Virus record (IMG/VR): IMGVR_UViG_2576861733_000002
Location: 1-64,000 of that record
From: a virus
Lineage: Duplodnaviria; Caudoviricetes
Length of the DNA stretch: 64,000 nucleotides
Direction: 5' to 3' (one strand)
Shown here: positions 1 to 64,000 of the stretch, piece after piece
Layout: the number at the start of each line of letters is the position of its first letter
How positions within the stretch are numbered: position 1 is the first letter of the stretch
The notes under the pieces: model-generated
Database searches by the model: none
The model's input: the letters and a program-made list of their open reading frames with translations, nothing else
Told to the model about the DNA's origin: nothing
Made by a program: the position numbers and the translations under genes

Positions 1-1221
1 TCATGATCCTGACTGGATGGTATTAAGTTTCTTTTCCAGCTCATCAAGGCGGGACATAAGCGCAAGAATGGCCTCGTGATGCAACGCGGCCGCAACGCCT
101 GAAGTGTCCACTCCAAGAACGCCCTCAACGAGGGTGCCATCAGTTAACGTCCTGTCCTGCCCCACATAAACGCTACCCGGGAAAACCTTCTGCACGTCCT
201 GAGCGATAAAACCAAGACCACCGGCATAACCATCAAGACGATCCCACGATACGCCACGAAGTTGCATCATTTTCCCAAGCGGATCTTCTATCCGCTGGAT
301 ATTGGTTTTAATACGCTCATCCGAGTTATTCACCCACTGCCCTGGAGCGGTTGCAGATCCGCCGCCGTCAAATGTATAAGATGCCCCACGGATAAAACTA
401 CCTGTATTACCGTACAGAGCAACGTTCAGTGTTCCAAAGGCGTTTGTCTGGCCCCATGTATAGTTCCCGACCAGACTTGCAATAGCACGGTCAATGCCAG
501 CAATGTTATGGATCGACTCAACCGGGAAGCCTGTAAGTGCTGTTCCGGTAGAAGGTTCTGCCGCTGTTCTTCGCCTTGCAGAAGTATTACCAGTGACATC
601 AACACTTGAAGTTATCTGGCCGCCAGTTTTACCCGCAACTGTATTGAGGCGCGAATCATTACCCTGGCAGAAAGTGTCCGCCGCCGTACCAAACGGACTG
701 TTTGAGCCTGTTCCGCCCTGCGCTTTCGACAGCGGCGTCGTCAGTCCACTGAGGCTGGTAATATCGCTGTTCGCGCCTTTTGCGGCTTTAGCATTAACCT
801 GAGTAGATAAGGAATTCAGTTGAGTTGTAAACGAATTCCACGCCGGTCCTGTAAAAGTGCTACCGTCAGGTAAAGTAACTGTGATATTACCAGTGCCGCT
901 AAAAAGCTGTTGCCAGTTCTGCTTATCGTAATTAAGGCCGCGCAGGGCTTCGGTGTTCTGTACCACCATCGCGGCGGATACAAGACTCATTGCAATTCTT
1001 GGCAGTGCGTACCAGCCAGCACCAGACTGAGTTGCCCCTGTAAAGAAATCAACCAATGTTACTGACGTATTACTGTTTACAGATAAGACAGGCAATGTAT
1101 ACGCCAGCCCTCCGGCAGTAGTAACAATGTGATCCCCGGCGGCCAGTTCTGTAAGAAACGACGTTCCGTTACCGACTACTGCTGTGGAATTATGTGTTAG
1201 GGTGATTGTTCCTGCTGACAT
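1..1221 (-). CDS. Side tail fiber with C-terminal intramolecular chaperone (peptidase S74-like)
   Basis: Tail-fiber-type N-terminus MSAGTITLT, GANSDITSLSGLTTPLS segment, SDERIKTNI autocleavage motif followed by a coiled coil; lies downstream of J. Confidence 0.85.
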   Translation of the reverse strand: MSAGTITLTHNSTAVVGNGTSFLTELAAGDHIVTTAGGLAYTLPVLSVNSNTSVTLVDFFTGATQSGAGWYALPRIAMSLVSAAMVVQNTEALRGLNYDKQNWQQLFSGTGNITVTLPDGSTFTGPAWNSFTTQLNSLSTQVNAKAAKGANSDITSLSGLTTPLSKAQGGTGSNSPFGTAADTFCQGNDSRLNTVAGKTGGQITSSVDVTGNTSARRRTAAEPSTGTALTGFPVESIHNIAGIDRAIASLVGNYTWGQTNAFGTLNVALYGNTGSFIRGASYTFDGGGSATAPGQWVNNSDERIKTNIQRIEDPLGKMMQLRGVSWDRLDGYAGGLGFIAQDVQKVFPGSVYVGQDRTLTDGTLVEGVLGVDTSGVAAALHHEAILALMSRLDELEKKLNTIQSGS

Positions 1222-1237
1222 ATTGGCTCCGGACAAT

Positions 1238-1259
1238 AAAAAAACCGCCGAAGCGGTTT
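1238..1259 (-). terminator. Rho-independent terminator after cor
   Basis: AACCGC-cgaa-GCGGTT hairpin with an A-run on + (U-tail on -). Confidence 0.7.
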
Positions 1260-1277
1260 CCTGTTATTTGATTTCTG

Positions 1278-1514
1278 CTATTTGCAGGTTGAGGCGGTAA
1301 AGTTATTTTTGTTTACCCATCGCCAGTTAAACGGGTCACCCGCTTTATATTCAGTCTGATTTGCAATGACACGCACACCATAAATCTGCACCGTCTGAGG
1401 AAAACCACCCAGCATTGCAGTTGCCTGACATACGGGCTGTTGTTTTTCCAGAAGGGGGGCTGAACAGCCTGATAAAATAATTGCCAGTAAAAAAACAGAA
1501 AACACAGCTTTCAT
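1278..1514 (-). CDS. cor: Cor superinfection-exclusion outer-membrane lipoprotein
   Basis: 78 aa, lipobox LSGC, QTVQIYGVR...YKAG.PFNWRWV signature, position next to the tail fiber as in phi80/N15/HK022. Confidence 0.85.
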   Translation of the reverse strand: MKAVFSVFLLAIILSGCSAPLLEKQQPVCQATAMLGGFPQTVQIYGVRVIANQTEYKAGDPFNWRWVNKNNFTASTCK

Positions 1515-1597
1515 TTAATTATCTCCGGAGGTAATTGTTAATTAAATTACCCCTGCCGGGAAAATACCGAAAATAGATTTAACATATCAATTAAAAG

Positions 1598-1632
1598 AAA
1601 ACGATCGATTAAAACGATCGATTAAAACGATC
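1598..1632. repeat. 13-bp tandem repeat (AAAACGATCGATT) giving three GATC sites upstream of cor
   Basis: GATC at 1603, 1616 and 1629. Confidence 0.85.
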
Positions 1633-1635
1633 ATA

Positions 1636-2310
1636 TTAATCATAGGCATCTGTTTTTATCGCGATGATTGCATTCCCGTTATTTGTATTACCGACGACTG
1701 AACCTGAAGCGTTACTGCTGGATGCCGCGCTTATTCGGGAAGCTGATCCATTGTATCTGCATCCGGTGTACGCGGTGGCTGCAATTACCTGCGGCTGACC
1801 CTGTACCATTACTTGTATCAGCGTTGAACCCAGAATACCAGGACACACGGCATAGCTTCCGCTCAGTGTCTGGTCTATGTTTATGCCGCCGTTGCTGCCT
1901 GGTGTACCGATTGTAACCAGATCACTTAACACCCGGCTTTCGTTGGTTAATACCAGCTGGCCAGCAGCATCCCATATTGCGAACCCCCATTGCGGCAGGG
2001 GTTGAGGGAAAATAGCGAAGATGTAAGCGGTCAGCCGATGGGCTTGCCCATAGGGATTGCTTGAACCGACCCCTATATTGCCGCCGGACCTTATTGCGCT
2101 GACGTATGTCGGCTGGGCTGTGTCACTTGTCCGGCAGAAAGCGATGGCTGAATATGACGCGTCAAGGGGTATTGATGCGGATGCGCCGTGAGCTGTCCCG
2201 TTAGCAACAGAATCAACCACCACTTTTCTGTATAAACAAAAAGGGGTGGATTGCGGCGTTACAAATGGATTTCCATTATCCATCAATATCATCGCCCCAT
2301 AATCAACCAT
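1636..2310 (-). CDS. Tail-tip-associated protein (DUF6453-like)
   Basis: 224-aa ORF between J and cor; YGAMI...PFVTPQSTPF start is typical of this lambdoid gene. Confidence 0.6.
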   Translation of the reverse strand: MVDYGAMILMDNGNPFVTPQSTPFCLYRKVVVDSVANGTAHGASASIPLDASYSAIAFCRTSDTAQPTYVSAIRSGGNIGVGSSNPYGQAHRLTAYIFAIFPQPLPQWGFAIWDAAGQLVLTNESRVLSDLVTIGTPGSNGGINIDQTLSGSYAVCPGILGSTLIQVMVQGQPQVIAATAYTGCRYNGSASRISAASSSNASGSVVGNTNNGNAIIAIKTDAYD

Positions 2311-2613
2311 TTAACTTTTCTCCATAAAAATGACAAGTTCACATTCCGATGCGGGGTAATTGCCGACTCCGGTATCGCTGGCTGGCTGAATGGTTATGGT
2401 ATTGCCAGAGGCTGTTATCCGGCGGCCTACCCCCACGGCTCCTTTGTCAAGGGAGGGAACAAAATTGACTTTCATTCCTGCCGGGACAGTGAATGAATAT
2501 GTTCCGGTGGTCTGTCCCTGTGAAAGTTTAATAATCCCCACCACTGAAACAGGCTTAATGCCATAGTTATTAGGGACGCCGTTAGCGTCCCACGTTTGTA
2601 TCCCCCACACCAT
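2311..2613 (-). CDS. Small tail-tip-associated protein
   Basis: 100-aa ORF coupled to the end of J, WGIQTWDANG start. Confidence 0.6.
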   Translation of the reverse strand: MVWGIQTWDANGVPNNYGIKPVSVVGIIKLSQGQTTGTYSFTVPAGMKVNFVPSLDKGAVGVGRRITASGNTITIQPASDTGVGNYPASECELVIFMEKS

Positions 2614-5600
2614 CAGAACACCCCGGTTAATTTCCCGACCTGAACACGTAATACGCCATTCCCGTCTTTAACACTCTGGGTGACGTTCGTTATCTTCATC
2701 GCCCCCTCACCAGACACTGCTCCATTCATCTCAAACGTCCCATCAGCTTTCATGATTGTGCCGGTCTGGCCCGCGACATAGTTAGAAGAACGGAGTTCGC
2801 CAATTTTCGCGAGAGTGATAGCCGCGTACTGAATGAAGGCATCGCTGATAAATACCTGCCCGTTGACCACAGCGAACGGTGAATACTGTGTGTCGCCGCT
2901 GCCGCTCATCAGTACAAACTGATTGGCATTGAAGCCCACCCGCGTGACAACTGGCTGGCCAGCCTGCGCCAGCACGGCGATCGACATTCCGGCGTTATAC
3001 ATCACGCCATTTATACGAACCCCGGTTTTCAGTGTATAGATAGCCGTTGCGCCGTCTCCATCCACCACCGCAGTGAGCTTATCCTCCAGCGCTGCGGTGA
3101 CATCGCCAATCTGCGCCTGCACCTGGGTGGACAGTTCAGCCATAGCGTTACCGACTTCTGCTATGGTCGTTTTTACGACCAGAATGTCAGCGCGCACCTC
3201 ACCGTATTGCGCCCACTGGTGCTCAATGGCACTGTGGGCAGCCAGCGCATCCTGCATGATCCCTTCAAGGTTAGTGTTAATGCCGCTGGTCAGCCGGTCG
3301 CCGTCGGCAGATGTGAGGAAGCCATCACCAATCCCCTCCAGATAGTCAGCGGCCTGGTCGTTTGCCATCCCCCTGATCCAGTCGGTATAGCCCGATTCGT
3401 TGCCGGTTTTATCGACCAGTTGCGCGCGGTACCAGAATTCCTGCCCGGCTTTCAGTCCGAGCTGGGTGTATTCTGCCTGCGGGTAAGGCACATCGGAGAG
3501 CAGCAGCGGATCTGAAAAATCACTGTTGGCCGTGTACTGAATTTCCGTTTTCAGCGTATCGGCGGTGTTGGCCGGGAATCCCCAGTTGAGACGGATACCC
3601 CAGTTAATACCTGTCGCCATAAAACCAACCGGCTTCGGCGGATTGCCTTCTTTTCCGGTCAGCGTCGTTTCGGTTGAGTATCCCCAGCCACTGGAGATTT
3701 CAGCGGCGTTGATGGCACGCACGCGCACCAGATAGCGTCCCGCATAAATGCCCGGTACTTCAAACGAGGTGGTGGAGCTGCGCGGCACATTAACCCAGTT
3801 GCCATCGTTGCGGCGCCACTGCGCCTCATAAGCAATAGCATTGGCCGTATCAGTCCATGAAACGCGCATGGTCTGAACGCTGATCCCCTGATTCACCACG
3901 GAATAACTGCCGATCACGATATCATCGGGCGAGGACTGGCTGCCCGGCGGCACGACACTGACAGGACGACTGTCGATAATGGCTCCGGTATCAATGCGGG
4001 CATATTTGTCCGGATCGTGAGCCGCGCCGGTAATGGTAAACGTGCCATCATTATTGTCAGTGACACTGACCACCCGGTATTGCTGGGCATACAGCTCGTC
4101 GGATTCCACAATCCAGACGCTTTCCGCTTCCGGCGTTTCGCTGTAAGCAGTGGTCACGGTGACCACTTTTCCATTAACGCTCTGAATGGTGCGGCTCTGC
4201 GCAGCACCGGAAGGCAGGTTGAGGAACAGTCGATCACCGGCAACAGCATCAGGCGTTCTGTCCAGCGTGATCACCCGGCCATTCACCACACTGATACGCC
4301 CGCCGGTAACTTTTCCCGACAGGTTCTCATCAGCAACAGCGATAATGTATCCAGGCTGTGGGATCATGCCATCCAGCCCAACGGAGAAAGAAACCACCCG
4401 GTCTTTGTTGTTGGTGAGGATCCCCCAGCGCCCTTTTCGGTTCGCTTCAGACTGGCGGGTACAGCCGATCGCCGTCATTTCAAGCTGGTTAAAGCCTTTG
4501 TAGCGGGAGACCAGTTCCTGCTCAAAAACAGGCTCCATCGCATCAGCATAGCCGTTATCAGGATCAGAATAAGAAACCAGCGCGCTGGTATAACGGTTTT
4601 TTGTCGTGCTACTGCTGTAGCTGAATCGGCCGTCAATGACGTTTGCTCTGGTGTAGCTGTAATCGACATCGCGCGGCATATCCGCCAGGGTAACAATCTG
4701 GTTACCGCCCCAGTAGGTCATGCCACGGAAGATAGCGGCGAAGTCACGCAACACCGTGTAAGCATCGTTGCGATCCTGAACATAGACGTTACAGATATAG
4801 CGTGGTTCGGTGCCGCTGCCGCCTTTACCATCCGGCACCGGCGCATCGCAATACTGCGCCACCTGATAGAGCGTCCATTTATCGATATTCTCAGCCGTCA
4901 GGCGATCACCCAGGCCGAAACGGTCCGAGACGACCAGATCGTAAAATATCCATGCAGGGTTATCGGTCCATGCCCATTTAAATGCACCGGACCATGTGCC
5001 ACTGTAGGCGCGCGTTTCCGGGTTGTAATTGTCCGGCACGCGGATCACGCGACCGCGTGGCTCACAGGAAATCTGCGGAATGGAGCCGTTGAACTGGCTC
5101 GAGTCAAATTCAATATAAAGCAACGCGGTGTTGGGATAGCGCAGTTTGGCGTCGATAACTTCCGTGTAGCTCTGGAGCGTCATCGTGTCGCCGATTTTTG
5201 CGCTGTTGGCGTCAGCGGTAATTTTCCTTACCCGCACTGTCCAGGATGTGGCACCGGAAGGCAGATCGATACGATGGCTGCGTTCATATCCTGATGTGGT
5301 TTTCCCGCTGACCGCGGTGTTAATTTTCGTGACAAACGCCCCACCATCCACCTGCAGATCAATCGCGTACTGAACCTGGTTACCCACCAGATCGCCGTCA
5401 TCTTCTTGTTTAAAGAGTGACGCCCATTTCAGGCGCAGGCGTACCGCAGAAAGCTGAGAGTTGGTAAATGTGTGCGTCCAGGCCACTGAGCTTTTAATCT
5501 CAATGCCGGTGCTGATCTCGTTCTCCGTACCCGGAATGCCCTGGATATAACTTTGCGCCTGGTCTCCCGGGCGAAACTCCCACGTCACTCCGCTGAAATT

Positions 5601-5798
5601 CGATGAGCCATTGGCATTCAGCAGCGGCGTACCGTCAAGAAAAATACTCTGGCCGGTAAGTTGCCCGGAAAACTCGCCCTCCCCCAGAGCGACAAGAATC
5701 TTCGCTTTCGCGACAGACTGGAGATCGTCAGGCTGTTCTGTGGGTGTGCGGGAACTGGAGCTGCCGCCTTTGCGACCCTGAATTTTCTTGTTTGCCAT
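2613..5798 (-). CDS. Central tail fiber / host specificity protein J
   Basis: 1061 aa, GRKGGSS start, LGEGE, WAWTDNPAW, FnIII-like repeats, C-terminal LRVQVG. Confidence 0.95.
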   Translation of the reverse strand: MANKKIQGRKGGSSSSRTPTEQPDDLQSVAKAKILVALGEGEFSGQLTGQSIFLDGTPLLNANGSSNFSGVTWEFRPGDQAQSYIQGIPGTENEISTGIEIKSSVAWTHTFTNSQLSAVRLRLKWASLFKQEDDGDLVGNQVQYAIDLQVDGGAFVTKINTAVSGKTTSGYERSHRIDLPSGATSWTVRVRKITADANSAKIGDTMTLQSYTEVIDAKLRYPNTALLYIEFDSSQFNGSIPQISCEPRGRVIRVPDNYNPETRAYSGTWSGAFKWAWTDNPAWIFYDLVVSDRFGLGDRLTAENIDKWTLYQVAQYCDAPVPDGKGGSGTEPRYICNVYVQDRNDAYTVLRDFAAIFRGMTYWGGNQIVTLADMPRDVDYSYTRANVIDGRFSYSSSTTKNRYTSALVSYSDPDNGYADAMEPVFEQELVSRYKGFNQLEMTAIGCTRQSEANRKGRWGILTNNKDRVVSFSVGLDGMIPQPGYIIAVADENLSGKVTGGRISVVNGRVITLDRTPDAVAGDRLFLNLPSGAAQSRTIQSVNGKVVTVTTAYSETPEAESVWIVESDELYAQQYRVVSVTDNNDGTFTITGAAHDPDKYARIDTGAIIDSRPVSVVPPGSQSSPDDIVIGSYSVVNQGISVQTMRVSWTDTANAIAYEAQWRRNDGNWVNVPRSSTTSFEVPGIYAGRYLVRVRAINAAEISSGWGYSTETTLTGKEGNPPKPVGFMATGINWGIRLNWGFPANTADTLKTEIQYTANSDFSDPLLLSDVPYPQAEYTQLGLKAGQEFWYRAQLVDKTGNESGYTDWIRGMANDQAADYLEGIGDGFLTSADGDRLTSGINTNLEGIMQDALAAHSAIEHQWAQYGEVRADILVVKTTIAEVGNAMAELSTQVQAQIGDVTAALEDKLTAVVDGDGATAIYTLKTGVRINGVMYNAGMSIAVLAQAGQPVVTRVGFNANQFVLMSGSGDTQYSPFAVVNGQVFISDAFIQYAAITLAKIGELRSSNYVAGQTGTIMKADGTFEMNGAVSGEGAMKITNVTQSVKDGNGVLRVQVGKLTGVF

Positions 5799-5852
5799 AT
5801 TGCGCCCATAAAAAAACCGCCCGGAGGCGGCTGTATTTAGAGATTAGATTTT

Positions 5853-6134
5853 TCAGTCCCAATGCTCGTTAGAGGCTTCATTGTCTAGCATTGCAGCGAT
5901 AATTCTTTTCTGGTCATCGGTGAAAGTATTCCAGACCAGCTTTAATGCGCTACTGGCATGGTTATGCCAGTTATGGACCGGTCCACCTTCACTCCAGGCA
6001 GGATTCTGCCAATCAAGGAATTTAGCATCGAAATATGCATCTGCAATATGGTCTTTTTTAGGTTTTTCTGGTTCAGAAATTAGTGCATTAACATTTGATG
6101 TATAAGATATTATTTTATCACCACGTAATTTCAT
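5853..6134 (-). CDS. Hypothetical moron between I and J
   Basis: 93-aa AT-richer ORF followed by a terminator hairpin at about 5810-5832. Confidence 0.6.
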   Translation of the reverse strand: MKLRGDKIISYTSNVNALISEPEKPKKDHIADAYFDAKFLDWQNPAWSEGGPVHNWHNHASSALKLVWNTFTDDQKRIIAAMLDNEASNEHWD

Positions 6135-6142
6135 TTATTCAC

Positions 6143-6751
6143 CTATTGCTGGTCTTCGACGTAAATACCGGCGGAAATAATTGCACCGCCGATACGGCGT
6201 TTACCATAAAGAAGCGGCACCGGATAACCCTGAGCAGCAGTATTTGTCACACCGCCGAATGCGTAAGAGGCCCTGTTATCGGCATCTTGTTTGCTGGCCA
6301 GTCCGGCGGTCTGCGGAGAAAGCATTTGTACCACCCCGCCCAGCATCATTACCGCACCCATTTTAGCCATACCGTAACCTACGGCTGACAGCGTGCCACC
6401 AGAAAAATAACCAATGACAACGCCAACAACCACCAGCACGGCCCCGAGAATGGTTTGCAATGCGCCAGCTTTTTTACTTCCCATTGTCACCGGAACAATG
6501 CGTATAACCTCCCCCGTTACCGGGAACCCCAGATCATCAACGCCTATATTTTTTTTGCCGCGAAAGACAGCATAAGTCAGCCCGCGCCGCTTACTGGATA
6601 TCATGAACTGCTCAAAGCCTTTTACCGTGGCAGCAAGCGCACGGGTTGCTTCATGAGTGGTACTTATTGAGCGATGGTGAACTTTGCCAAAAGTTTTACC
6701 GAGAATGCCGCCCAGTTCAATCCTTGTCATTATTTCTGCCATCGTGAACAC
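6143..6751 (-). CDS. Tail assembly protein I
   Basis: LGGILGKTFG, IRIVP, GYPVPLLYG...ISAGI motifs. Confidence 0.92.
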   Translation of the reverse strand: MFTMAEIMTRIELGGILGKTFGKVHHRSISTTHEATRALAATVKGFEQFMISSKRRGLTYAVFRGKKNIGVDDLGFPVTGEVIRIVPVTMGSKKAGALQTILGAVLVVVGVVIGYFSGGTLSAVGYGMAKMGAVMMLGGVVQMLSPQTAGLASKQDADNRASYAFGGVTNTAAQGYPVPLLYGKRRIGGAIISAGIYVEDQQ

Positions 6752-6812
6752 CTTTTAAAATTCAAAAGTAATAAAAAGACCCACTGATGAGCCCTTATAT
6801 GAAAAAGCTGGA

Positions 6813-7379
6813 TCAACCACTAATCTTGATAAGTTCTTTCTCAAGAGATTTTTCAAACTCATCGGCATAGTTATAGGGCATTTCAGATTTTAGCCTTTGT
6901 ATCTCATCCGAGTTCTTTGCCATTATAAATGATACAGTCTCACCGGGCATTGATTCGCATAAAGCACTGGCATACAACCTGACGTCACCATGGTTAATAG
7001 CCAGGACGTTGTTTTCATACCAAAGAAACTGAAATGGTCTTCCTTCTGGCGTTTTCGGCAAGGTCTTTTCTGGCGCTGTTTCGCGTTCCAGTTCTTTTCC
7101 GCAATGCTTACAAATTCTCGCCTGCCTTAATATTTTTTCAGCGCAATAGGGGCAGTTAATTTCATCTCGCTCTACAGTCTGATTACTCCCAAAAATTACT
7201 GATAAAATACCACCAAGGAATAAAACGCAACCAAGAATAAGGTAATTTTGCTTATCATTCATAAGCCCTAAATTATTAACTCTCCCGCCATAATTTGTAG
7301 TGACAGTAGTGTCCATAGAAATGGACAAAAATAAGATTATGACTCCTACTACCAGAAGAATTAACCCAAATTTTTTCAC
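6813..7379 (-). CDS. Membrane protein with zinc ribbon (moron)
   Basis: Two N-terminal hydrophobic helices, CPYC...CKHC ribbon, low GC, inserted between K and I. Confidence 0.7.
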   Translation of the reverse strand: MKKFGLILLVVGVIILFLSISMDTTVTTNYGGRVNNLGLMNDKQNYLILGCVLFLGGILSVIFGSNQTVERDEINCPYCAEKILRQARICKHCGKELERETAPEKTLPKTPEGRPFQFLWYENNVLAINHGDVRLYASALCESMPGETVSFIMAKNSDEIQRLKSEMPYNYADEFEKSLEKELIKISG

Positions 7380-7453
7380 GTCAGATACCTCAGTTAAGAT
7401 TTTATAAGCTTTATCGTTAGTACGAGAGCAATATGCTCTTAATTCGGCTCATG

Positions 7454-8164
7454 TTATCGCATCATGTCGAAGCGCAAAATCTTTACTGTTCTTTCTCTCC
7501 AGTATCCTCCCCAGGGCTCACGATTGCTCAGCCGTCCGTACAGATGGTGCAGCATCATATTGCCTTCCAGCAGGATCGCGGCATGGTTCCACTTACTGGC
7601 CTGCACCTGCATGATCAGCACGTCGCCGGGGGCTGGCGCGCCGGTCACTTCCCGGAATCCGCATTCGTACCAGTTGTCCTGGTATAAATTATCGGGATAC
7701 TGGTCTTCCCACCACGGATAATCGACCCGGTAATCAGGCAACTCAATTCCATGAGTCTGCCTAAACCAGCTCATCACCAGCCCCCAGCAGTCGTAAACGC
7801 CCAGCACAAACGGGCGCTCCAGCAGCGGCAGTTCGCCGCGCGGCAGGATGGTACGGAAATCGCCTTCCGGCCAGCTCACGATATGCCACGGCAGCGCACT
7901 CAGATCGCATTGCGCTTTGTCGGCCTCGCTGGGCTGGGTGGTTGCATCGGGGTGGCTATGCACGATAGCAATTACCGTGCCCCGGTCTTCTGCCGCAGCA
8001 TAGTCCTCCGGGCAGAGGACAAAATTGTCCTCCGGTTTTTCGGCAATATTGCGGCACGGAAAATAGCGCGCTACCCGGCCTTTCTGCACGACCAGGCCGC
8101 AGCACTCGCGGGGGTATTCGGCGGCCGCATGCGCCATGATGGCATCAATAATTTTCTGGCGCAT
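7454..8164 (-). CDS. Tail assembly protein K (JAB + NlpC/P60)
   Basis: YPRECCG, HSHPD, DCWGLV, NHAAI motifs. Confidence 0.93.
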   Translation of the reverse strand: MRQKIIDAIMAHAAAEYPRECCGLVVQKGRVARYFPCRNIAEKPEDNFVLCPEDYAAAEDRGTVIAIVHSHPDATTQPSEADKAQCDLSALPWHIVSWPEGDFRTILPRGELPLLERPFVLGVYDCWGLVMSWFRQTHGIELPDYRVDYPWWEDQYPDNLYQDNWYECGFREVTGAPAPGDVLIMQVQASKWNHAAILLEGNMMLHHLYGRLSNREPWGGYWRERTVKILRFDMMR

Positions 8165-8165
8165 A

Positions 8166-8921
8166 TCAGCTCCGGATCAGCGATGTGCCGGGGAATCCAC
8201 CAAACGACAGTTCATTATTTTCCCCGAAACGCAGTTTGCACCCTGTCAGCGTGCCGTTGCATTCATCCAGCGACGGGTCGCTTACCGGGTTATTGTGCTT
8301 ATCGAAATAGCGCGTCCCGGCGTAATCACAGCCGTTACCGGAACGGTACTGCCCGCGAATGCACCAGGTACAAAGCGAATGCAGCTGGCGCGTCGGGATC
8401 ATCAGTCCCTGCAAGTCCATCGGGCTGGAAAGCGTGAACTCCACGACCTCGTTTGTCTCGCTGCTTTTCGCATCGATGTACCAGACCTGCAACTTTTCCT
8501 GCAACGGGTCGGCAGTCGGGTTTCCCTCCGCAAAGTTCTGCGCGTCGAGGTACTGCGCCAGCGTGTCGTGGATGGTGACCTTTGCCTGCAGCATGTCATC
8601 GTAGGCAAGACACAGTGCGGTGATCGACGCATCGAGGTTAGCAACCGACAGTTTCGGTGATGCGCTGCTGCCGCTGGTTGAAACTTCAATCCCGTCCAGC
8701 TCATACGGCCAGGCTCTGTACTCGTTACCCTGCCACCAGATGGACTTCGCTGGCAGCAATGATTCATCGCCACCCGCAGCGATAATTTCCGCTTCCGTGT
8801 GAGGGATGTTGTGACTGTGAAAACGAAGAATATCGCCCACACCGAAAGCGGATCCGTCAACATCCAGGAGCCGGACCGCGTTGCCCGGTTCCAGTTTTTG
8901 ATAGTCGCTGTGTAAACTCAT
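8166..8921 (-). CDS. Minor tail protein L
   Basis: Cys cluster (CTW..YRSGNGC...C....GC) and terminal FGGFPG. Confidence 0.93.
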   Translation of the reverse strand: MSLHSDYQKLEPGNAVRLLDVDGSAFGVGDILRFHSHNIPHTEAEIIAAGGDESLLPAKSIWWQGNEYRAWPYELDGIEVSTSGSSASPKLSVANLDASITALCLAYDDMLQAKVTIHDTLAQYLDAQNFAEGNPTADPLQEKLQVWYIDAKSSETNEVVEFTLSSPMDLQGLMIPTRQLHSLCTWCIRGQYRSGNGCDYAGTRYFDKHNNPVSDPSLDECNGTLTGCKLRFGENNELSFGGFPGTSLIRS

Positions 8922-9268
8922 GGTGCAAATGCCTGCTCGAAGGTTGCAGTGATGGACATAACGTTCTGGCTTTTGACAACCTGCTGGAGGCTGTCAGCCT
9001 CAACACGCCAGAGCGCCAGCGCCCCGAAAGGTGGTTTAAAAGAAAAGGATTTGGTCTTATGCCTGCGCAGAAATGCATAAATTTCCAGCGCAGTTTCCGT
9101 ACGCCCGTTGAAGGAAAAATCAAACGTCAGCGATTCAGGATTGAGGCCATCGCCACTCACCTGGGCATAACCATCACCGAACTGGGCTTTTCTGACGTTG
9201 TCTTTACTTTTTATTGTGGGCTGCCCGGCTGACTGAATCGGCCAGGTAAAGGCCTCAATGGTCATCAT
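8918..9268 (-). CDS. Minor tail protein M
   Basis: FTW, FGDGYAQ...GLN, ATFEQ motifs. Confidence 0.92.
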   Translation of the reverse strand: MMTIEAFTWPIQSAGQPTIKSKDNVRKAQFGDGYAQVSGDGLNPESLTFDFSFNGRTETALEIYAFLRRHKTKSFSFKPPFGALALWRVEADSLQQVVKSQNVMSITATFEQAFAP

Positions 9269-11769
9269 TACCTCCGGTTTACTGCACTCCAGATAATTCC
9301 GCCGGGACGGACTTCGCGCTGAATACCCTCGGTGACAGACTGCTCGACAACCTGCTGATAGGCTTTCCCAATCTTCTCACCGGACGACGGCTGCTGGCCG
9401 CTGTTGTCCCCTGACGATGTCACTGAAACCGGCGCGTAAACATTCACGCCCATCGGGGAAGAAGCGATCGGTGAGGCGCTCCCGACGTATCCGCCGTTCG
9501 CATATCCCCGCATCAGGCGGTAAAGGTTACCCACACCGATTCGGCTCGTGGCTTCCTGGGTAAAAACGAACTCACCACGATGGACGATACCTGCGGGATC
9601 GTATTTACCCCCCGGCCCCGTAAACCCGCCGCCCGCAAAGCCCAGGAGCGAACCAAAGGCGGTTCCGCCCAGGGTGGATTTAACAGTGTTCAGCAACAAC
9701 ATCTGGCTGATCATCTGCGCAATCCCTTTAAGAAAGGTGGTGAGAAAATCTTTGAAGTTTGATTTACCTGTCACCAGAAAATCAGCCAGCTGCGAGGACA
9801 TCCCGGTAAAGGCGCCCTGTGAAATCTGCTGTACCTGCGAGTAGACATTCGTCGCCGTATCGGCAAATTCTGCAAAACCTTTTTTGGCCCCGGCCTGCCA
9901 GTCGCCACGTAACTTATCCTCCTCTGCGTAATAATTACGCAGCGCCACCAGCTCCTTCTGGTAATCGGCATCCGTCAGCCTGCCGCCGGAATTCAGCCAG
10001 CCACTTTCAAGCTGGGCGAATGAGGATTGTCTTGTCGCATCCTGATCGCTTAGCGTTGCTGAATTTCTCAGCGCAGCCTGTTTCGCGGACATCTGCGTGG
10101 CATATTTGCTCGCCGTGTCCATACGCTTATTCAGTTGCTCCTGAGCAACAATCTGATCGCCCAGCAACGCTTTCTGCTGTGCCAGTGCCAGAACCTGCTC
10201 CTTGCTGGCCAGCAGTGACTGTTCCTGCTTCGTCAACCGGCGCCTGCCTGCGGCGTCTTCCAGTACCGTAAATTGCGCCTCTGTGGCCCACAGGTCTTTA
10301 CGTTGCTGGCTGATGACATCGTTAATACCCTGGTGTTGTTGCAAAACCTTAAGCTGAGCCTGAAGCGCCAGCAGCTCAGCCGTGGATTTATCCTCCGCCC
10401 GATCACCGGCAGGAACGGCAGTCTTCGGCGCTTTCGGGTCTTTGTACTTCTCGTTAACAGCGGCGGTAAGTTTGTTAAATTTATCCTGCGAGATGAGTCC
10501 CTGATCCAGCTGGCGCTGATACTTCGCCTGCAGGTCATTACGGATTTGTGCGTTGGTGCGGGCGTTTTCGAGAAACTTATCCGCCTCAGTATTCGCGGCA
10601 ATCTGCTCTTTATTAAATTCCCGCGCCTCTGCCCCGATTTGCTGCACAAATCCCAGGAGCGTGTTCGCGCTTTTATTAATATTCAGCCAGTTATTTTGCG
10701 TCTGCTGCGACTGGTCATTCATCTGCTGGTTGATGGTGTCAAACACCGCAGAGCCGGTTCCGAACTGAAATGCGGGCAGTTTTGCTGTGGTTGCATTATC
10801 TGCGACATGATCGGACCAGAATTTATAATCCTTAATCTTGTTAATCAGTCCCTGCCAGTAATCCGAAAGCGTATCGATATCGCCCTTGGCATTATCAGTA
10901 AACTGCGCCTGGCTGCCGCTGAGTGAATCAATAATGAGTTTTGTTGCGCCCGCTTTATCGCCCAAATCAACCATATGTTTCACCTGCTCATACAGCGCAA
11001 GGTTGGCAAAATTATACTGGCTGTTGATGTCGATAAAGGCTTTCAGTGGATCCTGCGGAATTTTCCCGAGCTGGTTAACCAGATCCTCAACACTCTGGCC
11101 GGTGTTTTTCGACATAGTGAGCGCTGTCTGGCTCACCAGACGGATCTGCTCAATGGACAGGCCGATGCCCGTCGCCTGCGCCACCGCTGCGGCAACGGCA
11201 GATTTACTGGCGTCAGTACTTCTGACAATCGACGACGACAGGCGGGTAAGACTGTCACTGGTCTGCCCGCTGATATTCCCGGTGCGGGCCAGCGCCTGAT
11301 TATAGGCGGTGGACTGCTGGCTGCTCCGGTACAGATCCAGTGCCAGCAATCCGACGCCGGTAGCCAGCGCGCCAATACCGAGCGTGACGGGGTTGATCAG
11401 GCCGACCAGTGTGCGAAGGTAATCGCCGACGCCCGTCAGCGCCCCGCGCACGGAACCAAACTGGTCTTTGATCTGCCCGCCCTGCTGTAAAAGGATCAGA
11501 AAGGGCGACTGCCCGCCAGCGAGCTGCGTTGCAATGTCCGTAAACTGCGCCGGCAGGCTCCTCATGGCGGCATTATACTGCCCCACGGATACCCCGGCTT
11601 TCCTGGCTGAAATTTCCTGCCGACTGAATGCCTGCTGAACCTGCAACGCCGCATCATTAGCTGCATCGCCCGTCCCTTTTAGCTGACGGCGGGTGTAATT
11701 CACCTGCTCGGTAAATTTCGCATTATCAATATCAAGACTGACAACGAGATCACCCACTGGCTGGGCCAT
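9268..11769 (-). CDS. Tail tape measure protein H
   Basis: LPAQFTDIATQLAGGQSP and FAGGGFTGPGGKYDPAGIVH motifs; start taken as MAQPVG. Confidence 0.93.
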   Translation of the reverse strand: MAQPVGDLVVSLDIDNAKFTEQVNYTRRQLKGTGDAANDAALQVQQAFSRQEISARKAGVSVGQYNAAMRSLPAQFTDIATQLAGGQSPFLILLQQGGQIKDQFGSVRGALTGVGDYLRTLVGLINPVTLGIGALATGVGLLALDLYRSSQQSTAYNQALARTGNISGQTSDSLTRLSSSIVRSTDASKSAVAAAVAQATGIGLSIEQIRLVSQTALTMSKNTGQSVEDLVNQLGKIPQDPLKAFIDINSQYNFANLALYEQVKHMVDLGDKAGATKLIIDSLSGSQAQFTDNAKGDIDTLSDYWQGLINKIKDYKFWSDHVADNATTAKLPAFQFGTGSAVFDTINQQMNDQSQQTQNNWLNINKSANTLLGFVQQIGAEAREFNKEQIAANTEADKFLENARTNAQIRNDLQAKYQRQLDQGLISQDKFNKLTAAVNEKYKDPKAPKTAVPAGDRAEDKSTAELLALQAQLKVLQQHQGINDVISQQRKDLWATEAQFTVLEDAAGRRRLTKQEQSLLASKEQVLALAQQKALLGDQIVAQEQLNKRMDTASKYATQMSAKQAALRNSATLSDQDATRQSSFAQLESGWLNSGGRLTDADYQKELVALRNYYAEEDKLRGDWQAGAKKGFAEFADTATNVYSQVQQISQGAFTGMSSQLADFLVTGKSNFKDFLTTFLKGIAQMISQMLLLNTVKSTLGGTAFGSLLGFAGGGFTGPGGKYDPAGIVHRGEFVFTQEATSRIGVGNLYRLMRGYANGGYVGSASPIASSPMGVNVYAPVSVTSSGDNSGQQPSSGEKIGKAYQQVVEQSVTEGIQREVRPGGIIWSAVNRR

Positions 11770-12061
11770 AGCGTTTTCCTCCGGATATCCCCTCCGCAAG
11801 ATGCATCATTGTTTCGCCATCCTGTTCAGGGACAGATTTTAGGGGGTTAAGAAGACTGAAATCAGCAGGGGTAAGACCGTGGTCTTTGCACATCATTCCG
11901 ACGACAAGATGGCTCAGGCAGGCGAAGTGGTTATCGAGCAGATCATTACTGAAAAGCTGAACGCGGTAAAAATCCCCCCACTCTGCCAGTTCAGTGGAAG
12001 ACATTGCAGAAAGCATCGCGCGCCAGTCCGGCCTGCCAAACTCGCGCGCCAGCTTCATCAC
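11750..12061 (-). CDS. Tail assembly chaperone T (C-terminal part of the G-T frameshift product)
   Basis: KLAREFGRPDWRAML motif of lambda gpT; in the -1 frame relative to G. Confidence 0.88.
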   Translation of the reverse strand: MMKLAREFGRPDWRAMLSAMSSTELAEWGDFYRVQLFSNDLLDNHFACLSHLVVGMMCKDHGLTPADFSLLNPLKSVPEQDGETMMHLAEGISGGKRYGPASG

Positions 12062-12066
12062 GAAAT

Positions 12067-12474
12067 TCAGCTCACTGGCGTGGACTTTTCCGGTGTGGCG
12101 CTTTCTTCCCCGACGGACTCATCCTCATCAGCGGCTTCCTTTGCAGGGGGAAGCATCTGCGACATCTCCAGCACAACAAATTCTGCCTGGCTGATTGCCG
12201 GAAGCGGCCATGTGGACATCACCTGCTGCTGCAGCTCATCAACCGACGGGCCAGTGATATTGGCCTGCCAGCGTGACATGGCCACCAGCCTGGACGCGAC
12301 TTTTACGCCGACAATGGAAGCCATCTGTGTGCGCAGGGCTTCATCACCATCAGCCGGGATCTCTTTTGAGACGGTGGCGAGATAGCCAATATACTCAATG
12401 CGCTGAAGTGCGGAGAGCTCATAGAGAACGGTCTCTTCGCCGTTGAACTCAAATTTTACAGTTTTCAGAAACAT
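12067..12474 (-). CDS. Tail assembly chaperone G
   Basis: MFLK...LYELSALQRIEY motif. Confidence 0.9.
   Translation of the reverse strand: MFLKTVKFEFNGEETVLYELSALQRIEYIGYLATVSKEIPADGDEALRTQMASIVGVKVASRLVAMSRWQANITGPSVDELQQQVMSTWPLPAISQAEFVVLEMSQMLPPAKEAADEDESVGEESATPEKSTPVS
12085..12091 (-). other. Putative -1 ribosomal frameshift site G GAA AAG (G to G-T)
   Basis: A -1 shift at CCG GAA AAG reads KVHASELNFVMKLAREFG, continuous with the T frame; analogous to lambda GGGAAAG. Confidence 0.75.
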
Positions 12475-12509
12475 GGATTACTCCGTGGGCGGGGCGTATG
12501 CCCCGGTGA

Positions 12510-13244
12510 TCAGGAAACGACAATCTCGAGTTGCGCGACAAGCTGACCGTCGTTGGTCATCACGATGATGTCCGCCGTACCGGCCGATTCGCCATTATAA
12601 GTGAGTGTTGAGCCATCTGCGGTAACCGACACGATGGCCGGATTACTGGAGGCGACACGGAAGGATTTATCCGTGGCGCCAGCCGGTGCGACAGTAACCG
12701 TCGCGGTGCCGCTATCCCCCACATTAATGGCATCAGTGGTCTTATCCATCGTCACGCCGGTGACGGTGACAACAGGATCACGCTGGTCTTCCGCCAGAGA
12801 CGGTTTACCGTTATTGGTGATTTTCGCCGTGCGGGTAATGACTTCGTTGGAGGGAATAGCCTTGCCAAGGCTGCTGGCCCACCCTTTGAACACGTCAACA
12901 GTCCCGTTGGGATACTTAATTTTGTAGGCGCGCTCTTCACCGTTGTTAAACCAGTTAACCAGATCCTGTTGTCCGGATTCTCCCGGCTTCCAGGCCAGCG
13001 TAAAACTGGTATCACCGGCTGATTTTGTTCCCTGCGCCGTGGACGACCAGTCGGCATCCTCATCATCGAGGTAACTGTCGTCGTAGGACTCTGCCGTCAT
13101 ATCGCCAGGCGTCAGCTCTTTAATTTTCGCCAGCCGGGTCCAGTCGATATCGGACAGCGGATTGGCGTAGGGGTCGCCGATCCCGTTATAGATCCACAGC
13201 GTTGTACCGGCCCCCTTAACCGGTTCAGTAGGCGATTTCGCCAT
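12510..13244 (-). CDS. Major tail tube protein V with Ig-like C-terminal domain
   Basis: [38 protein letters not shown] motifs. Confidence 0.95.
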
Positions 13245-13254
13245 AATTCAGTCC

Positions 13255-13653
13255 TCACATTTGGTAGGTAATTGAATATCTGAGATCAACCGATCCCCAG
13301 GTCGTGGCTTCATCATCACGCTGATAGTCATAGCCGACCGGCGATAACGTTTCGGTAAGCGACTCAAGCGCCGGAATATCAGCCATCACAGGATGAATGC
13401 GGCTTTCAACCCAGGTGTCCAGAGCGGTGTCGGGCTCTGTTGCCTTCAGAAATACCTCGATATGCAGCTCCGCACTCCACATCTCGCCATCCAGCTGCGA
13501 CTCTGAGCACTCGGCACCGGAGATATACACAGCGATCGCAGGCAAATCAGTGGCGTCAATAAAGGCGGGCCGCCCGTCAAAAAACGTCGTGCCGGATGGT
13601 GCTTTCTCCCTGAGAGCGGTAATGACCGAAGAACGGATTTCGGTATGAATCAT
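13255..13653 (-). CDS. Tail terminator U
   Basis: HTEIR...FFDGRP...YDYQRDDE...ITYQM. Confidence 0.92.
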   Translation of the reverse strand: MIHTEIRSSVITALREKAPSGTTFFDGRPAFIDATDLPAIAVYISGAECSESQLDGEMWSAELHIEVFLKATEPDTALDTWVESRIHPVMADIPALESLTETLSPVGYDYQRDDEATTWGSVDLRYSITYQM

Positions 13654-14201
13654 TTGAGAATGAGCCTCAGCTGGTTTTTGAGTGCGGCTGCCATCTCCTT
13701 CGGCAGATCCGATTCATGCAGTGCACGGACCTCCCTGCCAAAGGCATCAGTCAGTGGAGCCGCGAGGGGGATGCTGACCACCTCTATCGGGTAACGGTTT
13801 TTCGTTGTACGCCTCAGCACATGCCAGCGACCGTTAGCGAGTTGCTGGATAAAGGCACCCGGAAACGAATATTTCCCGATCCGGAGAATGCTGCTGGCCC
13901 CACGGGAATCCTTTTTACTGCGGGACAAACGCACGCTGGCAGTACCCAGTTTGATGGCAGGCAAATTGCCACGGTTGACACGGATGGTCGCCACGGGCTT
14001 CCGGACGGTGGCTTTTTTGACGCGGGCGCGTTGTTTGATAAGCTTCAGGGGAAGCTTCTCAGCGGCGGCCACGGTCCTGACACTACGGGATACAGCCCGT
14101 GAAGCAATACGGTTAACCGCCTGGGCAGATGCACGCGGAACGGCAGTTTTGCTGATGCTCTCCAGATTTTGTATCGCCTGCTCAAGCCCTCTGATGGACA
14201 T
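13650..14201 (-). CDS. Minor tail protein Z
   Basis: AVPRASAQAVNR, VNRGNLPAIKLG, RYPIEVV motifs. Confidence 0.92.
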   Translation of the reverse strand: MSIRGLEQAIQNLESISKTAVPRASAQAVNRIASRAVSRSVRTVAAAEKLPLKLIKQRARVKKATVRKPVATIRVNRGNLPAIKLGTASVRLSRSKKDSRGASSILRIGKYSFPGAFIQQLANGRWHVLRRTTKNRYPIEVVSIPLAAPLTDAFGREVRALHESDLPKEMAAALKNQLRLILK

Positions 14202-14210
14202 TTGCGCCTC

Positions 14211-14486
14211 CTACTCAATCCAGATTTGCGGCTTGTTATTGAAGGCCTGGTGACGGGTAACGCGGTATTGCTCTCCTCTCCAGGTAACAACATCGTCGCG
14301 CCGGGGCTGATACTGGTCGCTGAACACAACCAGTGAAAGCCCCTCGCCCAGCACCGGCCCCATCTCCGCCACAAACTGGCTTTCAACCGCATCATAATCG
14401 TTGCCATTGATGGTGACAGTCCGGCCCATTTGCCGGGTGGTCGCCGCATCCATGCGCGCCACCATCTGATCAAAGGGATTAGACAT
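14211..14486 (-). CDS. Head-tail joining protein (gpFII-like)
   Basis: MSNPFDQMVARMD start; positioned before Z. Confidence 0.75.
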   Translation of the reverse strand: MSNPFDQMVARMDAATTRQMGRTVTINGNDYDAVESQFVAEMGPVLGEGLSLVVFSDQYQPRRDDVVTWRGEQYRVTRHQAFNNKPQIWIE

Positions 14487-14802
14487 TAATGCTGACCAGC
14501 ACGGTCGTACTGCCAGCCCCGGCAGGCTCCCATGCCTTACCGGCCAGTACTGCACTGGCTTCATCCAGCTGGATCTGGCCGTCTTTCAGATAAACCGCTT
14601 TGCCCTGGGCGATATCGTCAGCCGCCAGTTTGGGCAACGCCATCACCCCCTTTGCACAGCCATCACCCGTTTCACCAGGTTTAATCGTGGTGATGGCCAC
14701 AGCAACCATGTCACCAACGGTAACCGGCGCGCCACTGAGAATGGCATCCGCCCCACTGTTGGTTATCGAAATGGTGTGTCCATCCTGAATATGATTTTTC
14801 AT
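14479..14802 (-). CDS. Capsid cement/decoration protein (DUF2190-like)
   Basis: MKNHIQDG...LPKLAADDI...AGKAW; follows the capsid gene. Confidence 0.8.
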   Translation of the reverse strand: MKNHIQDGHTISITNSGADAILSGAPVTVGDMVAVAITTIKPGETGDGCAKGVMALPKLAADDIAQGKAVYLKDGQIQLDEASAVLAGKAWEPAGAGSTTVLVSINV

Positions 14803-14882
14803 AAAGGTTCTCCACGGCTCCGGGTGGAGCCGTATTGCAGGCATAAAAAAAGCCCTGACGGGCCGGGGAGTTTTAAACGTGG

Positions 14883-16535
14883 TTATTTACCGGAAGACTT
14901 CACCAGGCCGCGATAATCCAGCGGTGCCACACCGGCATCGATGCGGACCTTGTTGACGATACCGTCAGAGGTGAAGCCTTCCATCTGGTCAAGGTACGGC
15001 GTGTCCACACCATTGAGATACGCCACTTCGATGGTGTCTGTCCCCTGTGCAGATGCCAGATACCACGCAGCTTTATCCGCATCATCAAGACGGGGCTCGC
15101 CAACAATGTCGGCGAAATTCTGCAACGGGTTATTTACCCCGGAGTTGGCATCGGCACCTTTAACGCTGGACGATCGAATCGTCTGGCTGGCGAGCGTTTC
15201 CAGAGCCGTCGGCACAAGCAGGAATGCCGGGCGGATATTCAGTGAATGTTTCGACTCGCTGTCTTTCTGGGTACGCATCAACTGGCGGGCCGCATCAAGG
15301 CTCGTGATACTGATAGCGCCTGTGCTCAGGTTATTGTGGTCGGAGTGGAACAGCGCAACGCCATCCGAAAGTTTCGGGTTCGACGTCAGTACCTTATAAA
15401 CCAGATCACCGATGGTGGATTTCGCCGCGCGCCCCATTTTTTCCGGAATGCCCGTGAGCTGGTTCAGATCGTCATTGATAATCGCCTGGCGGGTAATGGA
15501 GAAAAGCTTACCGTAGGTCGCCAGCGCAATCGGCTCGCCCCGGTCGCTGGTCGTGCCGTATTTATATTCAGCACCTTCGCGAACCTGCGGTAGCGCAGAA
15601 ATATCATTGAGGCCGACGCGGTGAGACACTTTGAAGTCGGACAAGTCCCCCTTTTTCGTCCAGAGCTGGAAGGTTTCTTCGGACGCAGCCCATCCCGCCA
15701 GCAGCGACTTGTGCGCGACATCCAGCAGGATGTTACCAAAGTCAGAAGTGCTGTGAGTAAAGGCCATCCCCACCATCTGCATCGGATTCAGGGACGCAAC
15801 ACCCACACCACGCTCAGTCAGCGACATGCGCGCCAGCTCACGCAGTGTCATGCCGTTGAACACATTTTCATTATCACGTTTTTCGTATCCGGCGCGTACC
15901 ATCAGCGCCTGACGCACGCCGTCACCCACAAAATTGCCGTTCCCGGCATAGATATGTGCGGGTGCCGTTTTGTTGGAGGGGGTGGCGGTTTTTCCCAGCT
16001 CGGCCAGCAGCAGGTCTTTGGCCTGCTCGACGGAACATTCAGGATCCGAAACACATCTGGCCTGAAGCTCCTGGTGTTTACCGCCAAACATCGCGAAAAG
16101 ATCGCCGATACCGTTAACACGGGCTTTCTGCTCCGCGAGCACCTGCGCACGAATGGCCGTTTCGTCAGCGACCGCAGGGGCTGACGGGGTGTTTTGCGGT
16201 GCAGGATTTTCGCGCTGAGCGCTGTTGCGCGGCGGCGCGATCATATTACGAATGCTGCTTGGCATCTTTTCAAATTCCTCAATACGTTTGGAATGGATAC
16301 AGGCCATCGCCTGCAATGACGGGGTTACCTGATCGGCGAAACCGAGGGCAAGGCACTCCGTACCATCCATCCAGGTTTCATCTTCCAGTAAGGCGGCGAT
16401 CTCCTCACTGGATTTGCCAGTTTTCTGTGCATAAGCCGGAATAAGCACGGATTCGACCTTATCAAGCAGGTCAGCGTAATCGCGCATATCGTTGGCATCA
16501 CCCCCTGCAAAGCCCCAGGGCTTATGGATCATCAT
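14883..16535 (-). pseudogene. 3' part of the helper ClpP-protease/major capsid fusion gene (interrupted by the satellite)
   Basis: Begins MMIHKPWG and continues into scaffold and capsid (HSTSDFGNILL...VRIDAGVAPLDYRGLVK); its 5' part is at 27273-27644. Confidence 0.92.
16524..16535. repeat. Satellite att core, copy 1 (ATGGATCATCAT)
   Basis: Identical to 27273-27284; the minus strand encodes M-M-I-H. Confidence 0.92.
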
Positions 16536-16607
16536 GCAATACAATGAATATATCTCGTTGATTCTTAATAATTAAAAAAACCAAAGAGAAATCATAGGAA
16601 TTAGGTC

Positions 16608-16626
16608 GCAATACACATTGCAATAC
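16608..16626. repeat. Putative integrase arm-type sites GCAATACACATTGCAATAC
   Basis: Identical 19-mer at 27123-27141, near the other end of the satellite. Confidence 0.7.
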
Positions 16627-16978
16627 TTGGTTTTACCGATGCTTATGTCAGATGAAGCCCTGTGGCGAGAGTCAGTTGTAACCGGAAGGATAAAGGTCAA
16701 AAGTAAAATCAGAATTCTGCTAGGTCAGGCTGATGCAAATAGCATCCGATGCATCGCAAGTTGCGTACATATCGTTCTATAATGAAAAAAATTTCTAACT
16801 AACTTTATCAAGCGCAAGTGTAGGTGATGACAACAATGCAACGCGCATCACGCCCATACTTGAGTTGTAAAGCTATCGTTAGAATTACAACCTCTTTGTT
16901 ACGCTGATCTTTCGATAAACTTCGTAGCAAAATGGTAAAATTAATAGAATTTTCAGACGCTGGCGCGGGGTGGTAAAA

Positions 16979-17281
16979 ATGAAATTTGTAAATATACACT
17001 CGTCTGAGTTGCCTGAAATTGATACATTTGTTAAAGAATGTATCAACCAAGGACAATGGACCCTGTTTAAGGCTGAGAAAGGCGTTATTAGTGATACAAA
17101 AGTCGCTTTCTTCCTGAAAGCCGGCAAAGACTTTTTTGCGTTGAATAAAGAAGGCAGAGTAATTTCTGTTTTTCAATCATTAGATTATAATATTGAAATG
17201 AATGAGGTAATTCATTTTTCAGATATACCCAAACCTGAATCATTAAGTAATATTGCCAACTTGGGATTCGCAAGAGTTTAA
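16979..17281 (+). CDS. Hypothetical protein, partner of the caspase-like protease
   Basis: Low-GC ORF of about 100 aa ending 18 bp before the next gene. Confidence 0.7.
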   Translation: MKFVNIHSSELPEIDTFVKECINQGQWTLFKAEKGVISDTKVAFFLKAGKDFFALNKEGRVISVFQSLDYNIEMNEVIHFSDIPKPESLSNIANLGFARV

Positions 17282-17299
17282 TACTTAAGGATATGTAAA

Positions 17300-18190
17300 A
17301 TGGGATTAATATCTGGAAACACGCATTGGATATTATTTCTACCTTGCCAGAACCAACCAGAAGATCGCCATGTTCAAGATTTAGTTCATGGCGTTTTTTG
17401 TTTAGAATTATCTGGCATCCAACCCGTTGACATTAGCATTTACATTGACGGACAAAATAGAAATAACTTTAATAAGTTAATTTCAATCGGGACTCAACAT
17501 ACCTATCAAATTAAAACAACTTCTGATTTTTTCGCTGATTGCGATAATAACAATTATGAAAGTATGGTGATGTTTGTTACCGGTCACGGTAGTATGAATG
17601 GTTTGGACTCTGCTCCGATCATAACACCGTATCGTTTATTAGATAGGTTAAAAACCACGCCCAATCTAAAGCAAGCTATTGTTTATCTTGGACAATGCTT
17701 TGCAGGGGTTTTCAATTATTTACCAGCCGGACAACGTAAGAAAGGTGAAGAAGTAGATCCTGATGTAATTTTCATCGGGGCTACGAGTCTTCACGAAAGC
17801 TTAAGCAACCCTACAACGGAAAATATTAATGGTATAGATTATCCATGGGTTGCAAATCAATTCCTGTATCATGTATTCAAATGGATATCATCCCCGCACG
17901 ATATTGATGGTGATGGAAAAAACACTGTCATTGATTCTTATAAGTATGCTGGTATTTCTTCAAATATGACAAACCGTAGAATGAAGATAGGTTCTTTTGT
18001 GGCATCGGTAGACTTGCATGAACAATGGAATGCGGCCAAAAGAGATCATGAGGCAAATCTTGCTGATCCTCAAAAACTCCTGCTCTACAAAGCGTTAGAT
18101 CAGCAGTATTACGAAAAGTTGAACATCAACTATATTCATCAAGAATGTTGGATATTGAATTCAGTCCCTGCTCAATCTATAGAATTTTAA
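17300..18190 (+). CDS. Clan CD cysteine protease (legumain C13/caspase-like)
   Basis: RHVQD, MFVTGHG (His), VYLGQCFAG (Cys), IFIGAT strand and DIDGDG loop. Confidence 0.78.
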   Translation: MGLISGNTHWILFLPCQNQPEDRHVQDLVHGVFCLELSGIQPVDISIYIDGQNRNNFNKLISIGTQHTYQIKTTSDFFADCDNNNYESMVMFVTGHGSMNGLDSAPIITPYRLLDRLKTTPNLKQAIVYLGQCFAGVFNYLPAGQRKKGEEVDPDVIFIGATSLHESLSNPTTENINGIDYPWVANQFLYHVFKWISSPHDIDGDGKNTVIDSYKYAGISSNMTNRRMKIGSFVASVDLHEQWNAAKRDHEANLADPQKLLLYKALDQQYYEKLNINYIHQECWILNSVPAQSIEF

Positions 18191-18367
18191 TTAATTGCCT
18201 CGCTTACAATATATCGCTGCAAGTGCCGTTTTCAGCTCGTAATAACGGCACCTAGAGCTACTCTCGGGCATAGGGTCGATGTTTGATAGTCGTTTCGCTA
18301 TCGTTTGCCTATGAAAACCGGTTACTTCGGCCAGCTCGCTTACATTTAGTATTATCTTTTTTTTCAT
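18191..18367 (-). CDS. Truncated small-terminase DNA-binding-domain homolog (Rpp-like)
   Basis: LNVSELAEVTGFHRQTIAKRL aligns with helper TerS LNINQLAGITGAHRQTVAARL; only 58 aa; directly downstream of the satellite cos. Confidence 0.8.
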   Translation of the reverse strand: MKKKIILNVSELAEVTGFHRQTIAKRLSNIDPMPESSSRCRYYELKTALAAIYCKRGN

Positions 18368-18439
18368 CAATCTAACCTCTGGATGTCGAACAAATAACAC
18401 ACAATCCATCATCTTCTAAATGAGAGCAAAAATAAAAGA

Positions 18440-18570
18440 CTTTAAAATCAGCAGATTGCCAGATGATGATGATGACCATGAATATAGAAAACTAGCCGTT
18501 TCCCGCGCGTGCGCCGCCCCGTGGATGGGCTCCCCAAGGGGAGGACCCATAAATGAGAATTATTATCATG
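18440..18570 (-). other. Satellite cos site (cosQ GGGTCCT 18542-18548; cosN 12-mer GGGCGGCGCACG 18508-18519; cosB-like region)
   Basis: Matches the lambda cosQ/cosN layout and is paralogous to the helper cos at 31950-32075. Confidence 0.85.
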
Positions 18571-18608
18571 TATTCAGTGACGACCGAATCCGCCAGCACG
18601 CGCGGTCA

Positions 18609-20531
18609 TCACGACGCGCCATTCGACTTGACCAGCCCACGATAGTCCAGCGCGGCCACGCCAGCATCGATACGCACCTTCCAGGCCACACCATCGACCG
18701 TGAAGCCGTCCATCTGCTCCAGATATGGCACATCCATACCATCAAGATACGCCACCTCGATAGTGTCCGTTCCCTGAGCGGCGGCCACATACCACTGTTT
18801 GTTATTGGCCTTGTCCAGACGTGGCTCAACAACGACCTGCGCCATATCTTTCACCACGTTGATAATGCCGGGGTTCTGGTTCAGTGTGCCGTCCTGGTCT
18901 ACAGGGAACAGCGAAGATGAGGAGAGCACAGCACGATTGGCGGCCCCTTCCAGCGCGGCAGGCACGAGGATATAGGCCGGGATAACATTGATGGGATCGC
19001 CATTAGCATCCTCCTGAAGGCGCATTGCTTTACGTGCCTCGTTAAGCCCATCAGTGTCCATCCCTTTCGCGATGAGGTTCTTATGATCTGCATGGAACAA
19101 TGTCTTACCATCAGTGAAGCTGGCATTAGCTGTCAGGTGCAGATAGACTAGGTTCCCGACCGTTCGCGCAGCAGCCCGCCCCATCGCCTGGGGAATGGTC
19201 GTAAGCTGGTTCAGGTCATCGTTAATGATGGCCTGGCGGGTAACAGAGAAGATATTGCCATAGGTGGCCAGCGCGATCGGGACACCGCTGTCGCTCGTGG
19301 TGACATATTTATATTCAGCGCCTTCCGGGACTTTCTCCAGTTCAGAGAAACCATTCAGGCCTACGCGCTTGGCTTCGTGGAAATTCGACAAAGAGCCTGT
19401 TTTAGTCCACTGTTGGAACGTTTCCCCGCTGTTCTGCCAGCCAGTCAGCACGGATTTTTCAGCACCACCAGCCAGGATATGTGCAAAGTCGCTGCTGCTG
19501 TGGGTGAAAGCCAGATTAACAATCTGTGAACGATTACCAAAACCGCTAATGCTGACACCGCGATCCACCAGCGAGGCCTGTGCCATTTCAAACAGGCTCA
19601 TCATCGCGTAAGGGTTACCGCGTTCCGCGCGTTCATGCCCCAGGCGCGCATAAAGCCCCTGCCGGATACTGTCTCCCGTAATGTTGCCATTGCCAGCGTA
19701 AATATGCGCCTGCCCGGTTTTGCTCGATGGTGTGGCGCCACGCCCCATTTCCGCCAGGAGCAGATCCTTGGCTTTCTCCGGCGTACAGTCGGCATCTCCC
19801 AGGCACTGCATTTTCAGCGAGTCATGCTTACCACCGAACATGGCAAACAGGTCTTTAATTCCGTTGATGCGGGCATGTTCCGGCGTTGCGGTGCTGGAGG
19901 AACCTTTCGGGCTGGTGATCATCCCTTTTAATTCAGTTGGCATATGTTCAAAATCCTCAATACGTTTCGATTCAATCCGGGCCATAGCGCTTACAGCCGG
20001 CAGCAGTTCATCTGCAAACCCCTGCGCCACGCATTCAGCGCCATTCATCCAGGTTTCTTCTTCCAGCATCGCCGCCAGTGTCTCAGCAGATTTACCGGTT
20101 TTGCGTGCATAAGCCGGGATAAGGACGTTTTCAACCTTGTCCAGCAGCTCGGCATAGTCGCGCATGTCGTTGGCGTTCCCGCCGGAAATGCCCCATGGCT
20201 TGTGAATCATCATGAGGGCGTTCTCAGGCATGACGATGCGATTACCCGCCATTGCAATGACTGACGCCATAGACGCCGCCAGACCATCGATATGCACTGT
20301 GATTTTTGCCGGGTGTTTGCTCAGAAGGTTATAGATAGCGATGCCGTCGAATACGTCACCGCCCGGGGAGTGGATGTTCAGATCGATGTGCGAGACATCG
20401 CCCAGGGCTTTCAGGTCTTCTGAGAACTGCTGAGCAGTGATCCCCCAGCCGCCGATCTCTTCGTAAACCTGAATTGTTGCGCTTGCGCCATCGCTGGCCG
20501 CTTTGATGTTGTACCAGCCTTTCATACCCAT
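18609..20531 (-). CDS. Satellite-encoded ClpP protease-major capsid fusion protein
   Basis: IHSPGGDVFDG, GLAASMAS, MMIHKPWG, capsid C-terminus VRIDAGVAALDYRGLVK; full-length paralog of the split helper gene. Confidence 0.93.
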   Translation of the reverse strand: MGMKGWYNIKAASDGASATIQVYEEIGGWGITAQQFSEDLKALGDVSHIDLNIHSPGGDVFDGIAIYNLLSKHPAKITVHIDGLAASMASVIAMAGNRIVMPENALMMIHKPWGISGGNANDMRDYAELLDKVENVLIPAYARKTGKSAETLAAMLEEETWMNGAECVAQGFADELLPAVSAMARIESKRIEDFEHMPTELKGMITSPKGSSSTATPEHARINGIKDLFAMFGGKHDSLKMQCLGDADCTPEKAKDLLLAEMGRGATPSSKTGQAHIYAGNGNITGDSIRQGLYARLGHERAERGNPYAMMSLFEMAQASLVDRGVSISGFGNRSQIVNLAFTHSSSDFAHILAGGAEKSVLTGWQNSGETFQQWTKTGSLSNFHEAKRVGLNGFSELEKVPEGAEYKYVTTSDSGVPIALATYGNIFSVTRQAIINDDLNQLTTIPQAMGRAAARTVGNLVYLHLTANASFTDGKTLFHADHKNLIAKGMDTDGLNEARKAMRLQEDANGDPINVIPAYILVPAALEGAANRAVLSSSSLFPVDQDGTLNQNPGIINVVKDMAQVVVEPRLDKANNKQWYVAAAQGTDTIEVAYLDGMDVPYLEQMDGFTVDGVAWKVRIDAGVAALDYRGLVKSNGAS

Positions 20532-20716
20532 GCCCCCAGCGTATGCTGATGCCAGTAGTTCACGCTGCTGCGCACAATCTGGCCTTTAGTGGGGACAGGC
20601 ATTTCAGGGTGATTCTTTTTAATGAACTCCTGATACTCCTCGATTTTCTTCATTGTTTCGGCGTCGATATGGACCGTACCGCCCTTATCGTGGGCCGATT
20701 TGTTCTTATCTGGCAT
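20522..20716 (-). CDS. Small putative DNA-binding protein upstream of the satellite capsid gene
   Basis: TVHIDAETMKKI...TKGQIVR pattern resembles ribbon-helix-helix; overlaps the capsid start. Confidence 0.55.
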   Translation of the reverse strand: MPDKNKSAHDKGGTVHIDAETMKKIEEYQEFIKKNHPEMPVPTKGQIVRSSVNYWHQHTLGAWV

Positions 20717-20860
20717 CTTCTTACCCTTATCGTGATTGATGGTACAAGTGCAATCATTGATCACTAAAAGTGGTAAGTAAACTCATTTTAATCATAAAAA
20801 CAGATTAATCAGATTCAGACATAAAAAAACCGGGTTTCCCCGGCCTCAACGAAAGCTAGT

Positions 20861-21241
20861 TTAGTCATCTTTCTCTTGTTTAATTCCTGCCAATACTCCA
20901 GACAATACAGGGTATACGTTGATGACTAACATCAATGTGATGGCAATTATGAGCATTGATGCCCCCCATTCTCCGAGTGGCTTTTTAAACAAGTTTGCAA
21001 TAGCAATTATATTGATTACATATATACCCAAGAAAAGGATAGATATTCCCCATGCCACTGCTCTCACAGGCCTTTTTGACAGACTTTTCTTTCGTTGTAC
21101 ATCCAGAGTTATCCAGGTCATATAAACCGCTATCACTGAGAAAAAAGCCCATGTCAGATAAGCCGATGAGTCACGAAAAGAGTCTGCCATTACACTAGAC
21201 CAGGAAATTATAGCTTCAATTATATCCATATCACTTTTCAC
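20861..21241 (-). CDS. Three-TM membrane protein (satellite cargo)
   Basis: Three hydrophobic stretches, low GC, followed by a terminator at about 20823-20843. Confidence 0.7.
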   Translation of the reverse strand: MKSDMDIIEAIISWSSVMADSFRDSSAYLTWAFFSVIAVYMTWITLDVQRKKSLSKRPVRAVAWGISILFLGIYVINIIAIANLFKKPLGEWGASMLIIAITLMLVINVYPVLSGVLAGIKQEKDD

Positions 21242-21305
21242 CCTTTCTTATTGGTGGCTCTTTAGTACCAGCAGAATATATAAAAATTTAAAAATATGCA
21301 TTTAA

Positions 21306-21533
21306 GTGTTCACCTGTTCACCTTCCCTGAATTAACAATATAATTCATATAGTTAGATGGTGAATACTTTTCTTTCAGGTGTTCACAAGTGTTCACCCTA
21401 CCCTTCACCTTTGAACAATTTAAAGAAAGGTGAACAGGGTGAACACTTGGTGAATACTTCATAATTAAGTGTTCACCTTTTAACACCATGTTATTAATGC
21501 ATTTTTTAACAGGGTGAATACTGGTGAACACTT
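21306..21533. repeat. Satellite replication origin: P4-like TGTTCACC/GGTGAA(C/T)A iteron cluster
   Basis: More than ten direct and inverted copies in AT-rich DNA immediately downstream of the helicase; TGTTCACC is the P4 type I iteron. Confidence 0.85.
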
Positions 21534-21545
21534 TATCTGTAAGTA

Positions 21546-23342
21546 TTACTGTGACACCTCACTTTCTGGTGAACTGCCACATGATGGCATCCAGTCATCA
21601 GAATCATCGCTGAGGGTCACGTTTGACCTGATGCCAGCCTTTGTTTTCCGCTTCTGGTATTCCTTCCCGTATTCCGCCATAGCACCAGGCATATCGGTTC
21701 CGAACCGCATAAGCGATACCGGCTTGTTAAGACCATTGGCCCGCATGTATGCCAGATAAGCGTGATACAGGTAGCGGCGTGGGCTGAATGGCACTATTTC
21801 GGCGTTTCCGATAAACATGCCATCACAGACAACCGATGCCATAAGATAGCCACAGAAGTCCACCAGCGAATCCCCCTCACGCTTGATTGCCAGCGCTTCC
21901 TCTGATTTCTGCTGTTCATGTAGCATCTGTTTTGCCAGGCTCTGATCGGCAAATCGGGTAAGAAGGTGGCGAATGATCACCGCCAGCTCCCCCTCTATCT
22001 TCTCTGCCAGTAGGGGATCCCGCTCATTTTCCGGCACCACTTCGGAAAAGTTGAAAATCACCCGTCGCCGGGAAATACCGCCACTTCGGTCACTGAATGT
22101 CATGGCGTTGTTATTGACTGCCAACACCACCGCAGGGATACGGGTTGAGTAAGGTGCCTTATGTTTTGGATCGATAGACACCTTATCACCACCAGTGATC
22201 GCCTTAATCCCGGCGCCATCCCCGGCATAACGGGTCATATCGGGCATGATGATAAGGGAGTAACCAACCACCAGCGCCCTGTCTCGCGGGTCTTCCAGCG
22301 CTCTCATGCTGGCCGATACCGTGTTGGCCTTTCCTGCCAGCATGGTGCAAATCTCAGCCATCACGCTCTTACCACTTCCCCCCGGCCCCGTAACTTCAAG
22401 AAACAACTGCCAGTCGTACCGGTTCGCCAGCACCAGAAAGAGCGCTGCCAGCACACGATCGGACTTCCGGTCATTATCAGCGACCGAGCGGCGTAACCAT
22501 TTCCAGAAGTTGGGCGCATGGCTGGCCAGTGTTTCACCTTCGGCTGGTGGGCTGAACGGCAGTTCACTCGCAATGAGTAACCAGTCATCTTTCTTGTGCT
22601 CTCTGAATTGCCCCGCACGGGTATCAAATACCCCATTGCTGAACCCGATCAGGTTTCTGGCTGTTACCCCCATTACCGGGAGGCTTAACTTCATGGTTTC
22701 AACCGCCGATTTAATGGCGTTCTGCGAATACGCCACATCAGCCTCAATAAAGATTTGGGCCATATCCCGCTGTAGTTCCTTATCCGGCAACGGAACCCAT
22801 ACCACGCCGTTGTAGTAGTGAACCGTGTCAGAGTCAGCATGGATAGCCAGGTTGCCGTCATAGTGAGCCAGCAACACCTCTCCGCGCTGACTGGCTCCCA
22901 TCTGATTTAGCGCAGGCGTCACATTGTCCTGGCGTTTATCTCTTTTCGTCACAGGAAGAGTAACGACAACATCTCCCGTCCTGATCCTTTCAAGATACGC
23001 ACGCCAGTCCTCCGGATTCCTGTCAGGAATGCCCTTATAAAGCTTCGCATCCTGCACTCCGGCCTTTGCCAGCTTCTCGCCAATAGCATTAATCATGCGC
23101 TGCTCGATATCGCCAGCCAGATACACTCGCGCCGAACGCCGCCCGTCATCAATAATGGACAAGCTGTCCAGTTCCGCCAGTTGCTTAGGCCCAAGGTAAA
23201 CTGGTGGTACATCATCACCCGCCCTTTTCCCTTCGCTCTCGATCCAGTGCCGGGCGTGAGCATATGCATCAGCACCAATGAAAATAATTGCCTCTGTAAA
23301 CTTGTCCTTTGGCAGATATTTTAAGTTTGGAGCACTCTTCAT
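21546..23342 (-). CDS. P4-family primase/SF3 helicase (Pri-Rep)
   Basis: Walker A GPGGSGKS, KAITGGD, RRRVIF and a C-terminal winged helix. Confidence 0.9.
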   Translation of the reverse strand: MKSAPNLKYLPKDKFTEAIIFIGADAYAHARHWIESEGKRAGDDVPPVYLGPKQLAELDSLSIIDDGRRSARVYLAGDIEQRMINAIGEKLAKAGVQDAKLYKGIPDRNPEDWRAYLERIRTGDVVVTLPVTKRDKRQDNVTPALNQMGASQRGEVLLAHYDGNLAIHADSDTVHYYNGVVWVPLPDKELQRDMAQIFIEADVAYSQNAIKSAVETMKLSLPVMGVTARNLIGFSNGVFDTRAGQFREHKKDDWLLIASELPFSPPAEGETLASHAPNFWKWLRRSVADNDRKSDRVLAALFLVLANRYDWQLFLEVTGPGGSGKSVMAEICTMLAGKANTVSASMRALEDPRDRALVVGYSLIIMPDMTRYAGDGAGIKAITGGDKVSIDPKHKAPYSTRIPAVVLAVNNNAMTFSDRSGGISRRRVIFNFSEVVPENERDPLLAEKIEGELAVIIRHLLTRFADQSLAKQMLHEQQKSEEALAIKREGDSLVDFCGYLMASVVCDGMFIGNAEIVPFSPRRYLYHAYLAYMRANGLNKPVSLMRFGTDMPGAMAEYGKEYQKRKTKAGIRSNVTLSDDSDDWMPSCGSSPESEVSQ

Positions 23343-23707
23343 TTCGGGATCCCTCCGCTCATCTGGAACTTGCCAAGCAATGGATGAAACCAGTACGCCG
23401 AACCGTATTTCCGTTTGGCGCTACGGAGAACTAAGCGGGCCGCTTCCCTGAATTTTTCATCAGGCGCAACAAAGCCACCAGATTTCATTTTGACCAGCAT
23501 TACACCCGTGTTTTTCGCCAGTTCCTCGGCCTTTTTAGTCGATATGCCAAACTCGGCCGCCAGCGTAGCGATCGGGGTCATGCCCGGCGGGATCTCCCCG
23601 CCCTGGCTGTCAGTCAGTGAGCGAACCTGCTGTTCCAGCTCCAGCAGCCGTCCCACCAGCACATCAACTCGTTTTTCCAGTTCATTGAATTTAACGTTGC
23701 TGATCAT
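23339..23707 (-). CDS. Conserved satellite hypothetical protein
   Basis: 122 aa, coiled coil plus HTH-like segment, coupled to pri-rep. Confidence 0.7.
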   Translation of the reverse strand: MISNVKFNELEKRVDVLVGRLLELEQQVRSLTDSQGGEIPPGMTPIATLAAEFGISTKKAEELAKNTGVMLVKMKSGGFVAPDEKFREAARLVLRSAKRKYGSAYWFHPLLGKFQMSGGIPK

Positions 23708-24015
23708 GACTGAATCTCCCCATGACGCTTACTGAGCACATAATTTGCCGTGGTGCTGTTTTGCTGCAGCGCCTGGGCTAACCGTGGAAGATGGCGCAAT
23801 GCATCGCCAATCAACTCTAAATCTCTCCGGGCGTCCTCATCTGAGTAGTCTTCGGACTCCACAGCATCGAGAGTCAAATTGCCGATCAGAGTTAATACGC
23901 TGGTTATGGCAAAGACACCTGCCCCATAAACTTCGCTGGACTCGGTTAAATCTTCATCACTGTGGTTTTTGAAGTCAGGGGCTTGCTTAACAAGCTGGTG
24001 GTAGATATCACGCAT
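23704..24015 (-). CDS. Satellite hypothetical protein
   Basis: Overlapping stop/start chain in the early operon. Confidence 0.7.
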   Translation of the reverse strand: MRDIYHQLVKQAPDFKNHSDEDLTESSEVYGAGVFAITSVLTLIGNLTLDAVESEDYSDEDARRDLELIGDALRHLPRLAQALQQNSTTANYVLSKRHGEIQS

Positions 24016-24220
24016 TGCGCACCTCCACATCCTTAAGGGCATAAATGGCCGTGAAAATGTCAGCAGTAATGCAACGGATGCCTCCTATCGCTGTTTCAAT
24101 ATCACCCTGCTCCATTTCGTTGCAGGCAATTTCCAGCGCCACCATCAGCGCATCTACCTGACCGGAACGCGCCATCAACTCAACAAAGTGAATATTGCTC
24201 TCTATGGTCTGCTTAGCCAT
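24008..24220 (-). CDS. Satellite hypothetical protein
   Basis: 70 aa; GGAGG RBS and overlapping coupling. Confidence 0.65.
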
Positions 24221-24491
24221 GACGCACCTCCGGCGGGATATTTATCTCACTGCCGATAATCGACCAGAGAGTTGCACGGTCATAATCAGACCATGTGAAC
24301 GAGTAAGGACTCTCAGTTCTGATTTTTGCTGCAAAGATTAAATTCCAACCGGGCAAGGCTGCACGGGCAGTGTCTTCGGTGTCTGCATCAAAACGCAGGA
24401 CGATGGGGGAGCTCTCCGTTTGGTGCTTGGGGGTGGCCAGGAATAGCCATGTAAATTCAGGGCGAGTTTGGGTATGCTGTTGATCAGCCAT
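24213..24491 (-). CDS. Icd-like (host cell division inhibitor family) protein
   Basis: [13 protein letters not shown]...[17 protein letters not shown] signature typical of PICI/P4-like elements. Confidence 0.78.
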
Positions 24492-24628
24492 AACTGTTAC
24501 CTCAACTAACGGTTTGTGGTTAGACGTCCCGTGAGTGGTTCCAAGCACTTCCGGGACGTTGCTTTTTTCACGTCAAGCGTGATAACGTACGTACGTAATA
24601 GCAGCATCCTATGAGGTTACGTACGTAC

Positions 24629-24820
24629 ATGTCAACAATAAAACGAGATAAAACTCCTAAAGGAGAAGGCTTGTCTCCCACATTCCAAATCCGAATAAGT
24701 CCTGAATTGCGCCAGCAGATGAATGAAGCTGCTGAGCGTGAGGGAGTAAGTCTTGGTAATTGGCTTAAAGGTCTGGCGAGAAATGAACTTATTAAGCAAG
24801 GAATTGAACCTAAAGGTTAG
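24629..24820 (+). CDS. Ribbon-helix-helix regulator (Arc/HicB-like)
   Basis: FQIRISPELRQQMNEAAEREGVSLGNWLK; divergent from the icd-like gene. Confidence 0.75.
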   Translation: MSTIKRDKTPKGEGLSPTFQIRISPELRQQMNEAAEREGVSLGNWLKGLARNELIKQGIEPKG

Positions 24821-24878
24821 TTTTCACATGCTCTCGTCGATTTATTTTTTGCAGTCAATATTAAACTAAGGAATTTCT

Positions 24879-25589
24879 ATGGATAATTTATATACGCCAT
24901 CTGAATATTTTATGTTCGTAGAGCAATTTGATCATTACTTTCCACGAAAAAGCCCTTTTAACTCATTATTATTCGAGTTCAATTATAGATTAGAAGATAT
25001 AGTTGTTTTTCACCGCTTTGTAATCAATACATATGCAAATAATAAAAAAGCAATTGATGTACAATATAATAAATTTAGATTTCTTGATGATGAACAAAAG
25101 AAATCTCTTTCTGATGACGAGTATGAAGCATATCAACTCAGCTTTGCAAGACATATGGAATACATTAACCATCAAACTGATTTGAATGAAAAAGCGTCTT
25201 ACATTGCTAACGATAGTGTCGTTATAAACTTATGGGCCATGAATGAACAATATATGACCAGGGGATTAGCCAACCTAATATGTCAAAAAGAAAATAAAGA
25301 TTTAAGTGAAGTTAAAACGCCTTATAAATGGGATACAATTAAAAGCAAATTCTTGTCATATGGAATCAACTTTGAGACATTACCATCATATGATGACATT
25401 AATGAATGTAGAGTGCTGAATAACAAAATAAAACATCTGAACATAGTAGATTCTGGATTAGAAGTTTTCCCTCCCTTCAAAGGTAAGCTTAACGAATCAC
25501 TTACTGGGATGGCCTTTCCTCTTCAAAAATATATTATAGGCTCTCATCACTTTATAGGCATGCTATTAGAAGAGTGCTCCAAAAAATAG
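24879..25589 (+). CDS. Low-GC cargo protein, possibly HEPN-like
   Basis: 236 aa, helical, with INECRVLNNKIKH near the C-terminus. Confidence 0.55.
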   Translation: MDNLYTPSEYFMFVEQFDHYFPRKSPFNSLLFEFNYRLEDIVVFHRFVINTYANNKKAIDVQYNKFRFLDDEQKKSLSDDEYEAYQLSFARHMEYINHQTDLNEKASYIANDSVVINLWAMNEQYMTRGLANLICQKENKDLSEVKTPYKWDTIKSKFLSYGINFETLPSYDDINECRVLNNKIKHLNIVDSGLEVFPPFKGKLNESLTGMAFPLQKYIIGSHHFIGMLLEECSKK

Positions 25590-25635
25590 ATATATGGCAA
25601 CGTATAGTGTATCGTTCAATACGTTGCCAAATCTC

Positions 25636-25872
25636 TCATTTATTTTTATCGAACCAATCTCCTTTAATCCAAGCTTGCACCTCAGAAAGCCGATACGCAA
25701 CGGCTGACGGCCCAATTTTGATTCGCTTCGGAAATTTTCCTTCCTGTTCCATGCGCCAGCGCGTGGAGTTTGAGAGCGTGGTCATCGCGCGGCATTCGGG
25801 CTCACGAATCATTCGGTCAAGCTCAGGCATATACTGGAGATCTTCTTTTTTCACAACGGATAACATAGCCAT
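25636..25872 (-). CDS. alpA: AlpA-family regulator/excisionase
   Basis: RMIREPEC..TTLSNSTRWRMEQEGKFPKRIKIG..AVAYRLSEVQAWI. Confidence 0.9.
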   Translation of the reverse strand: MAMLSVVKKEDLQYMPELDRMIREPECRAMTTLSNSTRWRMEQEGKFPKRIKIGPSAVAYRLSEVQAWIKGDWFDKNK

Positions 25873-25873
25873 A

Positions 25874-27109
25874 TCAGGCGCTCCTTTTCTTAATCACTTT
25901 GACTGTAACTTCTTCACCCACCAGCCCATCAAGGTAATCAACCCATCGGTCCAGCGCTTCTTGTTTTTGGGGAATATACTTGCTGCGGTTATAGATTCCG
26001 GCCACACCCTTTATGGTGTGTCCCAGCAACTGCTCCACTACATAAAAATCGACGCCCATATCGTTGAGACTTGTTGAGAACGTTCGTCTCAGGTCATGTA
26101 ATGACCAGCGTTTTTCATGTTTCAGAGATATAAAGTTTGTGCATCCCATCGTGCTGACGGTTGAATCAGATTTCAGTTCCCCGAGTATGTACCTACGCCT
26201 TTTAGTCTCTTCGTGCAGGTTTACCATCCACTGCCGCATTTTCTGAGGCACCGGGCGGAGAATCTCTTCACCGTTTTTACTGTGCTCTTTCGGCACCGTC
26301 CAGAGCCATTTTTCGAAGTCCCATTCATCCCATGTGGATAGACGAGCCTCACTGAGCCGGCATCCAAACACAAGGCACAAAATCGCCATCCGTTTTTTGT
26401 AATTCATCACACGGGTTTTGCCCTTACCATGAAAGTAAACGCCCCACAGATCGGCAACGTAGCTTTCATCGAGCAACCGTTCTCTCTTGTCCTGATATTT
26501 ACCGATATCACCAGGGCTTAAGTCATCCAGCACATTGCACCGGACATACTGGCGAACCCGGCAGTATTTGAAGATCTGCTTTAACTCAATCAGCATCGAA
26601 GCAGACTGAACCGGCGCAATTTTCTTTATGCGATCAAAACACTTTATCCATTCCGACAGGCCGCATTTTTCGACAGGGAAACCACCAATATAGGGAAAGA
26701 TGTATCTCTCATAGCGGCGATAGAGCCGCACCGTCTCCTTGCGTTTATCCCTGGCATAGTTTTCAAACCAGTAATCAACAGCGTCCTTCACCGTAACAGG
26801 CGTGAACAGGTTTTCTTTGGTGATTTTATTCTCTATACGTGGATCGAGTCCCTGTGATAGCCATGCCCGGCACTCGTCCCTTTTCTCCCTGGCCTGTTTA
26901 AGTGTCATATCTGGATACTGGCCTAACGTCATCCAGACGGGGGCACTTTGTCGGCCTGAATGCCTGAAGAAAAAAACAAAGCTTACTGTGCCACTCGTGC
27001 TGACTCTGACAGACAGTCCCCGACCATCGGCCACCATCTTTTGACGCTGCTGCGGTTTACCATGCAGGGCTTTTAGCGTCTTGTCGCTTAACTTGTTCTC
27101 GCCAGCCAT
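25874..27109 (-). CDS. int: Satellite tyrosine integrase (P4-like, arm-binding N-domain)
   Basis: DGRGLSVRV, GCRLSE (Arg), SKNG, HDLRRT, LLGH, GIYN (Tyr). Confidence 0.95.
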   Translation of the reverse strand: MAGENKLSDKTLKALHGKPQQRQKMVADGRGLSVRVSTSGTVSFVFFFRHSGRQSAPVWMTLGQYPDMTLKQAREKRDECRAWLSQGLDPRIENKITKENLFTPVTVKDAVDYWFENYARDKRKETVRLYRRYERYIFPYIGGFPVEKCGLSEWIKCFDRIKKIAPVQSASMLIELKQIFKYCRVRQYVRCNVLDDLSPGDIGKYQDKRERLLDESYVADLWGVYFHGKGKTRVMNYKKRMAILCLVFGCRLSEARLSTWDEWDFEKWLWTVPKEHSKNGEEILRPVPQKMRQWMVNLHEETKRRRYILGELKSDSTVSTMGCTNFISLKHEKRWSLHDLRRTFSTSLNDMGVDFYVVEQLLGHTIKGVAGIYNRSKYIPQKQEALDRWVDYLDGLVGEEVTVKVIKKRSA

Positions 27110-27272
27110 AAAACCTCATTCTGCAATACACATTGCAATACACACTTAGCTGCAACGCCGAAAAACAGTAGAAAAGCAATGCAAACAACATTTCTTTTTT
27201 CTTCATAATTAACAATAAGTTAATGAAATAATCTGGTTCTTCATGCGTCCCCATGAGGTAGTGTGAGGGATA

Positions 27273-27284
27273 ATGGATCATCAT
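27273..27284. repeat. Satellite att core, copy 2
   Basis: ATGGATCATCAT, identical to 16524-16535. Confidence 0.92.
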
Positions 27285-27644
27285 CATGGTGTTTTCCGGC
27301 ATAATGACCGGATTGCCGACCATCGCAATGACAGAGGCCATCGATGCAGCCAGCCCATCAATGTGAACAGTGATGGACGCACCGTGATGTTTCAGCGCAT
27401 TAAAAATGGCGATACCGTCAAAGACATCGCCACCCGGTGAATTGATATGAAGATTGATCAGGCTTATATCGCCAAGCGCCTTTAAATCGCTGACAAACTG
27501 TTTTGCCGTTACCCCCCAGTAGCCAATTTCGTCGTAAATAAAAATATCGGCTGTGCTGTTTCCACTGGCCTGCATACGGAACCAGGAGTTACTTCCTGCG
27601 CTGGCTTTCGGACGGTGGGGCGCCCGGTTCTTTGACTTCGGCAC
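27273..27644 (-). pseudogene. 5' part of the helper ClpP-protease/major capsid fusion gene
   Basis: AAGGAGG RBS plus GTG start; IYDEIG, NSPGGDVFDG, GLAASMAS; homology ends abruptly at TMMMIH. Confidence 0.92.
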
Positions 27645-29091
27645 TGGTGCCTCCTTTATCGTTGGAAGGGTCTGTATCAAACACCAGCCCCAGTTCTTTG
27701 TTTTCATCGATTTCAGCTTTCCGGCGCGCTTTGACATCGTCCGGATTGCGCCCGCTGGCACGCACCCAGTCAGATTCCGTCGCCGCGCCACCCCTGATTT
27801 GTGTTTTCCAGGCGTTTGCCTCTTTGACCGGGTCAATCCACGGCATCACCGGGCCGGAATAAACCGCGTTATAAAGCGTGTCCATGTCCGTGCCGCGCGG
27901 TACCGTGATTTCGCCGGAGGCCACAGCCATTTTCAGCCAGGCCCGGTACATGGGGCGGGTTATCGCGCCAATAAACCAGTTCTGCAGGATGAGATAGCCA
28001 TCAGTGGACTCCACCAGCTCCTGCCGCTGCGCGCTGTAGGTGCCGTTGTAGTTTCGTGCGGTACTCGAAAAGCTGAGGCGGGTTCCGGCGGCGACGGCGC
28101 GCAGTTGCCCGTTGCGGAATGTTTCCAGGTTCGGATTGGGGCGGTCTGATTTAATCATTCCGATTTCTTCACCCGGTTGCAGGTCGTCATACAGCATGCC
28201 CGGCTTGATCATCAGCTCGCGGTCATCCTTTCCGGCGCTGTCTTCGTCGTAGCTCTGCCCGTCCCCTTTTTTGATATACATCCCCAGCGCAGCGGCAATA
28301 CGGGCGGCAACCAGCTCCGAATCCTCATACTCTTTCAGTGCGCTGAGCCGCATCAGCACGCCGGAGAGCAACGAATTGCCACGGGTCTGGTGTAGACGGC
28401 GGGTATACTTCAGGTGCAGCATGTTTTCTGCATCAACGTTCTTCGTATCGAGTTGCTTCCCGGTAACGGGCAGGATTTTATAAACCTGGTACGCTTTCGG
28501 GCGTCCCCAGTCATCCAGAAAAACGCCCTGGCTCAGTTTCAGGGATTCGTCACTGGTCATCGGGACAAAATCCGCCTCAAGCGCCTCGAGCCAGAACGGG
28601 ATCCGCGCAGAGGGAACAAGGCTGTTGCCGGTACCGCTGACCATCTGGGCAAATACTTCACCGTCCCGCAACCAGCTGCGAAGCATGAGGCGCTCCAGCA
28701 TGGGGCGGGTAAACTGGCCGGTGACCTCAGGCTTAACGGACCATTCTGCAAATTTTTTACGGATATCCACCACCAGCTTTTTCGCTATCTTCCCGTTGCT
28801 CATTTTCGGGTGAGGTTCAACAACGATCCCGTTGGCACCCACCACCCGTTCTTCGAGCTTGTCGAAGATGCCGATCACCAGGTCGTTATTGTTATCCAGC
28901 CAGCGGGCCTGCTCACGCAGAGAGGCCGCCCCCATCTGGCTCAGCTGGTTAGCCGAGCGATTTTCCCGGCGGGCCTTGTGTGTCCGTGACGGCCGGGCCG
29001 CCTCGTATGCCTGAATAACGGCCCTGGCCCGCAGCCGTGACGCTTTCCATGCCGGAGAAAATATGCCGATTGCATCGTCCAGAATGGTCAT
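27589..29091 (-). CDS. Portal protein (lambda family)
   Basis: LREQARWLDNN, DGEVF, YSAQRQEL, WIDPVKE motifs. Confidence 0.95.
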   Translation of the reverse strand: MTILDDAIGIFSPAWKASRLRARAVIQAYEAARPSRTHKARRENRSANQLSQMGAASLREQARWLDNNNDLVIGIFDKLEERVVGANGIVVEPHPKMSNGKIAKKLVVDIRKKFAEWSVKPEVTGQFTRPMLERLMLRSWLRDGEVFAQMVSGTGNSLVPSARIPFWLEALEADFVPMTSDESLKLSQGVFLDDWGRPKAYQVYKILPVTGKQLDTKNVDAENMLHLKYTRRLHQTRGNSLLSGVLMRLSALKEYEDSELVAARIAAALGMYIKKGDGQSYDEDSAGKDDRELMIKPGMLYDDLQPGEEIGMIKSDRPNPNLETFRNGQLRAVAAGTRLSFSSTARNYNGTYSAQRQELVESTDGYLILQNWFIGAITRPMYRAWLKMAVASGEITVPRGTDMDTLYNAVYSGPVMPWIDPVKEANAWKTQIRGGAATESDWVRASGRNPDDVKARRKAEIDENKELGLVFDTDPSNDKGGTSAEVKEPGAPPSESQRRK

Positions 29092-29303
29092 CCGAACCTC
29101 GCCAGTTTGTAGCCCGGATTGCCCCGGCGTTTGTTACTGATGGCGGCCAGACGACGCTCCCACTCCTGCCGCCCCTTGCGGATCTCGGCAAGATTTTCAA
29201 AGCTCATCTGTTGCCCGTTAAAGGTGATGGACTTGCCGCCCAGCACCGCCATTTCTGCGTCGGTATAACGCTGGATCATGGCCTCAATATCACTCTGGTT
29301 CAC
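29088..29303 (-). CDS. Head completion protein (gpW-like)
   Basis: Small gene between terL and portal; AEMAVLGGKSITFNG. Confidence 0.75.
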   Translation of the reverse strand: MNQSDIEAMIQRYTDAEMAVLGGKSITFNGQQMSFENLAEIRKGRQEWERRLAAISNKRRGNPGYKLARFG

Positions 29304-31408
29304 AGCCAGCCTCCTGACGTAGCCCACGGATTGTTTTCTGTTTCAGATTGCGGCTTCTTGCGCCGGGTTTTGGCTACCGGATCGGGTGTCGCAGGCGCCG
29401 GGGATGTCGCTTCGCCAGTTTCCGGCGGCGCGTCCTCCAGCCACGTTTCCCGCCGTGCCCAGTCTGGCGCATCCGGCCATTTAATCTTTTCGTAGCCGTG
29501 AAGGATCGCCAGTGCATCGGCGTAGACCAGCAGGTCAAAGGCTTCGTTCGCGCCCCGTCCGGGTTTGCTCCATTTGCCATCAGCAGAACGCTCCTCATAA
29601 GTCAGTTCGTCGTAAAACCACGCTCCCAGCCACTCAGGAAAATGGACATAACCCGGCCCCGGCGAATCCCGCCACAGGGCGTTATTCACTCGATCCTTAA
29701 GGGAGTCGGTCTGGAGCAGATAAAGCGGAACATCACCGGCGGCTTTAGCCCGGCGCGCGGTCCTTCCGGTGTTATCCGGAAAAGTCCGGGTGATCAATTT
29801 AGCCCGGCGCTGACTGTCCCCTTTGAACAGGAACACCCGTTTGCCAAGGCCTTCCCGGCGGCACTTACGCCAGAATTTGTATGCGTTGTCGGTAACACCA
29901 TCCTCCCCACCGGAGTCAACGGCCATTGCCATAAGCCGCATGCGTTTTGTCGGGTCACTGGCAAGCGGCCAGGATTTTTCAAACACATCGCTCAGAAGCA
30001 AATCCCAGTCCTCCGGGTAACCCGACGGGTCAACCTGATAACTTTCCCCGTCACCGTTAATGCGCAGTGACTGGCGGATGTTGTAGCGATCAACAATCCA
30101 GCGCTCACCCTGCGCACCGTAGCCCGTGACCTGAACCACGAAACGGCGGTTTTTCCCGGCCTGCACATCGACGGTTGCCGCAATAAAACACACGCCATCC
30201 GGGACGGACCGTTTCGGTACAACCTCCGCCCGCTGCTCCAGCAGTTCGCTTTTACGCTGCTCCATGCTGGCGCGCGGGAGATAGGGCCGCCCGAAGTCGG
30301 TGTTTACCACCGTTTTTAACGTCTCTTCGCTCTGTGTCGCTTCATACTCCTGCTCTGCTGTCAGGAATTTGTAAATCATCTGCGCCCATGTCTGGTAAGC
30401 CGCTGCCGGTCCCTCCATCCAGAAGGAAGCAATACGTGAGCGACGCGGTTCGCCATACCGGTTACCGTCCCGGTCTATTTTTTCCCCGTCGCGAAGCCAG
30501 ACATGCCGGATGTTCAGATCGCGCTTCATCTCTGGTGTAATTTTTCCCTGGCATGCCGGGCACTGGAGATAAGCGGCTTCACTTGCCAGAACGGGATCAG
30601 GCGATTCCCTGTAGCCGGTCATATTGGCAATTTCTGGCTGAAAATATTCGTGGCAATGCGGGCACTGCCAGTACAGGCGACGGCGATCGCCACGGTTGAA
30701 CAGGGACAGGATGCCGGTCGTTGGTGGCGCTTCATGTGCGGTTGCTGGCCGCCATTTTGTGTCGCGAATGTCGCGGCCGGGTGAACTTTCCACGAGCGTC
30801 ATGCCGCCGGACATAAACGTGGTCGTGCGCTTTGAACCGAGGGAAAAAGCATCGCCCTCCCCGTCGATGTCTTCGGGAAAGCGGTCATAGTCGGTTAAGG
30901 CCACGCTTTTATAATCCGACGATGACATGATATTGACCGAGGGCCAGCCGAGTTTCAGGTAGTTACCTGCCCGGAATGTCCGGTCGTGGACGTTATTGTC
31001 ATTGCGGCGGGGGCTCAGCCGTGATTTAACCTCCGGGCTGCAGCGGAAGGTGCGGTCGAGGCGTTTCTTGGAGTGTTCCCGCGCTTTCTCCTCTGAAACC
31101 TGTATCACCAGCATATCCGCCGGATCGCAGACGATGTTATATACAATCCAGCCATCAATCAGGCCGATGGTTTTGCCGGTTCGTGCAGGCCCGACGAACA
31201 CCACCGCATCGTATTCTCTGGACGCAAGGCAATTCATCGGCTCGATGATATAGGGAGCAAGATTAGGATCCCACGGAACGGAGTTACCCGCCCCCATAGG
31301 CACACGCATGTATGAGCTGACCGCATCAGCCACCTTCATACGACGCGGGGCACGTAAAATGCCGGAGACATCGCGGCGGATCCCCCTGGCAGATGCCCGT
31401 TTGGCCAT
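29300..31408 (-). CDS. Terminase large subunit (gpA family)
   Basis: GPARTGKT, LTDYDR, ESSP, CPHC/CPAC, VDVQ, NEAFDLLVY. Confidence 0.95.
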   Translation of the reverse strand: MAKRASARGIRRDVSGILRAPRRMKVADAVSSYMRVPMGAGNSVPWDPNLAPYIIEPMNCLASREYDAVVFVGPARTGKTIGLIDGWIVYNIVCDPADMLVIQVSEEKAREHSKKRLDRTFRCSPEVKSRLSPRRNDNNVHDRTFRAGNYLKLGWPSVNIMSSSDYKSVALTDYDRFPEDIDGEGDAFSLGSKRTTTFMSGGMTLVESSPGRDIRDTKWRPATAHEAPPTTGILSLFNRGDRRRLYWQCPHCHEYFQPEIANMTGYRESPDPVLASEAAYLQCPACQGKITPEMKRDLNIRHVWLRDGEKIDRDGNRYGEPRRSRIASFWMEGPAAAYQTWAQMIYKFLTAEQEYEATQSEETLKTVVNTDFGRPYLPRASMEQRKSELLEQRAEVVPKRSVPDGVCFIAATVDVQAGKNRRFVVQVTGYGAQGERWIVDRYNIRQSLRINGDGESYQVDPSGYPEDWDLLLSDVFEKSWPLASDPTKRMRLMAMAVDSGGEDGVTDNAYKFWRKCRREGLGKRVFLFKGDSQRRAKLITRTFPDNTGRTARRAKAAGDVPLYLLQTDSLKDRVNNALWRDSPGPGYVHFPEWLGAWFYDELTYEERSADGKWSKPGRGANEAFDLLVYADALAILHGYEKIKWPDAPDWARRETWLEDAPPETGEATSPAPATPDPVAKTRRKKPQSETENNPWATSGGWL

Positions 31409-31896
31409 CAGTCCTCCTCTGGCTCTTCCTCCTCTGGTTCGGCGTCCATCACTTTTTGTGCCACCTGGTCGCGCAGATCATCAATCACGCTCTGCACGCG
31501 GGAGATCGCAACCGGCGTCAGCGCGCAGTCGCGTTCAAGGATGTCCGGGAGTGTTTCAAGCACCATAACGACGGCTTTCGCCATTAATGAAAACTCACGG
31601 GCAACATCTTCAGCCGGTATGAGCTGCTTTGTATCGACCTCAAATTTCAGCCGCTCATTTTCAGCTTTCCAGTGTGCAAGCCGATCACCTGGCGGCATAT
31701 CCTCAAGACTGGCGGATACCGTCGGGATCATCAGTTCGCACAGGATATCGGTGACGAGGTAGAGTTTTAGCTTGCTGTTACTGCCAGGGGCCGGGCTGAC
31801 ATTTTTCAGCCGCGCGGCGACTGTCTGGCGGTGCGCGCCGGTGATACCCGCGAGCTGGTTGATGTTGAGCTTTAACGCTGCAATTTCCTGGTCCAT
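31408..31896 (-). CDS. Terminase small subunit (Nu1/DUF1441-like)
   Basis: N-terminal wHTH, HWKAENERLK; lies between cos and terL. Confidence 0.9.
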   Translation of the reverse strand: MDQEIAALKLNINQLAGITGAHRQTVAARLKNVSPAPGSNSKLKLYLVTDILCELMIPTVSASLEDMPPGDRLAHWKAENERLKFEVDTKQLIPAEDVAREFSLMAKAVVMVLETLPDILERDCALTPVAISRVQSVIDDLRDQVAQKVMDAEPEEEEPEED

Positions 31897-31949
31897 GATG
31901 GTGAACACTTTTTAAACAATTCGACATCATTGAAAATCGGGCAGATTAA

Positions 31950-32075
31950 AAATCAATAACCTGCGCACATGATGATGATGACCATGGATCACGAAAACCA
32001 GCCGCTTTCCGCGACCTCGCCGCCCCGTGGACTGGACCCCCTCCGGGAGTACATAAATGATAATCATTCGCATCA
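31950..32075 (-). other. Helper cos site (cosN 12-mer GGGCGGCGAGGT at 32014-32025)
   Basis: ACG-GGGCGGCGAGGT-CGCG versus lambda ACG-GGGCGGCGACCT-CGCG; upstream of terS. Confidence 0.85.
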
Positions 32076-32459
32076 ATGGCAAGATTTGACATAAATCACC
32101 CCATTTTGGACGTTTAGACGTCCAAATACACCAATCCGGACGCGATACAGACGTCCAAATGGCTTAATCCGTGCTGCCATTATCACAGGCACTCAGTGAA
32201 TGCCTGCTGTAATGCCCGTTATTCGATACTGCTTTATTGATAGTTCCTCAGACAAAAAAAACCGCTCGGACTGAGCGGTTGAAGAAGAATGGTTTTGGGT
32301 AAAGGGTATAAACGATGATAGCTCTTTAAATATAGTCCGGGTCAGACTCACTTCAAATTAAGTAAGCGATTAAAGAGAAAAATGTAAAACGCCCCGCTAT
32401 TTAGGGATTCCCCTGAACGCCAGGCCAGCGCCGATTTTCAGTCGGGGCATTCATTTCAA

Positions 32460-32699
32460 CTACAGCTGGTCGCTATCTCCTGCTGGCTGGATATCGATAA
32501 AATATTCTTTACCCTGCTCAAACTGCTCGAATGCTGCCGGGTTGGAGATCACCATATGAAGCTGCCCACCAGGGGTGTACTTAGACCAGGATTCGTTCTC
32601 CGTACTGCCAGTCGTTACCGCCATCAGATTGACGACAGCAGAAGAGTTATCCGGGGATTTGTTGATGCTGTTACATTGAAATTTTGCACGTACCGTCAT
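32460..32699 (-). CDS. Conserved phage hypothetical protein
   Basis: MTVRAKFQC...WSKYTPGG ORF after Rz. Confidence 0.7.
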   Translation of the reverse strand: MTVRAKFQCNSINKSPDNSSAVVNLMAVTTGSTENESWSKYTPGGQLHMVISNPAAFEQFEQGKEYFIDIQPAGDSDQL

Positions 32700-32775
32700 G
32701 ATGTTACCTTTTTTTGGTTTCGGGTATGGGCGTATACCCGCGATGGAATGCGAAATTAGCAGCATGCTCGCTCCT

Positions 32776-33246
32776 TTATTTCAGGCACTGCTGCCTGATG
32801 TAGTCCTGCAGGTAGTTCACTTGCCCTGTGATGGTGGCGATTCGCTCTCTGAGGGTGAAATAATCCCGTTGAGCGGAGTCTGTAAGTCGGGGGCTGGCTG
32901 CATCGCCCACGCCGCCGGAGGTGGACGATCCGTCCTGGGTGCAGGTGGCGGCGACTCGCAGCCTACGCTTGCCAGCAGCAACATCGCGTTCAAGCTGATC
33001 AATAGTGGCCTTTGCATTTGCCAGATCTCCGGTGTATTTGGCATCCAGTGCGGCAACATCACGCTGGCGCACCTGCATATCGGTGATAGTGTCCTTCGCC
33101 AGCTTCAGATCGCTGGTGGCTTTATCGCGCTGCGCTTTGTAGGCGATCGCATTGTCACGGTAGTGGTTAGCGAAAAAGGCGAGCACGGCCACCAGCGCTA
33201 TTACCGACAACTGAAGCCAGTAGCGCTTTAACAGCGCCGTAATCAC
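32776..33246 (-). CDS. Rz i-spanin
   Basis: N-terminal [39 protein letters not shown]. Confidence 0.92.
32817..33017 (-). CDS. Rz1 o-spanin embedded in Rz
   Basis: Lipobox SVGC and Pro-rich [10 protein letters not shown]. Confidence 0.85.
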
Positions 33247-33683
33247 GATATGAACAGAGCGAACTCCGCCTCACGGCGACGGGAAAGTCCAGCCAGCACC
33301 TTGCCTCCAGCCTTATTCCAGCGCGGGAATTCATCCGCTGCGCCGTCATAATCGCCGGCATTCAGTTTTTTAAGGAGCGTGGACGTGGAAAGCGCGCGCG
33401 TTCCGAGGTTGTAGGCAAACGACACGAGCGCATCAAACTGCCCCTGAGTCAGCTTCACCTTCACCAGCTTCGATACGTCGCTCTCGTAGCTCACCAGCCC
33501 GGTACGCAGCAAACGTTCTGCCGTTTCCTCTTTGATGGTCATACCGGCGCGGACAGGTTTGCCGTCTACGGGCTGCGTCCAGCCATAGCCTATCGTCCAC
33601 ACGCCAACGCTGTCCTGATATGCCGTAAGCCGCAGGCCTTCAAACTGTTTAATGAGAGCAATTCCACGCTCGCTAATATTCAT
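33243..33683 (-). CDS. Endolysin (GH24 lysozyme)
   Basis: [20 protein letters not shown] catalytic motif. Confidence 0.95.
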
Positions 33684-34222
33684 GTCGTGCCCCTTGTGAA
33701 GGTATGGCCCTTGTGTGATTTTCTATTATTTCGGCATAAGACCTTGTAAACCTCGGCTGGATCAAACCCATTGCGTCTTATGTCATCCGTTCCGGCCATC
33801 ACTATTTCTTTTCCGCTTTTAATATCTTTGGCTAAAATGAAACCCTTAAAACCTTTTGATCCATGACCTTTCAGATTAATATTTAATCCATTGCGGAATG
33901 CATGTTTTTGATTTTCTGATTTTGTCACCCACTCTAAATTTTCCGCTCTGTTATCAGCCTTTATCCCATTAATATGGTTTACCTGCTCCTTGCCTTCTGG
34001 GTTGGGTATAAAATGCAAAGCAACAAGCCTGTGAACAGTAAAGGCCTTTTGTTTTTTATCTCTATAAAGTCTGAATGAAAAATACCCGCGCCTAAGCAAA
34101 TTTGGCTTTAGTACTTTGAAAGTGCCATCGCCTTTTATGCTTCTAGCCCTGCCTCGGTTTGAAATCTGATAAGCCCCAGAGTATCCATCGATATCACTCC
34201 ACACCTCAGCCGTTTGCATCAT
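33680..34222 (-). CDS. NUMOD4-HNH homing endonuclease between holin and endolysin
   Basis: [42 protein letters not shown]. Confidence 0.9.
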
Positions 34223-34526
34223 CCGCCCCCGCTTTTCTTGCGGCGAAGCGCTTGATGAAGCCGCCGATAAAATCTGTTCCCACGTAGCCAATAAACACAC
34301 TGGCGATATACGACAGGTTTTTAGCCAGACCGAAGAACTCCAGCAGGTCACGGGCAAACCAGGCGATCATCGCGCACATGGTGGCATCTATAAGCGTTTT
34401 CATGATCGGGCCGCCGTTATAGCGTCCCCGGAGATACGCCATTGCAAACGCCAGCATTGCGCCAATACCCTGCTCTTTTGCAGCCAACAGAGCAGCAATG
34501 AAATCTTGTTTGTAAGGCATTTTCAT
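34206..34526 (-). CDS. Lambda S-like holin with dual start (M-K-M)
   Basis: [36 protein letters not shown]. Confidence 0.93.
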
Positions 34527-34574
34527 AGTCTCTCACCTCGCTGTTTACGGAGGCTGTGTGATTGGAAACAGGAT

Positions 34575-34751
34575 AAAAAAAAGGCCTGCTCGGATGAACA
34601 GGCCAGAAAAGCAATAATAAATTTACAGGATGTGGTGCCGGGTGCCTCCCGGTGAGTCTTTGGCCAGCCACCATGACCCGCGCAGGGTATGCTTCAGTCG
34701 TGAAACACGAAGATTGCTGTTTACGCCCCTCCGCACAGGGGGATTCACCAC
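34575..34751 (-). ncRNA. Candidate structured small RNA, copy 1
   Basis: TTGACG-N18-TACATT promoter (34787-34758), GTGGTG/CACCAC closing stem, two GC hairpins, intrinsic terminator; paralog at 36412-36576. Confidence 0.65.
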
Positions 34752-34840
34752 ATCAATAATGTAAAATTAGCCGTACCGATTCGTCAATAAGCAACACTCT
34801 GTCAAAGAGTCATCAGAGAGAGATGACCTTTTGCACAGCG

Positions 34841-34990
34841 TTATTTTTTTATTTTACGGGGCCAGTACCGACAGGCCACCAGCATGATGATGAATATCAC
34901 CAGCAGGGTAAGATCCATCAGTACACCGGTGATCCGCCAGGCGGCGATAAGTACCAGCCCAGACAGCAGGCATACCCCGGCGCGCTTCAT
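34841..34990 (-). CDS. 49-aa hydrophobic membrane peptide (absent from ORF track)
   Basis: Hand translation MKRAGVCLLSGLVLIAAWRITGVLMDLTLLVIFIIMLVACRYWPRKIKK; its ATG overlaps the upstream TAA. Confidence 0.65.
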   Translation of the reverse strand: MKRAGVCLLSGLVLIAAWRITGVLMDLTLLVIFIIMLVACRYWPRKIKK

Positions 34991-35826
34991 TACTTGCTGC
35001 CCAGCACGCGGCTGATATTTTTCAGCAGAACGGTTGAGGCGGTTTCCAGCATGTCATCACCGGCCTCGGTGTTGGCGACCACCAGCGTTTTAGTGCACGG
35101 CACTTTCACCTTTGAATCACTGAGCCAGCCGGATTCAGTGACCGCTTTTTTCAGTTCATAAACCGGCTTGCCGTTTGGCAGTTTGTCATCCACATGCCAG
35201 CCGTTCATGCTGATCATCGTCAGACCGCTGCCCTTCTGGTTGACTACCTCAAGAAACTTGTTAGAGCGATCCGGCGCGGATACCCACAGGAACGCGTCAT
35301 ATTCCCCGGTTGTCACCTTTGCCAGCGAACGGACGCCGCCCTTTGCGTAGGTCTCAACCTTCGCGTAGTCCTTTTCGAGCGACTGCAAATACTGCCAGGA
35401 GGCATAAGAGCCGCTGGCCGGTTCACCCACGGCGATTTTTATGCCTTCTTTCAGATCGCTTTCACTGCTGATCTTCCCGCCATCTTTGACGGCGACAAAC
35501 ACGCATTCATCTGCAAGCTCGCCGATGATGTCCACTTTCTGCGCTTCATTGCCGTGGCGGCTGCGCCAGAACTGAAACGCATCCGCCTGAGTGAAGCCGA
35601 TCTGCGCTTCGCCGCTGGCGACTTTATCAAGGTTGTCCAGCGAGCCTTTGCTCGGGATCACCGTCGATTTATAACCGTATTCGCTTAGCGCGCTGGCGAG
35701 ATTGACCCCATACCCAGCGTTATACGTCAGCCCCTGCAGACCGGTGGTGATGGTGATATCTGCTGATACGGCGCTAAAACTTGCGCACAGGAGTACCGCC
35801 GCGATAGCGGTGAATAGCTTTTTCAT
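34990..35826 (-). CDS. Periplasmic binding protein, TAXI-TRAP/PBP2-like (moron)
   Basis: Signal peptide, ITTG...TY, SKGSLDNL, IGFTQAD, IAVGEPASGS. Confidence 0.78.
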   Translation of the reverse strand: MKKLFTAIAAVLLCASFSAVSADITITTGLQGLTYNAGYGVNLASALSEYGYKSTVIPSKGSLDNLDKVASGEAQIGFTQADAFQFWRSRHGNEAQKVDIIGELADECVFVAVKDGGKISSESDLKEGIKIAVGEPASGSYASWQYLQSLEKDYAKVETYAKGGVRSLAKVTTGEYDAFLWVSAPDRSNKFLEVVNQKGSGLTMISMNGWHVDDKLPNGKPVYELKKAVTESGWLSDSKVKVPCTKTLVVANTEAGDDMLETASTVLLKNISRVLGSK

Positions 35827-36411
35827 GTGACTTTCCTTTAAGGGGTGAGCCAGTGCCCAGGGAGAGTACGCAGAGAGTCAAACTCCCTGTGGCTCACCTC
35901 TGTAAAGGCTCTGCGGTTTGATGTATGCGTCGGCACAGACGTGGTGATCTTTGAAATACAACTATTTAGTAAAGAGGGTTCTGGCCTGCATTTGTTTCAC
36001 CAAAAGGTGAAGTTTGTGTGTAACTCCCGAGGCTATAAATGAAAAAAGCCACATAAAAATGTGGCTTCAGTGCAGTGGAATTAATACTTTTTTAACTAAG
36101 GTTTTTTTAGACCATACTGCTCGCGAATGATCTTCTCCAGACCGATGCGGCTAAGTGTAATGAAGACACGCTCTCCTGGAATGAAAAGCCTGAACTCAAC
36201 CGCCGAAATCTTCGTTACCTTGAACCTCAACCCGGCAAAACACACTCTGCGCATAAAAACACCAGAAAGCATGAGGCTTTAAAAGTGGAAACAGATCAAC
36301 TGTCGAAACTATATCCTGGTATCAAAATGCCGCCATGATCCTGGTCAACGCCGTATCTTGCCGCTGTTTGGGCTTCAGTCTCCGTGGTGAAACAGAAATT
36401 TTACCGCCAAT

Positions 36412-36576
36412 AAAAAAGGCCTGCTCGGACGAACAGGCCAGAAAAGCAATAATAAATTTACAGGATGTGGTGCCGGGTGCCTCCCGGTGAGCAATAGATC
36501 GGTCATGACCTTCGCTCGCGTAAAATTCAGAGACAACGAACTGTTTTACGCCCCTCCGCACAGGGGGATTCACTAC
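36412..36576 (-). ncRNA. Candidate structured small RNA, copy 2
   Basis: TTGACC-N18-TAAATT promoter (36612-36583); same 29-bp and 80-bp blocks as copy 1 with a different middle. Confidence 0.65.
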
Positions 36577-36712
36577 AGAAATAATTTATCGTCTAATCGT
36601 TAAGTTGGTCAATAAGATATGCTCATCAGCAGACAATACTACAGATCCAAAAGTGAACTTTTGTCAATTCATAGCATCTCAATGTCGTTCTTGTAAGCAC
36701 AGGTTTGATAAC

Positions 36713-37042
36713 ATGAGAAAAATTGTAATTGCAGCGCTTCTGATTTCACTTTCTGGATGTGATGATGCTAAATCATCCCCCCCACCAATCCCTCCTGACT
36801 ATGATGGTGCAGCCAGCAGACAGGCAGGAACCTGGCAATTAATCGAAAAAATAAAAGACTCCAAAGGGGATGTAACTCAGGTTCTGTTATTTAATACGGC
36901 TGATGGCGAGGTTTGCAAAATTTATACTATTGATGATGATGAAATGCCAACAAATAAACCTCCTGTGCGCTGCTATTCCGCTAATGACTACATAACGGAT
37001 CGAAAACCACCCAAAGAAAACGGTCATAAAGATGAAAAGTAA
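36713..37042 (+). CDS. Lipoprotein moron
   Basis: MRKIVIAALLISLSGC lipobox; opposite strand to the late operon. Confidence 0.75.
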   Translation: MRKIVIAALLISLSGCDDAKSSPPPIPPDYDGAASRQAGTWQLIEKIKDSKGDVTQVLLFNTADGEVCKIYTIDDDEMPTNKPPVRCYSANDYITDRKPPKENGHKDEK

Positions 37043-37360
37043 GCAGCGGCTGTGGTCTAACTATTCGTAAGGATGAGATTATCAGCCATACCAGAAAATA
37101 TTCTGAGAATATTACCAGGAATGTGCCCGGAATCATTTCAAGTAATTACAGAATCTTTCTCTCGATCTTGCTGGTGTCGGTTTAAATTGATACCAGCATT
37201 TTATACCTCCGGGGGCAAAAAACCCCGCCGGAGCGAGGTTTTGAAATTTTTGCGATTGCTTTTAGTCGCTGCCATCGGAGCGCAGCTCTGCCAAGCATGA
37301 GGCAGTTAACCATTTCTCTGGCCCGTTTTCAACGTCACACCGCTTATAGAGCATTTTTTG

Positions 37361-37987
37361 CTAAATTTGATTTTCCTCGTCAATTTCCCGACGTACTGAC
37401 AGAAAAGCTCTGGCCCTGAATATTTCCAGGCACCAGCGAACACGCTTGCGCGCCTCGCCTGTCGTCAGCCAGGGTGCCACAGATTGCAAATCGCGTGATA
37501 TGTCTGAGATTTTGTTGCGGGTGGTGTAATACTGCATACCCACCATATAAACAGGATCATCAGATTTAAACGTCTTAAGCATCACCTTTTCTATAAAATC
37601 CGCATCGTCCTTCCGGGCCGATGCCTCCAGCATTTCGCTGACGCTGTTCGCCCCCCAAAGAAGAGTTTTAGCGCGCGCCGTTGCCTGCGCTCCCCTGAAA
37701 CCTTCTTTATGCGCCTGCGATATTGCCTCGGTGATGCGGGAAAGCTGTTTGTCAGACCAGCCGGATTCTTTAATATCTCCCCAAAGTCGGCGGCTGTTCG
37801 CGAGCCTGTATTCCGCGCGGGTTTTGCCACCAACACAATCCCCCCACACGGTTAAAAGTGACTTTATCCACGCTGACTGAATTGTTGCCAGCGGCGTGAA
37901 TCGCCCTAAATAGCTCTTGCGCGGGGCGGCAGCTACAATTCCCAGTCCTGCAAAATGGTTACGGCGTTGGCGCGGTGTCATTTCCAA
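37361..37987 (-). CDS. Late antiterminator Q (Gifsy-type)
   Basis: Last delayed-early gene before the lysis region; WIKSLLTVWG, C-terminal HTH, KRVRWCL. Confidence 0.75.
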   Translation of the reverse strand: MEMTPRQRRNHFAGLGIVAAAPRKSYLGRFTPLATIQSAWIKSLLTVWGDCVGGKTRAEYRLANSRRLWGDIKESGWSDKQLSRITEAISQAHKEGFRGAQATARAKTLLWGANSVSEMLEASARKDDADFIEKVMLKTFKSDDPVYMVGMQYYTTRNKISDISRDLQSVAPWLTTGEARKRVRWCLEIFRARAFLSVRREIDEENQI

Positions 37988-37993
37988 TTCTCC

Positions 37994-39046
37994 TTACGCC
38001 AGAACGCCGAGCGCTAGCGCCCGGTCCAGCAATTTGATGATTAACTCCGGCTGTGTGCCGTATTTACGTTCGAACGCAGCCACTCCGGCGTTACCGTGCA
38101 GTTCATCGTGATGTTGTCTACAGAGCGGGATGGTGAACGCGTCATGTGCTTTAGTGCCAGTTCCGCCCTGCCCCCAGCCAATAAGATGATGTGGATCGTC
38201 GGCAGGATTGCCGCAGCATGCGCAGGGTTGAGTTTTTACCCATTCAAGGAATTTCGGATTTTCCCATCGACTGCGCTTGGGAAGTCTGAAAAGCGTTTTC
38301 GGAGCCACAGGATCAACAATCAGAGACACCACGGGCTTTTCGCATACTGGTTCGAATCTGGTATCCAGAAGCTCAGTAACGCCGGGGGCAGAGGAATGTT
38401 CGGCAAGAATGCTTGTGGCCGGAACTGACGGGACAATGTCACTTTCAAGCATAACATCTGGCGTGATCAGTGCCGGTAGTTGTAATGCCTTCCGAGCCAT
38501 ATCCCCCGGAACCGCTGACAATACATCCCGGCAAAACGCCCACCAGCAAAGCTCTGGCAGTGTTAATTCATGATCATCCCTGAAATGAAGAAAACCACGC
38601 GCGGCGCGGATAACATATTCGGCGGCATTTTTACTGGCTATGGCAGAAAGTTGTTCGAGAGACTGCTCGCGCAGCTGGTTATCGCAACTCCAGCAAAGCC
38701 GAACCGCCGATGGTGGGTAGCGCAACGTTACCATCTCAGAGTGGTGATAGTCGGAGTGCGACCACTGGCAACCGGCACGCATTCCGCGTAACCAGTATTC
38801 AACACCGTCTACCCCGCCAGCAGCAGCAATAACTTTTTCGTTGGAAAAAAAAGGGGCCAATGCAGGATCTGCAATCAAGGGCTGGTGTGCTGGTGGAACT
38901 TCACCGCTGGGTAAGTGGGCCATATTGACTGGCTCCATCTCCACCAGCACGCGCCCGGATGCAAAGAGCGACATCAGATGTTTGCCGGGTTTCAGCAATA
39001 CGATGCCCATTTCCCTTGATATGGCAGGTTTCAGGAGAACACGCAT
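37994..39046 (-). CDS. DUF968-family protein (C-terminal HNH-like)
   Basis: LTLPELCWWA, WVKTQPCACCG.PADDPHHLIG, IPLCRQHHDELH. Confidence 0.88.
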   Translation of the reverse strand: MRVLLKPAISREMGIVLLKPGKHLMSLFASGRVLVEMEPVNMAHLPSGEVPPAHQPLIADPALAPFFSNEKVIAAAGGVDGVEYWLRGMRAGCQWSHSDYHHSEMVTLRYPPSAVRLCWSCDNQLREQSLEQLSAIASKNAAEYVIRAARGFLHFRDDHELTLPELCWWAFCRDVLSAVPGDMARKALQLPALITPDVMLESDIVPSVPATSILAEHSSAPGVTELLDTRFEPVCEKPVVSLIVDPVAPKTLFRLPKRSRWENPKFLEWVKTQPCACCGNPADDPHHLIGWGQGGTGTKAHDAFTIPLCRQHHDELHGNAGVAAFERKYGTQPELIIKLLDRALALGVLA

Positions 39047-39399
39047 AAAGCATCCTCCTCAATAATAATCTGGCCAGATTCACCCCATAGTTTTGTTACC
39101 CGTGAATCCCAAATGTGCGCATCGTTTTCGAACAAAGCATCAAGGAGCGCTTTTTCAAGGTTGTCTTTATCAGGTTTCACCTGGTGTGGCTTCCCGTTCA
39201 TCTCAGCACGCTTCTTTTTGCTCCAGCTCGCAGGCATCGGCAGAATAAAGGTGATGTGCGCCCCGGCAACGGGCAAGACGACGCCACGGATCCGAACCTC
39301 ATCGCAAAACGCACGATAGCGCATCACCTCCGGTCTTCTTTTCCATTTATCAGAGCGGGTCATACGGGGTTTGCCCATCGGCACAATAGGATAAATCAT
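39031..39399 (-). CDS. rusA: RusA-family Holliday junction resolvase
   Basis: PMGKPRMT, KPDKDNLEKALLDAL. Confidence 0.88.
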   Translation of the reverse strand: MIYPIVPMGKPRMTRSDKWKRRPEVMRYRAFCDEVRIRGVVLPVAGAHITFILPMPASWSKKKRAEMNGKPHQVKPDKDNLEKALLDALFENDAHIWDSRVTKLWGESGQIIIEEDALCVFS

Positions 39400-39590
39400 G
39401 AGCGCCCCCGGAATTTTGAGTCACCGCGACGGGGCGCTTTACCTTCGGGCAAGAATGCGCTGACGTTCCAGGATAGATAGTCAGGCGATAGCGATTTCTC
39501 CGTTTCGACGCCTCTGGCTGTGTATCGAGCAACAAGCTCTTTAGCCTGGCTTTCTGTCAGGTCGGTGTGATGAAACCAGCCTTTTTTCAT
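39396..39590 (-). CDS. Phage hypothetical protein
   Basis: GGAGG RBS; coupled to rusA. Confidence 0.7.
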   Translation of the reverse strand: MKKGWFHHTDLTESQAKELVARYTARGVETEKSLSPDYLSWNVSAFLPEGKAPRRGDSKFRGRS

Positions 39591-39711
39591 GCAGCCTCCT
39601 GGTGGAGACAGCAGAAATCGCTGGCGCTGATAAACGTCAGTTTAATGATGCAATATTGTGGGGTTTTCTGCGCCACGGTTTTCCCTCCGGGCGCAGCAGG
39701 TTGCCAGTTGT

Positions 39712-39954
39712 TCAGGCTGGCGGAGGCAATATATCAGAGATTGGGGAAACGCGGTAACCAGCACGTTCGAGCATCTGCATAAACAGGTTTGGGGTGCCTA
39801 CAATTTCCGATGGAGATATTGGCCTGAAGCTGTACACATCCCCTTGCCTGTACAACAGCGCCTTACAGTTCACGGGCATGTCAAACGTAAACACCACGAC
39901 CCCGTCATCCCGACGGACCAGATCGTAACTGGTCAAAACATCACTTTCCACCAA
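39712..39954 (-). CDS. LexA-regulated hypothetical protein (antirepressor candidate)
   Basis: AAGGAGG RBS; SOS box about 110 bp upstream. Confidence 0.6.
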   Translation of the reverse strand: MVESDVLTSYDLVRRDDGVVVFTFDMPVNCKALLYRQGDVYSFRPISPSEIVGTPNLFMQMLERAGYRVSPISDILPPPA

Positions 39955-40061
39955 TCCTCCTTATGCGCCGTATCGGCGCGGACTCTTATTCTTCTGGCTC
40001 TAGGCCAGCAGCTAAACCACACCGGGGAGTTTTGCCAATGTGGTGAAGCGAGCATTAAATA

Positions 40062-40077
40062 CTGTTTATATATACAG
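40062..40077. promoter_or_regulatory. LexA (SOS) box
   Basis: CTGTTTATATATACAG fits CTGT-N8-ACAG. Confidence 0.85.
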
Positions 40078-40328
40078 TATTTTAAAGAATCAGATATTTC
40101 AACACAAATTAAGAGGATGATATTTAAGATTTTTTTATTTTATGGTTACGTGTAATTTTCGTATGAAACGAAGCGTTTTTGAGATTAAATGGTTGATTTT
40201 GCAAAAATCAGAGGGGCGAAAATCTGGTATTCGCTCAACTCGTAATCGGCTAATCAGATCGATTTAATGATATCGATCGAAAATATCGATCATGCCAGAA
40301 ACAAAAAACCGTCACATAGTTGGCTCAG

Positions 40329-40583
40329 TTATTTTTTGTTGGCTTCAGCCATTTCTACGTATCTGGGGTCATTCGCCCGCGGCAGTTGCACGCTCACCTC
40401 CCGATAATGTTTCAGGCGCTCCAGGAAGTAATCGCGTAAATCTTCCGGCTGCTCTCGCATCACGACTTCCGCAATCACAGGCATGTTCATTCGTTCTTTG
40501 TACGCTACGCCGCTGGCGGCAAGATCCACATTAACCTTGTCGCGTTCTTCCTGCGGTTTGGCTGCTAAATTCCACTCAGACAA
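40329..40583 (-). CDS. holE: DNA polymerase III theta subunit homolog (HolE/Hot)
   Basis: WNLA...[38 protein letters not shown]. Confidence 0.9.
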
Positions 40584-40656
40584 TTTACCACCCTCGTTTT
40601 GCCTAACACCTTACGGTAGGATAATTAAGTCTAAACCAGAAGGGATAGTGTATCTC

Positions 40657-41118
40657 ATGAACTCGCCTGTTTTTATCACAATCCTCAGCGGTGTCACTGT
40701 GTTCATTGTGGGTCAAATCATTATGAAATGCGCTTTGGAACCATACGTAGCCTTCAAAGAACAAACTGGTAAAATCTCCTCACTTCTCTTGCGGGAACAG
40801 GCAAAAATAACAAATGGGAATGCAAATAACGAACTAATATTTGCATTAAAAGAAGCCGCAGCGGTATTAATCGCGAAATCTAAAGCAATACCTTGCTACT
40901 CATCATTTTCAATGACAGGACTATTGCCGCCTTACAATAAAGTCATTGAAGCTGCACAGTACTTGAACTTAATTGCATCACAGCTGGAACAATATAATAC
41001 CCCAATAACCTCCCCTCCAGATTATGTAAAGATGTCGGTTCTTAAAGGCTTCAAAACTTACTTTTCAAAAATAAGTGACAATTTAAACATCGTTGTCACT
41101 TATGAGATTAAGCCATAG
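40657..41118 (+). CDS. N-terminal TM hypothetical protein (moron)
   Basis: Low GC, opposite strand, one TM helix. Confidence 0.65.
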   Translation: MNSPVFITILSGVTVFIVGQIIMKCALEPYVAFKEQTGKISSLLLREQAKITNGNANNELIFALKEAAAVLIAKSKAIPCYSSFSMTGLLPPYNKVIEAAQYLNLIASQLEQYNTPITSPPDYVKMSVLKGFKTYFSKISDNLNIVVTYEIKP

Positions 41119-41136
41119 ATGGAAGTACGCGTGGAG

Positions 41137-41344
41137 CTACGCGGCTTCCACCTGCTTTGTAATGCACATCTCAGGGAGGTTGGCCCGTACCAGCGCCTCG
41201 GCGAAAGGGGGTGGCACAGCGTTACCACAACGCGCCACCGAATGGTTCGACGTAGCAACGATGCTCGGGAAAATAACTTGTGATCCATGATGCCAGGCGG
41301 AATTTGCCGCCGTGGTACCGGATGGCAGGATGTTTGATCGCCAT
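41137..41344 (-). pseudogene. Deletion scar: Dam-like MTase N-terminus joined to Dcm-like MTase C-terminus
   Basis: RYHGGK...YVEPFGG in one frame; VARCGNAVPPPFAEALVRANLPE (C5-MTase motif X) in another. Confidence 0.8.
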
Positions 41345-41345
41345 G

Positions 41346-42038
41346 TCACTCATGGCCTTCACCGGATTTGCTGGCAGCGCGGTCGAAGCGCTCAATCTCT
41401 GCCGCAATTAGTGCCGCAGCCTTAACCAGGTCGCGGCGGCGATTGGTAGGCTTCCACCAATCAGCAGCCCAGGGCCACAAGAAAGGAGGTTGTCTGTGCC
41501 ACTCTGCAGAGTTCGCGTAGCATGTTGCAGCCTTGATGAGTTGACCACCGCTGTACTGATCGTCATGCTCCGGCGTCCAGCCTTCAACACTCTGCTGGCG
41601 CTGGCGTTCAGCGATGATGTCTGATAGCGCAGGCGACAATATCGCCTCACCCTGCTGGACAGCCTGCACTAATGCCGTAATAAGTTGCGCCGTTGCGGTC
41701 GGCACGTAACGCGCAGCATGCTCAGCCGCAGCGATAAGTTGCTGATTGGTCATAGTCGTAAATGCTCCCGGATTTGGTGTGGAGAAGGGCGCTTTACTTG
41801 TGAAGCGCTGATAATCGAAATCGATGGTCGCGCGCTGGTCGCGGAAAATTCCGCAGCGTCCGTGGCGTATGAGATTGCCTTTGCGAATGGCCTCGCGAAT
41901 GTATTTCTCGGCGGTGCTCCGGTGCAGTTTGAACATATTCACCACATCGCGAGTGGTCAGCCGACCGCGATACCGCGTTTCGTCGATGATCACGTTTATG
42001 CACGCTTCACGTTCTTCGGGGCTGTTTGGTCTGGACAT
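41346..42038 (-). CDS. DUF977-like HTH protein with an Ead/Ea22-like C-terminal part
   Basis: wHTH N-half; AERQRQ...EGWTPEHDD...WPW...WWKP...RRDLVKAAAL phage domain. Confidence 0.6.
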   Translation of the reverse strand: MSRPNSPEEREACINVIIDETRYRGRLTTRDVVNMFKLHRSTAEKYIREAIRKGNLIRHGRCGIFRDQRATIDFDYQRFTSKAPFSTPNPGAFTTMTNQQLIAAAEHAARYVPTATAQLITALVQAVQQGEAILSPALSDIIAERQRQQSVEGWTPEHDDQYSGGQLIKAATCYANSAEWHRQPPFLWPWAADWWKPTNRRRDLVKAAALIAAEIERFDRAASKSGEGHE

Positions 42039-42040
42039 AG

Positions 42041-42469
42041 TTACACCCTCCCTGCGCGTGCTTTCCGGTAGCATTCCTGCCGCAGTCGGGCTAAGTGCGC
42101 TACTTCCCGATCATTGCGCGCCAGAGCCATGATCTCCGTGTATTTTGCTGCGGCCCGGTTGTAACACCCTTTTTCCTCAAGTGCTTTAGCCGCCTCCATT
42201 TGCGGTACCATGATTTTCGGATCCGCCTTTTCTGCCAGGAATGGCAACTCAATGTCAGGAATATTCGCGCCCGGCACCACGGTGTATGTGTACTGAGTCC
42301 CGTTGTGATTACGCGCGAGAATTCCACGCTCCACCAGCTTACGAAGCTGGCTCCCTGCAGTACCCGGTGCGGTGTCGAATGCTTCACAGACATCCCCCAA
42401 AACACAACCGGGTTGCCCGGCAACGAAAACCGCCACGCGGTCAATTTGTGTCACTTTTCTGTTGGTCAT
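42041..42469 (-). CDS. wHTH protein with PerC-like C-terminus
   Basis: HTH followed by AKALEEKG.YNRAA. Confidence 0.6.
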   Translation of the reverse strand: MTNRKVTQIDRVAVFVAGQPGCVLGDVCEAFDTAPGTAGSQLRKLVERGILARNHNGTQYTYTVVPGANIPDIELPFLAEKADPKIMVPQMEAAKALEEKGCYNRAAAKYTEIMALARNDREVAHLARLRQECYRKARAGRV

Positions 42470-42483
42470 TGGTCAAAACTCGT

Positions 42484-43029
42484 TTAGTTGATATACCCTG
42501 CCGCTTTGCGGCGTTTGTATTCCTCCCTCAGCAGCTCCGCTGGGGTTGGTCCACCAGGATTTTTAGGTCCGGCCAGTTGGCGCCGAACAGGTGGAATTGA
42601 GAATCCGTTCTGGATATGTTTCGCCCACTTCGTAAGTAATTTTTCTGCCAGTTTTTTTAACTCCTTCTCGGTCATCTGACGCTCTACTCCCGTTCGCCGC
42701 ATTTCGATGCAAATGTGGTACAGCACTGGTTGCGGCCAGGGATATTTATCACTGCCGGAAAAGCGGTACGACTCGTTGCGCCAGCGTTTGTATTCAGCCA
42801 TCACCGCATCCGGAGTGAGACCAAACGGGTTAGCTCCGCTCTCCGAAACCAGGGCAACAAATTCAGCCAGGTCGGGTGGCCACGTGTTTCCGTCAGCACA
42901 GCGCTCCATGCACTGATTGCACACCAGAGTGATTTGCTTCTCAGTCATTGAACCGATCTGCGCAATCCACATAGCCGAAGGTTCCGTCCCGTTCTTCTGA
43001 GTCCATCGGTTCGAAAATACCTCTCCCAT
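42484..43029 (-). CDS. Replication protein P-like (start uncertain)
   Basis: NTWPPDLAEF motif; follows the initiator. Confidence 0.7.
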   Translation of the reverse strand: MGEVFSNRWTQKNGTEPSAMWIAQIGSMTEKQITLVCNQCMERCADGNTWPPDLAEFVALVSESGANPFGLTPDAVMAEYKRWRNESYRFSGSDKYPWPQPVLYHICIEMRRTGVERQMTEKELKKLAEKLLTKWAKHIQNGFSIPPVRRQLAGPKNPGGPTPAELLREEYKRRKAAGYIN

Positions 43030-43933
43030 GACCTCCCACAGGCGCCATGCCGTCCGCGTCGCCTGCAAATCCGTTTTCTTGCTCCCAGCGTTCTCTGGCT
43101 TCTCGTATCTGCTGAACAGCTCTGGATGCTGTTGGTTCTGCTCGTACTCCCGCATGGTTTTTACCTCCGGTTTCAGGTTGTTTTTTCGATCTCACCAGCA
43201 CGACGTGCCGGGCAAACTTCTGCTCCCACTGGATTTGGGTAAAAACTTTGCTTTCCGATTTCCAGTAGGCAGAGAACTCAGCCAGCTCCGTGGGCAGATA
43301 ATCAGGCTCCGGAAGTTGTATTCCCCACTGGGCGGCGCGCTGACGAAAATCTCTGGAGGGCAGCCAGTGTTCGGACATCGTGAATTTTCCGATCGGCTCA
43401 TTGACGCCCTCCAGGTAACCGGGTGGCGTTGTTTCTTCCGGGGGGACAACTACCAGCTCGCCCGCGTTAAGAGAGGGGTTTTCTTTTAGATCTGTTTCTG
43501 TATCTGTATCTTTATTAGTTGAATTGCCGTTACCATTCTGTTCGAACGGGCTTTCAACACCCGTTGAACGCTCGTTACCGCTGCGTTGGTCCTTCGTTGA
43601 TTTTTTCGCTTTTCTCGCTCTTGCTGAGGCTTTACCGGCTGCTGACTTCTGATTTACAGAGGAACGGACAGCCTCCAGATCTCTTTCAATCCGTTCCTGC
43701 ACCCACTCGGTGCCGTTGTCGTTGAAAAACTCTTTTAACGAGGCTTCAACGGCGCTCCAACGCTCGTTGCTTAGCCGTGCGATTTTTGCCAGACGGTTTT
43801 TGGGGATTGCTCGCCCCGTCTGCCAGTAATTGAACATAAGGAGCAAGTAGGCCCCATGCTCCTCCGTGGACAAATGCATGGTGTCCGCCAGGTAGTCAGC
43901 AATGTAAAGTTGCATGTAAGGCAGCGCGGCCAT
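42941..43933 (-). CDS. Replication initiator (YdaU/DUF1376 + DnaT-like)
   Basis: MAALPYMQLYIADYLADT.HL..EEHGAYLLL, GKFTM...WLPS, QWEQKFA. Confidence 0.85.
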   Translation of the reverse strand: MAALPYMQLYIADYLADTMHLSTEEHGAYLLLMFNYWQTGRAIPKNRLAKIARLSNERWSAVEASLKEFFNDNGTEWVQERIERDLEAVRSSVNQKSAAGKASARARKAKKSTKDQRSGNERSTGVESPFEQNGNGNSTNKDTDTETDLKENPSLNAGELVVVPPEETTPPGYLEGVNEPIGKFTMSEHWLPSRDFRQRAAQWGIQLPEPDYLPTELAEFSAYWKSESKVFTQIQWEQKFARHVVLVRSKKQPETGGKNHAGVRAEPTASRAVQQIREARERWEQENGFAGDADGMAPVGGHGRGIFEPMDSEERDGTFGYVDCADRFND

Positions 43934-43988
43934 GATTACTCCTGATGCCCGGTTTCCCGGACGTGATGGTCATTGGTCAAAACTCGAA

Positions 43989-44543
43989 TCAAAAACATTG
44001 CGGCGCCAGAGTGCTGAGCAGCGCCAGAGCTGGCTCGGAGATTTCGCGAGGAAGCATTGCATAAAGGGACGTAGCGGCTTCCCATATCTCTTTTTCCAGT
44101 CGATGCACTGGCGCGCCGAGTAGCTTTGCCTGGTGCGCTTCCCCACATTCTTTAATTGCGCTGGCCACCAGCTCCGCTTCGGTTTTACCGGATCGGAGAC
44201 CAAACTTTCGGGCAATTTCGATTGGCATTGCGGCTGCAATAGCGGGCAGGAGATGCATTACGTAGCGGTTATATTTTTCAGAGCCACCATCGTTACGGAG
44301 ATACCGGAACAGGTTCATCTTGTTGACCGTGATCCCTCGCCCACCGATGCGCTGCCATTCCTCAGCCACCAGCCGGGCGATAGTTTCCTGTGCATGCCCC
44401 GGTAAGGTTTTCTCCCATACGCGAACAGCATCAAATACGTTCAGGCGTTTCATATTGTCGCGGCGCCGCGGTTCAATCTGATTTTTTGATTTCAGAGGTG
44501 CAAAGGAGTGTTGGTTAAGATTGGACATACCGATCGTTTGCAT
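43989..44543 (-). CDS. CII-like/YdaT-family regulator
   Basis: Follows cro; AIKECGEAHQAKLLGAP motif. Confidence 0.75.
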   Translation of the reverse strand: MQTIGMSNLNQHSFAPLKSKNQIEPRRRDNMKRLNVFDAVRVWEKTLPGHAQETIARLVAEEWQRIGGRGITVNKMNLFRYLRNDGGSEKYNRYVMHLLPAIAAAMPIEIARKFGLRSGKTEAELVASAIKECGEAHQAKLLGAPVHRLEKEIWEAATSLYAMLPREISEPALALLSTLAPQCF

Positions 44544-44545
44544 GG

Positions 44546-44758
44546 TTAATCCCCTTCTACAGGTGGAAATACACTATCCAACGTGCAGGATCGCCCAAGC
44601 TCATTCAGCTTCCGCACGATCAGACGGCACTCTGGTAGCCCTGGATTTCGAGTGCCGTTTTCATAATTGGAAATACGGGATTGTCGCCAACCAAACAGTT
44701 GGGCCAGTTCCTCCTGGGTTAACCCGAGTGCTTGGCGCTCTCTGGCAATATTGTTCAT
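44546..44758 (-). CDS. Cro-like HTH regulator
   Basis: LTQEELAQLFGWRQSRISNYENG; divergent from the repressor. Confidence 0.85.
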   Translation of the reverse strand: MNNIARERQALGLTQEELAQLFGWRQSRISNYENGTRNPGLPECRLIVRKLNELGRSCTLDSVFPPVEGD

Positions 44759-44790
44759 GTTTTCCTCTCGTCTGATGTTTAACCGAATTA

Positions 44791-44805
44791 AACACAAGAC
44801 GTGTT
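44791..44805. promoter_or_regulatory. Repressor operator candidate (OR) AACAC-N5-GTGTT
   Basis: AACACAAGACGTGTT; near-identical AACACATGACGTGTT at 45345-45359. Confidence 0.7.
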
Positions 44806-44863
44806 AGAAAGTCAAGACGATACGTATTTTGTTTAAAAACACGCTACGTGGTAAAAAGCAGAA

Positions 44864-45247
44864 ATGAACATAAACACCTCGATTGCCTTAAGGCTGAAGC
44901 AAATCCGCGAACAGAAAGGAATTTCGCAAGCGAAGCTCGCTGAATTGTGTGGGTGGGTGCAGTCACGTATAGGTAACTACGAGGCTGGGCGCAGAAATAT
45001 TGGTGTCGATGATGCTATTACCATTTCCAATGCTCTCGGCATTAGCCCTTCCGAATTGATTTTTGGAGAAGATCATACGGAGAGCTGGCTAACACCAAGA
45101 CATCGAAAACTGCTTTCTCTTTTTGATCAACTTCCTGAAGCTGAGCAGGACAGGATGATCGATACATTTCAGATACGTTTGAAAGAGATCGACGATTATG
45201 TCGAGCGATATCTCCGCGGGCGATTTAAAGCAGCCGACGAACAATAG
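44864..45247 (+). CDS. Prophage repressor (XRE HTH, no S24 autoprotease domain)
   Basis: ISQAKLAELCGWVQSRIGNYEAG; 127 aa, DicA/Gifsy-like C-terminus. Confidence 0.85.
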   Translation: MNINTSIALRLKQIREQKGISQAKLAELCGWVQSRIGNYEAGRRNIGVDDAITISNALGISPSELIFGEDHTESWLTPRHRKLLSLFDQLPEAEQDRMIDTFQIRLKEIDDYVERYLRGRFKAADEQ

Positions 45248-45268
45248 CTAAAGCCCTTGAAATACATA

Positions 45269-45294
45269 AAACCAGCCTCTGAGCTGGTTTTTTT
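45269..45294 (+). terminator. Intrinsic terminator after the repressor
   Basis: AACCAGC-ctctga-GCTGGTT plus T-run. Confidence 0.75.
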
Positions 45295-45344
45295 ACGTCC
45301 ATTCCCCCCGCATCAACTCCCCAATCGCTACCACGCGAAAATAA

Positions 45345-45359
45345 AACACATGACGTGTT
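45345..45359. promoter_or_regulatory. Repressor operator candidate (OL) overlapping a TTGACT -35
   Basis: Palindrome matching 44791-44805. Confidence 0.7.
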
Positions 45360-45543
45360 GACTTATAAACACGATATAGGTTTAATTATTAACACAGACT
45401 GACATTACCCATCCAGGCAGGATGCCCACGTAAGTAGCTGCCGGCGGCATATGAAACACCGGATGAGATGGCTTTTTTACAAACACGCGCAGCAGGTTAG
45501 TTTCACCGTTCAGCAGCCCAGCTTACGGGCAAAAGAGGTTTTT

Positions 45544-45744
45544 ATGTCTAAAGCACACAATATCCCGAACAGCGGGCGCGCCGTGCCGATGCGGAATTGC
45601 CGCACCGGAGCTGCATGGCTCGTTTCGTTCGATTACCGCGATAACACCTACTGGCATGAACCGCAGGGCAATCTGCGTTTTATTCGCCGCCCGTATGCCG
45701 CACATTCTCTTGAACCGAACCTTGAACCAGCAGGGACACACTAA
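45544..45744 (+). CDS. Early-left hypothetical protein
   Basis: GAGG RBS; PNSGRAVPMRN.RTGAAW phage family. Confidence 0.7.
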   Translation: MSKAHNIPNSGRAVPMRNCRTGAAWLVSFDYRDNTYWHEPQGNLRFIRRPYAAHSLEPNLEPAGTH

Positions 45745-45935
45745 TGGGGACGCTTTTCGCTTTGGTTCTTACCGTCGCCATGACGAATGGTGACTATCAG
45801 GATCTGATAATTGGAGTGTATGACACTGAAGCTCAATGCAAACGGGAGGCTCAGGAGCAACAAATCCCCCCTGACTGCTTTCCGGTAGAGAAGATTATTT
45901 CGGCTGACGACCAACAGCCAGCAGTGAAGATGTAA
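45744..45935 (+). CDS. YebW/DUF1482-family protein
   Basis: LFALVLTV...QD.IIGVYD...QC...C.PVE. Confidence 0.8.
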   Translation: MGTLFALVLTVAMTNGDYQDLIIGVYDTEAQCKREAQEQQIPPDCFPVEKIISADDQQPAVKM

Positions 45936-45969
45936 GCGAGTTTTGATCAGCGTCTAACCGGAGTGAATT

Positions 45970-46326
45970 ATGGAATTTGGACTTAAAAGAGTAATTGCCG
46001 CAGTCCGCGTGGTTACAGCCTTTAAGCGCATTTACAGCGGTGAACCAGTCACTATCACCACTCTCAGTTCAGAGGTGAAATTGTCCGTTTCATACCTCGA
46101 ACAGATTTTCGCTAAACTTCGCACCGCAGGCATTGTCACCAGCCAGCGCGGACCAGGTGGCGGCTATTTTCTGGCACATCCCGATGAGGATATCAGCGTT
46201 GCGGCGGTGATCCGCGCCGTAACCAACATCCCCGAAGACAGTGATTTCCAGCCTGTACTGGAAACCCTCGAAGATATCTCCGTAACACGACTTGCTGCCC
46301 GGCAAAGAAAACGCCTGGCCGCATAA
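45970..46326 (+). CDS. Rrf2-family (IscR-like) HTH regulator
   Basis: LSVSYLEQIFAKLR.AGIVTSQRGPGGGY. Confidence 0.85.
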   Translation: MEFGLKRVIAAVRVVTAFKRIYSGEPVTITTLSSEVKLSVSYLEQIFAKLRTAGIVTSQRGPGGGYFLAHPDEDISVAAVIRAVTNIPEDSDFQPVLETLEDISVTRLAARQRKRLAA

Positions 46327-46466
46327 AGCACAAAACCCGCGCAAGGCGGGTTAAGTACCCGGTCAGCCGACCAAAGCTTTCCGGAAACGAGTTTTGACCA
46401 ATGACCAACCGCAGGCGGCTGACATCAGCTGCCGGGTATCTTACAACCCAAAGGAACCCGAACGCA

Positions 46467-48599
46467 ATGAACACCTATGCATTCCTTATCAAAGCTAAAG
46501 CAAAATCTGACGCGAAAAATCTGTTCTGCTGGCTATCTGCCAAAACCGACGCACGTGCGGATCGTGAAATACTCAATATCCTGGAAGATGCTGGCATAGA
46601 AGTTGGCCGGGGACACAACCACCAGTTACCTGTGCGAACAAACTGGTTTGTCGTTGACGACCTGCCGGAGGAAGGTGCTCTGGATGAAACCTGGTGTGAT
46701 CGTTATGAGCTTGGCGACGACGGTCTTTCATGGCAGAAAATCGTCAATATAGCAGCACCAGCACCAGCACCAGCACCAGCACCAGCACCAGCACCAGCAC
46801 CAGAAAATTTGAATCCGGATGTGGGCGAAACACAACCAGGAACGCTATATGAATCAGCGCAGCCCCCGGTTGCCGGTGATTCTGATATTACTCCTGACGA
46901 TGACGCAAACACTGAATACCCGGTCTCTCGCTTGCGCCTTCCTCAGCGCATTATCGCGCAGTATCTTAGTGACAAATTCCGCCACCACGTCACCATGTCA
47001 CAGCGGGTTGAGATTGGTGCGATGGAACTGGACAGCGACAATAGTCATGTTCAGAACCTGCTCCTTGCAACACGAAACATCCCCGGCATCGAGAATCTGA
47101 CAACACACGAACTATGGAAGTTAACCAGCGCCATCAAGTCAGTATTCCCGGAAGAAAAACGCCATGAACTTGCTGTTATGGTTCAGTTCGTTCAGGCCTG
47201 GTCTGACACCCATCATATTGATCGTGGTCTGCTTGTGAAAGAGTGGGCTGCCGGCAAGCGCATAACGGCCATTCAACGAACAGACAGCGGTACTAACGCA
47301 GGCGGTGGTAACGCAACCGACCGTAATACCAGCTATGTCCATACGCTTGAAACGCTCGACGCTGAGATTGCAGCCGCTACCCTGCCGATGGATTTCGATA
47401 TCTACAATATCCCGTTATCTATCCATCGCCGCGCCAAAGACATTGTCGAAGGCAAAGAAAGCCCGTTCAAAGAATGGTCAGCAGCGCTGCGCAACACTCC
47501 AGGGGTGTTGGACTATTCCCGCGCGGCTATTTTTGCTGTTGTACGCTCCGCTCCTGAAAATATCACCCACTCACCGGAAAAGCTTCGCACATTCATCAAT
47601 ACGTATCTCACGGAGAGCGACCACGAAAAACCAACAAAAAAAGTACTTACGGCGGCGCGCCATATAGACAGTGTTGCTGTCGTCGCCGACGTGATTCAGG
47701 GAACCGAACCGATTGAAAGCCTCGAAAAACTTTCTACTGAATTCTCTGTGGTTGGAAAACAAGTGGCAGAGAAAATCATCACGCGGCAGGAATCCACATC
47801 ACCAGTGGCAAACCTGGGTAACGGTATTTTTTCAGTTGAATCACTCGTCAGAGAAACTCAGTCAGCGGAGAAACCAGCAGATGTGCAGATGGAAAAAACT
47901 GTCAGTGATGAAACCGCGGTTGTTGCTGAAATTCGGGAAAGCCAAACAGCAAATGTGCCAAATGAAAGCGATGTTGCAGATGGTAAACCCACAACTCCGT
48001 TAAATATGGATGCCGTTCATCAAAATGCTGAGGTTTTTTTCACCCATCTGATGGTAGATATTGAAGCGATGGGAGCAGGCCCTAATTCCCCAATAGTGGC
48101 GATTGCCGCCATATTCTTCGACCCGGCCACCAGCAGAATGGGAGCCGAGTTTTATCAGGCCGTCAGCTTGGCTTCCTCCATGTCGTTCGGCGCGCAGCCG
48201 GATGCCGACACTATTATCTGGTGGCTTAAGCAATCTTCCGAAGCCCGATCTGCGATTACCACTGATGACGCGTCAGGGTTGCTTGAGTCGCTCGAATTGC
48301 TGGCAGACTTTATCGCAGAGAACTCAGCAAATGGCAGCGATACAGTCCAGATATGGGGCAATGGCGCCACATACGATAACGTGATTTTGCGCCGGGCATT
48401 TGCGTTGACCGATACCCCCTTTCCCACACCGTTCTGGAATGATCGGGACGTCAGGACAATTGTTGAACTTGGAAAGGCTGTCGGTATAAACCCTCGCTAC
48501 ACCATCCCCTTCGAAGGGGAGCAGCACAACGCTCTAGCCGATGCCCGCCACCAGGTTAAATACGTTTCCGCTATCTGGCAGCGTCTGACAGCAAACTGA
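46467..48599 (+). CDS. RecE/exonuclease VIII-like protein with C-terminal DEDDh 3'-5' exonuclease
   Basis: RecE-type N-terminus (KAKAKS, NAGGGNATDR); HLMVDIE, WGNGATYDN, RDVRT, HNALADA. Confidence 0.85.
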   Translation: MNTYAFLIKAKAKSDAKNLFCWLSAKTDARADREILNILEDAGIEVGRGHNHQLPVRTNWFVVDDLPEEGALDETWCDRYELGDDGLSWQKIVNIAAPAPAPAPAPAPAPAPENLNPDVGETQPGTLYESAQPPVAGDSDITPDDDANTEYPVSRLRLPQRIIAQYLSDKFRHHVTMSQRVEIGAMELDSDNSHVQNLLLATRNIPGIENLTTHELWKLTSAIKSVFPEEKRHELAVMVQFVQAWSDTHHIDRGLLVKEWAAGKRITAIQRTDSGTNAGGGNATDRNTSYVHTLETLDAEIAAATLPMDFDIYNIPLSIHRRAKDIVEGKESPFKEWSAALRNTPGVLDYSRAAIFAVVRSAPENITHSPEKLRTFINTYLTESDHEKPTKKVLTAARHIDSVAVVADVIQGTEPIESLEKLSTEFSVVGKQVAEKIITRQESTSPVANLGNGIFSVESLVRETQSAEKPADVQMEKTVSDETAVVAEIRESQTANVPNESDVADGKPTTPLNMDAVHQNAEVFFTHLMVDIEAMGAGPNSPIVAIAAIFFDPATSRMGAEFYQAVSLASSMSFGAQPDADTIIWWLKQSSEARSAITTDDASGLLESLELLADFIAENSANGSDTVQIWGNGATYDNVILRRAFALTDTPFPTPFWNDRDVRTIVELGKAVGINPRYTIPFEGEQHNALADARHQVKYVSAIWQRLTAN
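46755..46802 (+). repeat. (GCACCA)8 in-frame microsatellite encoding (AP)8
   Basis: Eight perfect hexamers. Confidence 0.95.
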
Positions 48600-48669
48600 T
48601 TTTCAAAAATCACTATTAAACCAACCGGCCAGTTAATATTTTCTGGCCGGTCATTAAGAGAGATGACCG

Positions 48670-48948
48670 ATGCATGAACTTACGCTGTCGCCTGAGGAAA
48701 TTGCAGAAATCACTGGCTACTCGCGCTATACGCATCAACAACGTCAGTTACGCTGCCACGGCATTCCATTCACCACTGATGGGCGTAACCGTCCGATCGT
48801 TTTGCGCCGGAACTTAGTTCCTGGTCTTACTGAATTACCGAAGGTTGATGAATATGTTGCAACAGAACCTGACTACGACGCAATCAATGGGCCGACCACG
48901 CAAAGATCCAAGAGACAGGCACCTGCCACCAAGGGTTATCAAAAATAA
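48670..48948 (+). CDS. Excisionase-like protein (DUF4224)
   Basis: LSPEEIAEITGY....QQRQLR..GIPF; immediately before int. Confidence 0.8.
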   Translation: MHELTLSPEEIAEITGYSRYTHQQRQLRCHGIPFTTDGRNRPIVLRRNLVPGLTELPKVDEYVATEPDYDAINGPTTQRSKRQAPATKGYQK

Positions 48949-49903
48949 ATACAGCTACGTCTGGAAACCAAAGGGCACAAAATTAAGTATTACTCTGGGG
49001 AAAATACGGGATACCAGTATTTCAAAATTATGGATGCGTTATGAGGAAGAAAAAGCGAAGCGTCATGACGTCATGACTTTTGAGAAATTGTGGGGGATGT
49101 TTCTGGCTAGCCCTGCGTTCACCGAACTGGCTCCTCGCACCCAAACCGATTACAACCAGCATCAGAAACAACTGTTGGCGGTATTTGGGAAAATGCGGGC
49201 TGATGACATTAAAATCGAACAAGTAAGAATTTATATGGATAAACGCGGCGTTTCCAGTAAGAACCAAGCTAATCAGGAAGTATCCAGTATGTCCCGAGTT
49301 TTTGGATGGGGATTCGAACGAGGCTATGTGAAGGGTAATCCATGCAGAGGCATTCGTAAATTTACCCTCGTTGATCGTGACGTTTATATTTCTGACGAAG
49401 ATTATCTGGCGATTTATGAAAATGCACGGACAGAAGTACAGGTCGCTATGGAAATAGCATATCTTTGTGCGGCGAGAGAAGGTGATGTATTCGATCTTAA
49501 AATCCCTGACCTACGTGCCGAAGGTATCTTTATTGAACAGAACAAAACAGGGAAGAAACAGATTAAGAAGTGGACTCCACGCTTACAAGCGGCTGTTGCC
49601 TTGGCAAGCAAGCACTTTGCAAATAAATCATCGGAAGGTTACGTGATCCCTTCACCTAGCGGTGGAAGGATGAACAAAAAAACATTCAATACTTGGTGGA
49701 ATAACGCAAAAAAAGCAGCAGCGATAAAACTTGGCAGGAATATACTTGGTACATTTCACGATATTAAAGCTAAAGGGATTTCTGATTACGAAGGTAGTAG
49801 CCGTGACAAACAACTTTTCTCGGGACACAAAACCGAAAACCAAGTTCTTGTTTATGACAGGAAAGTAAAGATCACTCCATCACTCGACATGCCAGAAATA
49901 TAA
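48887..49903 (+). CDS. int: Prophage 1 tyrosine integrase
   Basis: MGRPRK start, AAREGD (Arg), QNKTGK, FHDIKAK, SGH, VYDR. Confidence 0.92.
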   Translation: MGRPRKDPRDRHLPPRVIKNKYSYVWKPKGTKLSITLGKIRDTSISKLWMRYEEEKAKRHDVMTFEKLWGMFLASPAFTELAPRTQTDYNQHQKQLLAVFGKMRADDIKIEQVRIYMDKRGVSSKNQANQEVSSMSRVFGWGFERGYVKGNPCRGIRKFTLVDRDVYISDEDYLAIYENARTEVQVAMEIAYLCAAREGDVFDLKIPDLRAEGIFIEQNKTGKKQIKKWTPRLQAAVALASKHFANKSSEGYVIPSPSGGRMNKKTFNTWWNNAKKAAAIKLGRNILGTFHDIKAKGISDYEGSSRDKQLFSGHKTENQVLVYDRKVKITPSLDMPEI

Positions 49904-49911
49904 AAAGGTAT

Positions 49912-49934
49912 AAAAAACCCGCAAAAGCGGGTTT
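49912..49934. terminator. Bidirectional terminator between int and the converging operon
   Basis: AAACCCGC-aaaa-GCGGGTTT. Confidence 0.75.
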
Positions 49935-49947
49935 AAATTAACTTAAA

Positions 49948-50097
49948 TCAAGCGGCTTTCTTTTCAGAACAGCCACATACAGGAATAGGAAATGGTTTTC
50001 CTTTCTTTGCGTGACGAACAACTCCATCTACACATACAGTGTAGCGGAAGATGAGTTCGCACGTATTCCCGCATTTTGGACAGGTAGTAGTTGCCAT
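49948..50097 (-). CDS. 49-aa Cys-rich (zinc-ribbon-like) peptide
   Basis: GGAGAG RBS; CPKC...C.C pattern. Confidence 0.5.
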   Translation of the reverse strand: MATTTCPKCGNTCELIFRYTVCVDGVVRHAKKGKPFPIPVCGCSEKKAA

Positions 50098-50271
50098 CAG
50101 CAAACTCTCCCTGCATTCCTGTAAACCCATACAGGTTGCGCATTGTTAGGAGAACCGCTAAACTTTGCTTGTCTAACACAAGTGTAGCGGATGGGTTACC
50201 TCCATTACATATCGGAAAGTTTCTCAGGCTTCCCGACCCCCCAAAGCCCTGTTCTCAGCAGGGCTTTGTTT

Positions 50272-50715
50272 TTAATCTTGTTCTACTGATTCCAAAGGCA
50301 CAGACCATGGGAGTTTAATGGTGCGCATCGGAGTTCGTTCGAATACAGACTCAAATGCCAGTTTTAATGTGATAGATGTAAAATTTTCGAAAAACCATTC
50401 ATTTGCCATATAGAATTTTTCATCAATAGGCTCATCCCCTTCTATATCATAGAATACATCTATTTTAAGATTGGCTTCGAATGCCAGGCCCTCTTCGTCC
50501 GGTTCGTCAGGATTCTCTAGAGCTTCATCGTTATAGCCCTTGATAGAAGCCTCTAAAGCCATTTGAGCCCAGCTTTTTTTAAGTTCCTCGTCATACCCAG
50601 AAACAAACTGACCATTGCTGACAAGCAGTTTAAAACGCCCGCCTTCACTATCCTTGTGCTCAACAAACTGTGACGAAGAAATGTCAAAACCTTTGTATTT
50701 GATTTTTTCCAACAT
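50272..50715 (-). CDS. SecB-like chaperone (putative TAC chaperone)
   Basis: 147 aa, acidic, beta-strand pattern then helix and terminal IKLP; start overlaps the hicB stop. Confidence 0.6.
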   Translation of the reverse strand: MLEKIKYKGFDISSSQFVEHKDSEGGRFKLLVSNGQFVSGYDEELKKSWAQMALEASIKGYNDEALENPDEPDEEGLAFEANLKIDVFYDIEGDEPIDEKFYMANEWFFENFTSITLKLAFESVFERTPMRTIKLPWSVPLESVEQD

Positions 50716-51173
50716 CAGTGACGAGTCCCTTTTTCAACATTCCCTATCCACTTAGACTCGCGTTCTGAGGATGAATAATACTCATGAGTGAAAACCTCAG
50801 TTCTCTCTCGCTTTTCAAAGTGAAAATGAAATTCTTTCTTATCAACAACCTTTTCTTCGATCGCCGTTTTTACATAATCATTGAGACTCTTACCATCGGC
50901 ACAAGCTGCAAGGTAAGCCTTTTTATGGAGATCTGAACCGATACGAATGTTAAACGTACCACTCATAGGCTTCTCTGGCTCTTTGTTTAAGGCCTTGCAT
51001 GTTTCCAGATAATCATCAACAGCTTCCTCAAAAGCAAGTTGTAAACCATCAAGGGTTTCAGCTTCATAAGTCACAAGATCATTTACGCATTGGATTTTCC
51101 CATGAAGAACCCTATCTTCTAGAGAAAACTCAACACTTCCAAAATAACCTTTAAATTTCAGCATATTACTCAT
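50715..51173 (-). CDS. hicB: HicB antitoxin with C-terminal extension
   Basis: KGYFGSVEFS.ED..LHGKI, AFEEAVDDYL, KP.SGTFNIRI..DLH, SLNDYV, plus about 40 extra residues. Confidence 0.9.
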   Translation of the reverse strand: MSNMLKFKGYFGSVEFSLEDRVLHGKIQCVNDLVTYEAETLDGLQLAFEEAVDDYLETCKALNKEPEKPMSGTFNIRIGSDLHKKAYLAACADGKSLNDYVKTAIEEKVVDKKEFHFHFEKRERTEVFTHEYYSSSERESKWIGNVEKGTRH

Positions 51174-51414
51174 AATTATCTAGCTCATCTAAAAGAGTCT
51201 TAACTTCCTTGAGTACATACCCTTTCACTATATTCCCCGGATGAGGGCAATGAAATGACACCAACCTACCGTGATCATTGACAAATTTTCTCTTTGAACC
51301 AGAACCGTTTAAAACATTAAAACCATACTGACCAAGAAGTGTAACAAGCTCTTCCCAGGTAAAATCCTTTGGCAGCGTTCCAAGCCGCTCCCTTAGTTTC
51401 TTGCTTTTACTCAT
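51166..51414 (-). CDS. hicA: HicA toxin (mRNA interferase)
   Basis: PKDFTWEEL..LL..YGF...GSGS.RKF...H.PHP. Confidence 0.9.
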   Translation of the reverse strand: MSKSKKLRERLGTLPKDFTWEELVTLLGQYGFNVLNGSGSKRKFVNDHGRLVSFHCPHPGNIVKGYVLKEVKTLLDELDNYE

Positions 51415-51440
51415 TCAAGTATATCCCTTGAGAGCATGTT

Positions 51441-51461
51441 TGCAACTAAAATCCAGTTGCA
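51441..51461. promoter_or_regulatory. Palindromic operator candidate upstream of hicA
   Basis: TGCAACT-N7-AGTTGCA. Confidence 0.6.
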
Positions 51462-51799
51462 TGTAATTGTATAGAAAATCCTCGGACAAAACATCACTTT
51501 TGGTAGCGATATGAACGAGAGAACTCAATACAACAGATACAAAGCAGATTTCAATCAGATGGATAAACAGTCTAATGCCATGGCTCCTGCCTCAGGAAAA
51601 CGTCTCTAAGGAAGTTCCTGCAGTAATAAGGAGTTCTGAATTGAATATATTGTAACAAGAAATTTTGAGAGCGGGGAGGAGAGATGTAAAAGACATGTAT
51701 AACTATCGATTCGTGAAAATATACCAAGCGAATATACCAACACTATACCAACAGCAAAAAAACAAAGGGGCTAGCTTATTGCTAACCCCTTGTTTAATC

Positions 51800-51859
51800 T
51801 GGCGGAAGCGCAGAGATTCGAACTCTGGAACCCTTTCGGGTCGCCGGTTTTCAAGACCG
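51800..51859 (-). tRNA. serT: 3' 60-nt fragment of tRNA-Ser(TGA), att-site duplication
   Basis: Minus strand CGGTCTTGAAAACCGGCGACCCGAAAGGGTTCCAGAGTTCGAATCTCTGCGCTTCCGCCA; the 5' acceptor and D-arm are missing. Confidence 0.9.
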
Positions 51860-51984
51860 ATAAAAACAACTTGAAAATCATAAAGTTGCATATATAAAAA
51901 AGAATATAACTAACAGTAAATTACTTTATATATCATCATGTTGTGGAATGCTGCCATATAGTTATTCTTCGTCTTTTTTGAATA

Positions 51985-52368
51985 CTACATCACAGGGCAA
52001 TCATCAAACTCAAGCGTTCGCATATCGTTTACAGCGTGCGTTACAACTCCAAAAATTCCATCGTTTTCGTCGGCCGTTTCAGGATCTATTCTCTCAGTGT
52101 GCCCGTCTTCTAACCGTTCAAAATGCCGATATGGCCTCAGCCGAAACCGGCGCAGATGAAATTCACCCGCCAGGCAGCACACAACGACAGAACCGTCGCA
52201 TGGCGTGAGTGACCGATCAATGATGAGTAGCGCACCCTGCGTGATACCGGCGCGCCAGTACGTGTTACCGGCACGCATAAAATATGTTGCATGCGGATGC
52301 GAGACAAACTGCTTATCAAGAGATAACCGGTCTTCAATGTAGTCTTGAGCAGGTGACGGAAATCCCAT
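51985..52368 (-). CDS. UmuD'-like (HumD-type) protein
   Basis: Starts MGFPSPAQDYIE; catalytic Ser/Lys positions read GNTY and FHLRR. Confidence 0.82.
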   Translation of the reverse strand: MGFPSPAQDYIEDRLSLDKQFVSHPHATYFMRAGNTYWRAGITQGALLIIDRSLTPCDGSVVVCCLAGEFHLRRFRLRPYRHFERLEDGHTERIDPETADENDGIFGVVTHAVNDMRTLEFDDCPVM

Positions 52369-52370
52369 AA

Positions 52371-52610
52371 TCAGATACCTCCATTCGGATTGAACATAAA
52401 CCAGAGCTTATCTTCGCTATGGTGAGGTGTGATGTCGCGAAAATTACGTGTATGCGACTTGATCCAGTCGTTCGCCTGCGCAAGCGTCCAATAAAAATTA
52501 ACTGCTGCAAGCTGGCGTACAAACTCGCCCGTCGTGACAACACGACGGCCTGATGGCTCGCAATGTATGGCCTGACGAAAAGCGAAAGGAATGTCCTGGC
52601 GGCGTGGCAT
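52371..52610 (-). CDS. SOS-induced phage hypothetical protein upstream of the humD-like gene
   Basis: MPRRQDIP.AFR; LexA box 20 bp upstream. Confidence 0.7.
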   Translation of the reverse strand: MPRRQDIPFAFRQAIHCEPSGRRVVTTGEFVRQLAAVNFYWTLAQANDWIKSHTRNFRDITPHHSEDKLWFMFNPNGGI

Positions 52611-52629
52611 GATAGAAGTCTCGATTATA

Positions 52630-52645
52630 CTGGTTATATATACAG
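52630..52645. promoter_or_regulatory. LexA (SOS) box
   Basis: CTGGTTATATATACAG. Confidence 0.8.
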
Positions 52646-52722
52646 TATAACCAATTATCAGGTCGATCAAGTTACTTACTGGTGCTAAACTTTGTTCCTT
52701 TCAGAATTTACTGATTTTTATA

Positions 52723-53082
52723 ATGTTAAAGCTATTTAGTCGATATATTTCAGTTGGCGTAATCAATACTGCACTGCACTGGGTATGCTTTGGGATGCTT
52801 CTGCATTTTGGCGCAAGCCAGGCTGTTTCAAATCTGGCCGCCTTCTGTATAGCTGTCACATTCAGCTTCTTTGCTAACGCTAAATGGACATTTCGTTCAC
52901 GGGCGACATCTGGTCGCTATGTTGCGTTCGTCGCTTTTATGGGCGCTATGGCCGCCCTAATCGGTTACATATCCGATACCATGAAATTTCCGCCAGTATT
53001 AACCCTGATCACATTTTCCGGTTTTAGCCTGATAGCAGGCTTTATTTACTCAAAACTCATTGTGTTTAGAGATGCGAAATGA
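52723..53082 (+). CDS. gtrA: Bactoprenol-linked glucose flippase GtrA
   Basis: [31 protein letters not shown]. Confidence 0.95.
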
Positions 53083-53999
53083 AAATTTCTCTGGTCGTTC
53101 CAGTCTTCAATGAAGAAGACGCAATACCTATCTTTTATAAAACCGTAAGGGAGTTTGAAGGATTAAGAGATCATGAAGTTGAAATAGTGTTCATAAATGA
53201 CGGCAGCAGAGATGCAACTGAATCGATTATTAAAGCCCTTGCTGTTAGCGATCATCTTGTTGTTCCACTCTCTTTTACGCGTAACTTCGGCAAAGAGCCT
53301 GCTCTGTTTGCCGGACTTGATCACGCAACAGGTGAAGCAATTATCCCGATTGACGTTGACCTACAGGACCCTATAGAAGTCATTCCCCACCTGATAGAGA
53401 AATGGCAGGCTGGTGCCGATATGGTCCTTGCGAAACGAACTGATCGCTCAACAGATGGGCGCCTTAAACGCAAAACTGCCGAATGGTTTTACAAGCTGCA
53501 TAACAAAATCAGCGACCCCAAGATCGAAGAAAATGTTGGTGACTTCCGCCTGATGTCTCGCGAGGTAGTCGAAAATATCAAGATGATGCCTGAGCGTAAC
53601 CTGTTCATGAAGGGCGTTCTGAGTTGGGTTGGTGGTTGTACTGATGTTGTGGAATATACTCGCGCTGAACGCGTAGCAGGCAGCACTAAATTCAACGGAT
53701 GGAAGTTATGGAATCTGGCGATTGAAGGCATAACCAGCTTTTCCACTTTTCCTTTGCGGATGTGGACGTATATCGGTCTTGTTGTCGCAGGGATGGCTTT
53801 TATTTATGGCGCGTGGATGGTTTTAGATACGCTGGCTTTTGGAAACCCGGTAAGAGGTTATCCGTCACTGCTTGTTTCAATACTTTTCCTTGGAGGTGTT
53901 CAATTGATAGGGATCGGTGTGCTTGGAGAATACATTGGCAGAATTTACATTGAAACTAAAAGACGCCCTAAATATTTGCTTAAGGATTTTAAAAAATGA
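53079..53999 (+). CDS. gtrB: Bactoprenol glucosyltransferase GtrB
   Basis: [31 protein letters not shown]. Confidence 0.96.
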
Positions 54000-55807
54000 C
54001 TAAAAAGGGAATTTCAACATTATTAGTTTTTTTAATATTTTCTTATATTTTTAGCGCATTAAGCTATAAGTTCACCCCAAGCTCTGACAGCATGAGCGGC
54101 ATTCTGGAGGCTGCTGATATTGCTAAAGGTAACTTTGCGCTGAAAGGATGGTATTTATCAACAGTCACTTTTTATTTTACTGACTTAGTCTGGTTTGCGC
54201 TTGCCATAAAGCTTTTTGGTTATTCTGAGTGGATAACATACGTCATACCTGGATTAATGGCGGGCGGCCTTATCGCATCATGCTACGCTCTGGGAACAAG
54301 TTCCGGCTACAAAAAAGCATGGCCTTTACTACTGTTCCTTGTTTTTCCGGGTACAGCAGTTAGTTACATGCTTTCTGTTGCGATAATACATGTTCCTACA
54401 TATGCTTATATTGTTCTTTCATATATATTAATTGAGCTTTATTGCAAAAGGCAAAACAAGCTCTATTTATTATTAGCATCAATAATTGCATCTTTAACAG
54501 TATTTAGCGATGATATAACAACATATTTATTTTTCTTGCCAGTTGCAATCGCTTGTTTTATATCGAATGCAAATACAAAAGATAAAGCTGTTGTATTTTT
54601 GTCTTTGGTTTTTTCGTATATATTATTCAAGGTGATCTTATACTTTACTAACTCACCTGAATTTTTTTATTTACCCGGAGTTGGATCTCCTACATTTGTT
54701 AGTTATGACAAGTTATCATTCAACATTTCGCTTCTTTTTAAAGGTCTTTTAATATTATTCAACGCTGATTTTTTTGGCAAAGTAATTAGCTCCCCTGGCG
54801 GGGTGTTTTCTTCATTAAAGTTTGCATCATTAGTTATATTTTTTGTTCTTTTGATTCCTTCACTTATAAAAATAAGAAAACTTGGCCTGATTGATGCTGC
54901 TCTATTGATAGCGTCTCTTATCATGATCCCAGCGTATGCATTAAGCGATAAGCCAGTTGATGCAGGTACAACAAGATATTTGATTCCTGTTATTATTTTT
55001 GGCTCAATATTCTTGTGCCGAAACATTAATATAACAAAGAAATCAAATATCATTTTATGGGTCTTTACTTTTCTTATTTCCGCGTATTCTTTGACGTATG
55101 TTAACCAGCCTGATTTTTCATTTAGCAGGGATAGATCAACATCAAAATACAGACTTATATCTGATTTTTTGACTAAGCATAACCTAACTAATGGTTATGC
55201 GACATTCTGGAATGCAGCAGCAACGAGTGTCGAAAAGGAATTCAGTATAGGACCTATTAACATAGACGTTGCAAATAAAAAAGTGATGCCTTCTTTTTGG
55301 TTAACAAAAACTTCTTATTTTAACAATGGAAATAATTTTTTCATTGTTGACAATGAGCAGCAACGGCATGTTATAGAGGAATTGTACGGAAAGCCAGAAT
55401 TGACGTATATGGTATGGAATTCGCCTATTATGGTTTATGGTCACCCTGTCAATGTCGATGAAGGCGATGTGCAAGGAAGTGCAGATACAGTGAAAAGCGA
55501 TTTCAGGGCTGCGGATAAGAATCAGATATGTAATGCTGGTACAAAGGGAATGCTTGCATATGGGCCATATAAAACCCTTGGTCGGGGCTGGTACTCTCTA
55601 AAGATAAATACACATGGTGATCAATACGAGGCATCTATTTTCTCCTATGTAACAGGTGTAAAAATTAAGATGTCCCAAGAAAAATACAAGAATGGTTCAT
55701 ATGTTTTCGAAATAAAGGAAGATATGCCATCTGCAGAAATACAGCTTTTTGTTCAAAAAGGCTCAGATGTGTGTTTTGAATCGTACTCGCTTCAGCGTGT
55801 AAAATAA
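53996..55807 (+). CDS. Serotype-specific glucosyltransferase (GtrC-like)
   Basis: Multi-TM, low GC, third gene of the gtr operon, periplasmic C-terminal domain. Confidence 0.8.
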
Positions 55808-55866
55808 TAACAAGATGAAAAGCGCCAGTAATAGAACACTGGCGCTATGTCATTTAAGTAATTATT

Positions 55867-58035
55867 CTATGCCATCAGGTATGATCCGTTTATCCTGACT
55901 GCCTGTGTTGATCCAAGCGACGCATAGCCAGTTATCTCAAGGTAACCTGTAGTTCGGACATAGGCCTCTACGGGAACCATGGTCGAACTTGCGTTAACCC
56001 CCCATGCAGAAATCGGAGTATCAACAGCCGGCCGAAGATTTGTAGCGATAAGCCAGGCATTTGCCGCCGTTCCTTTTGTAAGAGAACCGCTGATAAACAC
56101 GCGGTGACCATGCGGCGTTGCTTTAAAGTCTGTCTGTGTTGTCCATCCATTTAAAACTGAGCCACTCAGCACACTTGGCAGCGCACTGAAATTACCCAAC
56201 GAGTTACCGTAGCCAATAACATTTGACGGGTCAAAACCCATGCCTTGGGTATATTCAACGCCATATGTTCCGTTAGCGTTGGCAATCAGGCGTCCATGCG
56301 AGTTTGTATTCCCGCCAAATTTATAACCAGCAACAGAAGACCCAGTAACAGCGCCGTCGCCAATATTAACGTAAGCAGAGTTGTAGTGTACCTCGATACC
56401 GCCAGACACATTCTGGCACATGTGCTGGCCTATAGTAGCATTAACGACCAGAGCACTAAATATCAGCGAGTAGTAGTTACCGTAGGCATTAATGCAGATG
56501 TACTTGCCGATGTGGATGTTGGTTGTATGTCCAGTTCCGGTTGATGTTGGCACCAACCCCCACGTAGCATTCTGAACAGTCAGACTACCGATAATGAGTC
56601 GGTCGATACCCACGCTATCTGCTGCGTCATATAATCCACCACAGGAACTATAGCTATACTCGGACGCATTTATATGCCCGCAGACCAGAGAGTTAATGTG
56701 GATACCCGCGCACACGGAACCTGTTCCATCAGATTTGAAAATGTACCCATCACCGTACTGGCCATGCACTTTAATGCGGTCGGCCCACAGGTTCTGGCAT
56801 TTCATGGTGAAACCGTGGAAGCCGCCAATACATTCAATGAGGCCATTACACAATATGCCTTCACTCTGTTCCAGCAAAACAGCGTGTGTCGCCGGGTTTG
56901 AAGAAATACCGATAGAGTTAAGGGTAATAAGGTTAGATACTTCGCAACCGCATTTATCACCAGCACCGTAAATAACAACGCAATCCTCATACGTGGTTGT
57001 TGAATAAAGGTTCTGTGAAACATAATTCCCGCAGTCAACGCCGACATTTATTAACTTAAACCCTTTGGCCTGGTTCTTAACAGCCCCCTGAATTACTGAC
57101 CCACTCCCACTAACAAATCTCGATTTATCAGAGGAAACATAAGGCATCCCCACACCAATGATAGAAATATTGGTCTTGGTATTTCTGCCGGAAGAATAAT
57201 AACCAGTAATGTCGTAATCTCTTTTGCCAAGCAGTAGCGTAGCACCACTCGTAGCAGCATCCAGTGCAGCCTTCAAATCTCCGTTATACGGTGCGTTATC
57301 AACAACGATAACCGTCTTAGGCAGGCTGTAATGTTCAGCCAGGCCACCGATATATGTGAAACCTGTAGGTTTAGCCAGTTCAATCAGCACATCGGCCGCT
57401 GAGCCTGATTCAGGTAGGACCATCAGCGGATTACCTGCATCATCCATCGCAACTAATTTATTTTTGCGCATCTCCACATCGGGTAAGGATGTTATTACCT
57501 CTGGAGTACGAAGCGTGCGGCTAAAATTGTTACCCGAAAGAGTATCAACATAATTTTTAGTTACGGCGTCCTGGGTATTCACAGGATCTGCAAGGTTGGC
57601 AATGCGGTTACCTTCAGCATCGTAAAAGCTGGCAAACCGATTAGGCTTTTTAAGCGCGAGCGTGTCCCACCATAAAATATCCCGCTGAATCAGCATCGTC
57701 AGTTTATCAAGTGCCCGTTCGTGGCTGGCCGCCGGGAACTTTCCAGTATCCTGATAGCTGGTTAATTGAGTTGCATCTGGATCACGAAAAATAAAGAGTA
57801 TTTTTCCTGCATGAGCAGTTGCCAGCGTCAACTGACCACCGCTTTCATTTCCTGCACCGGAAAGGTAATAATCCTGATTCAACACCAGCGTTGTTGGATT
57901 ATAAGTATCATCAGAAGGGTCATAAATTTGGGCAGCAATATGATCATTCTCAATGAAATAAAACGGTATATCAAAGGGACCAGTACTTGTTGAAAGTTCA
58001 TATTCAACAGTAGAAATTTCATTCTCGACCATCAT
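55867..58035 (-). CDS. Tailspike/tail fiber (beta-helix)
   Basis: T7-fiber-like N-terminus (FDIPFYF, HERALDKLTML), DAVTKNYVD, beta-helix-like middle. Confidence 0.85.
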   Translation of the reverse strand: MMVENEISTVEYELSTSTGPFDIPFYFIENDHIAAQIYDPSDDTYNPTTLVLNQDYYLSGAGNESGGQLTLATAHAGKILFIFRDPDATQLTSYQDTGKFPAASHERALDKLTMLIQRDILWWDTLALKKPNRFASFYDAEGNRIANLADPVNTQDAVTKNYVDTLSGNNFSRTLRTPEVITSLPDVEMRKNKLVAMDDAGNPLMVLPESGSAADVLIELAKPTGFTYIGGLAEHYSLPKTVIVVDNAPYNGDLKAALDAATSGATLLLGKRDYDITGYYSSGRNTKTNISIIGVGMPYVSSDKSRFVSGSGSVIQGAVKNQAKGFKLINVGVDCGNYVSQNLYSTTTYEDCVVIYGAGDKCGCEVSNLITLNSIGISSNPATHAVLLEQSEGILCNGLIECIGGFHGFTMKCQNLWADRIKVHGQYGDGYIFKSDGTGSVCAGIHINSLVCGHINASEYSYSSCGGLYDAADSVGIDRLIIGSLTVQNATWGLVPTSTGTGHTTNIHIGKYICINAYGNYYSLIFSALVVNATIGQHMCQNVSGGIEVHYNSAYVNIGDGAVTGSSVAGYKFGGNTNSHGRLIANANGTYGVEYTQGMGFDPSNVIGYGNSLGNFSALPSVLSGSVLNGWTTQTDFKATPHGHRVFISGSLTKGTAANAWLIATNLRPAVDTPISAWGVNASSTMVPVEAYVRTTGYLEITGYASLGSTQAVRINGSYLMA

Positions 58036-58127
58036 TAAGCCCCAAAACAATTCGACATGTCTGGCATTGTCAGAATCGCCCTGGCGCTGGGCAAAAATAA
58101 GGCCGCTATTTGCGGCCCTTTGAAGGT

Positions 58128-58367
58128 TTACATCACGACTGTTCCGCTTACGCTGGTCGCTGTGGCATCTGGCGCAGCTGCATTTTCTTCCTGTAGTTGC
58201 TTCAGCCGCGCCTGCACAGCGGCTTCAAATTCTGCCTGAGCAGCATCAGCCTTTACCTGCGCTTTGGCTTTGAAGTAATCGCGGATTTTTACCCAGCCAC
58301 CAGCTATTAAAAACAACGCGCTTGCGGCGGTGGAAAAATACAGCATTACACTTTCGATAAATGTCAT
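58128..58367 (-). CDS. Small membrane-anchored hypothetical protein
   Basis: N-terminal TM; coupled to the Rz-like gene. Confidence 0.65.
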   Translation of the reverse strand: MTFIESVMLYFSTAASALFLIAGGWVKIRDYFKAKAQVKADAAQAEFEAAVQARLKQLQEENAAAPDATATSVSGTVVM

Positions 58368-58894
58368 TTTGTTTTTCCTTGTCTGAGTTGTTCAGCCTGT
58401 TGAATGGCTGAAAGTTGGTTGTTGGCTTTTTCGATTGCTGCCAGTAGCGGCTGAATCCAAAGAACGGCCTGACAATAAGTCAGTTGGCCGGTGGCAATGG
58501 CGCCAGCACCTGCTGTGTCAGTCCCGCCGATAGTGGTGTGCATTGCGCTGGCACGTAGACGGTACGTGTAGTCGAGCAACCCGTTAGCAATGTCAGCAGG
58601 AACAGGCAGGTCACACGTTTTTTCACGCTTGAGAATCGTTCTGTATTCAATGACTGTTTCCTCTGATTTGGCGTCAACTGTGGTATTGGCGGTCACTGTA
58701 GTACCGGCAATACCGTTAAAGGCTTGCTGCTGATCAGCCTGCATCTGAATGACTTTGGCCTGAACGAGAACGTTAGCCTCCGCTGTATCGGCCCGGTTGC
58801 TGTTGCTCTCGTAACGAATACCGAAGAACAGGCTCAGCCCGGCCACCAGCAGGATCACTAACAAAAAGATGCTCGCTTTGATTTCTGCGCTCAC
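58364..58894 (-). CDS. Rz-like i-spanin
   Basis: N-terminal TM, coiled coil, follows the endolysin. Confidence 0.78.
   Translation of the reverse strand: MSAEIKASIFLLVILLVAGLSLFFGIRYESNSNRADTAEANVLVQAKVIQMQADQQQAFNGIAGTTVTANTTVDAKSEETVIEYRTILKREKTCDLPVPADIANGLLDYTYRLRASAMHTTIGGTDTAGAGAIATGQLTYCQAVLWIQPLLAAIEKANNQLSAIQQAEQLRQGKTK
58480..58614 (-). CDS. Embedded Rz1-like lipoprotein (short frame)
   Basis: LLTGC lipobox then TRTVYVP, Pro-rich; start uncertain. Confidence 0.6.
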   Translation of the reverse strand: MTCLFLLTLLTGCSTTRTVYVPAQCTPLSAGLTQQVLAPLPPAN

Positions 58895-59421
58895 TGGTCT
58901 ATCCCCCAGCACGCCAACGCGCTTTCCTGATCCCGGCGAGCCACCTGCCCGTAACAGTTATTCGAACGAATGCGGCAGTCGCGCCCACCGTCTTTAATCC
59001 ACCAGCGGATCGCTTCGCAAGCGCCTTTACGGTCACCAGCATTGATGCGCTGATAGAACGTTGAGGGGAAGCATTTCCCAGGGCCTATGTTGTACGGGCA
59101 GAATGAAGCAATACCGGCTTTCTGCGGTTCGGTAAGCGTCACTTTGATATTCCGGTCCACCCACGCCAGCGCCTTATTGCGCTCGATGGCGTTCACCTGA
59201 TCACATTTCGCCTGTGATAGCTTCATACCCTGAATTACTGGTTTCCCATCTACCAGCGTGACGCCGCGGCAAATTGTCCAGATGCCGGAACTATCGAGGT
59301 ACGCCGTCAGGCTGCTGCCCTCTTTCTCATTCAGAAACTGATCGAGAAGAACCGGAGCCGAAGCCCCGGCGGCAATCAACCCGAGCATGGCCGCACTAAG
59401 CTTCGCTCTCGTCGATGCCAT
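58891..59421 (-). CDS. SAR endolysin (GH24)
   Basis: KLSAAMLGLIAAGASA SAR helix; EKEG..L.AYLD..GIWTICRG. Confidence 0.92.
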   Translation of the reverse strand: MASTRAKLSAAMLGLIAAGASAPVLLDQFLNEKEGSSLTAYLDSSGIWTICRGVTLVDGKPVIQGMKLSQAKCDQVNAIERNKALAWVDRNIKVTLTEPQKAGIASFCPYNIGPGKCFPSTFYQRINAGDRKGACEAIRWWIKDGGRDCRIRSNNCYGQVARRDQESALACWGIDQ

Positions 59422-59761
59422 GAGATAGCCCCTGTGTATGAATTTCAGTTTCATCCATCACGCGCTGAACTTTAGCCACAACCTCATCGGCCTGGCTCAG
59501 ATCGTGTTTGTCGGATTTGCTCAGGAAATCAACGATAGCTCTGGTGCGCTGGCGATCTAAATTCAGACGTTCAGCGTTTGACAGGCGCTCAGTTCGGATT
59601 GAGCGCCGTTTATCGAGCCAGCTCAGAAAGGTTAAAAGAAAGCCAAGTACAGCAATAATCAGGTAGGCCAATTCCAGTGTTGTGATGCCAAGAACGGCCG
59701 CCGCTGTCGTTATCGAATTACCTACCCACGATAACCAGTTTGTTTGTTGGTTCATCCTCAT
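59396..59761 (-). CDS. Holin (M-R-M dual start candidate)
   Basis: Two TM segments, directly upstream of the endolysin. Confidence 0.7.
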   Translation of the reverse strand: MRMNQQTNWLSWVGNSITTAAAVLGITTLELAYLIIAVLGFLLTFLSWLDKRRSIRTERLSNAERLNLDRQRTRAIVDFLSKSDKHDLSQADEVVAKVQRVMDETEIHTQGLSHGIDESEA

Positions 59762-59895
59762 CGCCTCACCTCCCAGCCGGGATGGAGTAAGTGAAATATC
59801 AGGCAGGTCTGATTGTGATGAGGGGAAAGGTGCTGGGCAAAAATAAGGCCGCGGATGGCGGCCTTATGCCAGAAAATTTTGTGTTTTGATATATG

Positions 59896-60228
59896 TCAAA
59901 TCCAAGAAGATGGCGATCCGGTTTTGTCCCGGAAAAAGTCACTAAATTCAATTATTGCAGCTTTATAGGGCTTACTGAAATGGTTCAGGCAAATATTATC
60001 AAGGAGTTTCTGGTACTTCACTCTTTTATCTAGCGCAACCAAATAGCCGCATAGAACCCCACCAAATATTACGCTCAAAACGATATTATCATTGGGGTAA
60101 AAAATAAAATTGAAGATTACACCAATGAATAAAATAATCGAAAAAATACCTAAATTCTTTTCTATTCCTCGTGAACGATAATACTCATGCTCTGTATTCA
60201 AAGCCTGCTCTTGCTCTGTTAATGGCAT
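59896..60228 (-). CDS. Two-TM hypothetical protein (moron)
   Basis: Low GC, two hydrophobic helices. Confidence 0.6.
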   Translation of the reverse strand: MPLTEQEQALNTEHEYYRSRGIEKNLGIFSIILFIGVIFNFIFYPNDNIVLSVIFGGVLCGYLVALDKRVKYQKLLDNICLNHFSKPYKAAIIEFSDFFRDKTGSPSSWI

Positions 60229-60249
60229 AAATCCCCCGATGAGTGAAGG

Positions 60250-63177
60250 TTATCGCCCAAGCATAAACTGCGACGGCGGGATTATAAAGTCATTCCCCTG
60301 CTCTTCCTTCACGCGTTGCTGATAGCGTTGCAGCGAGCCGGGTGACATCCATTCCCGCATCTGGTTCAGGATCAGAAAATCCATCACCGGGCGCACCACA
60401 TGAAGATTCATGTATGGCGTGTGGTTGATAGCAAAATTGAAGTAATCAGCAGCACGCGCATCGCCCTGCTTTGTCAGCCCAAACAAATTCACTGCCTGGG
60501 CCAGGTCAGAAGCAAATGGCCCGGCCAGTGATGTCGCCGGGGTATTCCCGAACCGGTTATATTCACCAAAAAGAAAATCGCCAAGAATACCCAGCCCGCC
60601 GCCCTGCGCCATTGCCGCCGTCCATGTACTGACATTATCAGCCGGGCGTGGCGTCTGCCCGCGCAACATCAGTTTTGTCTGCATGGACAAATAGCCGAAT
60701 GCCGTCGCCCAGAGGAACATCTGAGCAATCCCCATTATCTCACCGTTGCCGTTCCTGAATGCACGCGTCAGCGCATTATCGCGGAAAGTATTGTTCTGGC
60801 TGAGGGAACCGAAATCATAACCACGGCCGAACAACTCACGCCCGATCGCATTCTGCATAAAACTGGCGGTGAAGGATTTGAACTGCCAGGCAAATCGCAG
60901 CATCTCCCCGTAAGCGGTACCGCGTTGCATGCCCTGTTTCATGATGGACATTGTGCGTGCGTCAGGTTCGTTCAGCGCCACACCAACACGATCGAGAATA
61001 TAGCCACGCACTTTGTCTGAAAGCATATCGCGGGCATATTCGATCGAGCGATCGTTAATTTTTATTCCCCGGTTGGTAAGGTAATTTTCGATATCCGCGC
61101 GCGGTATATCCGCTACACCGTCCGGCGTCATATAGGCGTTACCATCGGCAGCATGCAGTTTCATTTTGCTGAGCGCCGCCCACTCGTTTTCCTCGATGCC
61201 GTGCATCGTCAGCACGCGCCGTAACTCTTCCGGCACATCGCGAAATGATTTCCCGGCATGCGCACCCAGCCACTCGGAAACCATCATTCCGGTACTGTAA
61301 CGGCTGCTGTTTGTCCACCAGCTTTGCAGATTCAGCCGGAAGTAATGCCGCATTGCCCTGTTCACCCGGCCCGGCATCGAATTGTCAGCACTGAAGCGGT
61401 ACATCAGTTCGTCTTTCATGGCATCCGCATGCAGCCCGAGCGATTTAAGAACCTGTTGCCGTTCGGCCCCCTTCCAGCGCGTCAGCTGCACTTTGTTGCT
61501 GGTCGCCTCCCACACGGCGGCAAGCATGTCACGTCCCTGATAGCGCATCTCCATTGCCTGGGTGGCGATATCGTTGAAGGAAGAAATCATTGAGCCACCC
61601 AGCTTCATCATTGTCTCAACAGCGCGAGCGGTCGCGGCCACGCGCGCCAGCCCGGCATTACCGGGAATGTTGGTCTGGCCGGTGATTTCCTTTAGCTGGT
61701 TGGTCAAAGAAGTATTCCGCTTTTGCCGGAATTTATTCAGCGCATTGTCATCTTTCGCGGCCTTATAGCGCTGCTCGATCCGGTCAGCCAGTTCATTGAA
61801 CATGTTTTCCGGATTAGTACCCATACGCCGCATCAGTCCGGTGGTTTCAGCCGAATGGATCAGGCCGCTCCCCACGGCTTCGCGCAGATTTCCCACGCCA
61901 AATTTATCGTTGTAGCGGTACCACGACAGCCCGTCTTTGAAATGCAATACGCGTTCCTGGCTCGCCCGGCGCGCAACGTTGGTGCTGCCACCTTTAAAGC
62001 CCGTCATCCAGTCCGGGCGATCGGTACGCAAATGGACGCCGGAAGACAGCCCCACATACACGTTATGCAGAAAATCGTCGATGGCCGCCTGTGATGGCGA
62101 CAGGCCGCCCGGCGCTGCCGGATCAAAACGCGGAGTCCGCCCGGCGACGCTCACCCACTCGCCGCCGTCATTACGGAAGCCAACGATATCACCGAGATCG
62201 ATATCCTGCCCGTTAGCCAGCAAATCCCCGTTGCGGAAATTCGCCCGCACTACCTGCCCATTACCGCGCATGAGATCGACATTTTCACTCACAACGCCCT
62301 TGATATAAAAACGCCCATCAGAGCGCTGCGCCAGCGCGCCCACGTTTTCAGGTTTCAGCGGCTTAGCCGGGCGAGCACGCCCATAAATCTGGTCTTCTGT
62401 CATCGCTGCCGCTTTTCGTACGGTCACGCCGTTCTGCCCGTTTATGTCCAGTCCTTCGAATGTCCGCTGATCCAGTTCCGGAAGAATGGCATCACGCCAG
62501 GCCTCAAAGCCTGCTGTGCGAATTTTATGGATATCGTGAGACTGGCGGGCTATATAACCGGGCAGTTTGCCAATTGATGCGCCAGCGCGGTTTGCATCGA
62601 TGCGCGCTTTTTCCTGCCACTTCTCAAGTACGCGGGCAATTTTGATAGCGTCTTCCGGGATATGCCCCACATCGAGGTTGTTGCCCAGCCGCCACATAGC
62701 ATCAGCAATGTTCTGATCCAGTGATCCATTAGCAAAAACAGGCAAAACGCCCTGGGCTTCAAGGTCATTGGCGAGACCGGAAATGTAGTGATCGCGCAGT
62801 TGGCGCATGTTATTAAACGCGCTGTCGCGGGAACCGGCCACAGCCTCATTACGCCCGACCATAATAGCGGACAGGGCGAGATCTGGACGCCCTCCAAAGG
62901 CGTCAATACGCTGAAGATTTTCATGCATCAGGCGCAAATTGATAACCCGGTTTCGCGCTTCGATGTGCTTTGCCAGCGCATCATCGCGCGCCACTTCATC
63001 AGCAGCACGGAGAGCGGCTTCCTCCAGCGACAGCCCCTGATTTTCTGCCCGTATACGTGTGACTGTGGATTCCATCTTGGTGACGAGATCCTGCATTTCA
63101 TCCTCGCCAAGCTGGCGACCGGCCGCCGTGTTTACTGCCTGCTCGCAGGCTGTCAGAAATTCACCCTGTGCCATCAA
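60250..63177 (-). CDS. Putative internal virion/DNA ejection protein
   Basis: 975 aa helical; QFKSF and GGGLGILGDFLF motifs as in BPP-1/epsilon15-like podoviruses. Confidence 0.65.
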   Translation of the reverse strand: MMAQGEFLTACEQAVNTAAGRQLGEDEMQDLVTKMESTVTRIRAENQGLSLEEAALRAADEVARDDALAKHIEARNRVINLRLMHENLQRIDAFGGRPDLALSAIMVGRNEAVAGSRDSAFNNMRQLRDHYISGLANDLEAQGVLPVFANGSLDQNIADAMWRLGNNLDVGHIPEDAIKIARVLEKWQEKARIDANRAGASIGKLPGYIARQSHDIHKIRTAGFEAWRDAILPELDQRTFEGLDINGQNGVTVRKAAAMTEDQIYGRARPAKPLKPENVGALAQRSDGRFYIKGVVSENVDLMRGNGQVVRANFRNGDLLANGQDIDLGDIVGFRNDGGEWVSVAGRTPRFDPAAPGGLSPSQAAIDDFLHNVYVGLSSGVHLRTDRPDWMTGFKGGSTNVARRASQERVLHFKDGLSWYRYNDKFGVGNLREAVGSGLIHSAETTGLMRRMGTNPENMFNELADRIEQRYKAAKDDNALNKFRQKRNTSLTNQLKEITGQTNIPGNAGLARVAATARAVETMMKLGGSMISSFNDIATQAMEMRYQGRDMLAAVWEATSNKVQLTRWKGAERQQVLKSLGLHADAMKDELMYRFSADNSMPGRVNRAMRHYFRLNLQSWWTNSSRYSTGMMVSEWLGAHAGKSFRDVPEELRRVLTMHGIEENEWAALSKMKLHAADGNAYMTPDGVADIPRADIENYLTNRGIKINDRSIEYARDMLSDKVRGYILDRVGVALNEPDARTMSIMKQGMQRGTAYGEMLRFAWQFKSFTASFMQNAIGRELFGRGYDFGSLSQNNTFRDNALTRAFRNGNGEIMGIAQMFLWATAFGYLSMQTKLMLRGQTPRPADNVSTWTAAMAQGGGLGILGDFLFGEYNRFGNTPATSLAGPFASDLAQAVNLFGLTKQGDARAADYFNFAINHTPYMNLHVVRPVMDFLILNQMREWMSPGSLQRYQQRVKEEQGNDFIIPPSQFMLGR

Positions 63178-64000
63178 ATGGCTCTCCTCAACATACAGGC
63201 AGCAAATGCGCGTGCCGCCTGAGCAAAACTCATATCCCCGGCCCCGGCCTGAATCTCGGCAAGGTGGGCGTTAATTTCCGCCTGGTTTTCAGCGCCTGCA
63301 AAATGCGCCTGCGCCAGATCCATTTCTGACGCGAGGTCATCCTGCGCGGCGCGCAGCTCGTCATCACCGCGTTGCTGAATTGTCCGGTCGGCGTCGATGC
63401 TGGCAGACCGCGCCTGCTCATCAGCGCGCACTCTGTTCTCTGCCTGAGTCTTAAGCCTGTTCAGCGCGGCGCTACGTTCCGCTGGATCGGCAAGACGGAA
63501 AAAATCTTCTACATCGGGATTGTAACCGTCTGCCGCCTGGCGAATCGCAGACCTCAGTGCGTTCTGACGAACAAAAATATTCGCATCACCGAAACGCTCA
63601 GCAGCAGTTCTTACACCGCCAGCCAGCGGAGAAACCTGCAACCCCTGTTTAATCTGCCCGGCTCTGGCTTCAATCAGGCTGGCCAGATCATCCGGAATTT
63701 CCCCGCGTTCAAGCTGACGTAATTTACCGCGCGAGATTTCCGCGTCACGGTTGGCAGAAATTTCTTCGCGTAGTCGTGCGGTAGATTCCTCCGTCTGCTG
63801 GCGAATTTGCTCAATATCTTTTCGCGCGCGGGCTTCCGCCTGTTTACGGCTCATGCGCTGGCCCTGATACTGTTTTGCCAGGTCTCTGAACTGCTGGTCA
63901 GCCTGCTGCAATGAGGCTTCATTTTCGGCAATCTGCCGGTTAAGGTCGGCCACGCGGGGGGATTGGCCGTCAAGCTGACCAGTGAGTGAGTCACGGTAGG
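63174..64000 (-). CDS. Putative internal virion protein, C-terminal part (5' end outside window)
   Basis: Coiled-coil Ala/Gln/Arg-rich ORF coupled to the 975-aa gene; appears open to the window edge. Confidence 0.6.
   Translation of the reverse strand, partial: YRDSLTGQLDGQSPRVADLNRQIAENEASLQQADQQFRDLAKQYQGQRMSRKQAEARARKDIEQIRQQTEESTARLREEISANRDAEISRGKLRQLERGEIPDDLASLIEARAGQIKQGLQVSPLAGGVRTAAERFGDANIFVRQNALRSAIRQAADGYNPDVEDFFRLADPAERSAALNRLKTQAENRVRADEQARSASIDADRTIQQRGDDELRAAQDDLASEMDLAQAHFAGAENQAEINAHLAEIQAGAGDMSFAQAARAFAACMLRRAI

Follow-up and report, generated by a model that had tools for sequence, protein, structure and literature searches.

The 64-kb stretch of viral DNA analysed here (the window) carries a lambda-like prophage, hereafter the helper, whose gene for a ClpP-protease/major-capsid fusion protein is cut between MMIH and KPWG by a 10,737-bp satellite. 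The two fragments of this gene, the short repeats that mark their inner ends, and the helper packaging and head genes upstream are arranged as follows:

14883..16523, minus strand: helper protease-capsid 3ʹ fragment, 546 codons plus stop, starting at CLP_protease position 113 and also matching Phage_capsid_4
16524..16535, minus strand: attR core, the other copy of the 12-bp block, recognized by sequence identity
27273..27284, minus strand: attL core, the 12-bp identity block beside the integrase gene, encoding MMIH, the final four codons of the helper 5ʹ fragment
27273..27644, minus strand: helper protease-capsid 5ʹ fragment, 124 codons with a GTG start, ending at CLP_protease profile position 112
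27589..31908, minus strand: helper packaging and head genes, comprising TerS (31908..31408), TerL (31408..29300), a head-tail adaptor (29327..29088) and the portal (29091..27589)

The 12-bp direct repeat ATGGATCATCAT has exactly two copies in the window, at 16524-16535 and 27273-27284, which are 10,749 bp apart, and two matches arose by chance in none of 100 shuffles. When aligned with a paralogous protein encoded by the satellite itself, the helper 5ʹ piece (27644..27273) corresponds to residues 2-110 and the 3ʹ piece (16523..14886) corresponds to residues 111-638, with neither a gap nor an overlap at the junction. The earlier note had described a helper protease-capsid gene split by a repeat-flanked element, and these comparisons bear it out. 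Because the halves meet between positions 112 and 113 of the CLP_protease profile, the four-codon att core represents positions 109-112. Past the core, attL runs into non-homologous sequence and the reading frame ends.

The helper is otherwise apparently complete, as judged from its genes. Its late set includes TerS, TerL, adaptor, portal, decoration protein, neck, tail tube, tape measure, tip proteins, J and fibre, and it also has endolysin, Q, replication genes, CII and an integrase. All late and early genes that were inspected are open frames with full-length family matches. The helper resides in tandem with a second prophage.

Uninterrupted and occupied sites in related loci

We collected 80 viral loci via the helper portal and sorted them by the state of the insertion point. 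The earlier note had proposed a search for uninterrupted helper relatives, and 74 of the 80 loci proved to be intact, including one IMG/VR locus (L007) with 99% identity to the window. Four loci (L025, L027, L030 and L071) are occupied at the same point by elements whose integrases are 91-94% identical in amino acid sequence to that of the satellite, a kinship judged pairwise. The remaining portal-related loci are L050, which stops short of the gene, and L066, which has an internal deletion. The same occupied configuration is present in a Rahnella victoriana locus (L087). In addition, a 26,426-nt contig from an isolate run (X2) is collinear with this arrangement, having the helper 3ʹ and 5ʹ fragments on either side of a mosaic relative of the satellite.

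At the empty site of L007, the N piece extends to position 7716 and the C piece begins at position 7717, such that the two are contiguous base for base, and positions 7345-9354 comprise 670 codons within one open frame. The helper fragments abut exactly both on this intact homologue and on the satellite paralogue, and no replacement sequence is present at att. A 14,191-nt contig from a soil metagenome (run X1) joins position 16523 to position 27273, with 12 letters shared, and a 782-nt contig from the same study (run X3) carries the same join; X1, X2 and X3 all represent assembled contigs, a type of data in which rare excised molecules within a lysogen are invisible. Both the uninterrupted codons of L007 and the junction in the soil contig agree with the previous proposal that precise joining rebuilds a 670-aa ORF from 124 and 546 codons. 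The sequence AAGGAGG and five additional nucleotides precede the GTG at 27644, and therefore the count of 670 codons is reasonable. Empty sites in relatives with ~99% identity suggest recent mobility.

The window derives from a metagenome- or genome-derived provirus record and holds two paralogous capsid genes in close proximity, a situation in which satellite and prophage contigs might be chimerically joined through their homologous capsid genes. However, the junctions lie at the 12-bp repeat, outside the paralogous stretches that are 71-73% similar, and the same architecture and spacing recur in independent records. An assembly artefact is thus practically refuted.

Integration module and class membership

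Helper-embedded phage-inducible chromosomal islands (PICIs; HE-PICIs for the helper-embedded kind), including the exact insertion site occupied here, were described in 2023 (Tommasini, Mageeney and Williams, PMC10111431), as the earlier note anticipated when it considered the class not wholly new. In that account, the site group is named C:CLP_protease:110, and the target is the cognate of lambda gene C. The class is also marked there by a doubled motif (tgTGTATTGCantgTGTATTGCa) that occurs in two co-oriented copies located 81 +/- 2 and 132 +/- 2 either side of the attP centre. The integration module of the satellite consists of these features:

16608..16627, minus strand: far-end copy of the HE-PICI doubled motif, with one mismatch
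25636..25872, minus strand: AlpA-type excisionase/regulator, 78 aa (PF05930)
25874..27109, minus strand: tyrosine integrase, 411 aa (PF00589, PF13356)
27123..27142, minus strand: integrase-side copy of the HE-PICI doubled motif TGTATTGCAaTGTGTATTGC, beginning 131 nt beyond the end of the helper 5ʹ fragment

Within the window, the doubled motif matches at exactly two places, both on the minus strand and co-oriented with the element, whereas no match occurred in any of 100 shuffled sequences. The 131-nt spacing recurs in all four occupied IMG/VR loci and in the Rahnella locus. By coordinate arithmetic, the two copies would be 211 bp apart in attP, although our counting convention may differ from that of PMC10111431. 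The element therefore carries two co-oriented copies at the distances set for the class.

Other defining characteristics are likewise present. The att core includes codon ~110 of Pfam CLP_protease, which is the central att codon of the site group, and the insertion disrupts a prophage late gene without an attP replacement sequence. The integrase, alpA and primase genes are co-oriented with the interrupted gene, all being on the minus strand like the helper late operon. At 10,737 bp, the element falls within the 10-20 kb typical of Gram-negative PICIs, and it has the accompanying int and alpA, primase with downstream origin, cos site, small number of virion genes and the capsid gene that many of them have. 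The C:CLP_protease:110 elements of PMC10111431 share the target position, integrase type, doubled motif and its spacing, co-orientation, and lack of an attP replacement sequence, as well as the succession of int-alpA, Icd-like, primase and capsid genes. We find no essential difference from that published description; here the host is a full prophage. The integrase is 94% identical in amino acid sequence to that of an E. coli element inserted into a tRNA-Ile PICI, within its CLP_protease gene, a configuration also described in PMC10111431. Relative to the E. coli copies, the replication, cargo and ‘Bro-zone’ modules differ.

A second comparison is with Eco567.11capE in prophage 50icd, which similarly lies inside a helper capsid gene, has its own capsid paralogue, and shares a cos with its helper (PMC10111431). 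The integrase family is common to both, and the satellite integrase is 54% identical, gap-free over 411 aa, to the integrase found in a broken lambda-E-type capsid gene (L131), a configuration of the 11capE type. In contrast, 11capE targets the lambda E-type capsid gene itself (E:Phage_cap_E:80) rather than a protease-capsid fusion, and it is described as carrying no terS, whereas a mini-gene for the TerS DNA-binding domain is kept here.

Replication, capsid, packaging and cargo genes

Between the integration module and the far end of the satellite, the following features were identified, in order from the integrase side:

24879..25589, plus strand: 236-aa ORF in the ‘Bro zone’ position, no family assigned, 95% conserved in the E. 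coli relative
24611..24820, plus strand: 69-aa HicB / YlcI-YnfO-like small DNA-binding protein, by family match
24213..24548, minus strand: Icd-like protein (NF033153, 63.9 bits against a cut-off of 25; phrog_1743)
23339..24220, minus strand: three small ORFs of 70 aa, 112 aa (phrog_6805) and 122 aa (phrog_6610), no function assigned
21546..23342, minus strand: D5-type primase-helicase, 598 aa (D5_N, DUF5906, Pox_D5; phrog_864)
21306..21531, no strand: presumed origin, immediately past the end of the primase gene, with 11 GGTGAACAC-like iterons that point in both directions
20861..21241, minus strand: 126-aa predicted membrane protein without a family match
20522..20764, minus strand: 80-aa protein (phrog_4934), just upstream of the satellite capsid gene and overlapping its start
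18609..20531, minus strand: satellite ClpP-protease/major-capsid fusion, 640 aa, full length
18441..18564, minus strand: satellite cos-like site, with the shared lambda-type block CCACGGGGCGGCG at 18524..18512 and the equivalent of the cohesive-end start at 18519
18191..18412, minus strand: mini-TerS, a 73-aa ORF whose likely start (M16, at 18367) gives 58 aa, with the TerS N-terminal DNA-binding domain only
16970..18190, plus strand: two-gene, low-GC cargo cassette (36% GC in 17001-18000) for a 103-aa protein (phrog_30138) and a 296-aa protein

Profile and sequence searches recovered every component that had been claimed for the element (int, AlpA, Icd-like protein, helicase, iterons, capsid paralogue, cos and mini-TerS). 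Independent sequence evidence supports a satellite inside the helper’s protease-capsid gene that has its own capsid paralogue, a cos-like site and a TerS-like mini-gene. The order of Integration, Replication and Late zones is kept. With up to one mismatch allowed, GGTGAACAC matches at 26 places in the window, of which 11 fall within 21306-21531, just past the primase stop. The Bro position is taken by the 236-aa ORF and the YlcI/HicB-like ORF; searches of the element for a Bro-N domain and for C4/isrK immunity RNA detected neither. Both are present in many HE-PICIs, according to PMC10111431.

The satellite capsid is 75-91% identical among Escherichia, Rahnella and tRNA-Ile PICI satellites, and its identity to 50,697 isolated phage records does not exceed 57%. 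These values indicate that it is a member of a satellite lineage, a point that seems to reach slightly beyond PMC10111431. The satellite capsid gene holds its own version of the att core, with 2 mismatches in the 12 bases.

The cos-like site is 75% identical to the corresponding helper region, which is located just upstream of helper TerS:

31946..32068, minus strand: helper cos; the phage LLS record starts at the equivalent of 32025

The LLS record is annotated with a 12-nt cohesive end, and its first base fixes the cohesive-end position. Adjoining the satellite site, mini-TerS belongs to the same family as helper TerS (phrog_141), is 51% identical to residues 14-50 of that protein, and stops ~5 residues past the DNA-binding domain. 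The gene is under purifying selection. A similar arrangement is seen in EcCICFT073 (PMC6739421), a Gram-negative cos PICI that exploits a lambdoid terminase and encodes, near its cos, a small late-zone protein whose N-terminus resembles the TerS DNA-binding domain. However, EcCICFT073 integrates in the chromosome rather than within its helper, and Rpp proteins are 144-153 aa in length, have an N-terminal wHTH and a C-terminal dimerisation helix, and are associated with a cosB unrelated to that of the helper. The protein described here is, by comparison, truly paralogous to the TerS domain of the helper, and it adjoins a cos that resembles the helper’s. We rejected its assignment as an Rpp, since it is 58-73 aa long and stops soon past the DNA-binding domain, although it may still work in the Rpp manner. 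Comparison with PDB chains at E values up to 10 matched only an unrelated endonuclease, in a set that may not include the entry for RppC, whose crystal structure has been reported (PMC6739421). The conservation and non-Rpp nature of mini-TerS seem to go slightly beyond PMC10111431.

The 296-aa cargo protein is a predicted cysteine protease with a legumain/caspase fold. Anti-phage systems are known satellite cargo, and the cassette is thus an anti-phage candidate. Two-gene cassettes with a legumain-fold protease are widespread. This cargo, too, seems to be slightly beyond what is covered in PMC10111431.

Excision, head production and packaging

We consider it highly probable that the element is an HE-PICI of the C:CLP_protease:110 group, with an insertion made by its integrase and a cycle of excision and packaging. 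The integrase would have recombined the 12-bp attP core with its exact match in the helper gene, the 12 bp that encode MMIH within the ClpP-like protease domain. Upon induction, the composite would excise and replicate. Helper late transcription would then run into the satellite, whereupon Int and AlpA would excise it, restoring the 670-codon helper gene and freeing the satellite as a 10.7-kb circle able to replicate from an origin of its own. The helper terminase would package this satellite DNA at its own lambda-like cos, into heads built on the helper portal and joined to helper tails. Precedent for the early steps comes from 11capE, of a different site group, for which composite excision and replication followed by precise satellite excision were measured (PMC10111431). 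The authors report that they were unable to recover virions after 11capE induction.

Many HE-PICI helpers look truncated (PMC10111431), and the helper has a tandem prophage neighbour, both of which would suit a stranded composite in which satellite, helper or both are immobile and a fossil insertion keeps the prophage defective. Nevertheless, the integrase and alpA genes are intact, as are the two 12-bp cores and the two arm motifs, the inspected helper genes are open and full length, and the near-identical empty sites suggest recent movement. A composite of this type is therefore improbable.

Before excision, the helper would be without its own protease-capsid protein. The Discussion of PMC10111431 proposes for the class that excision acts as a switch, and for this locus a switch on helper head production would follow from the anatomy, in that the satellite interrupts the protease-capsid gene. 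Since the helper protein would not be made until excision, the satellite would set the timing and probably lower helper yield.

The strength of such gating depends on the satellite capsid. The paralogue is co-oriented with the helper late genes and intact in both domains, and it may provide shell and protease before excision; PMC10111431 also proposes a ‘backup copy’ role. If read-through from the helper late promoter expressed it, heads could form on the helper portal and virions could appear before or without excision, leaving a leaky switch that swaps the shell but does not gate. Conservation among satellites is consistent with such a function, because the protein is 90% identical in amino acid sequence to that of the E. 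coli element and 75% identical to that of Rahnella, whereas the whole E. coli element has 84% nucleotide identity over 76% coverage. However, the paralogue is only 65% (5ʹ) and 55% (3ʹ) identical to the helper fragments, which makes its fit to helper portal, decoration protein and neck unproven. In addition, a terminator-like hairpin (20847..20826) lies after the gene for the 126-aa membrane protein and upstream of the satellite capsid operon, and a capsid knockout was tolerated in another PICI (PMC10111431). We regard a leaky switch as a credible but less probable alternative to excision as the switch.

Capsid-forming PICIs (cf-PICIs) also encode a capsid protein and protease, but they are described as encoding all capsid-production and packaging proteins and stealing tails only (bioRxiv 10.1101/2022.09.08.507074). 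The satellite’s gene content was found to lack portal, TerL and connector genes; of the head and packaging set it includes just the protease-capsid gene and the TerS-domain mini-gene, and the element was therefore rejected as a cf-PICI. A more speculative proposal, which we consider rather unlikely, is that this lineage stands midway between classical and capsid-forming PICIs and controls head production on three levels, through in-cis silencing of the helper shell-protease gene, its own long-standing shell/protease lineage, and a 58-aa TerS-domain paralogue that aims the helper terminase at the satellite cos. Such a paralogue could occupy cosB-type sites or pair with full-length helper TerS. 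If this proposal is true, the small protein would constitute a different type of device from Rpp.

Because both the class and the site are already published, the value of this example lies in what it adds. It highlights a conserved TerS-domain mini-gene adjoining the satellite cos, and it brings in a two-gene cassette of wide occurrence whose legumain-fold protease has no assigned role. With its near-identical empty site and apparently complete helper, it is well suited to the induction and packaging experiments that were unsuccessful in the published model. Moreover, it offers a fully mapped case of ‘regulated gene integrity’ between mobile elements, in which a parasite keeps the shell-protease gene of its helper broken.

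The split protease-capsid gene and its uninterrupted relatives

The 12-mer ATGGATCATCAT occurs exactly twice in the 64-kb window, at 16524-16535 and 27273-27284 (a spacing of 10,749 bp), and a pair of copies appeared in none of 100 shuffles. When read on the minus strand this repeat is ATGATGATCCAT, which encodes the residues MMIH. Two fragments of a single gene of the surrounding lambda-like helper prophage border the repeats. By alignment, the 5ʹ fragment (27644..27273, 124 codons) corresponds to residues 2-110 of the 640-aa protease-capsid fusion encoded by the intervening satellite, and the 3ʹ fragment (16523..14886, 546 codons) corresponds to residues 111-638, with no gap and no overlap at their junction. 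On the Pfam CLP_protease profile, the 5ʹ fragment ends at position 112 and the 3ʹ fragment starts at position 113. The claim of the earlier note that an element between direct repeats splits this gene is confirmed. The restored gene of 670 codons with a GTG start that it proposed is also reasonable, given that the GTG at 27644 is preceded by AAGGAGG and a 5-nt spacer. Simple mosaic recombination between the paralogous capsid genes can be ruled out because the junctions fall at the 12-bp core, outside the homologous stretches.

Uninterrupted relatives of the helper, which the earlier note had proposed as a check, were indeed found. We collected 80 viral-contig loci via the helper portal protein and then located both gene fragments and the satellite integrase in each. 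The fragments are contiguous at the junction in 74 loci. In the closest of these empty loci (L007, 99% identity), the N-terminal part ends at 7716 and the C-terminal part starts at 7717, such that 7345-9354 forms a single open frame of 670 codons with both CLP_protease and Phage_capsid_4 domains. Four other loci (L025, L027, L030 and L071) carry an integrase 91-94% identical to that of the satellite directly after the N-terminal fragment, at the same point. The two remaining loci either stop before the gene (L050) or have an internal deletion (L066). When the L007 attB is aligned as DNA with both the attL (adjoining int) and the attR (far end) of the window, the classic pattern emerges about the 12-bp core. 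Among the 78 loci that extend to this core, it is identical in 62, of which 58 are empty and 4 occupied. The MMIH that it encodes, together with the KP that follows, resembles the catalytic-histidine motif of ClpP-type proteases; this putative link would account for the strong conservation of the core across targets.

Contigs assembled from public sequencing runs provide both forms of the site. In two contigs from runs of one soil study (X1, 14,191 nt; X3, 782 nt), position 16523 abuts 27273, with 12 letters shared at the join, and these contigs thus represent the empty form of a helper that is approximately 98-99% identical, as seen in assembled contigs rather than as excision within one cell. 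A 26,426-nt contig from an isolate run (X2) carries, collinearly, the helper 3ʹ fragment, a mosaic satellite relative and the helper 5ʹ fragment. None of the public runs searched contained at least half of the sampled words of the attL stretch, with the best share being 0.46. Contigs of four runs were compared with the window and no attP junction appears in them, an absence that carries no weight in assembled sequence, as do uncovered parts. Because the same arrangement recurs in other loci and in these contigs, it is not an assembly artefact.

Gene content of the satellite and its helper

The integrase, AlpA, Icd-like protein, helicase with iterons, capsid paralogue, cos-like site and small TerS-like ORF (mini-TerS) that the earlier note had attributed to the satellite were all recovered. 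[quoted passage not shown]

Features of the satellite and the helper prophage
Minus strand: integrase, 411 aa (PF13356, PF00589)
Minus strand: AlpA (PF05930)
Plus strand: 236-aa ORF, family unassigned by searches
Plus strand: 69-aa HicB/YlcI-like protein
Minus strand: Icd-like protein (NF033153)
Minus strand: three small ORFs, function unassigned
Minus strand: D5-type primase-helicase, 598 aa
Directly downstream of the primase: presumed origin, with 11 of the window's 26 matches to GGTGAACAC (at most 1 mismatch) within 226 bp
Minus strand: 126-aa membrane protein, then a terminator-like hairpin
Minus strand: 80-aa protein (phrog_4934)
18609-20531, minus strand: protease-capsid gene, 640 aa
18441-18564: cos-like stretch
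18191-18412, minus strand: mini-TerS
16970-18190, plus strand (opposite to the main genes): low-GC cargo gene pair, encoding a 103-aa protein (phrog_30138) and a 296-aa predicted cysteine protease with a legumain/caspase fold
Helper, packaging: TerS (phrog_141), TerL, gpW-like adaptor, portal
Helper, head and tail beyond the split gene: head decoration protein, neck proteins, tail tube
Helper, tail: G/T-like chaperones, tape measure, M/L/K/I-like tip proteins, J, fibre
Helper, other: endolysin, Q, replication proteins, CII, exonuclease
48845-49903: helper integrase

A search of 10 satellite proteins against PADLOC gave no match, and Rfam at the gathering threshold revealed no RNA in the satellite, C4/isrK included. 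The element has fewer promoter-like sites than its shuffles do (13 versus 19 ± 4) and a similar number of terminator-like sites (12 versus 10.7), and therefore we make no regulatory claim beyond single sites. A P4-type satellite was ruled out, as no matching genes were seen in the family searches of the element's ORFs.

Among the virion genes of the helper, only the protease-capsid gene is visibly broken, and a megablast search with its 3ʹ fragment against isolated phages produced no match. Two HNH endonuclease genes were observed in the helper (33680-34357 and 37994-39046, minus strand; phrog_59 and phrog_96), one of which sits between the lysis genes and cos/TerS. The region from Q to the lysis genes also contains two full-length copies of the sRNA family STnc100 (RF02076) at 34573-34780 and 36408-36605 (minus strand), scoring 100.9 and 88.8 bits. 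At 50000-64000, next to the helper and in tandem with it, is a second prophage that carries genes for a HicB-like protein, a Peptidase_S24 (LexA/CI-type) domain protein, a GtrA/GtrB-type glycosyltransferase module, a tail-fibre protein and a phage lysozyme.

Membership in a published class of helper-embedded islands

The interpretation of the element as a satellite inside the helper protease-capsid gene is supported, and both its class and its site are already in print. Tommasini, Mageeney and Williams (2023, PMC10111431) described helper-embedded phage-inducible chromosomal islands (HE-PICIs), of which they reported 491, distributed over 14 sites within nine lambdoid late genes. The element is a member of this class at the published site C:CLP_protease:110, whose members include some in prophages and 24 E. 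coli representatives in the CLP_protease gene of a tRNA-Ile2 PICI (PMC10111431). Its best E. coli relative (76% coverage, 84% identity) sits in the protease-capsid gene of a tRNA-Ile PICI and has an integrase 94% identical to that of the satellite. At this E. coli locus (L001, NZ_CP024240.1 2385838-2414653) the closest relative is a satellite within a satellite, and the host PICI carries a full-length DUF1441 TerS; such nesting has already been described for HE-PICIs (PMC10111431). A scan of genome contigs with the integrase revealed one close relative, at 92% in Rahnella, and three others that were distant or irrelevant.

A doubled motif described as unique to HE-PICIs flanks the attP centre at set distances, 81 on one side and 132 on the other (PMC10111431). 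Exactly two matches, co-oriented, occur in the window, and these would be 211 bp apart in attP versus the published 81 + 132. A distance of 131 nt separates the fragment end from the start of the int-side copy in the window, in all four occupied IMG/VR loci and in the Rahnella victoriana locus. In E. coli, a broken lambda-E-type capsid gene houses an integrase that aligns without gaps at 54% identity; there the downstream genes come in the same order and a motif copy is present. The satellite integrase appears to fall in the HE-PICI clade, as judged by pairwise integrase similarity.

An additional 10,130-nt contig of X1, the same soil run that yielded an empty helper site, aligns to 16519-27283 and carries a much shorter satellite relative, with the same int region (approximately 96% identity) and about 4.8 kb between its two cores. 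The sequence on either side does not resemble the helper gene, and this relative may be an off-target insertion; the integrase in question has been called the most promiscuous (PMC10111431).

The Discussion of that paper raises the possibility that the satellite's capsid copy serves as a backup. For an E-site model, excision of the composite, replication and then satellite excision were measured, and no virions were recovered (PMC10111431). Comparable excision measurements for the C:CLP_protease:110 group were not found in the portions of the paper cited here.

Possible packaging mimics, capsid lineage and cargo

Immediately upstream of the helper TerS gene, helper positions 31946-32068 match the satellite stretch 18441-18564 at 75% identity, and both contain CCACGGGGCGGCG, present in only these two copies in the window. 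The first base of the Escherichia phage LLS record, which is annotated with a 12-nt 5ʹ cohesive end, aligns to helper 32025. This places the helper cosN and, by alignment, the satellite cosN at approximately 18519. Within the 12-nt cohesive stretch, helper and satellite agree in the first 8 bases and differ in the last 4.

The mini-TerS ORF spans 73 aa, but in the E. coli copy a stop codon lies upstream, and a Klebsiella cluster is 56 aa long; translation probably starts at M16 to yield about 58 aa. The protein matches only positions 13-61 of the 183 in phrog_141, the first third of the family to which the helper TerS belongs, and ends about 5 residues later. It is 51% identical to residues 14-50 of the helper TerS, and an HRQT helix is common to both. 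Relative to the E. coli copy (72.5% nucleotide and 72% amino-acid identity), dN/dS is approximately 0.08 over 57 codons with synonymous sites saturated, and the mini-TerS is therefore a gene maintained by purifying selection rather than debris. A protein search for short relatives returned the Klebsiella cluster only, with a member annotated as a 56-aa DUF1441 protein, which leaves too few relatives for a deep alignment. No mini-TerS was detectable at E ≤ 1e-4 between the capsid gene and attR of the Rahnella relative, and thus the gene is not universal in the site group. Comparison with PDB sequences gave nothing meaningful. The protein is too short to be one of the Rpp proteins, as these are described in the literature consulted, and 11capE, the E-site model, is described as lacking terS (PMC10111431). 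Among the results of a literature full-text search for DUF1441, no paper title concerned satellites. The putative binding partners of the mini-TerS would be cosB-type sites or the helper TerS domain.

The satellite capsid shares 90-91% identity with E. coli-type HE-PICI capsids, 78% with the tRNA-Ile PICI capsid and 75% with the Rahnella satellite capsid. Its identity to the fragments of its own helper is 55-65%, and in 50,697 records of isolated phages no full-length match exceeds 57%. The contrast between this value and the 75-91% seen across satellites of three genera suggests that the capsid belongs to a lineage specific to satellites, and the gene looks like an old satellite gene rather than a recent capture. 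The copy of the att core inside it differs at 2 of 12 bases, both synonymous.

The 296-aa protein of the cargo cassette has 235 representative relatives at E ≤ 1e-3. Across an alignment of 66 sequences, selected by hand from 150 listed relatives, H96-G97, Q132-C133 and a DxDxD loop show little or no variation. Its AlphaFold model is confident (pLDDT 97), with legumains, a GPI transamidase subunit and a caspase as best PDB matches (E ~1e-7, TM 0.5), and a language-model atlas points in the same legumain/caspase direction. These models predict a cysteine protease of legumain/caspase fold. Of 40 viral loci examined, 32 have a homologue of the 103-aa gene immediately upstream, and in 3 of the remaining 8 the contig ends too early to tell. 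An HE-PICI setting applies to only 3 of the 40 loci, and the pair occurs mostly outside satellites. The cassette matched no PADLOC model, and a role in defence would be a guess.

Several of these features may go beyond PMC10111431, among them the resemblance of the att core to the protease active site. Leads for experiments come from the mini-TerS, the lineage of the satellite capsid and the cargo cassette, which may likewise extend what that paper describes.

Follow-up and report, generated by a model that had tools for sequence, protein, structure and literature searches.

Two repeats bracketing a cargo gene in a prophage late region are copies of the STnc100 small-RNA family, which has a covarying junction core

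Two Late-Region Repeats Are Copies of the STnc100 Family

What are the two minus-strand repeats, alike at their ends and divergent in between, that bracket a cargo gene ahead of the lysis genes of the provirus record IMGVR_UViG_2576861733_000002, and what might their RNAs do? In the 64,000-nt stretch analysed (positions 1 to 64,000 of the record; hereafter the window), the two units (34573-34787 and 36408-36612) have in common a 29-nt 5′ block and an 80-nt 3′ block (Table 1). A repeat search lengthens the 5′ match to 44 nt at 91% identity and finds a single mismatch in the 3′ block (99%); the middles measure 63 nt in copy 1 and 53 nt in copy 2. The blocks, middles, promoters and terminators described in an earlier sequence-only reading are all present. 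Of the end pairing that it proposed, 5′ GTGGTG with 3′ CACCAC, the copy 1 instance stands, whereas in copy 2 GTAGTG leaves one A-C mismatch.

Both repeats belong to a prophage small-RNA family that is already catalogued. In a cmscan search, copy 1 scores 100.9 bits and copy 2 scores 88.8 bits against Rfam RF02076, the entry 'Gammaproteobacterial sRNA STnc100'. The gathering cut-off of this model is 47 bits, both copies span its positions 1-206 of 206, the match was reproduced in a second run, and the provirus record holds two such matches. The repeats are not due to chance, as both copies exceed the gathering score and the blocks recur in many contigs. The sequence-only reading held that no family could be assigned and named a match to a characterised Rfam family as the result that would speak against it; because both copies match a known family, it is contradicted on this point. 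Its description of a modular prophage small-RNA family sited in the Q-to-lysis region is borne out. The finding itself is a rediscovery, in that any Rfam-based annotation labels both copies STnc100, and what is presented here is a known family with useful refinements.

A pattern scan located the same blocks in at least 120 viral contigs among the matches listed, and they are also present in 23 Enterobacterales assemblies and in one assembly labelled Chryseobacterium. A blastn search of 50,697 phage records with copy 1 matched 18 records only, mostly in part, and megablast of the 5.1-kb region gave almost no matches; pattern and covariance-model searches were therefore used. Among the relatives, middle lengths run from 52 to 75 nt and fall into all three residue classes modulo 3, tandem arrays of three to four cores without intervening genes exist, and promoters, linkers and terminators vary between subfamilies while the core stays constant. 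The STnc100 core is conserved across Enterobacteriaceae prophages.

Table 1. Coordinates of the two STnc100 copies and neighbouring features in the window
Feature	Position	Strand	Basis or remark
Antiterminator Q-like gene, upstream landmark of late region	37361..37987	-	phrog_753 'anti-termination protein Q-like', E 2.7e-54
Copy 2 promoter-like site TTGACC-18-TAAATT	36583..36612	-	consensus scan
STnc100 copy 2	36408..36605	-	RF02076 88.8 bits; R1 46.3, R2 56.4 bits
Copy 2 structured core	about 36464-36579	-	P1 (one A-C mismatch), P2, P4-like hairpin, P5
Copy 2 29-nt 5′ block	36545-36573	-	repeat search
Copy 2 middle	36492-36544	-	53 nt
Copy 2 80-nt 3′ block	36412-36491	-	repeat search
Copy 2 P5	36473-36487	-	
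Copy 2 A/U-rich linker, then terminator hairpin and U-run	terminator 36418-36439	-	terminator scan
Region X, noncoding or remnant, after copy 2	36025..36407	-	ends in second terminator-like hairpin 36045-36068
Moron cargo: secreted solute-binding-like protein (NMT1_3 / TAXI-like)	34990..35826	-	PF16868 E 8.6e-12; phrog_6856 E 3e-116
49-aa hydrophobic ORF travelling with cargo gene	34841..34990	-	ORF list; kept beside cargo gene in L190
Copy 1 promoter-like site TTGACG-18-TACATT	34758..34787	-	consensus scan; conserved in L190
STnc100 copy 1	34573..34780	-	RF02076 100.9 bits; R1 56.9, R2 57.3 bits
Copy 1 29-nt 5′ block	34720-34748	-	repeat search
Copy 1 middle	34657-34719	-	63 nt
Copy 1 80-nt 3′ block	34577-34656	-	repeat search
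Copy 1 P1	34746-34754 with 34629-34637	-	9 pairs
Copy 1 P2	34726-34743	-	
Copy 1 pseudoknot	CAGC 34716-34719 with GCUG 34665-34668	-	read from sequence
Copy 1 P3	about 34692-34712	-	
Copy 1 P4	34675-34679 with 34654-34658	-	
Copy 1 P5	34638-34652	-	
Copy 1 linker	34605-34628	-	
Copy 1 terminator hairpin, then U-run	34583-34604	-	terminator scan
Holin (lambda S type), first lysis gene, immediately downstream of copy 1	34206..34526	-	PF05106 E 2.8e-29

Homologs Support a Compact Junction Core with a Covarying Pseudoknot

About 108 homologs back a compact fold that consists of P1, P2, P4, P5 and a pseudoknot. Because MAFFT alone left the middle out of register, two models, R1 and R2, were built, and covariation was counted over 107-108 distinct homologs. 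As the alignments were fitted to these self-written models, the counts lean toward the modelled structures: 95.2% of cells are paired, compared with 78.6% in shuffles and 33-50% with the partners slid, and pairs changed on both sides number 7/8 in P1, 7/7 in the pseudoknot, 3/4 in P2, 3/5 in P5 and 6/6 in P4 (96% paired), or 8/8 when P4 is given two extra pairs that reach the UC of UCA. The pseudoknot joins the 5′ end of the middle, which is the strand after P2, to the P4 loop. An alignment-free test of these strands gave a mean longest helix of 7.03 nt for cognate versus 5.54 nt for noncognate combinations (33 classes, Mann-Whitney p 3e-8). Homolog collection, suggested as a check by the sequence-only reading, hence reveals covariation in P1, P2, P4, P5 and the pseudoknot.

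The junction runs P1, 2 nt, P2, then P4, 1 nt, P5, 0 nt, P1, with conserved residues AA, GC(G) and A; of 107 rows, about 100 have AGGCA as the P5 loop, and the P2 loop is UNNGC. By comparison, the Rfam structure line for STnc100 is without the pseudoknot and has P2 in another register (CCCCU/AGGGG), whereas the P2 variants UGCG.../...CGCG and UCCA/UGGG back UCCC-CC/GG-(N)-GGGG with one bulge. Neither the pseudoknot nor the revised P2 is mentioned in the Rfam structure line or in the main text of bioRxiv 10.64898/2026.05.13.724894. The fold with its covarying pseudoknot and revised P2 is the new element here, and it could guide experiments. A loop-loop contact between P2 and P5, which looked compensatory in L145 (5438-5563), was rejected, being contradicted by L131 and L143.

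Most of the middle is structural and not a free guide: its 5′ end and its 3′ half contribute to the pseudoknot, which covaries, and to helix P4, and only the central insert P3 varies freely. The middle being largely structural, a search for a seed narrows to P3 or the 3′ linker. These data do not favour the proposal of the sequence-only reading that the variable core sets target specificity. In addition, when the middles and linker were compared with the 176 translation-start regions of the window, a check which that reading had suggested, complementarity was no better than in 30 shuffles (energies from our own script, comparable only with one another).

Consensus P2 and P5 are present in both copies, and the minimum free energy (MFE) folds of both (copy 1, -66.1 kcal/mol, z -2.56; copy 2, -59.0 kcal/mol, z -3.15) place the terminator hairpin apart from the core. 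The pseudoknot of copy 1 has 4 bp only; the corresponding strands of L145, CAGU/ACUG, differ from it by a compensatory change. For copy 2 no convincing pseudoknot partner was found: the pseudoknot columns are gaps in the alignment, and in its MFE fold the 5′ pseudoknot strand is taken up in a long P3 hairpin. Copy 2 appears to have lost the pseudoknot, with the other helices kept.

Promoters and Terminators Predict Discrete Transcription Units

Each copy is predicted to be a discrete transcription unit. The promoter geometry, TTGACx-18-TAnnnT with P1 after ~4 nt, recurs in diverse relatives whose spacer sequences are unlike; the strict promoter scan misses E. coli-type elements, in which the -10 is TAAAAR. 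The autonomy that the sequence-only reading ascribed to the units gains from this recurrence and itself stays a sequence-based prediction. Both terminators consist of a 9-bp GC-rich hairpin and then 6-8 U, with UAAAUUUAUUAUUGCUUUUCU just before the hairpin. Hfq usually binds a module in which an A/U-rich linker precedes a terminator hairpin and its U-run, and this format, a U-tailed intrinsic terminator after a U/A-rich single strand, is present in both copies. A terminator-like hairpin lies within 160 nt in 42/64 cores and none was detected in that range in 22/64; the small-RNA format is therefore not universal in the STnc100 family.

RNA libraries were searched as assembled contigs from four runs (X1, X2, X4 and X5), the RNA runs holding 5-7% of sampled words. 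One 189-nt assembled contig of X1, which carries neither transcript ends nor strand, covers 34641-34763. Three further X1 contigs match the 5′ block alone and have unlike flanks, and they therefore derive from relatives. In X2, X4 and X5 the contigs are confined to the cargo gene or to the 5′ end of the holin gene, and they too carry neither ends nor strand.

The Cores Lie at Cargo Boundaries and Their Shared Blocks Serve as Crossover Points

Both copies have the lambdoid late-region siting between Q and the lysis genes, beside cargo. The Q-like gene has no Pfam match, and the 49-aa ORF that accompanies the cargo gene matches no family in Pfam or PHROG searches; the same searches gave no family for a 58-aa ORF (36096-36272) in region X. 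Downstream, the end of copy 1 is 50 nt from the start of the holin gene, which is followed by lysozyme (33243-33683) and Rz (32776-33246). The cargo cassette lies between the two copies. The order Q, cores, then holin and lysozyme is found in the window and in L013, L082, L103, L139 and L141. Relatives of the cargo gene occur in 68 viral loci, 32 of which carry a core within roughly 3-kb flanks, and in 30 of those 32 the core is downstream of the cargo gene on the same strand.

Direct support for recombination within the shared blocks comes from L190, a relative that is 94-95% identical. Here a copy 1-type promoter, 5′ block and middle are joined to a copy 2-type 3′ part, which has the terminator-loop variant of copy 2 and its 3′ flank, and the crossover lies inside the shared 3′ block. 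Region X is 94.9% identical to the segment after the single core of L190, where it stands directly upstream of a holin-like ORF. This chimera supports recombination within the shared block and gives direct support to the suggestion of the sequence-only reading that the repeats are recombination points. The blocks common to both copies are genuine sites of recombination, at which crossovers carry cargo cassettes from one phage to another.

Possible Functions of the STnc100 Copies

We think it on balance probable that both elements are STnc100 prophage RNAs with their own transcription units, a folded core and an Hfq-type tail, and that they act in trans. A sigma70 promoter inside the phage late operon would start an RNA of about 165-175 nt that would be stopped at the intrinsic terminator. 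Its first ~125 nt would fold into a compact junction closed by P1, in which P2 and P5 would form nearly invariant hairpins and P4 would keep its helix while its sequence varies, with the P4 loop pairing to the strand after P2 to give the pseudoknot. P3 would be a free insert between the pseudoknot strands, and the A/U-rich linker, terminator hairpin and U-run would form the 3′ tail. Judging from the relatives, the RNA would accumulate in the lysogen, bind Hfq and act in trans on mRNAs. The gene order suggests that the terminator would also end cargo-gene transcription and shield the holin gene from read-through, and that during lytic growth a Q-modified polymerase would pass it.

That last arrangement could also be the whole purpose of the cores. 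As cis-acting cargo-boundary modules, their terminators would stop lysogenic cargo transcription before the holin, their blocks would provide homology for cassette swaps and the RNA would be a by-product. The nearness of copy 1 to the holin gene and the bracketed cassette, the core located after the same cargo gene and on the same strand in 30/68 loci, and the L190 crossover inside the shared 3′ block all fit such modules, and a review, in the part available, states that it is unclear why the family is sited after the late promoter and ahead of the lysis genes (PMC7873438). However, a terminator or homology patch needs no 125-nt fold, and four helices and a pseudoknot are kept by compensatory changes, which therefore indicates selection on the RNA itself. 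An insulator role also leaves the gene-free tandem arrays of 3-4 cores unexplained. We regard the by-product reading as unlikely; a boundary function is compatible with the trans-acting small RNA that we prefer. The fold bears as well on the idea that the conserved 5′ domain senses or binds a specific protein or small molecule, with the Hfq-bound tail secondary. The junction is cloverleaf-like with very short linkers, the P5 and P2 loops are nearly invariant, junction residues are conserved, every helix covaries, and the core is kept while the surrounding promoters, linkers and terminators differ between subfamilies. Set against these features, there is no known partner and relatives were recovered with Hfq, copy 2 is without the pseudoknot yet keeps its other helices, and a riboswitch is disfavoured by downstream genes that vary by locus and by terminators standing apart in both MFE folds, in which no alternative pairing between P1 and terminator and no antiterminator segment is seen. 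We consider a sensing or binding domain of this kind rather unlikely. A seed-type Hfq small RNA needs nothing as elaborate as a junction whose loops are near-invariant and whose pseudoknot covaries, which hints at another partner. We put forward, tentatively and as a possibility more doubtful than not, that the core is a self-contained cloverleaf-like four-helix junction selected to bind one cellular or phage partner, the Hfq tail being a separable second function. Candidates for such a partner are a tRNA-handling, RNA-decay or transcription factor.

Two further readings turn on position and coding capacity. If the copies were late-promoter leaders (PR′ plus tR′), equivalent to StxS or to the 6S leader of lambda, Q would load at their promoters; copy 2 is indeed the first minus-strand promoter-like site downstream of Q, its hexamers resemble lambda PR′ (TTGACT-17-TAAATT), and in L082 and L103 the stretch from Q to holin has a core as its first element of this kind. 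But copies are also located behind cargo genes and in groups of 3-4, so that PR′ cannot account for all of them; at least two unrelated types of Q (PF03589 and phrog_753) accompany the cores; the best hit of the STnc100 model in the lambda Q-S region is 5.4 bits, which is no match; and the Stx2-phage member is described, in the accessible parts of three sources, downstream of stx2B and apart from PR′ and StxS (PMC4104026, PMC7873438, PMC12370729). A leader function is very improbable on this evidence. It is scarcely credible that a small protein (GTG...NPPVRRGV) begins in the conserved 5′ block. The block does contain the starts of ORFs 42 and 83 aa long, and ribosome footprints are reported on some EHEC copies in a table of PMC5331693; against this, the middles of relatives, at 52-75 nt, fall into all three classes modulo 3, so that the 3′ block would be read in different frames, variation in the helices is compensatory rather than synonymous, and no ribosome-binding site was noted upstream, because the promoter abuts the block.

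Comparison with Known Systems

The put RNAs of HK022 are cis-acting antiterminator RNAs, promoter-proximal and structured, with terminators after them. A put-like element was rejected: HK022 24000-40751 (16.7 kb, early and late regions), searched with filters off, gave a best score of 14.8 bits (E 0.012), which is not significant, and the relatives accumulate as terminated small RNAs, contrary to the expectation for a put-like element. The lambda PR′ 6S leader and StxS resemble the copies as short terminated Q-to-lysis transcripts, and StxS is described as able to act as an Hfq small RNA in the portion of PMC7873438 available. STnc100 members differ in that they are not confined to PR′ but also follow cargo genes and form arrays. 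Neither the lambda leader nor StxS is homologous to STnc100, whose model finds no match in lambda.

The closest parallels are Hfq-bound small RNAs encoded at the moron site, with Q on one side and the lysis genes on the other, in prophages of pathogenic E. coli, compared here by published description and from the accessible parts of the sources cited. EcOnc27/sRNA103 of EHEC Stx2 prophages is an Hfq-bound small RNA that overlaps STnc100 and sits downstream of stx2B, between it and the lysis region (PMC12711010, PMC7873438, PMC4104026). It differs in that the EHEC copy is one of a convergent pair, the other being an anti-sRNA (AsxR/AgvB); an Rfam scan found no AsxR or AgvB match in the window, and the terminators of the window copies read as unidirectional. 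PasD1 and PasD2 of EPEC E2348/69, likewise prophage small RNAs beside Q, are northern-confirmed, depend on Hfq for their stability and have partners in RIL-seq (PMC8550237). On structural grounds, a preprint judges that PasD and STnc100 descend from one ancestor, a similarity that, per the same authors, BLAST does not detect (bioRxiv 10.64898/2026.05.13.724894). Within STnc100 itself, STnc100_4 is northern-positive and EDL933 has 11 copies (PMC5331693), and the available portions of the cited literature contain no proven target or mechanism for any member. STnc100 ranks with the most abundant prophage RNAs of pathogenic E. coli and its relatives, and the two window copies share its conserved 5′ and 3′ blocks, its P1 closure around P2 and P5, its prophage late-region location and its multicopy habit.

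Two STnc100 elements bracket a cargo cassette

When the whole window was scanned against Rfam 15, only RF02076 (STnc100; gathering cut-off 47 bits) exceeded its gathering score, with two full-length matches. The two minus-strand elements, copy 1 and copy 2, are members of an already known family. The sequence-only reading had assigned no family and had listed a match to a characterised Rfam family among the outcomes that would refute it; that part of its finding therefore falls. Its anatomy of the two units is present in the window. A repeat search recovered an 80-nt block with one mismatch (34577–34656 and 36412–36491, minus strand) and a 5′ repeat showing full identity across its first 29 nt (34720–34748 and 36545–36573), separated by divergent middles of 63 nt in copy 1 and 53 nt in copy 2. 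Each copy also has a promoter-like site and a GC-rich hairpin of 9 bp, with a U-run directly after it. The sole correction concerns the closing helix, described as GTGGTG pairing with CACCAC: its 5′ strand in copy 2 is GTAGTG, which leaves one A-C mismatch. The full-length RNAs are more stable than shuffles (z of −2.56 for copy 1 and −3.15 for copy 2), and the predicted folds of both keep the terminator separate from the core and show no alternative antiterminator pairing.

The source record is a 91.7-kb provirus. In the minus-strand direction a DUF968 gene comes first; after it come a Q-like antiterminator, a lipoprotein-like ORF in reverse orientation, copy 2, segment X, the cargo gene, a hydrophobic ORF of 49 aa, copy 1, a holin of the lambda S type (50 nt from copy 1), an HNH/NUMOD4 ORF, lysozyme and Rz. 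The two copies thus bracket X and the cargo cassette directly upstream of the lysis genes. The HNH/NUMOD4 ORF overlaps the holin gene at that gene's 3′ end and resembles a free-standing homing endonuclease that has inserted in the lysis cassette. The reverse-oriented ORF has an internal lipoprotein-like signal (MRKIVIAALLISLSGC), no family match, and plus-strand terminator-like hairpins beyond it; lying between Q and copy 2, it seems to represent a second cargo gene of opposite orientation. Segment X contains a 58-aa ORF that matches no family, and 22 nt of it (36273–36294) resemble the leader just 5′ of the window holin (34550–34571; 77%).

Features of the window, and tandem STnc100 arrays in other loci (L handles)
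Feature	Position	Strand	Evidence
STnc100 copy 1	34573–34780	−	RF02076, 100.9 bits
STnc100 copy 2	36408–36605	−	RF02076, 88.8 bits
Copy 1 promoter-like site, TTGACG...TACATT, 18-nt spacer	34787–34758	−	sequence scan
Copy 2 promoter-like site, TTGACC...TAAATT, 18-nt spacer	36612–36583	−	sequence scan
Q-like antiterminator	37361–37987	−	phrog_753
Segment X, ~380 nt, second terminator (its own) at end	36025–36407	−	
Cargo gene, secreted solute-binding-like protein	34990–35826	−	PF16868; phrog_6856
49-aa hydrophobic ORF	between cargo gene and copy 1	−	
HNH/NUMOD4 homing-endonuclease-like ORF	33680–34357	−	PF13392, PF07463
Reverse-oriented lipoprotein-like ORF	36605–37042	+	
Terminator-like hairpins	37169–37198; about 37222–37260	+	
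Tandem STnc100 arrays	L006:2317–3357; L141:5465–6545; L132:131–1628; L139:214–744; L013:7449–8039		

The predicted core fold is a junction with a pseudoknot

Comparison of the middles shows that the strand directly 3′ of helix P2 has its complement in the loop of the hairpin directly 5′ of helix P5, and that these sequences vary by variant (CCAGUC/GACUGG, GCCAGGUC/GACCUGGC, UCCAGAA/UUCUGGA, UGAUAUC/GAUAUCA). In an alignment-free test of 33 classes, the longest helix averaged 7.03 nt for cognate strands and 5.54 nt for noncognate strands (p = 3e-8), a contrast diluted because many variants have a common CAG/CUG core. In covariance-model alignments of 107 distinct sequences, which were fitted to the proposed structures and so favor them, 95.2% of cells are paired, compared with 78.6% when shuffled and 33–50% when the partners are slid, and pairs changed on both sides number 7/8 in P1, 7/7 in the pseudoknot, 3/4 in P2 and 3/5 in P5. 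A smaller sequence set gave the same picture. In a second model, fitted likewise, P4 replaces the pseudoknot; it is 96% paired with double changes in 6/6 pairs, or 8/8 once P4 is lengthened by two pairs that take in the "UC" of UCA. Both the slid controls and the test made without an alignment speak for a real covariation signal.

Variants including UGCG-G...C-(A)-CGCG and UCCA/UGGG fix P2 as a hairpin of 6 bp that has a single bulge and is capped by UNNGC. From sequence, the junction would run P1, AA, P2, C plus 1–4 nt, pseudoknot strand, P3, GC(G), P4, A and P5, a compact core in which P5 joins P1 directly. Its loops AGGCA and UNNGC hardly vary. In copy 1 the pseudoknot has only 4 bp (CAGC, 34716–34719, with GCUG, 34665–34668); its subfamily includes L145 and L147, where it is likewise short, and L145 carries the compensatory change CAGU/ACUG at the same positions. 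In copy 2 the homologous loop is CAUG, the predicted fold takes the 5′ strand into a long P3 hairpin, and no pseudoknot partner was found there.

Pairing constrains two parts of the middle, its 5′ end, which forms the pseudoknot strand, and its 3′ half, which forms P4; P3 alone varies freely in length and sequence. The "variable core" held to set target specificity is therefore mostly structure, not a guide between passive scaffolds. P3 is a structural peripheral element, within which a seed may lie. The middles, and likewise the shared linker, pair with start regions in the window no better than their shuffled versions. Frame-breaking length variation of the middles excludes a coding role.

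Homologs and their settings

The exact-block pattern occurs in at least 120 viral contigs, with 36 distinct middles of 52–75 nt among the matches listed. A looser pattern with only loops and junctions fixed, searched in one-genome-per-species contigs, gave 25 stretches, 23 of them from Enterobacterales. One match (L143, 4822–4934), in an assembly labelled Chryseobacterium sp., is a genuine homolog whose P5 shows compensatory changes (CCAGG/CCUGG); the label is Bacteroidota, far outside Enterobacterales, and could reflect contamination or transfer. A Mesorhizobium match has no stems and was set aside as chance. The covariance model finds 3–11 copies per genome in five genomes, with matches in 20/151 sampled genomes of the family and 3/151 of the order, both counts including the center genome.

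Cores lie between Q (PF03589) and holin or lysozyme genes in L013, L082, L103, L139 and L141; in L006 one core lies upstream of a sialate-esterase-like gene. Tandem arrays of three to four cores, spaced 120–400 nt on one strand with no intervening genes, differ from core to core in pseudoknot and P3 sequences. A terminator-like hairpin follows within 160 nt in 42 of 64 cores; about 17 cores have the window's promoter geometry, with unrelated spacers. One core (L130, 2223–2345) is on a 400-kb plasmid record, Pantoea sp. pAPP145_2, not a chromosome. E. coli-type elements (L003, L013, L014 and most such loci; P1 = GCAUGGUG) lack a canonical −10 and instead have a conserved TG-n-TAAAAR about 6–7 nt 5′ of P1. 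After many of them comes another hairpin in the opposite orientation, in keeping with the convergent anti-sRNA partner reported from EHEC.

Recombination in the shared 3′ block

The window's cargo gene was found in 68 viral loci, 32 of which have a core within flanks of roughly 3 kb, downstream on the same strand in 30 of the 32. Cores occur on both sides in eight of the 68 (L206, L210 and L251–L256, the last six with only a partial cargo-gene match), as in the window. L190 and the window share 94–95% identity along 1.9 kb. In L190 the cargo cassette is accompanied by the promoter, 5′ block and middle of copy 1; from the shared 3′ block on, it has the terminator-loop variant of copy 2 and then X, which leads into a holin-like ORF. 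X (L190:4251–4640) is 95% conserved yet differently placed, running from copy 2 to the cargo gene in the window and from the core to the holin-like ORF in L190. Joining copy 1 5′ parts to copy 2 3′ parts, L190 places a crossover inside ~60 nt of the shared 3′ block, direct support for the secondary proposal that the repeats could serve as recombination points for moron exchange. Cargo-protein relatives of 65–72% identity are found in L233, L234, L237, L240, L241, L243 and L246, on contigs of about 240–248 kb (jumbo-phage or megaplasmid size), with no STnc100 core in their flanks.

Candidate functions and published relatives

The reading with most support is that of an Hfq-associated sRNA expressed from the prophage, for which the Hfq step and action in trans would follow by analogy with relatives. 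The STnc100 terminator would also close the cargo transcript and shield the holin, and Q-modified polymerase would read through it during lytic growth. A purely cis role, as insulator and recombination site, accounts for the position of the elements but does not explain why four helices and a pseudoknot are under selection. A core that binds a dedicated partner fits the invariant loops, although no such partner is known. That the elements are PR′ leaders fails, because members follow cargo genes, form arrays and accompany unrelated Q types; moreover, neither the Q-S region of lambda nor a 16.7-kb stretch of HK022 gives a match to the covariance model. The original observation is confirmed and its interpretation supported in part. 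The value of the analysis lies in the refined fold, the largely structural nature of the "variable core" and the recombination evidence.

The P2 register proposed here differs from the Rfam RF02076 structure line. The main text of a 2026 preprint (10.64898/2026.05.13.724894) does not use the word "pseudoknot"; multiple STnc100 copies are described there as distal, not tandem. None of the accounts cited here for EcOnc27/sRNA103, PasD or STnc100 gives a mechanism for such RNAs. EHEC EDL933 is reported to have 11 STnc100 copies, one northern-confirmed (PMC5331693), and the copy that lies 75 nt 3′ of stx2B has an overlap with EcOnc27/sRNA103, an Hfq-bound sRNA (PMC12370729; PMC12711010; PMC7873438). 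In at least eight Sakai prophages, Tree et al. place such RNAs at the moron site that separates PR′ from the lysis genes (PMC4104026). The EPEC sRNAs PasD1 and PasD2 are northern-confirmed, with Hfq-dependent stability and RIL-seq partners (PMC8550237), and the 2026 preprint argues that they share a common ancestor with STnc100.
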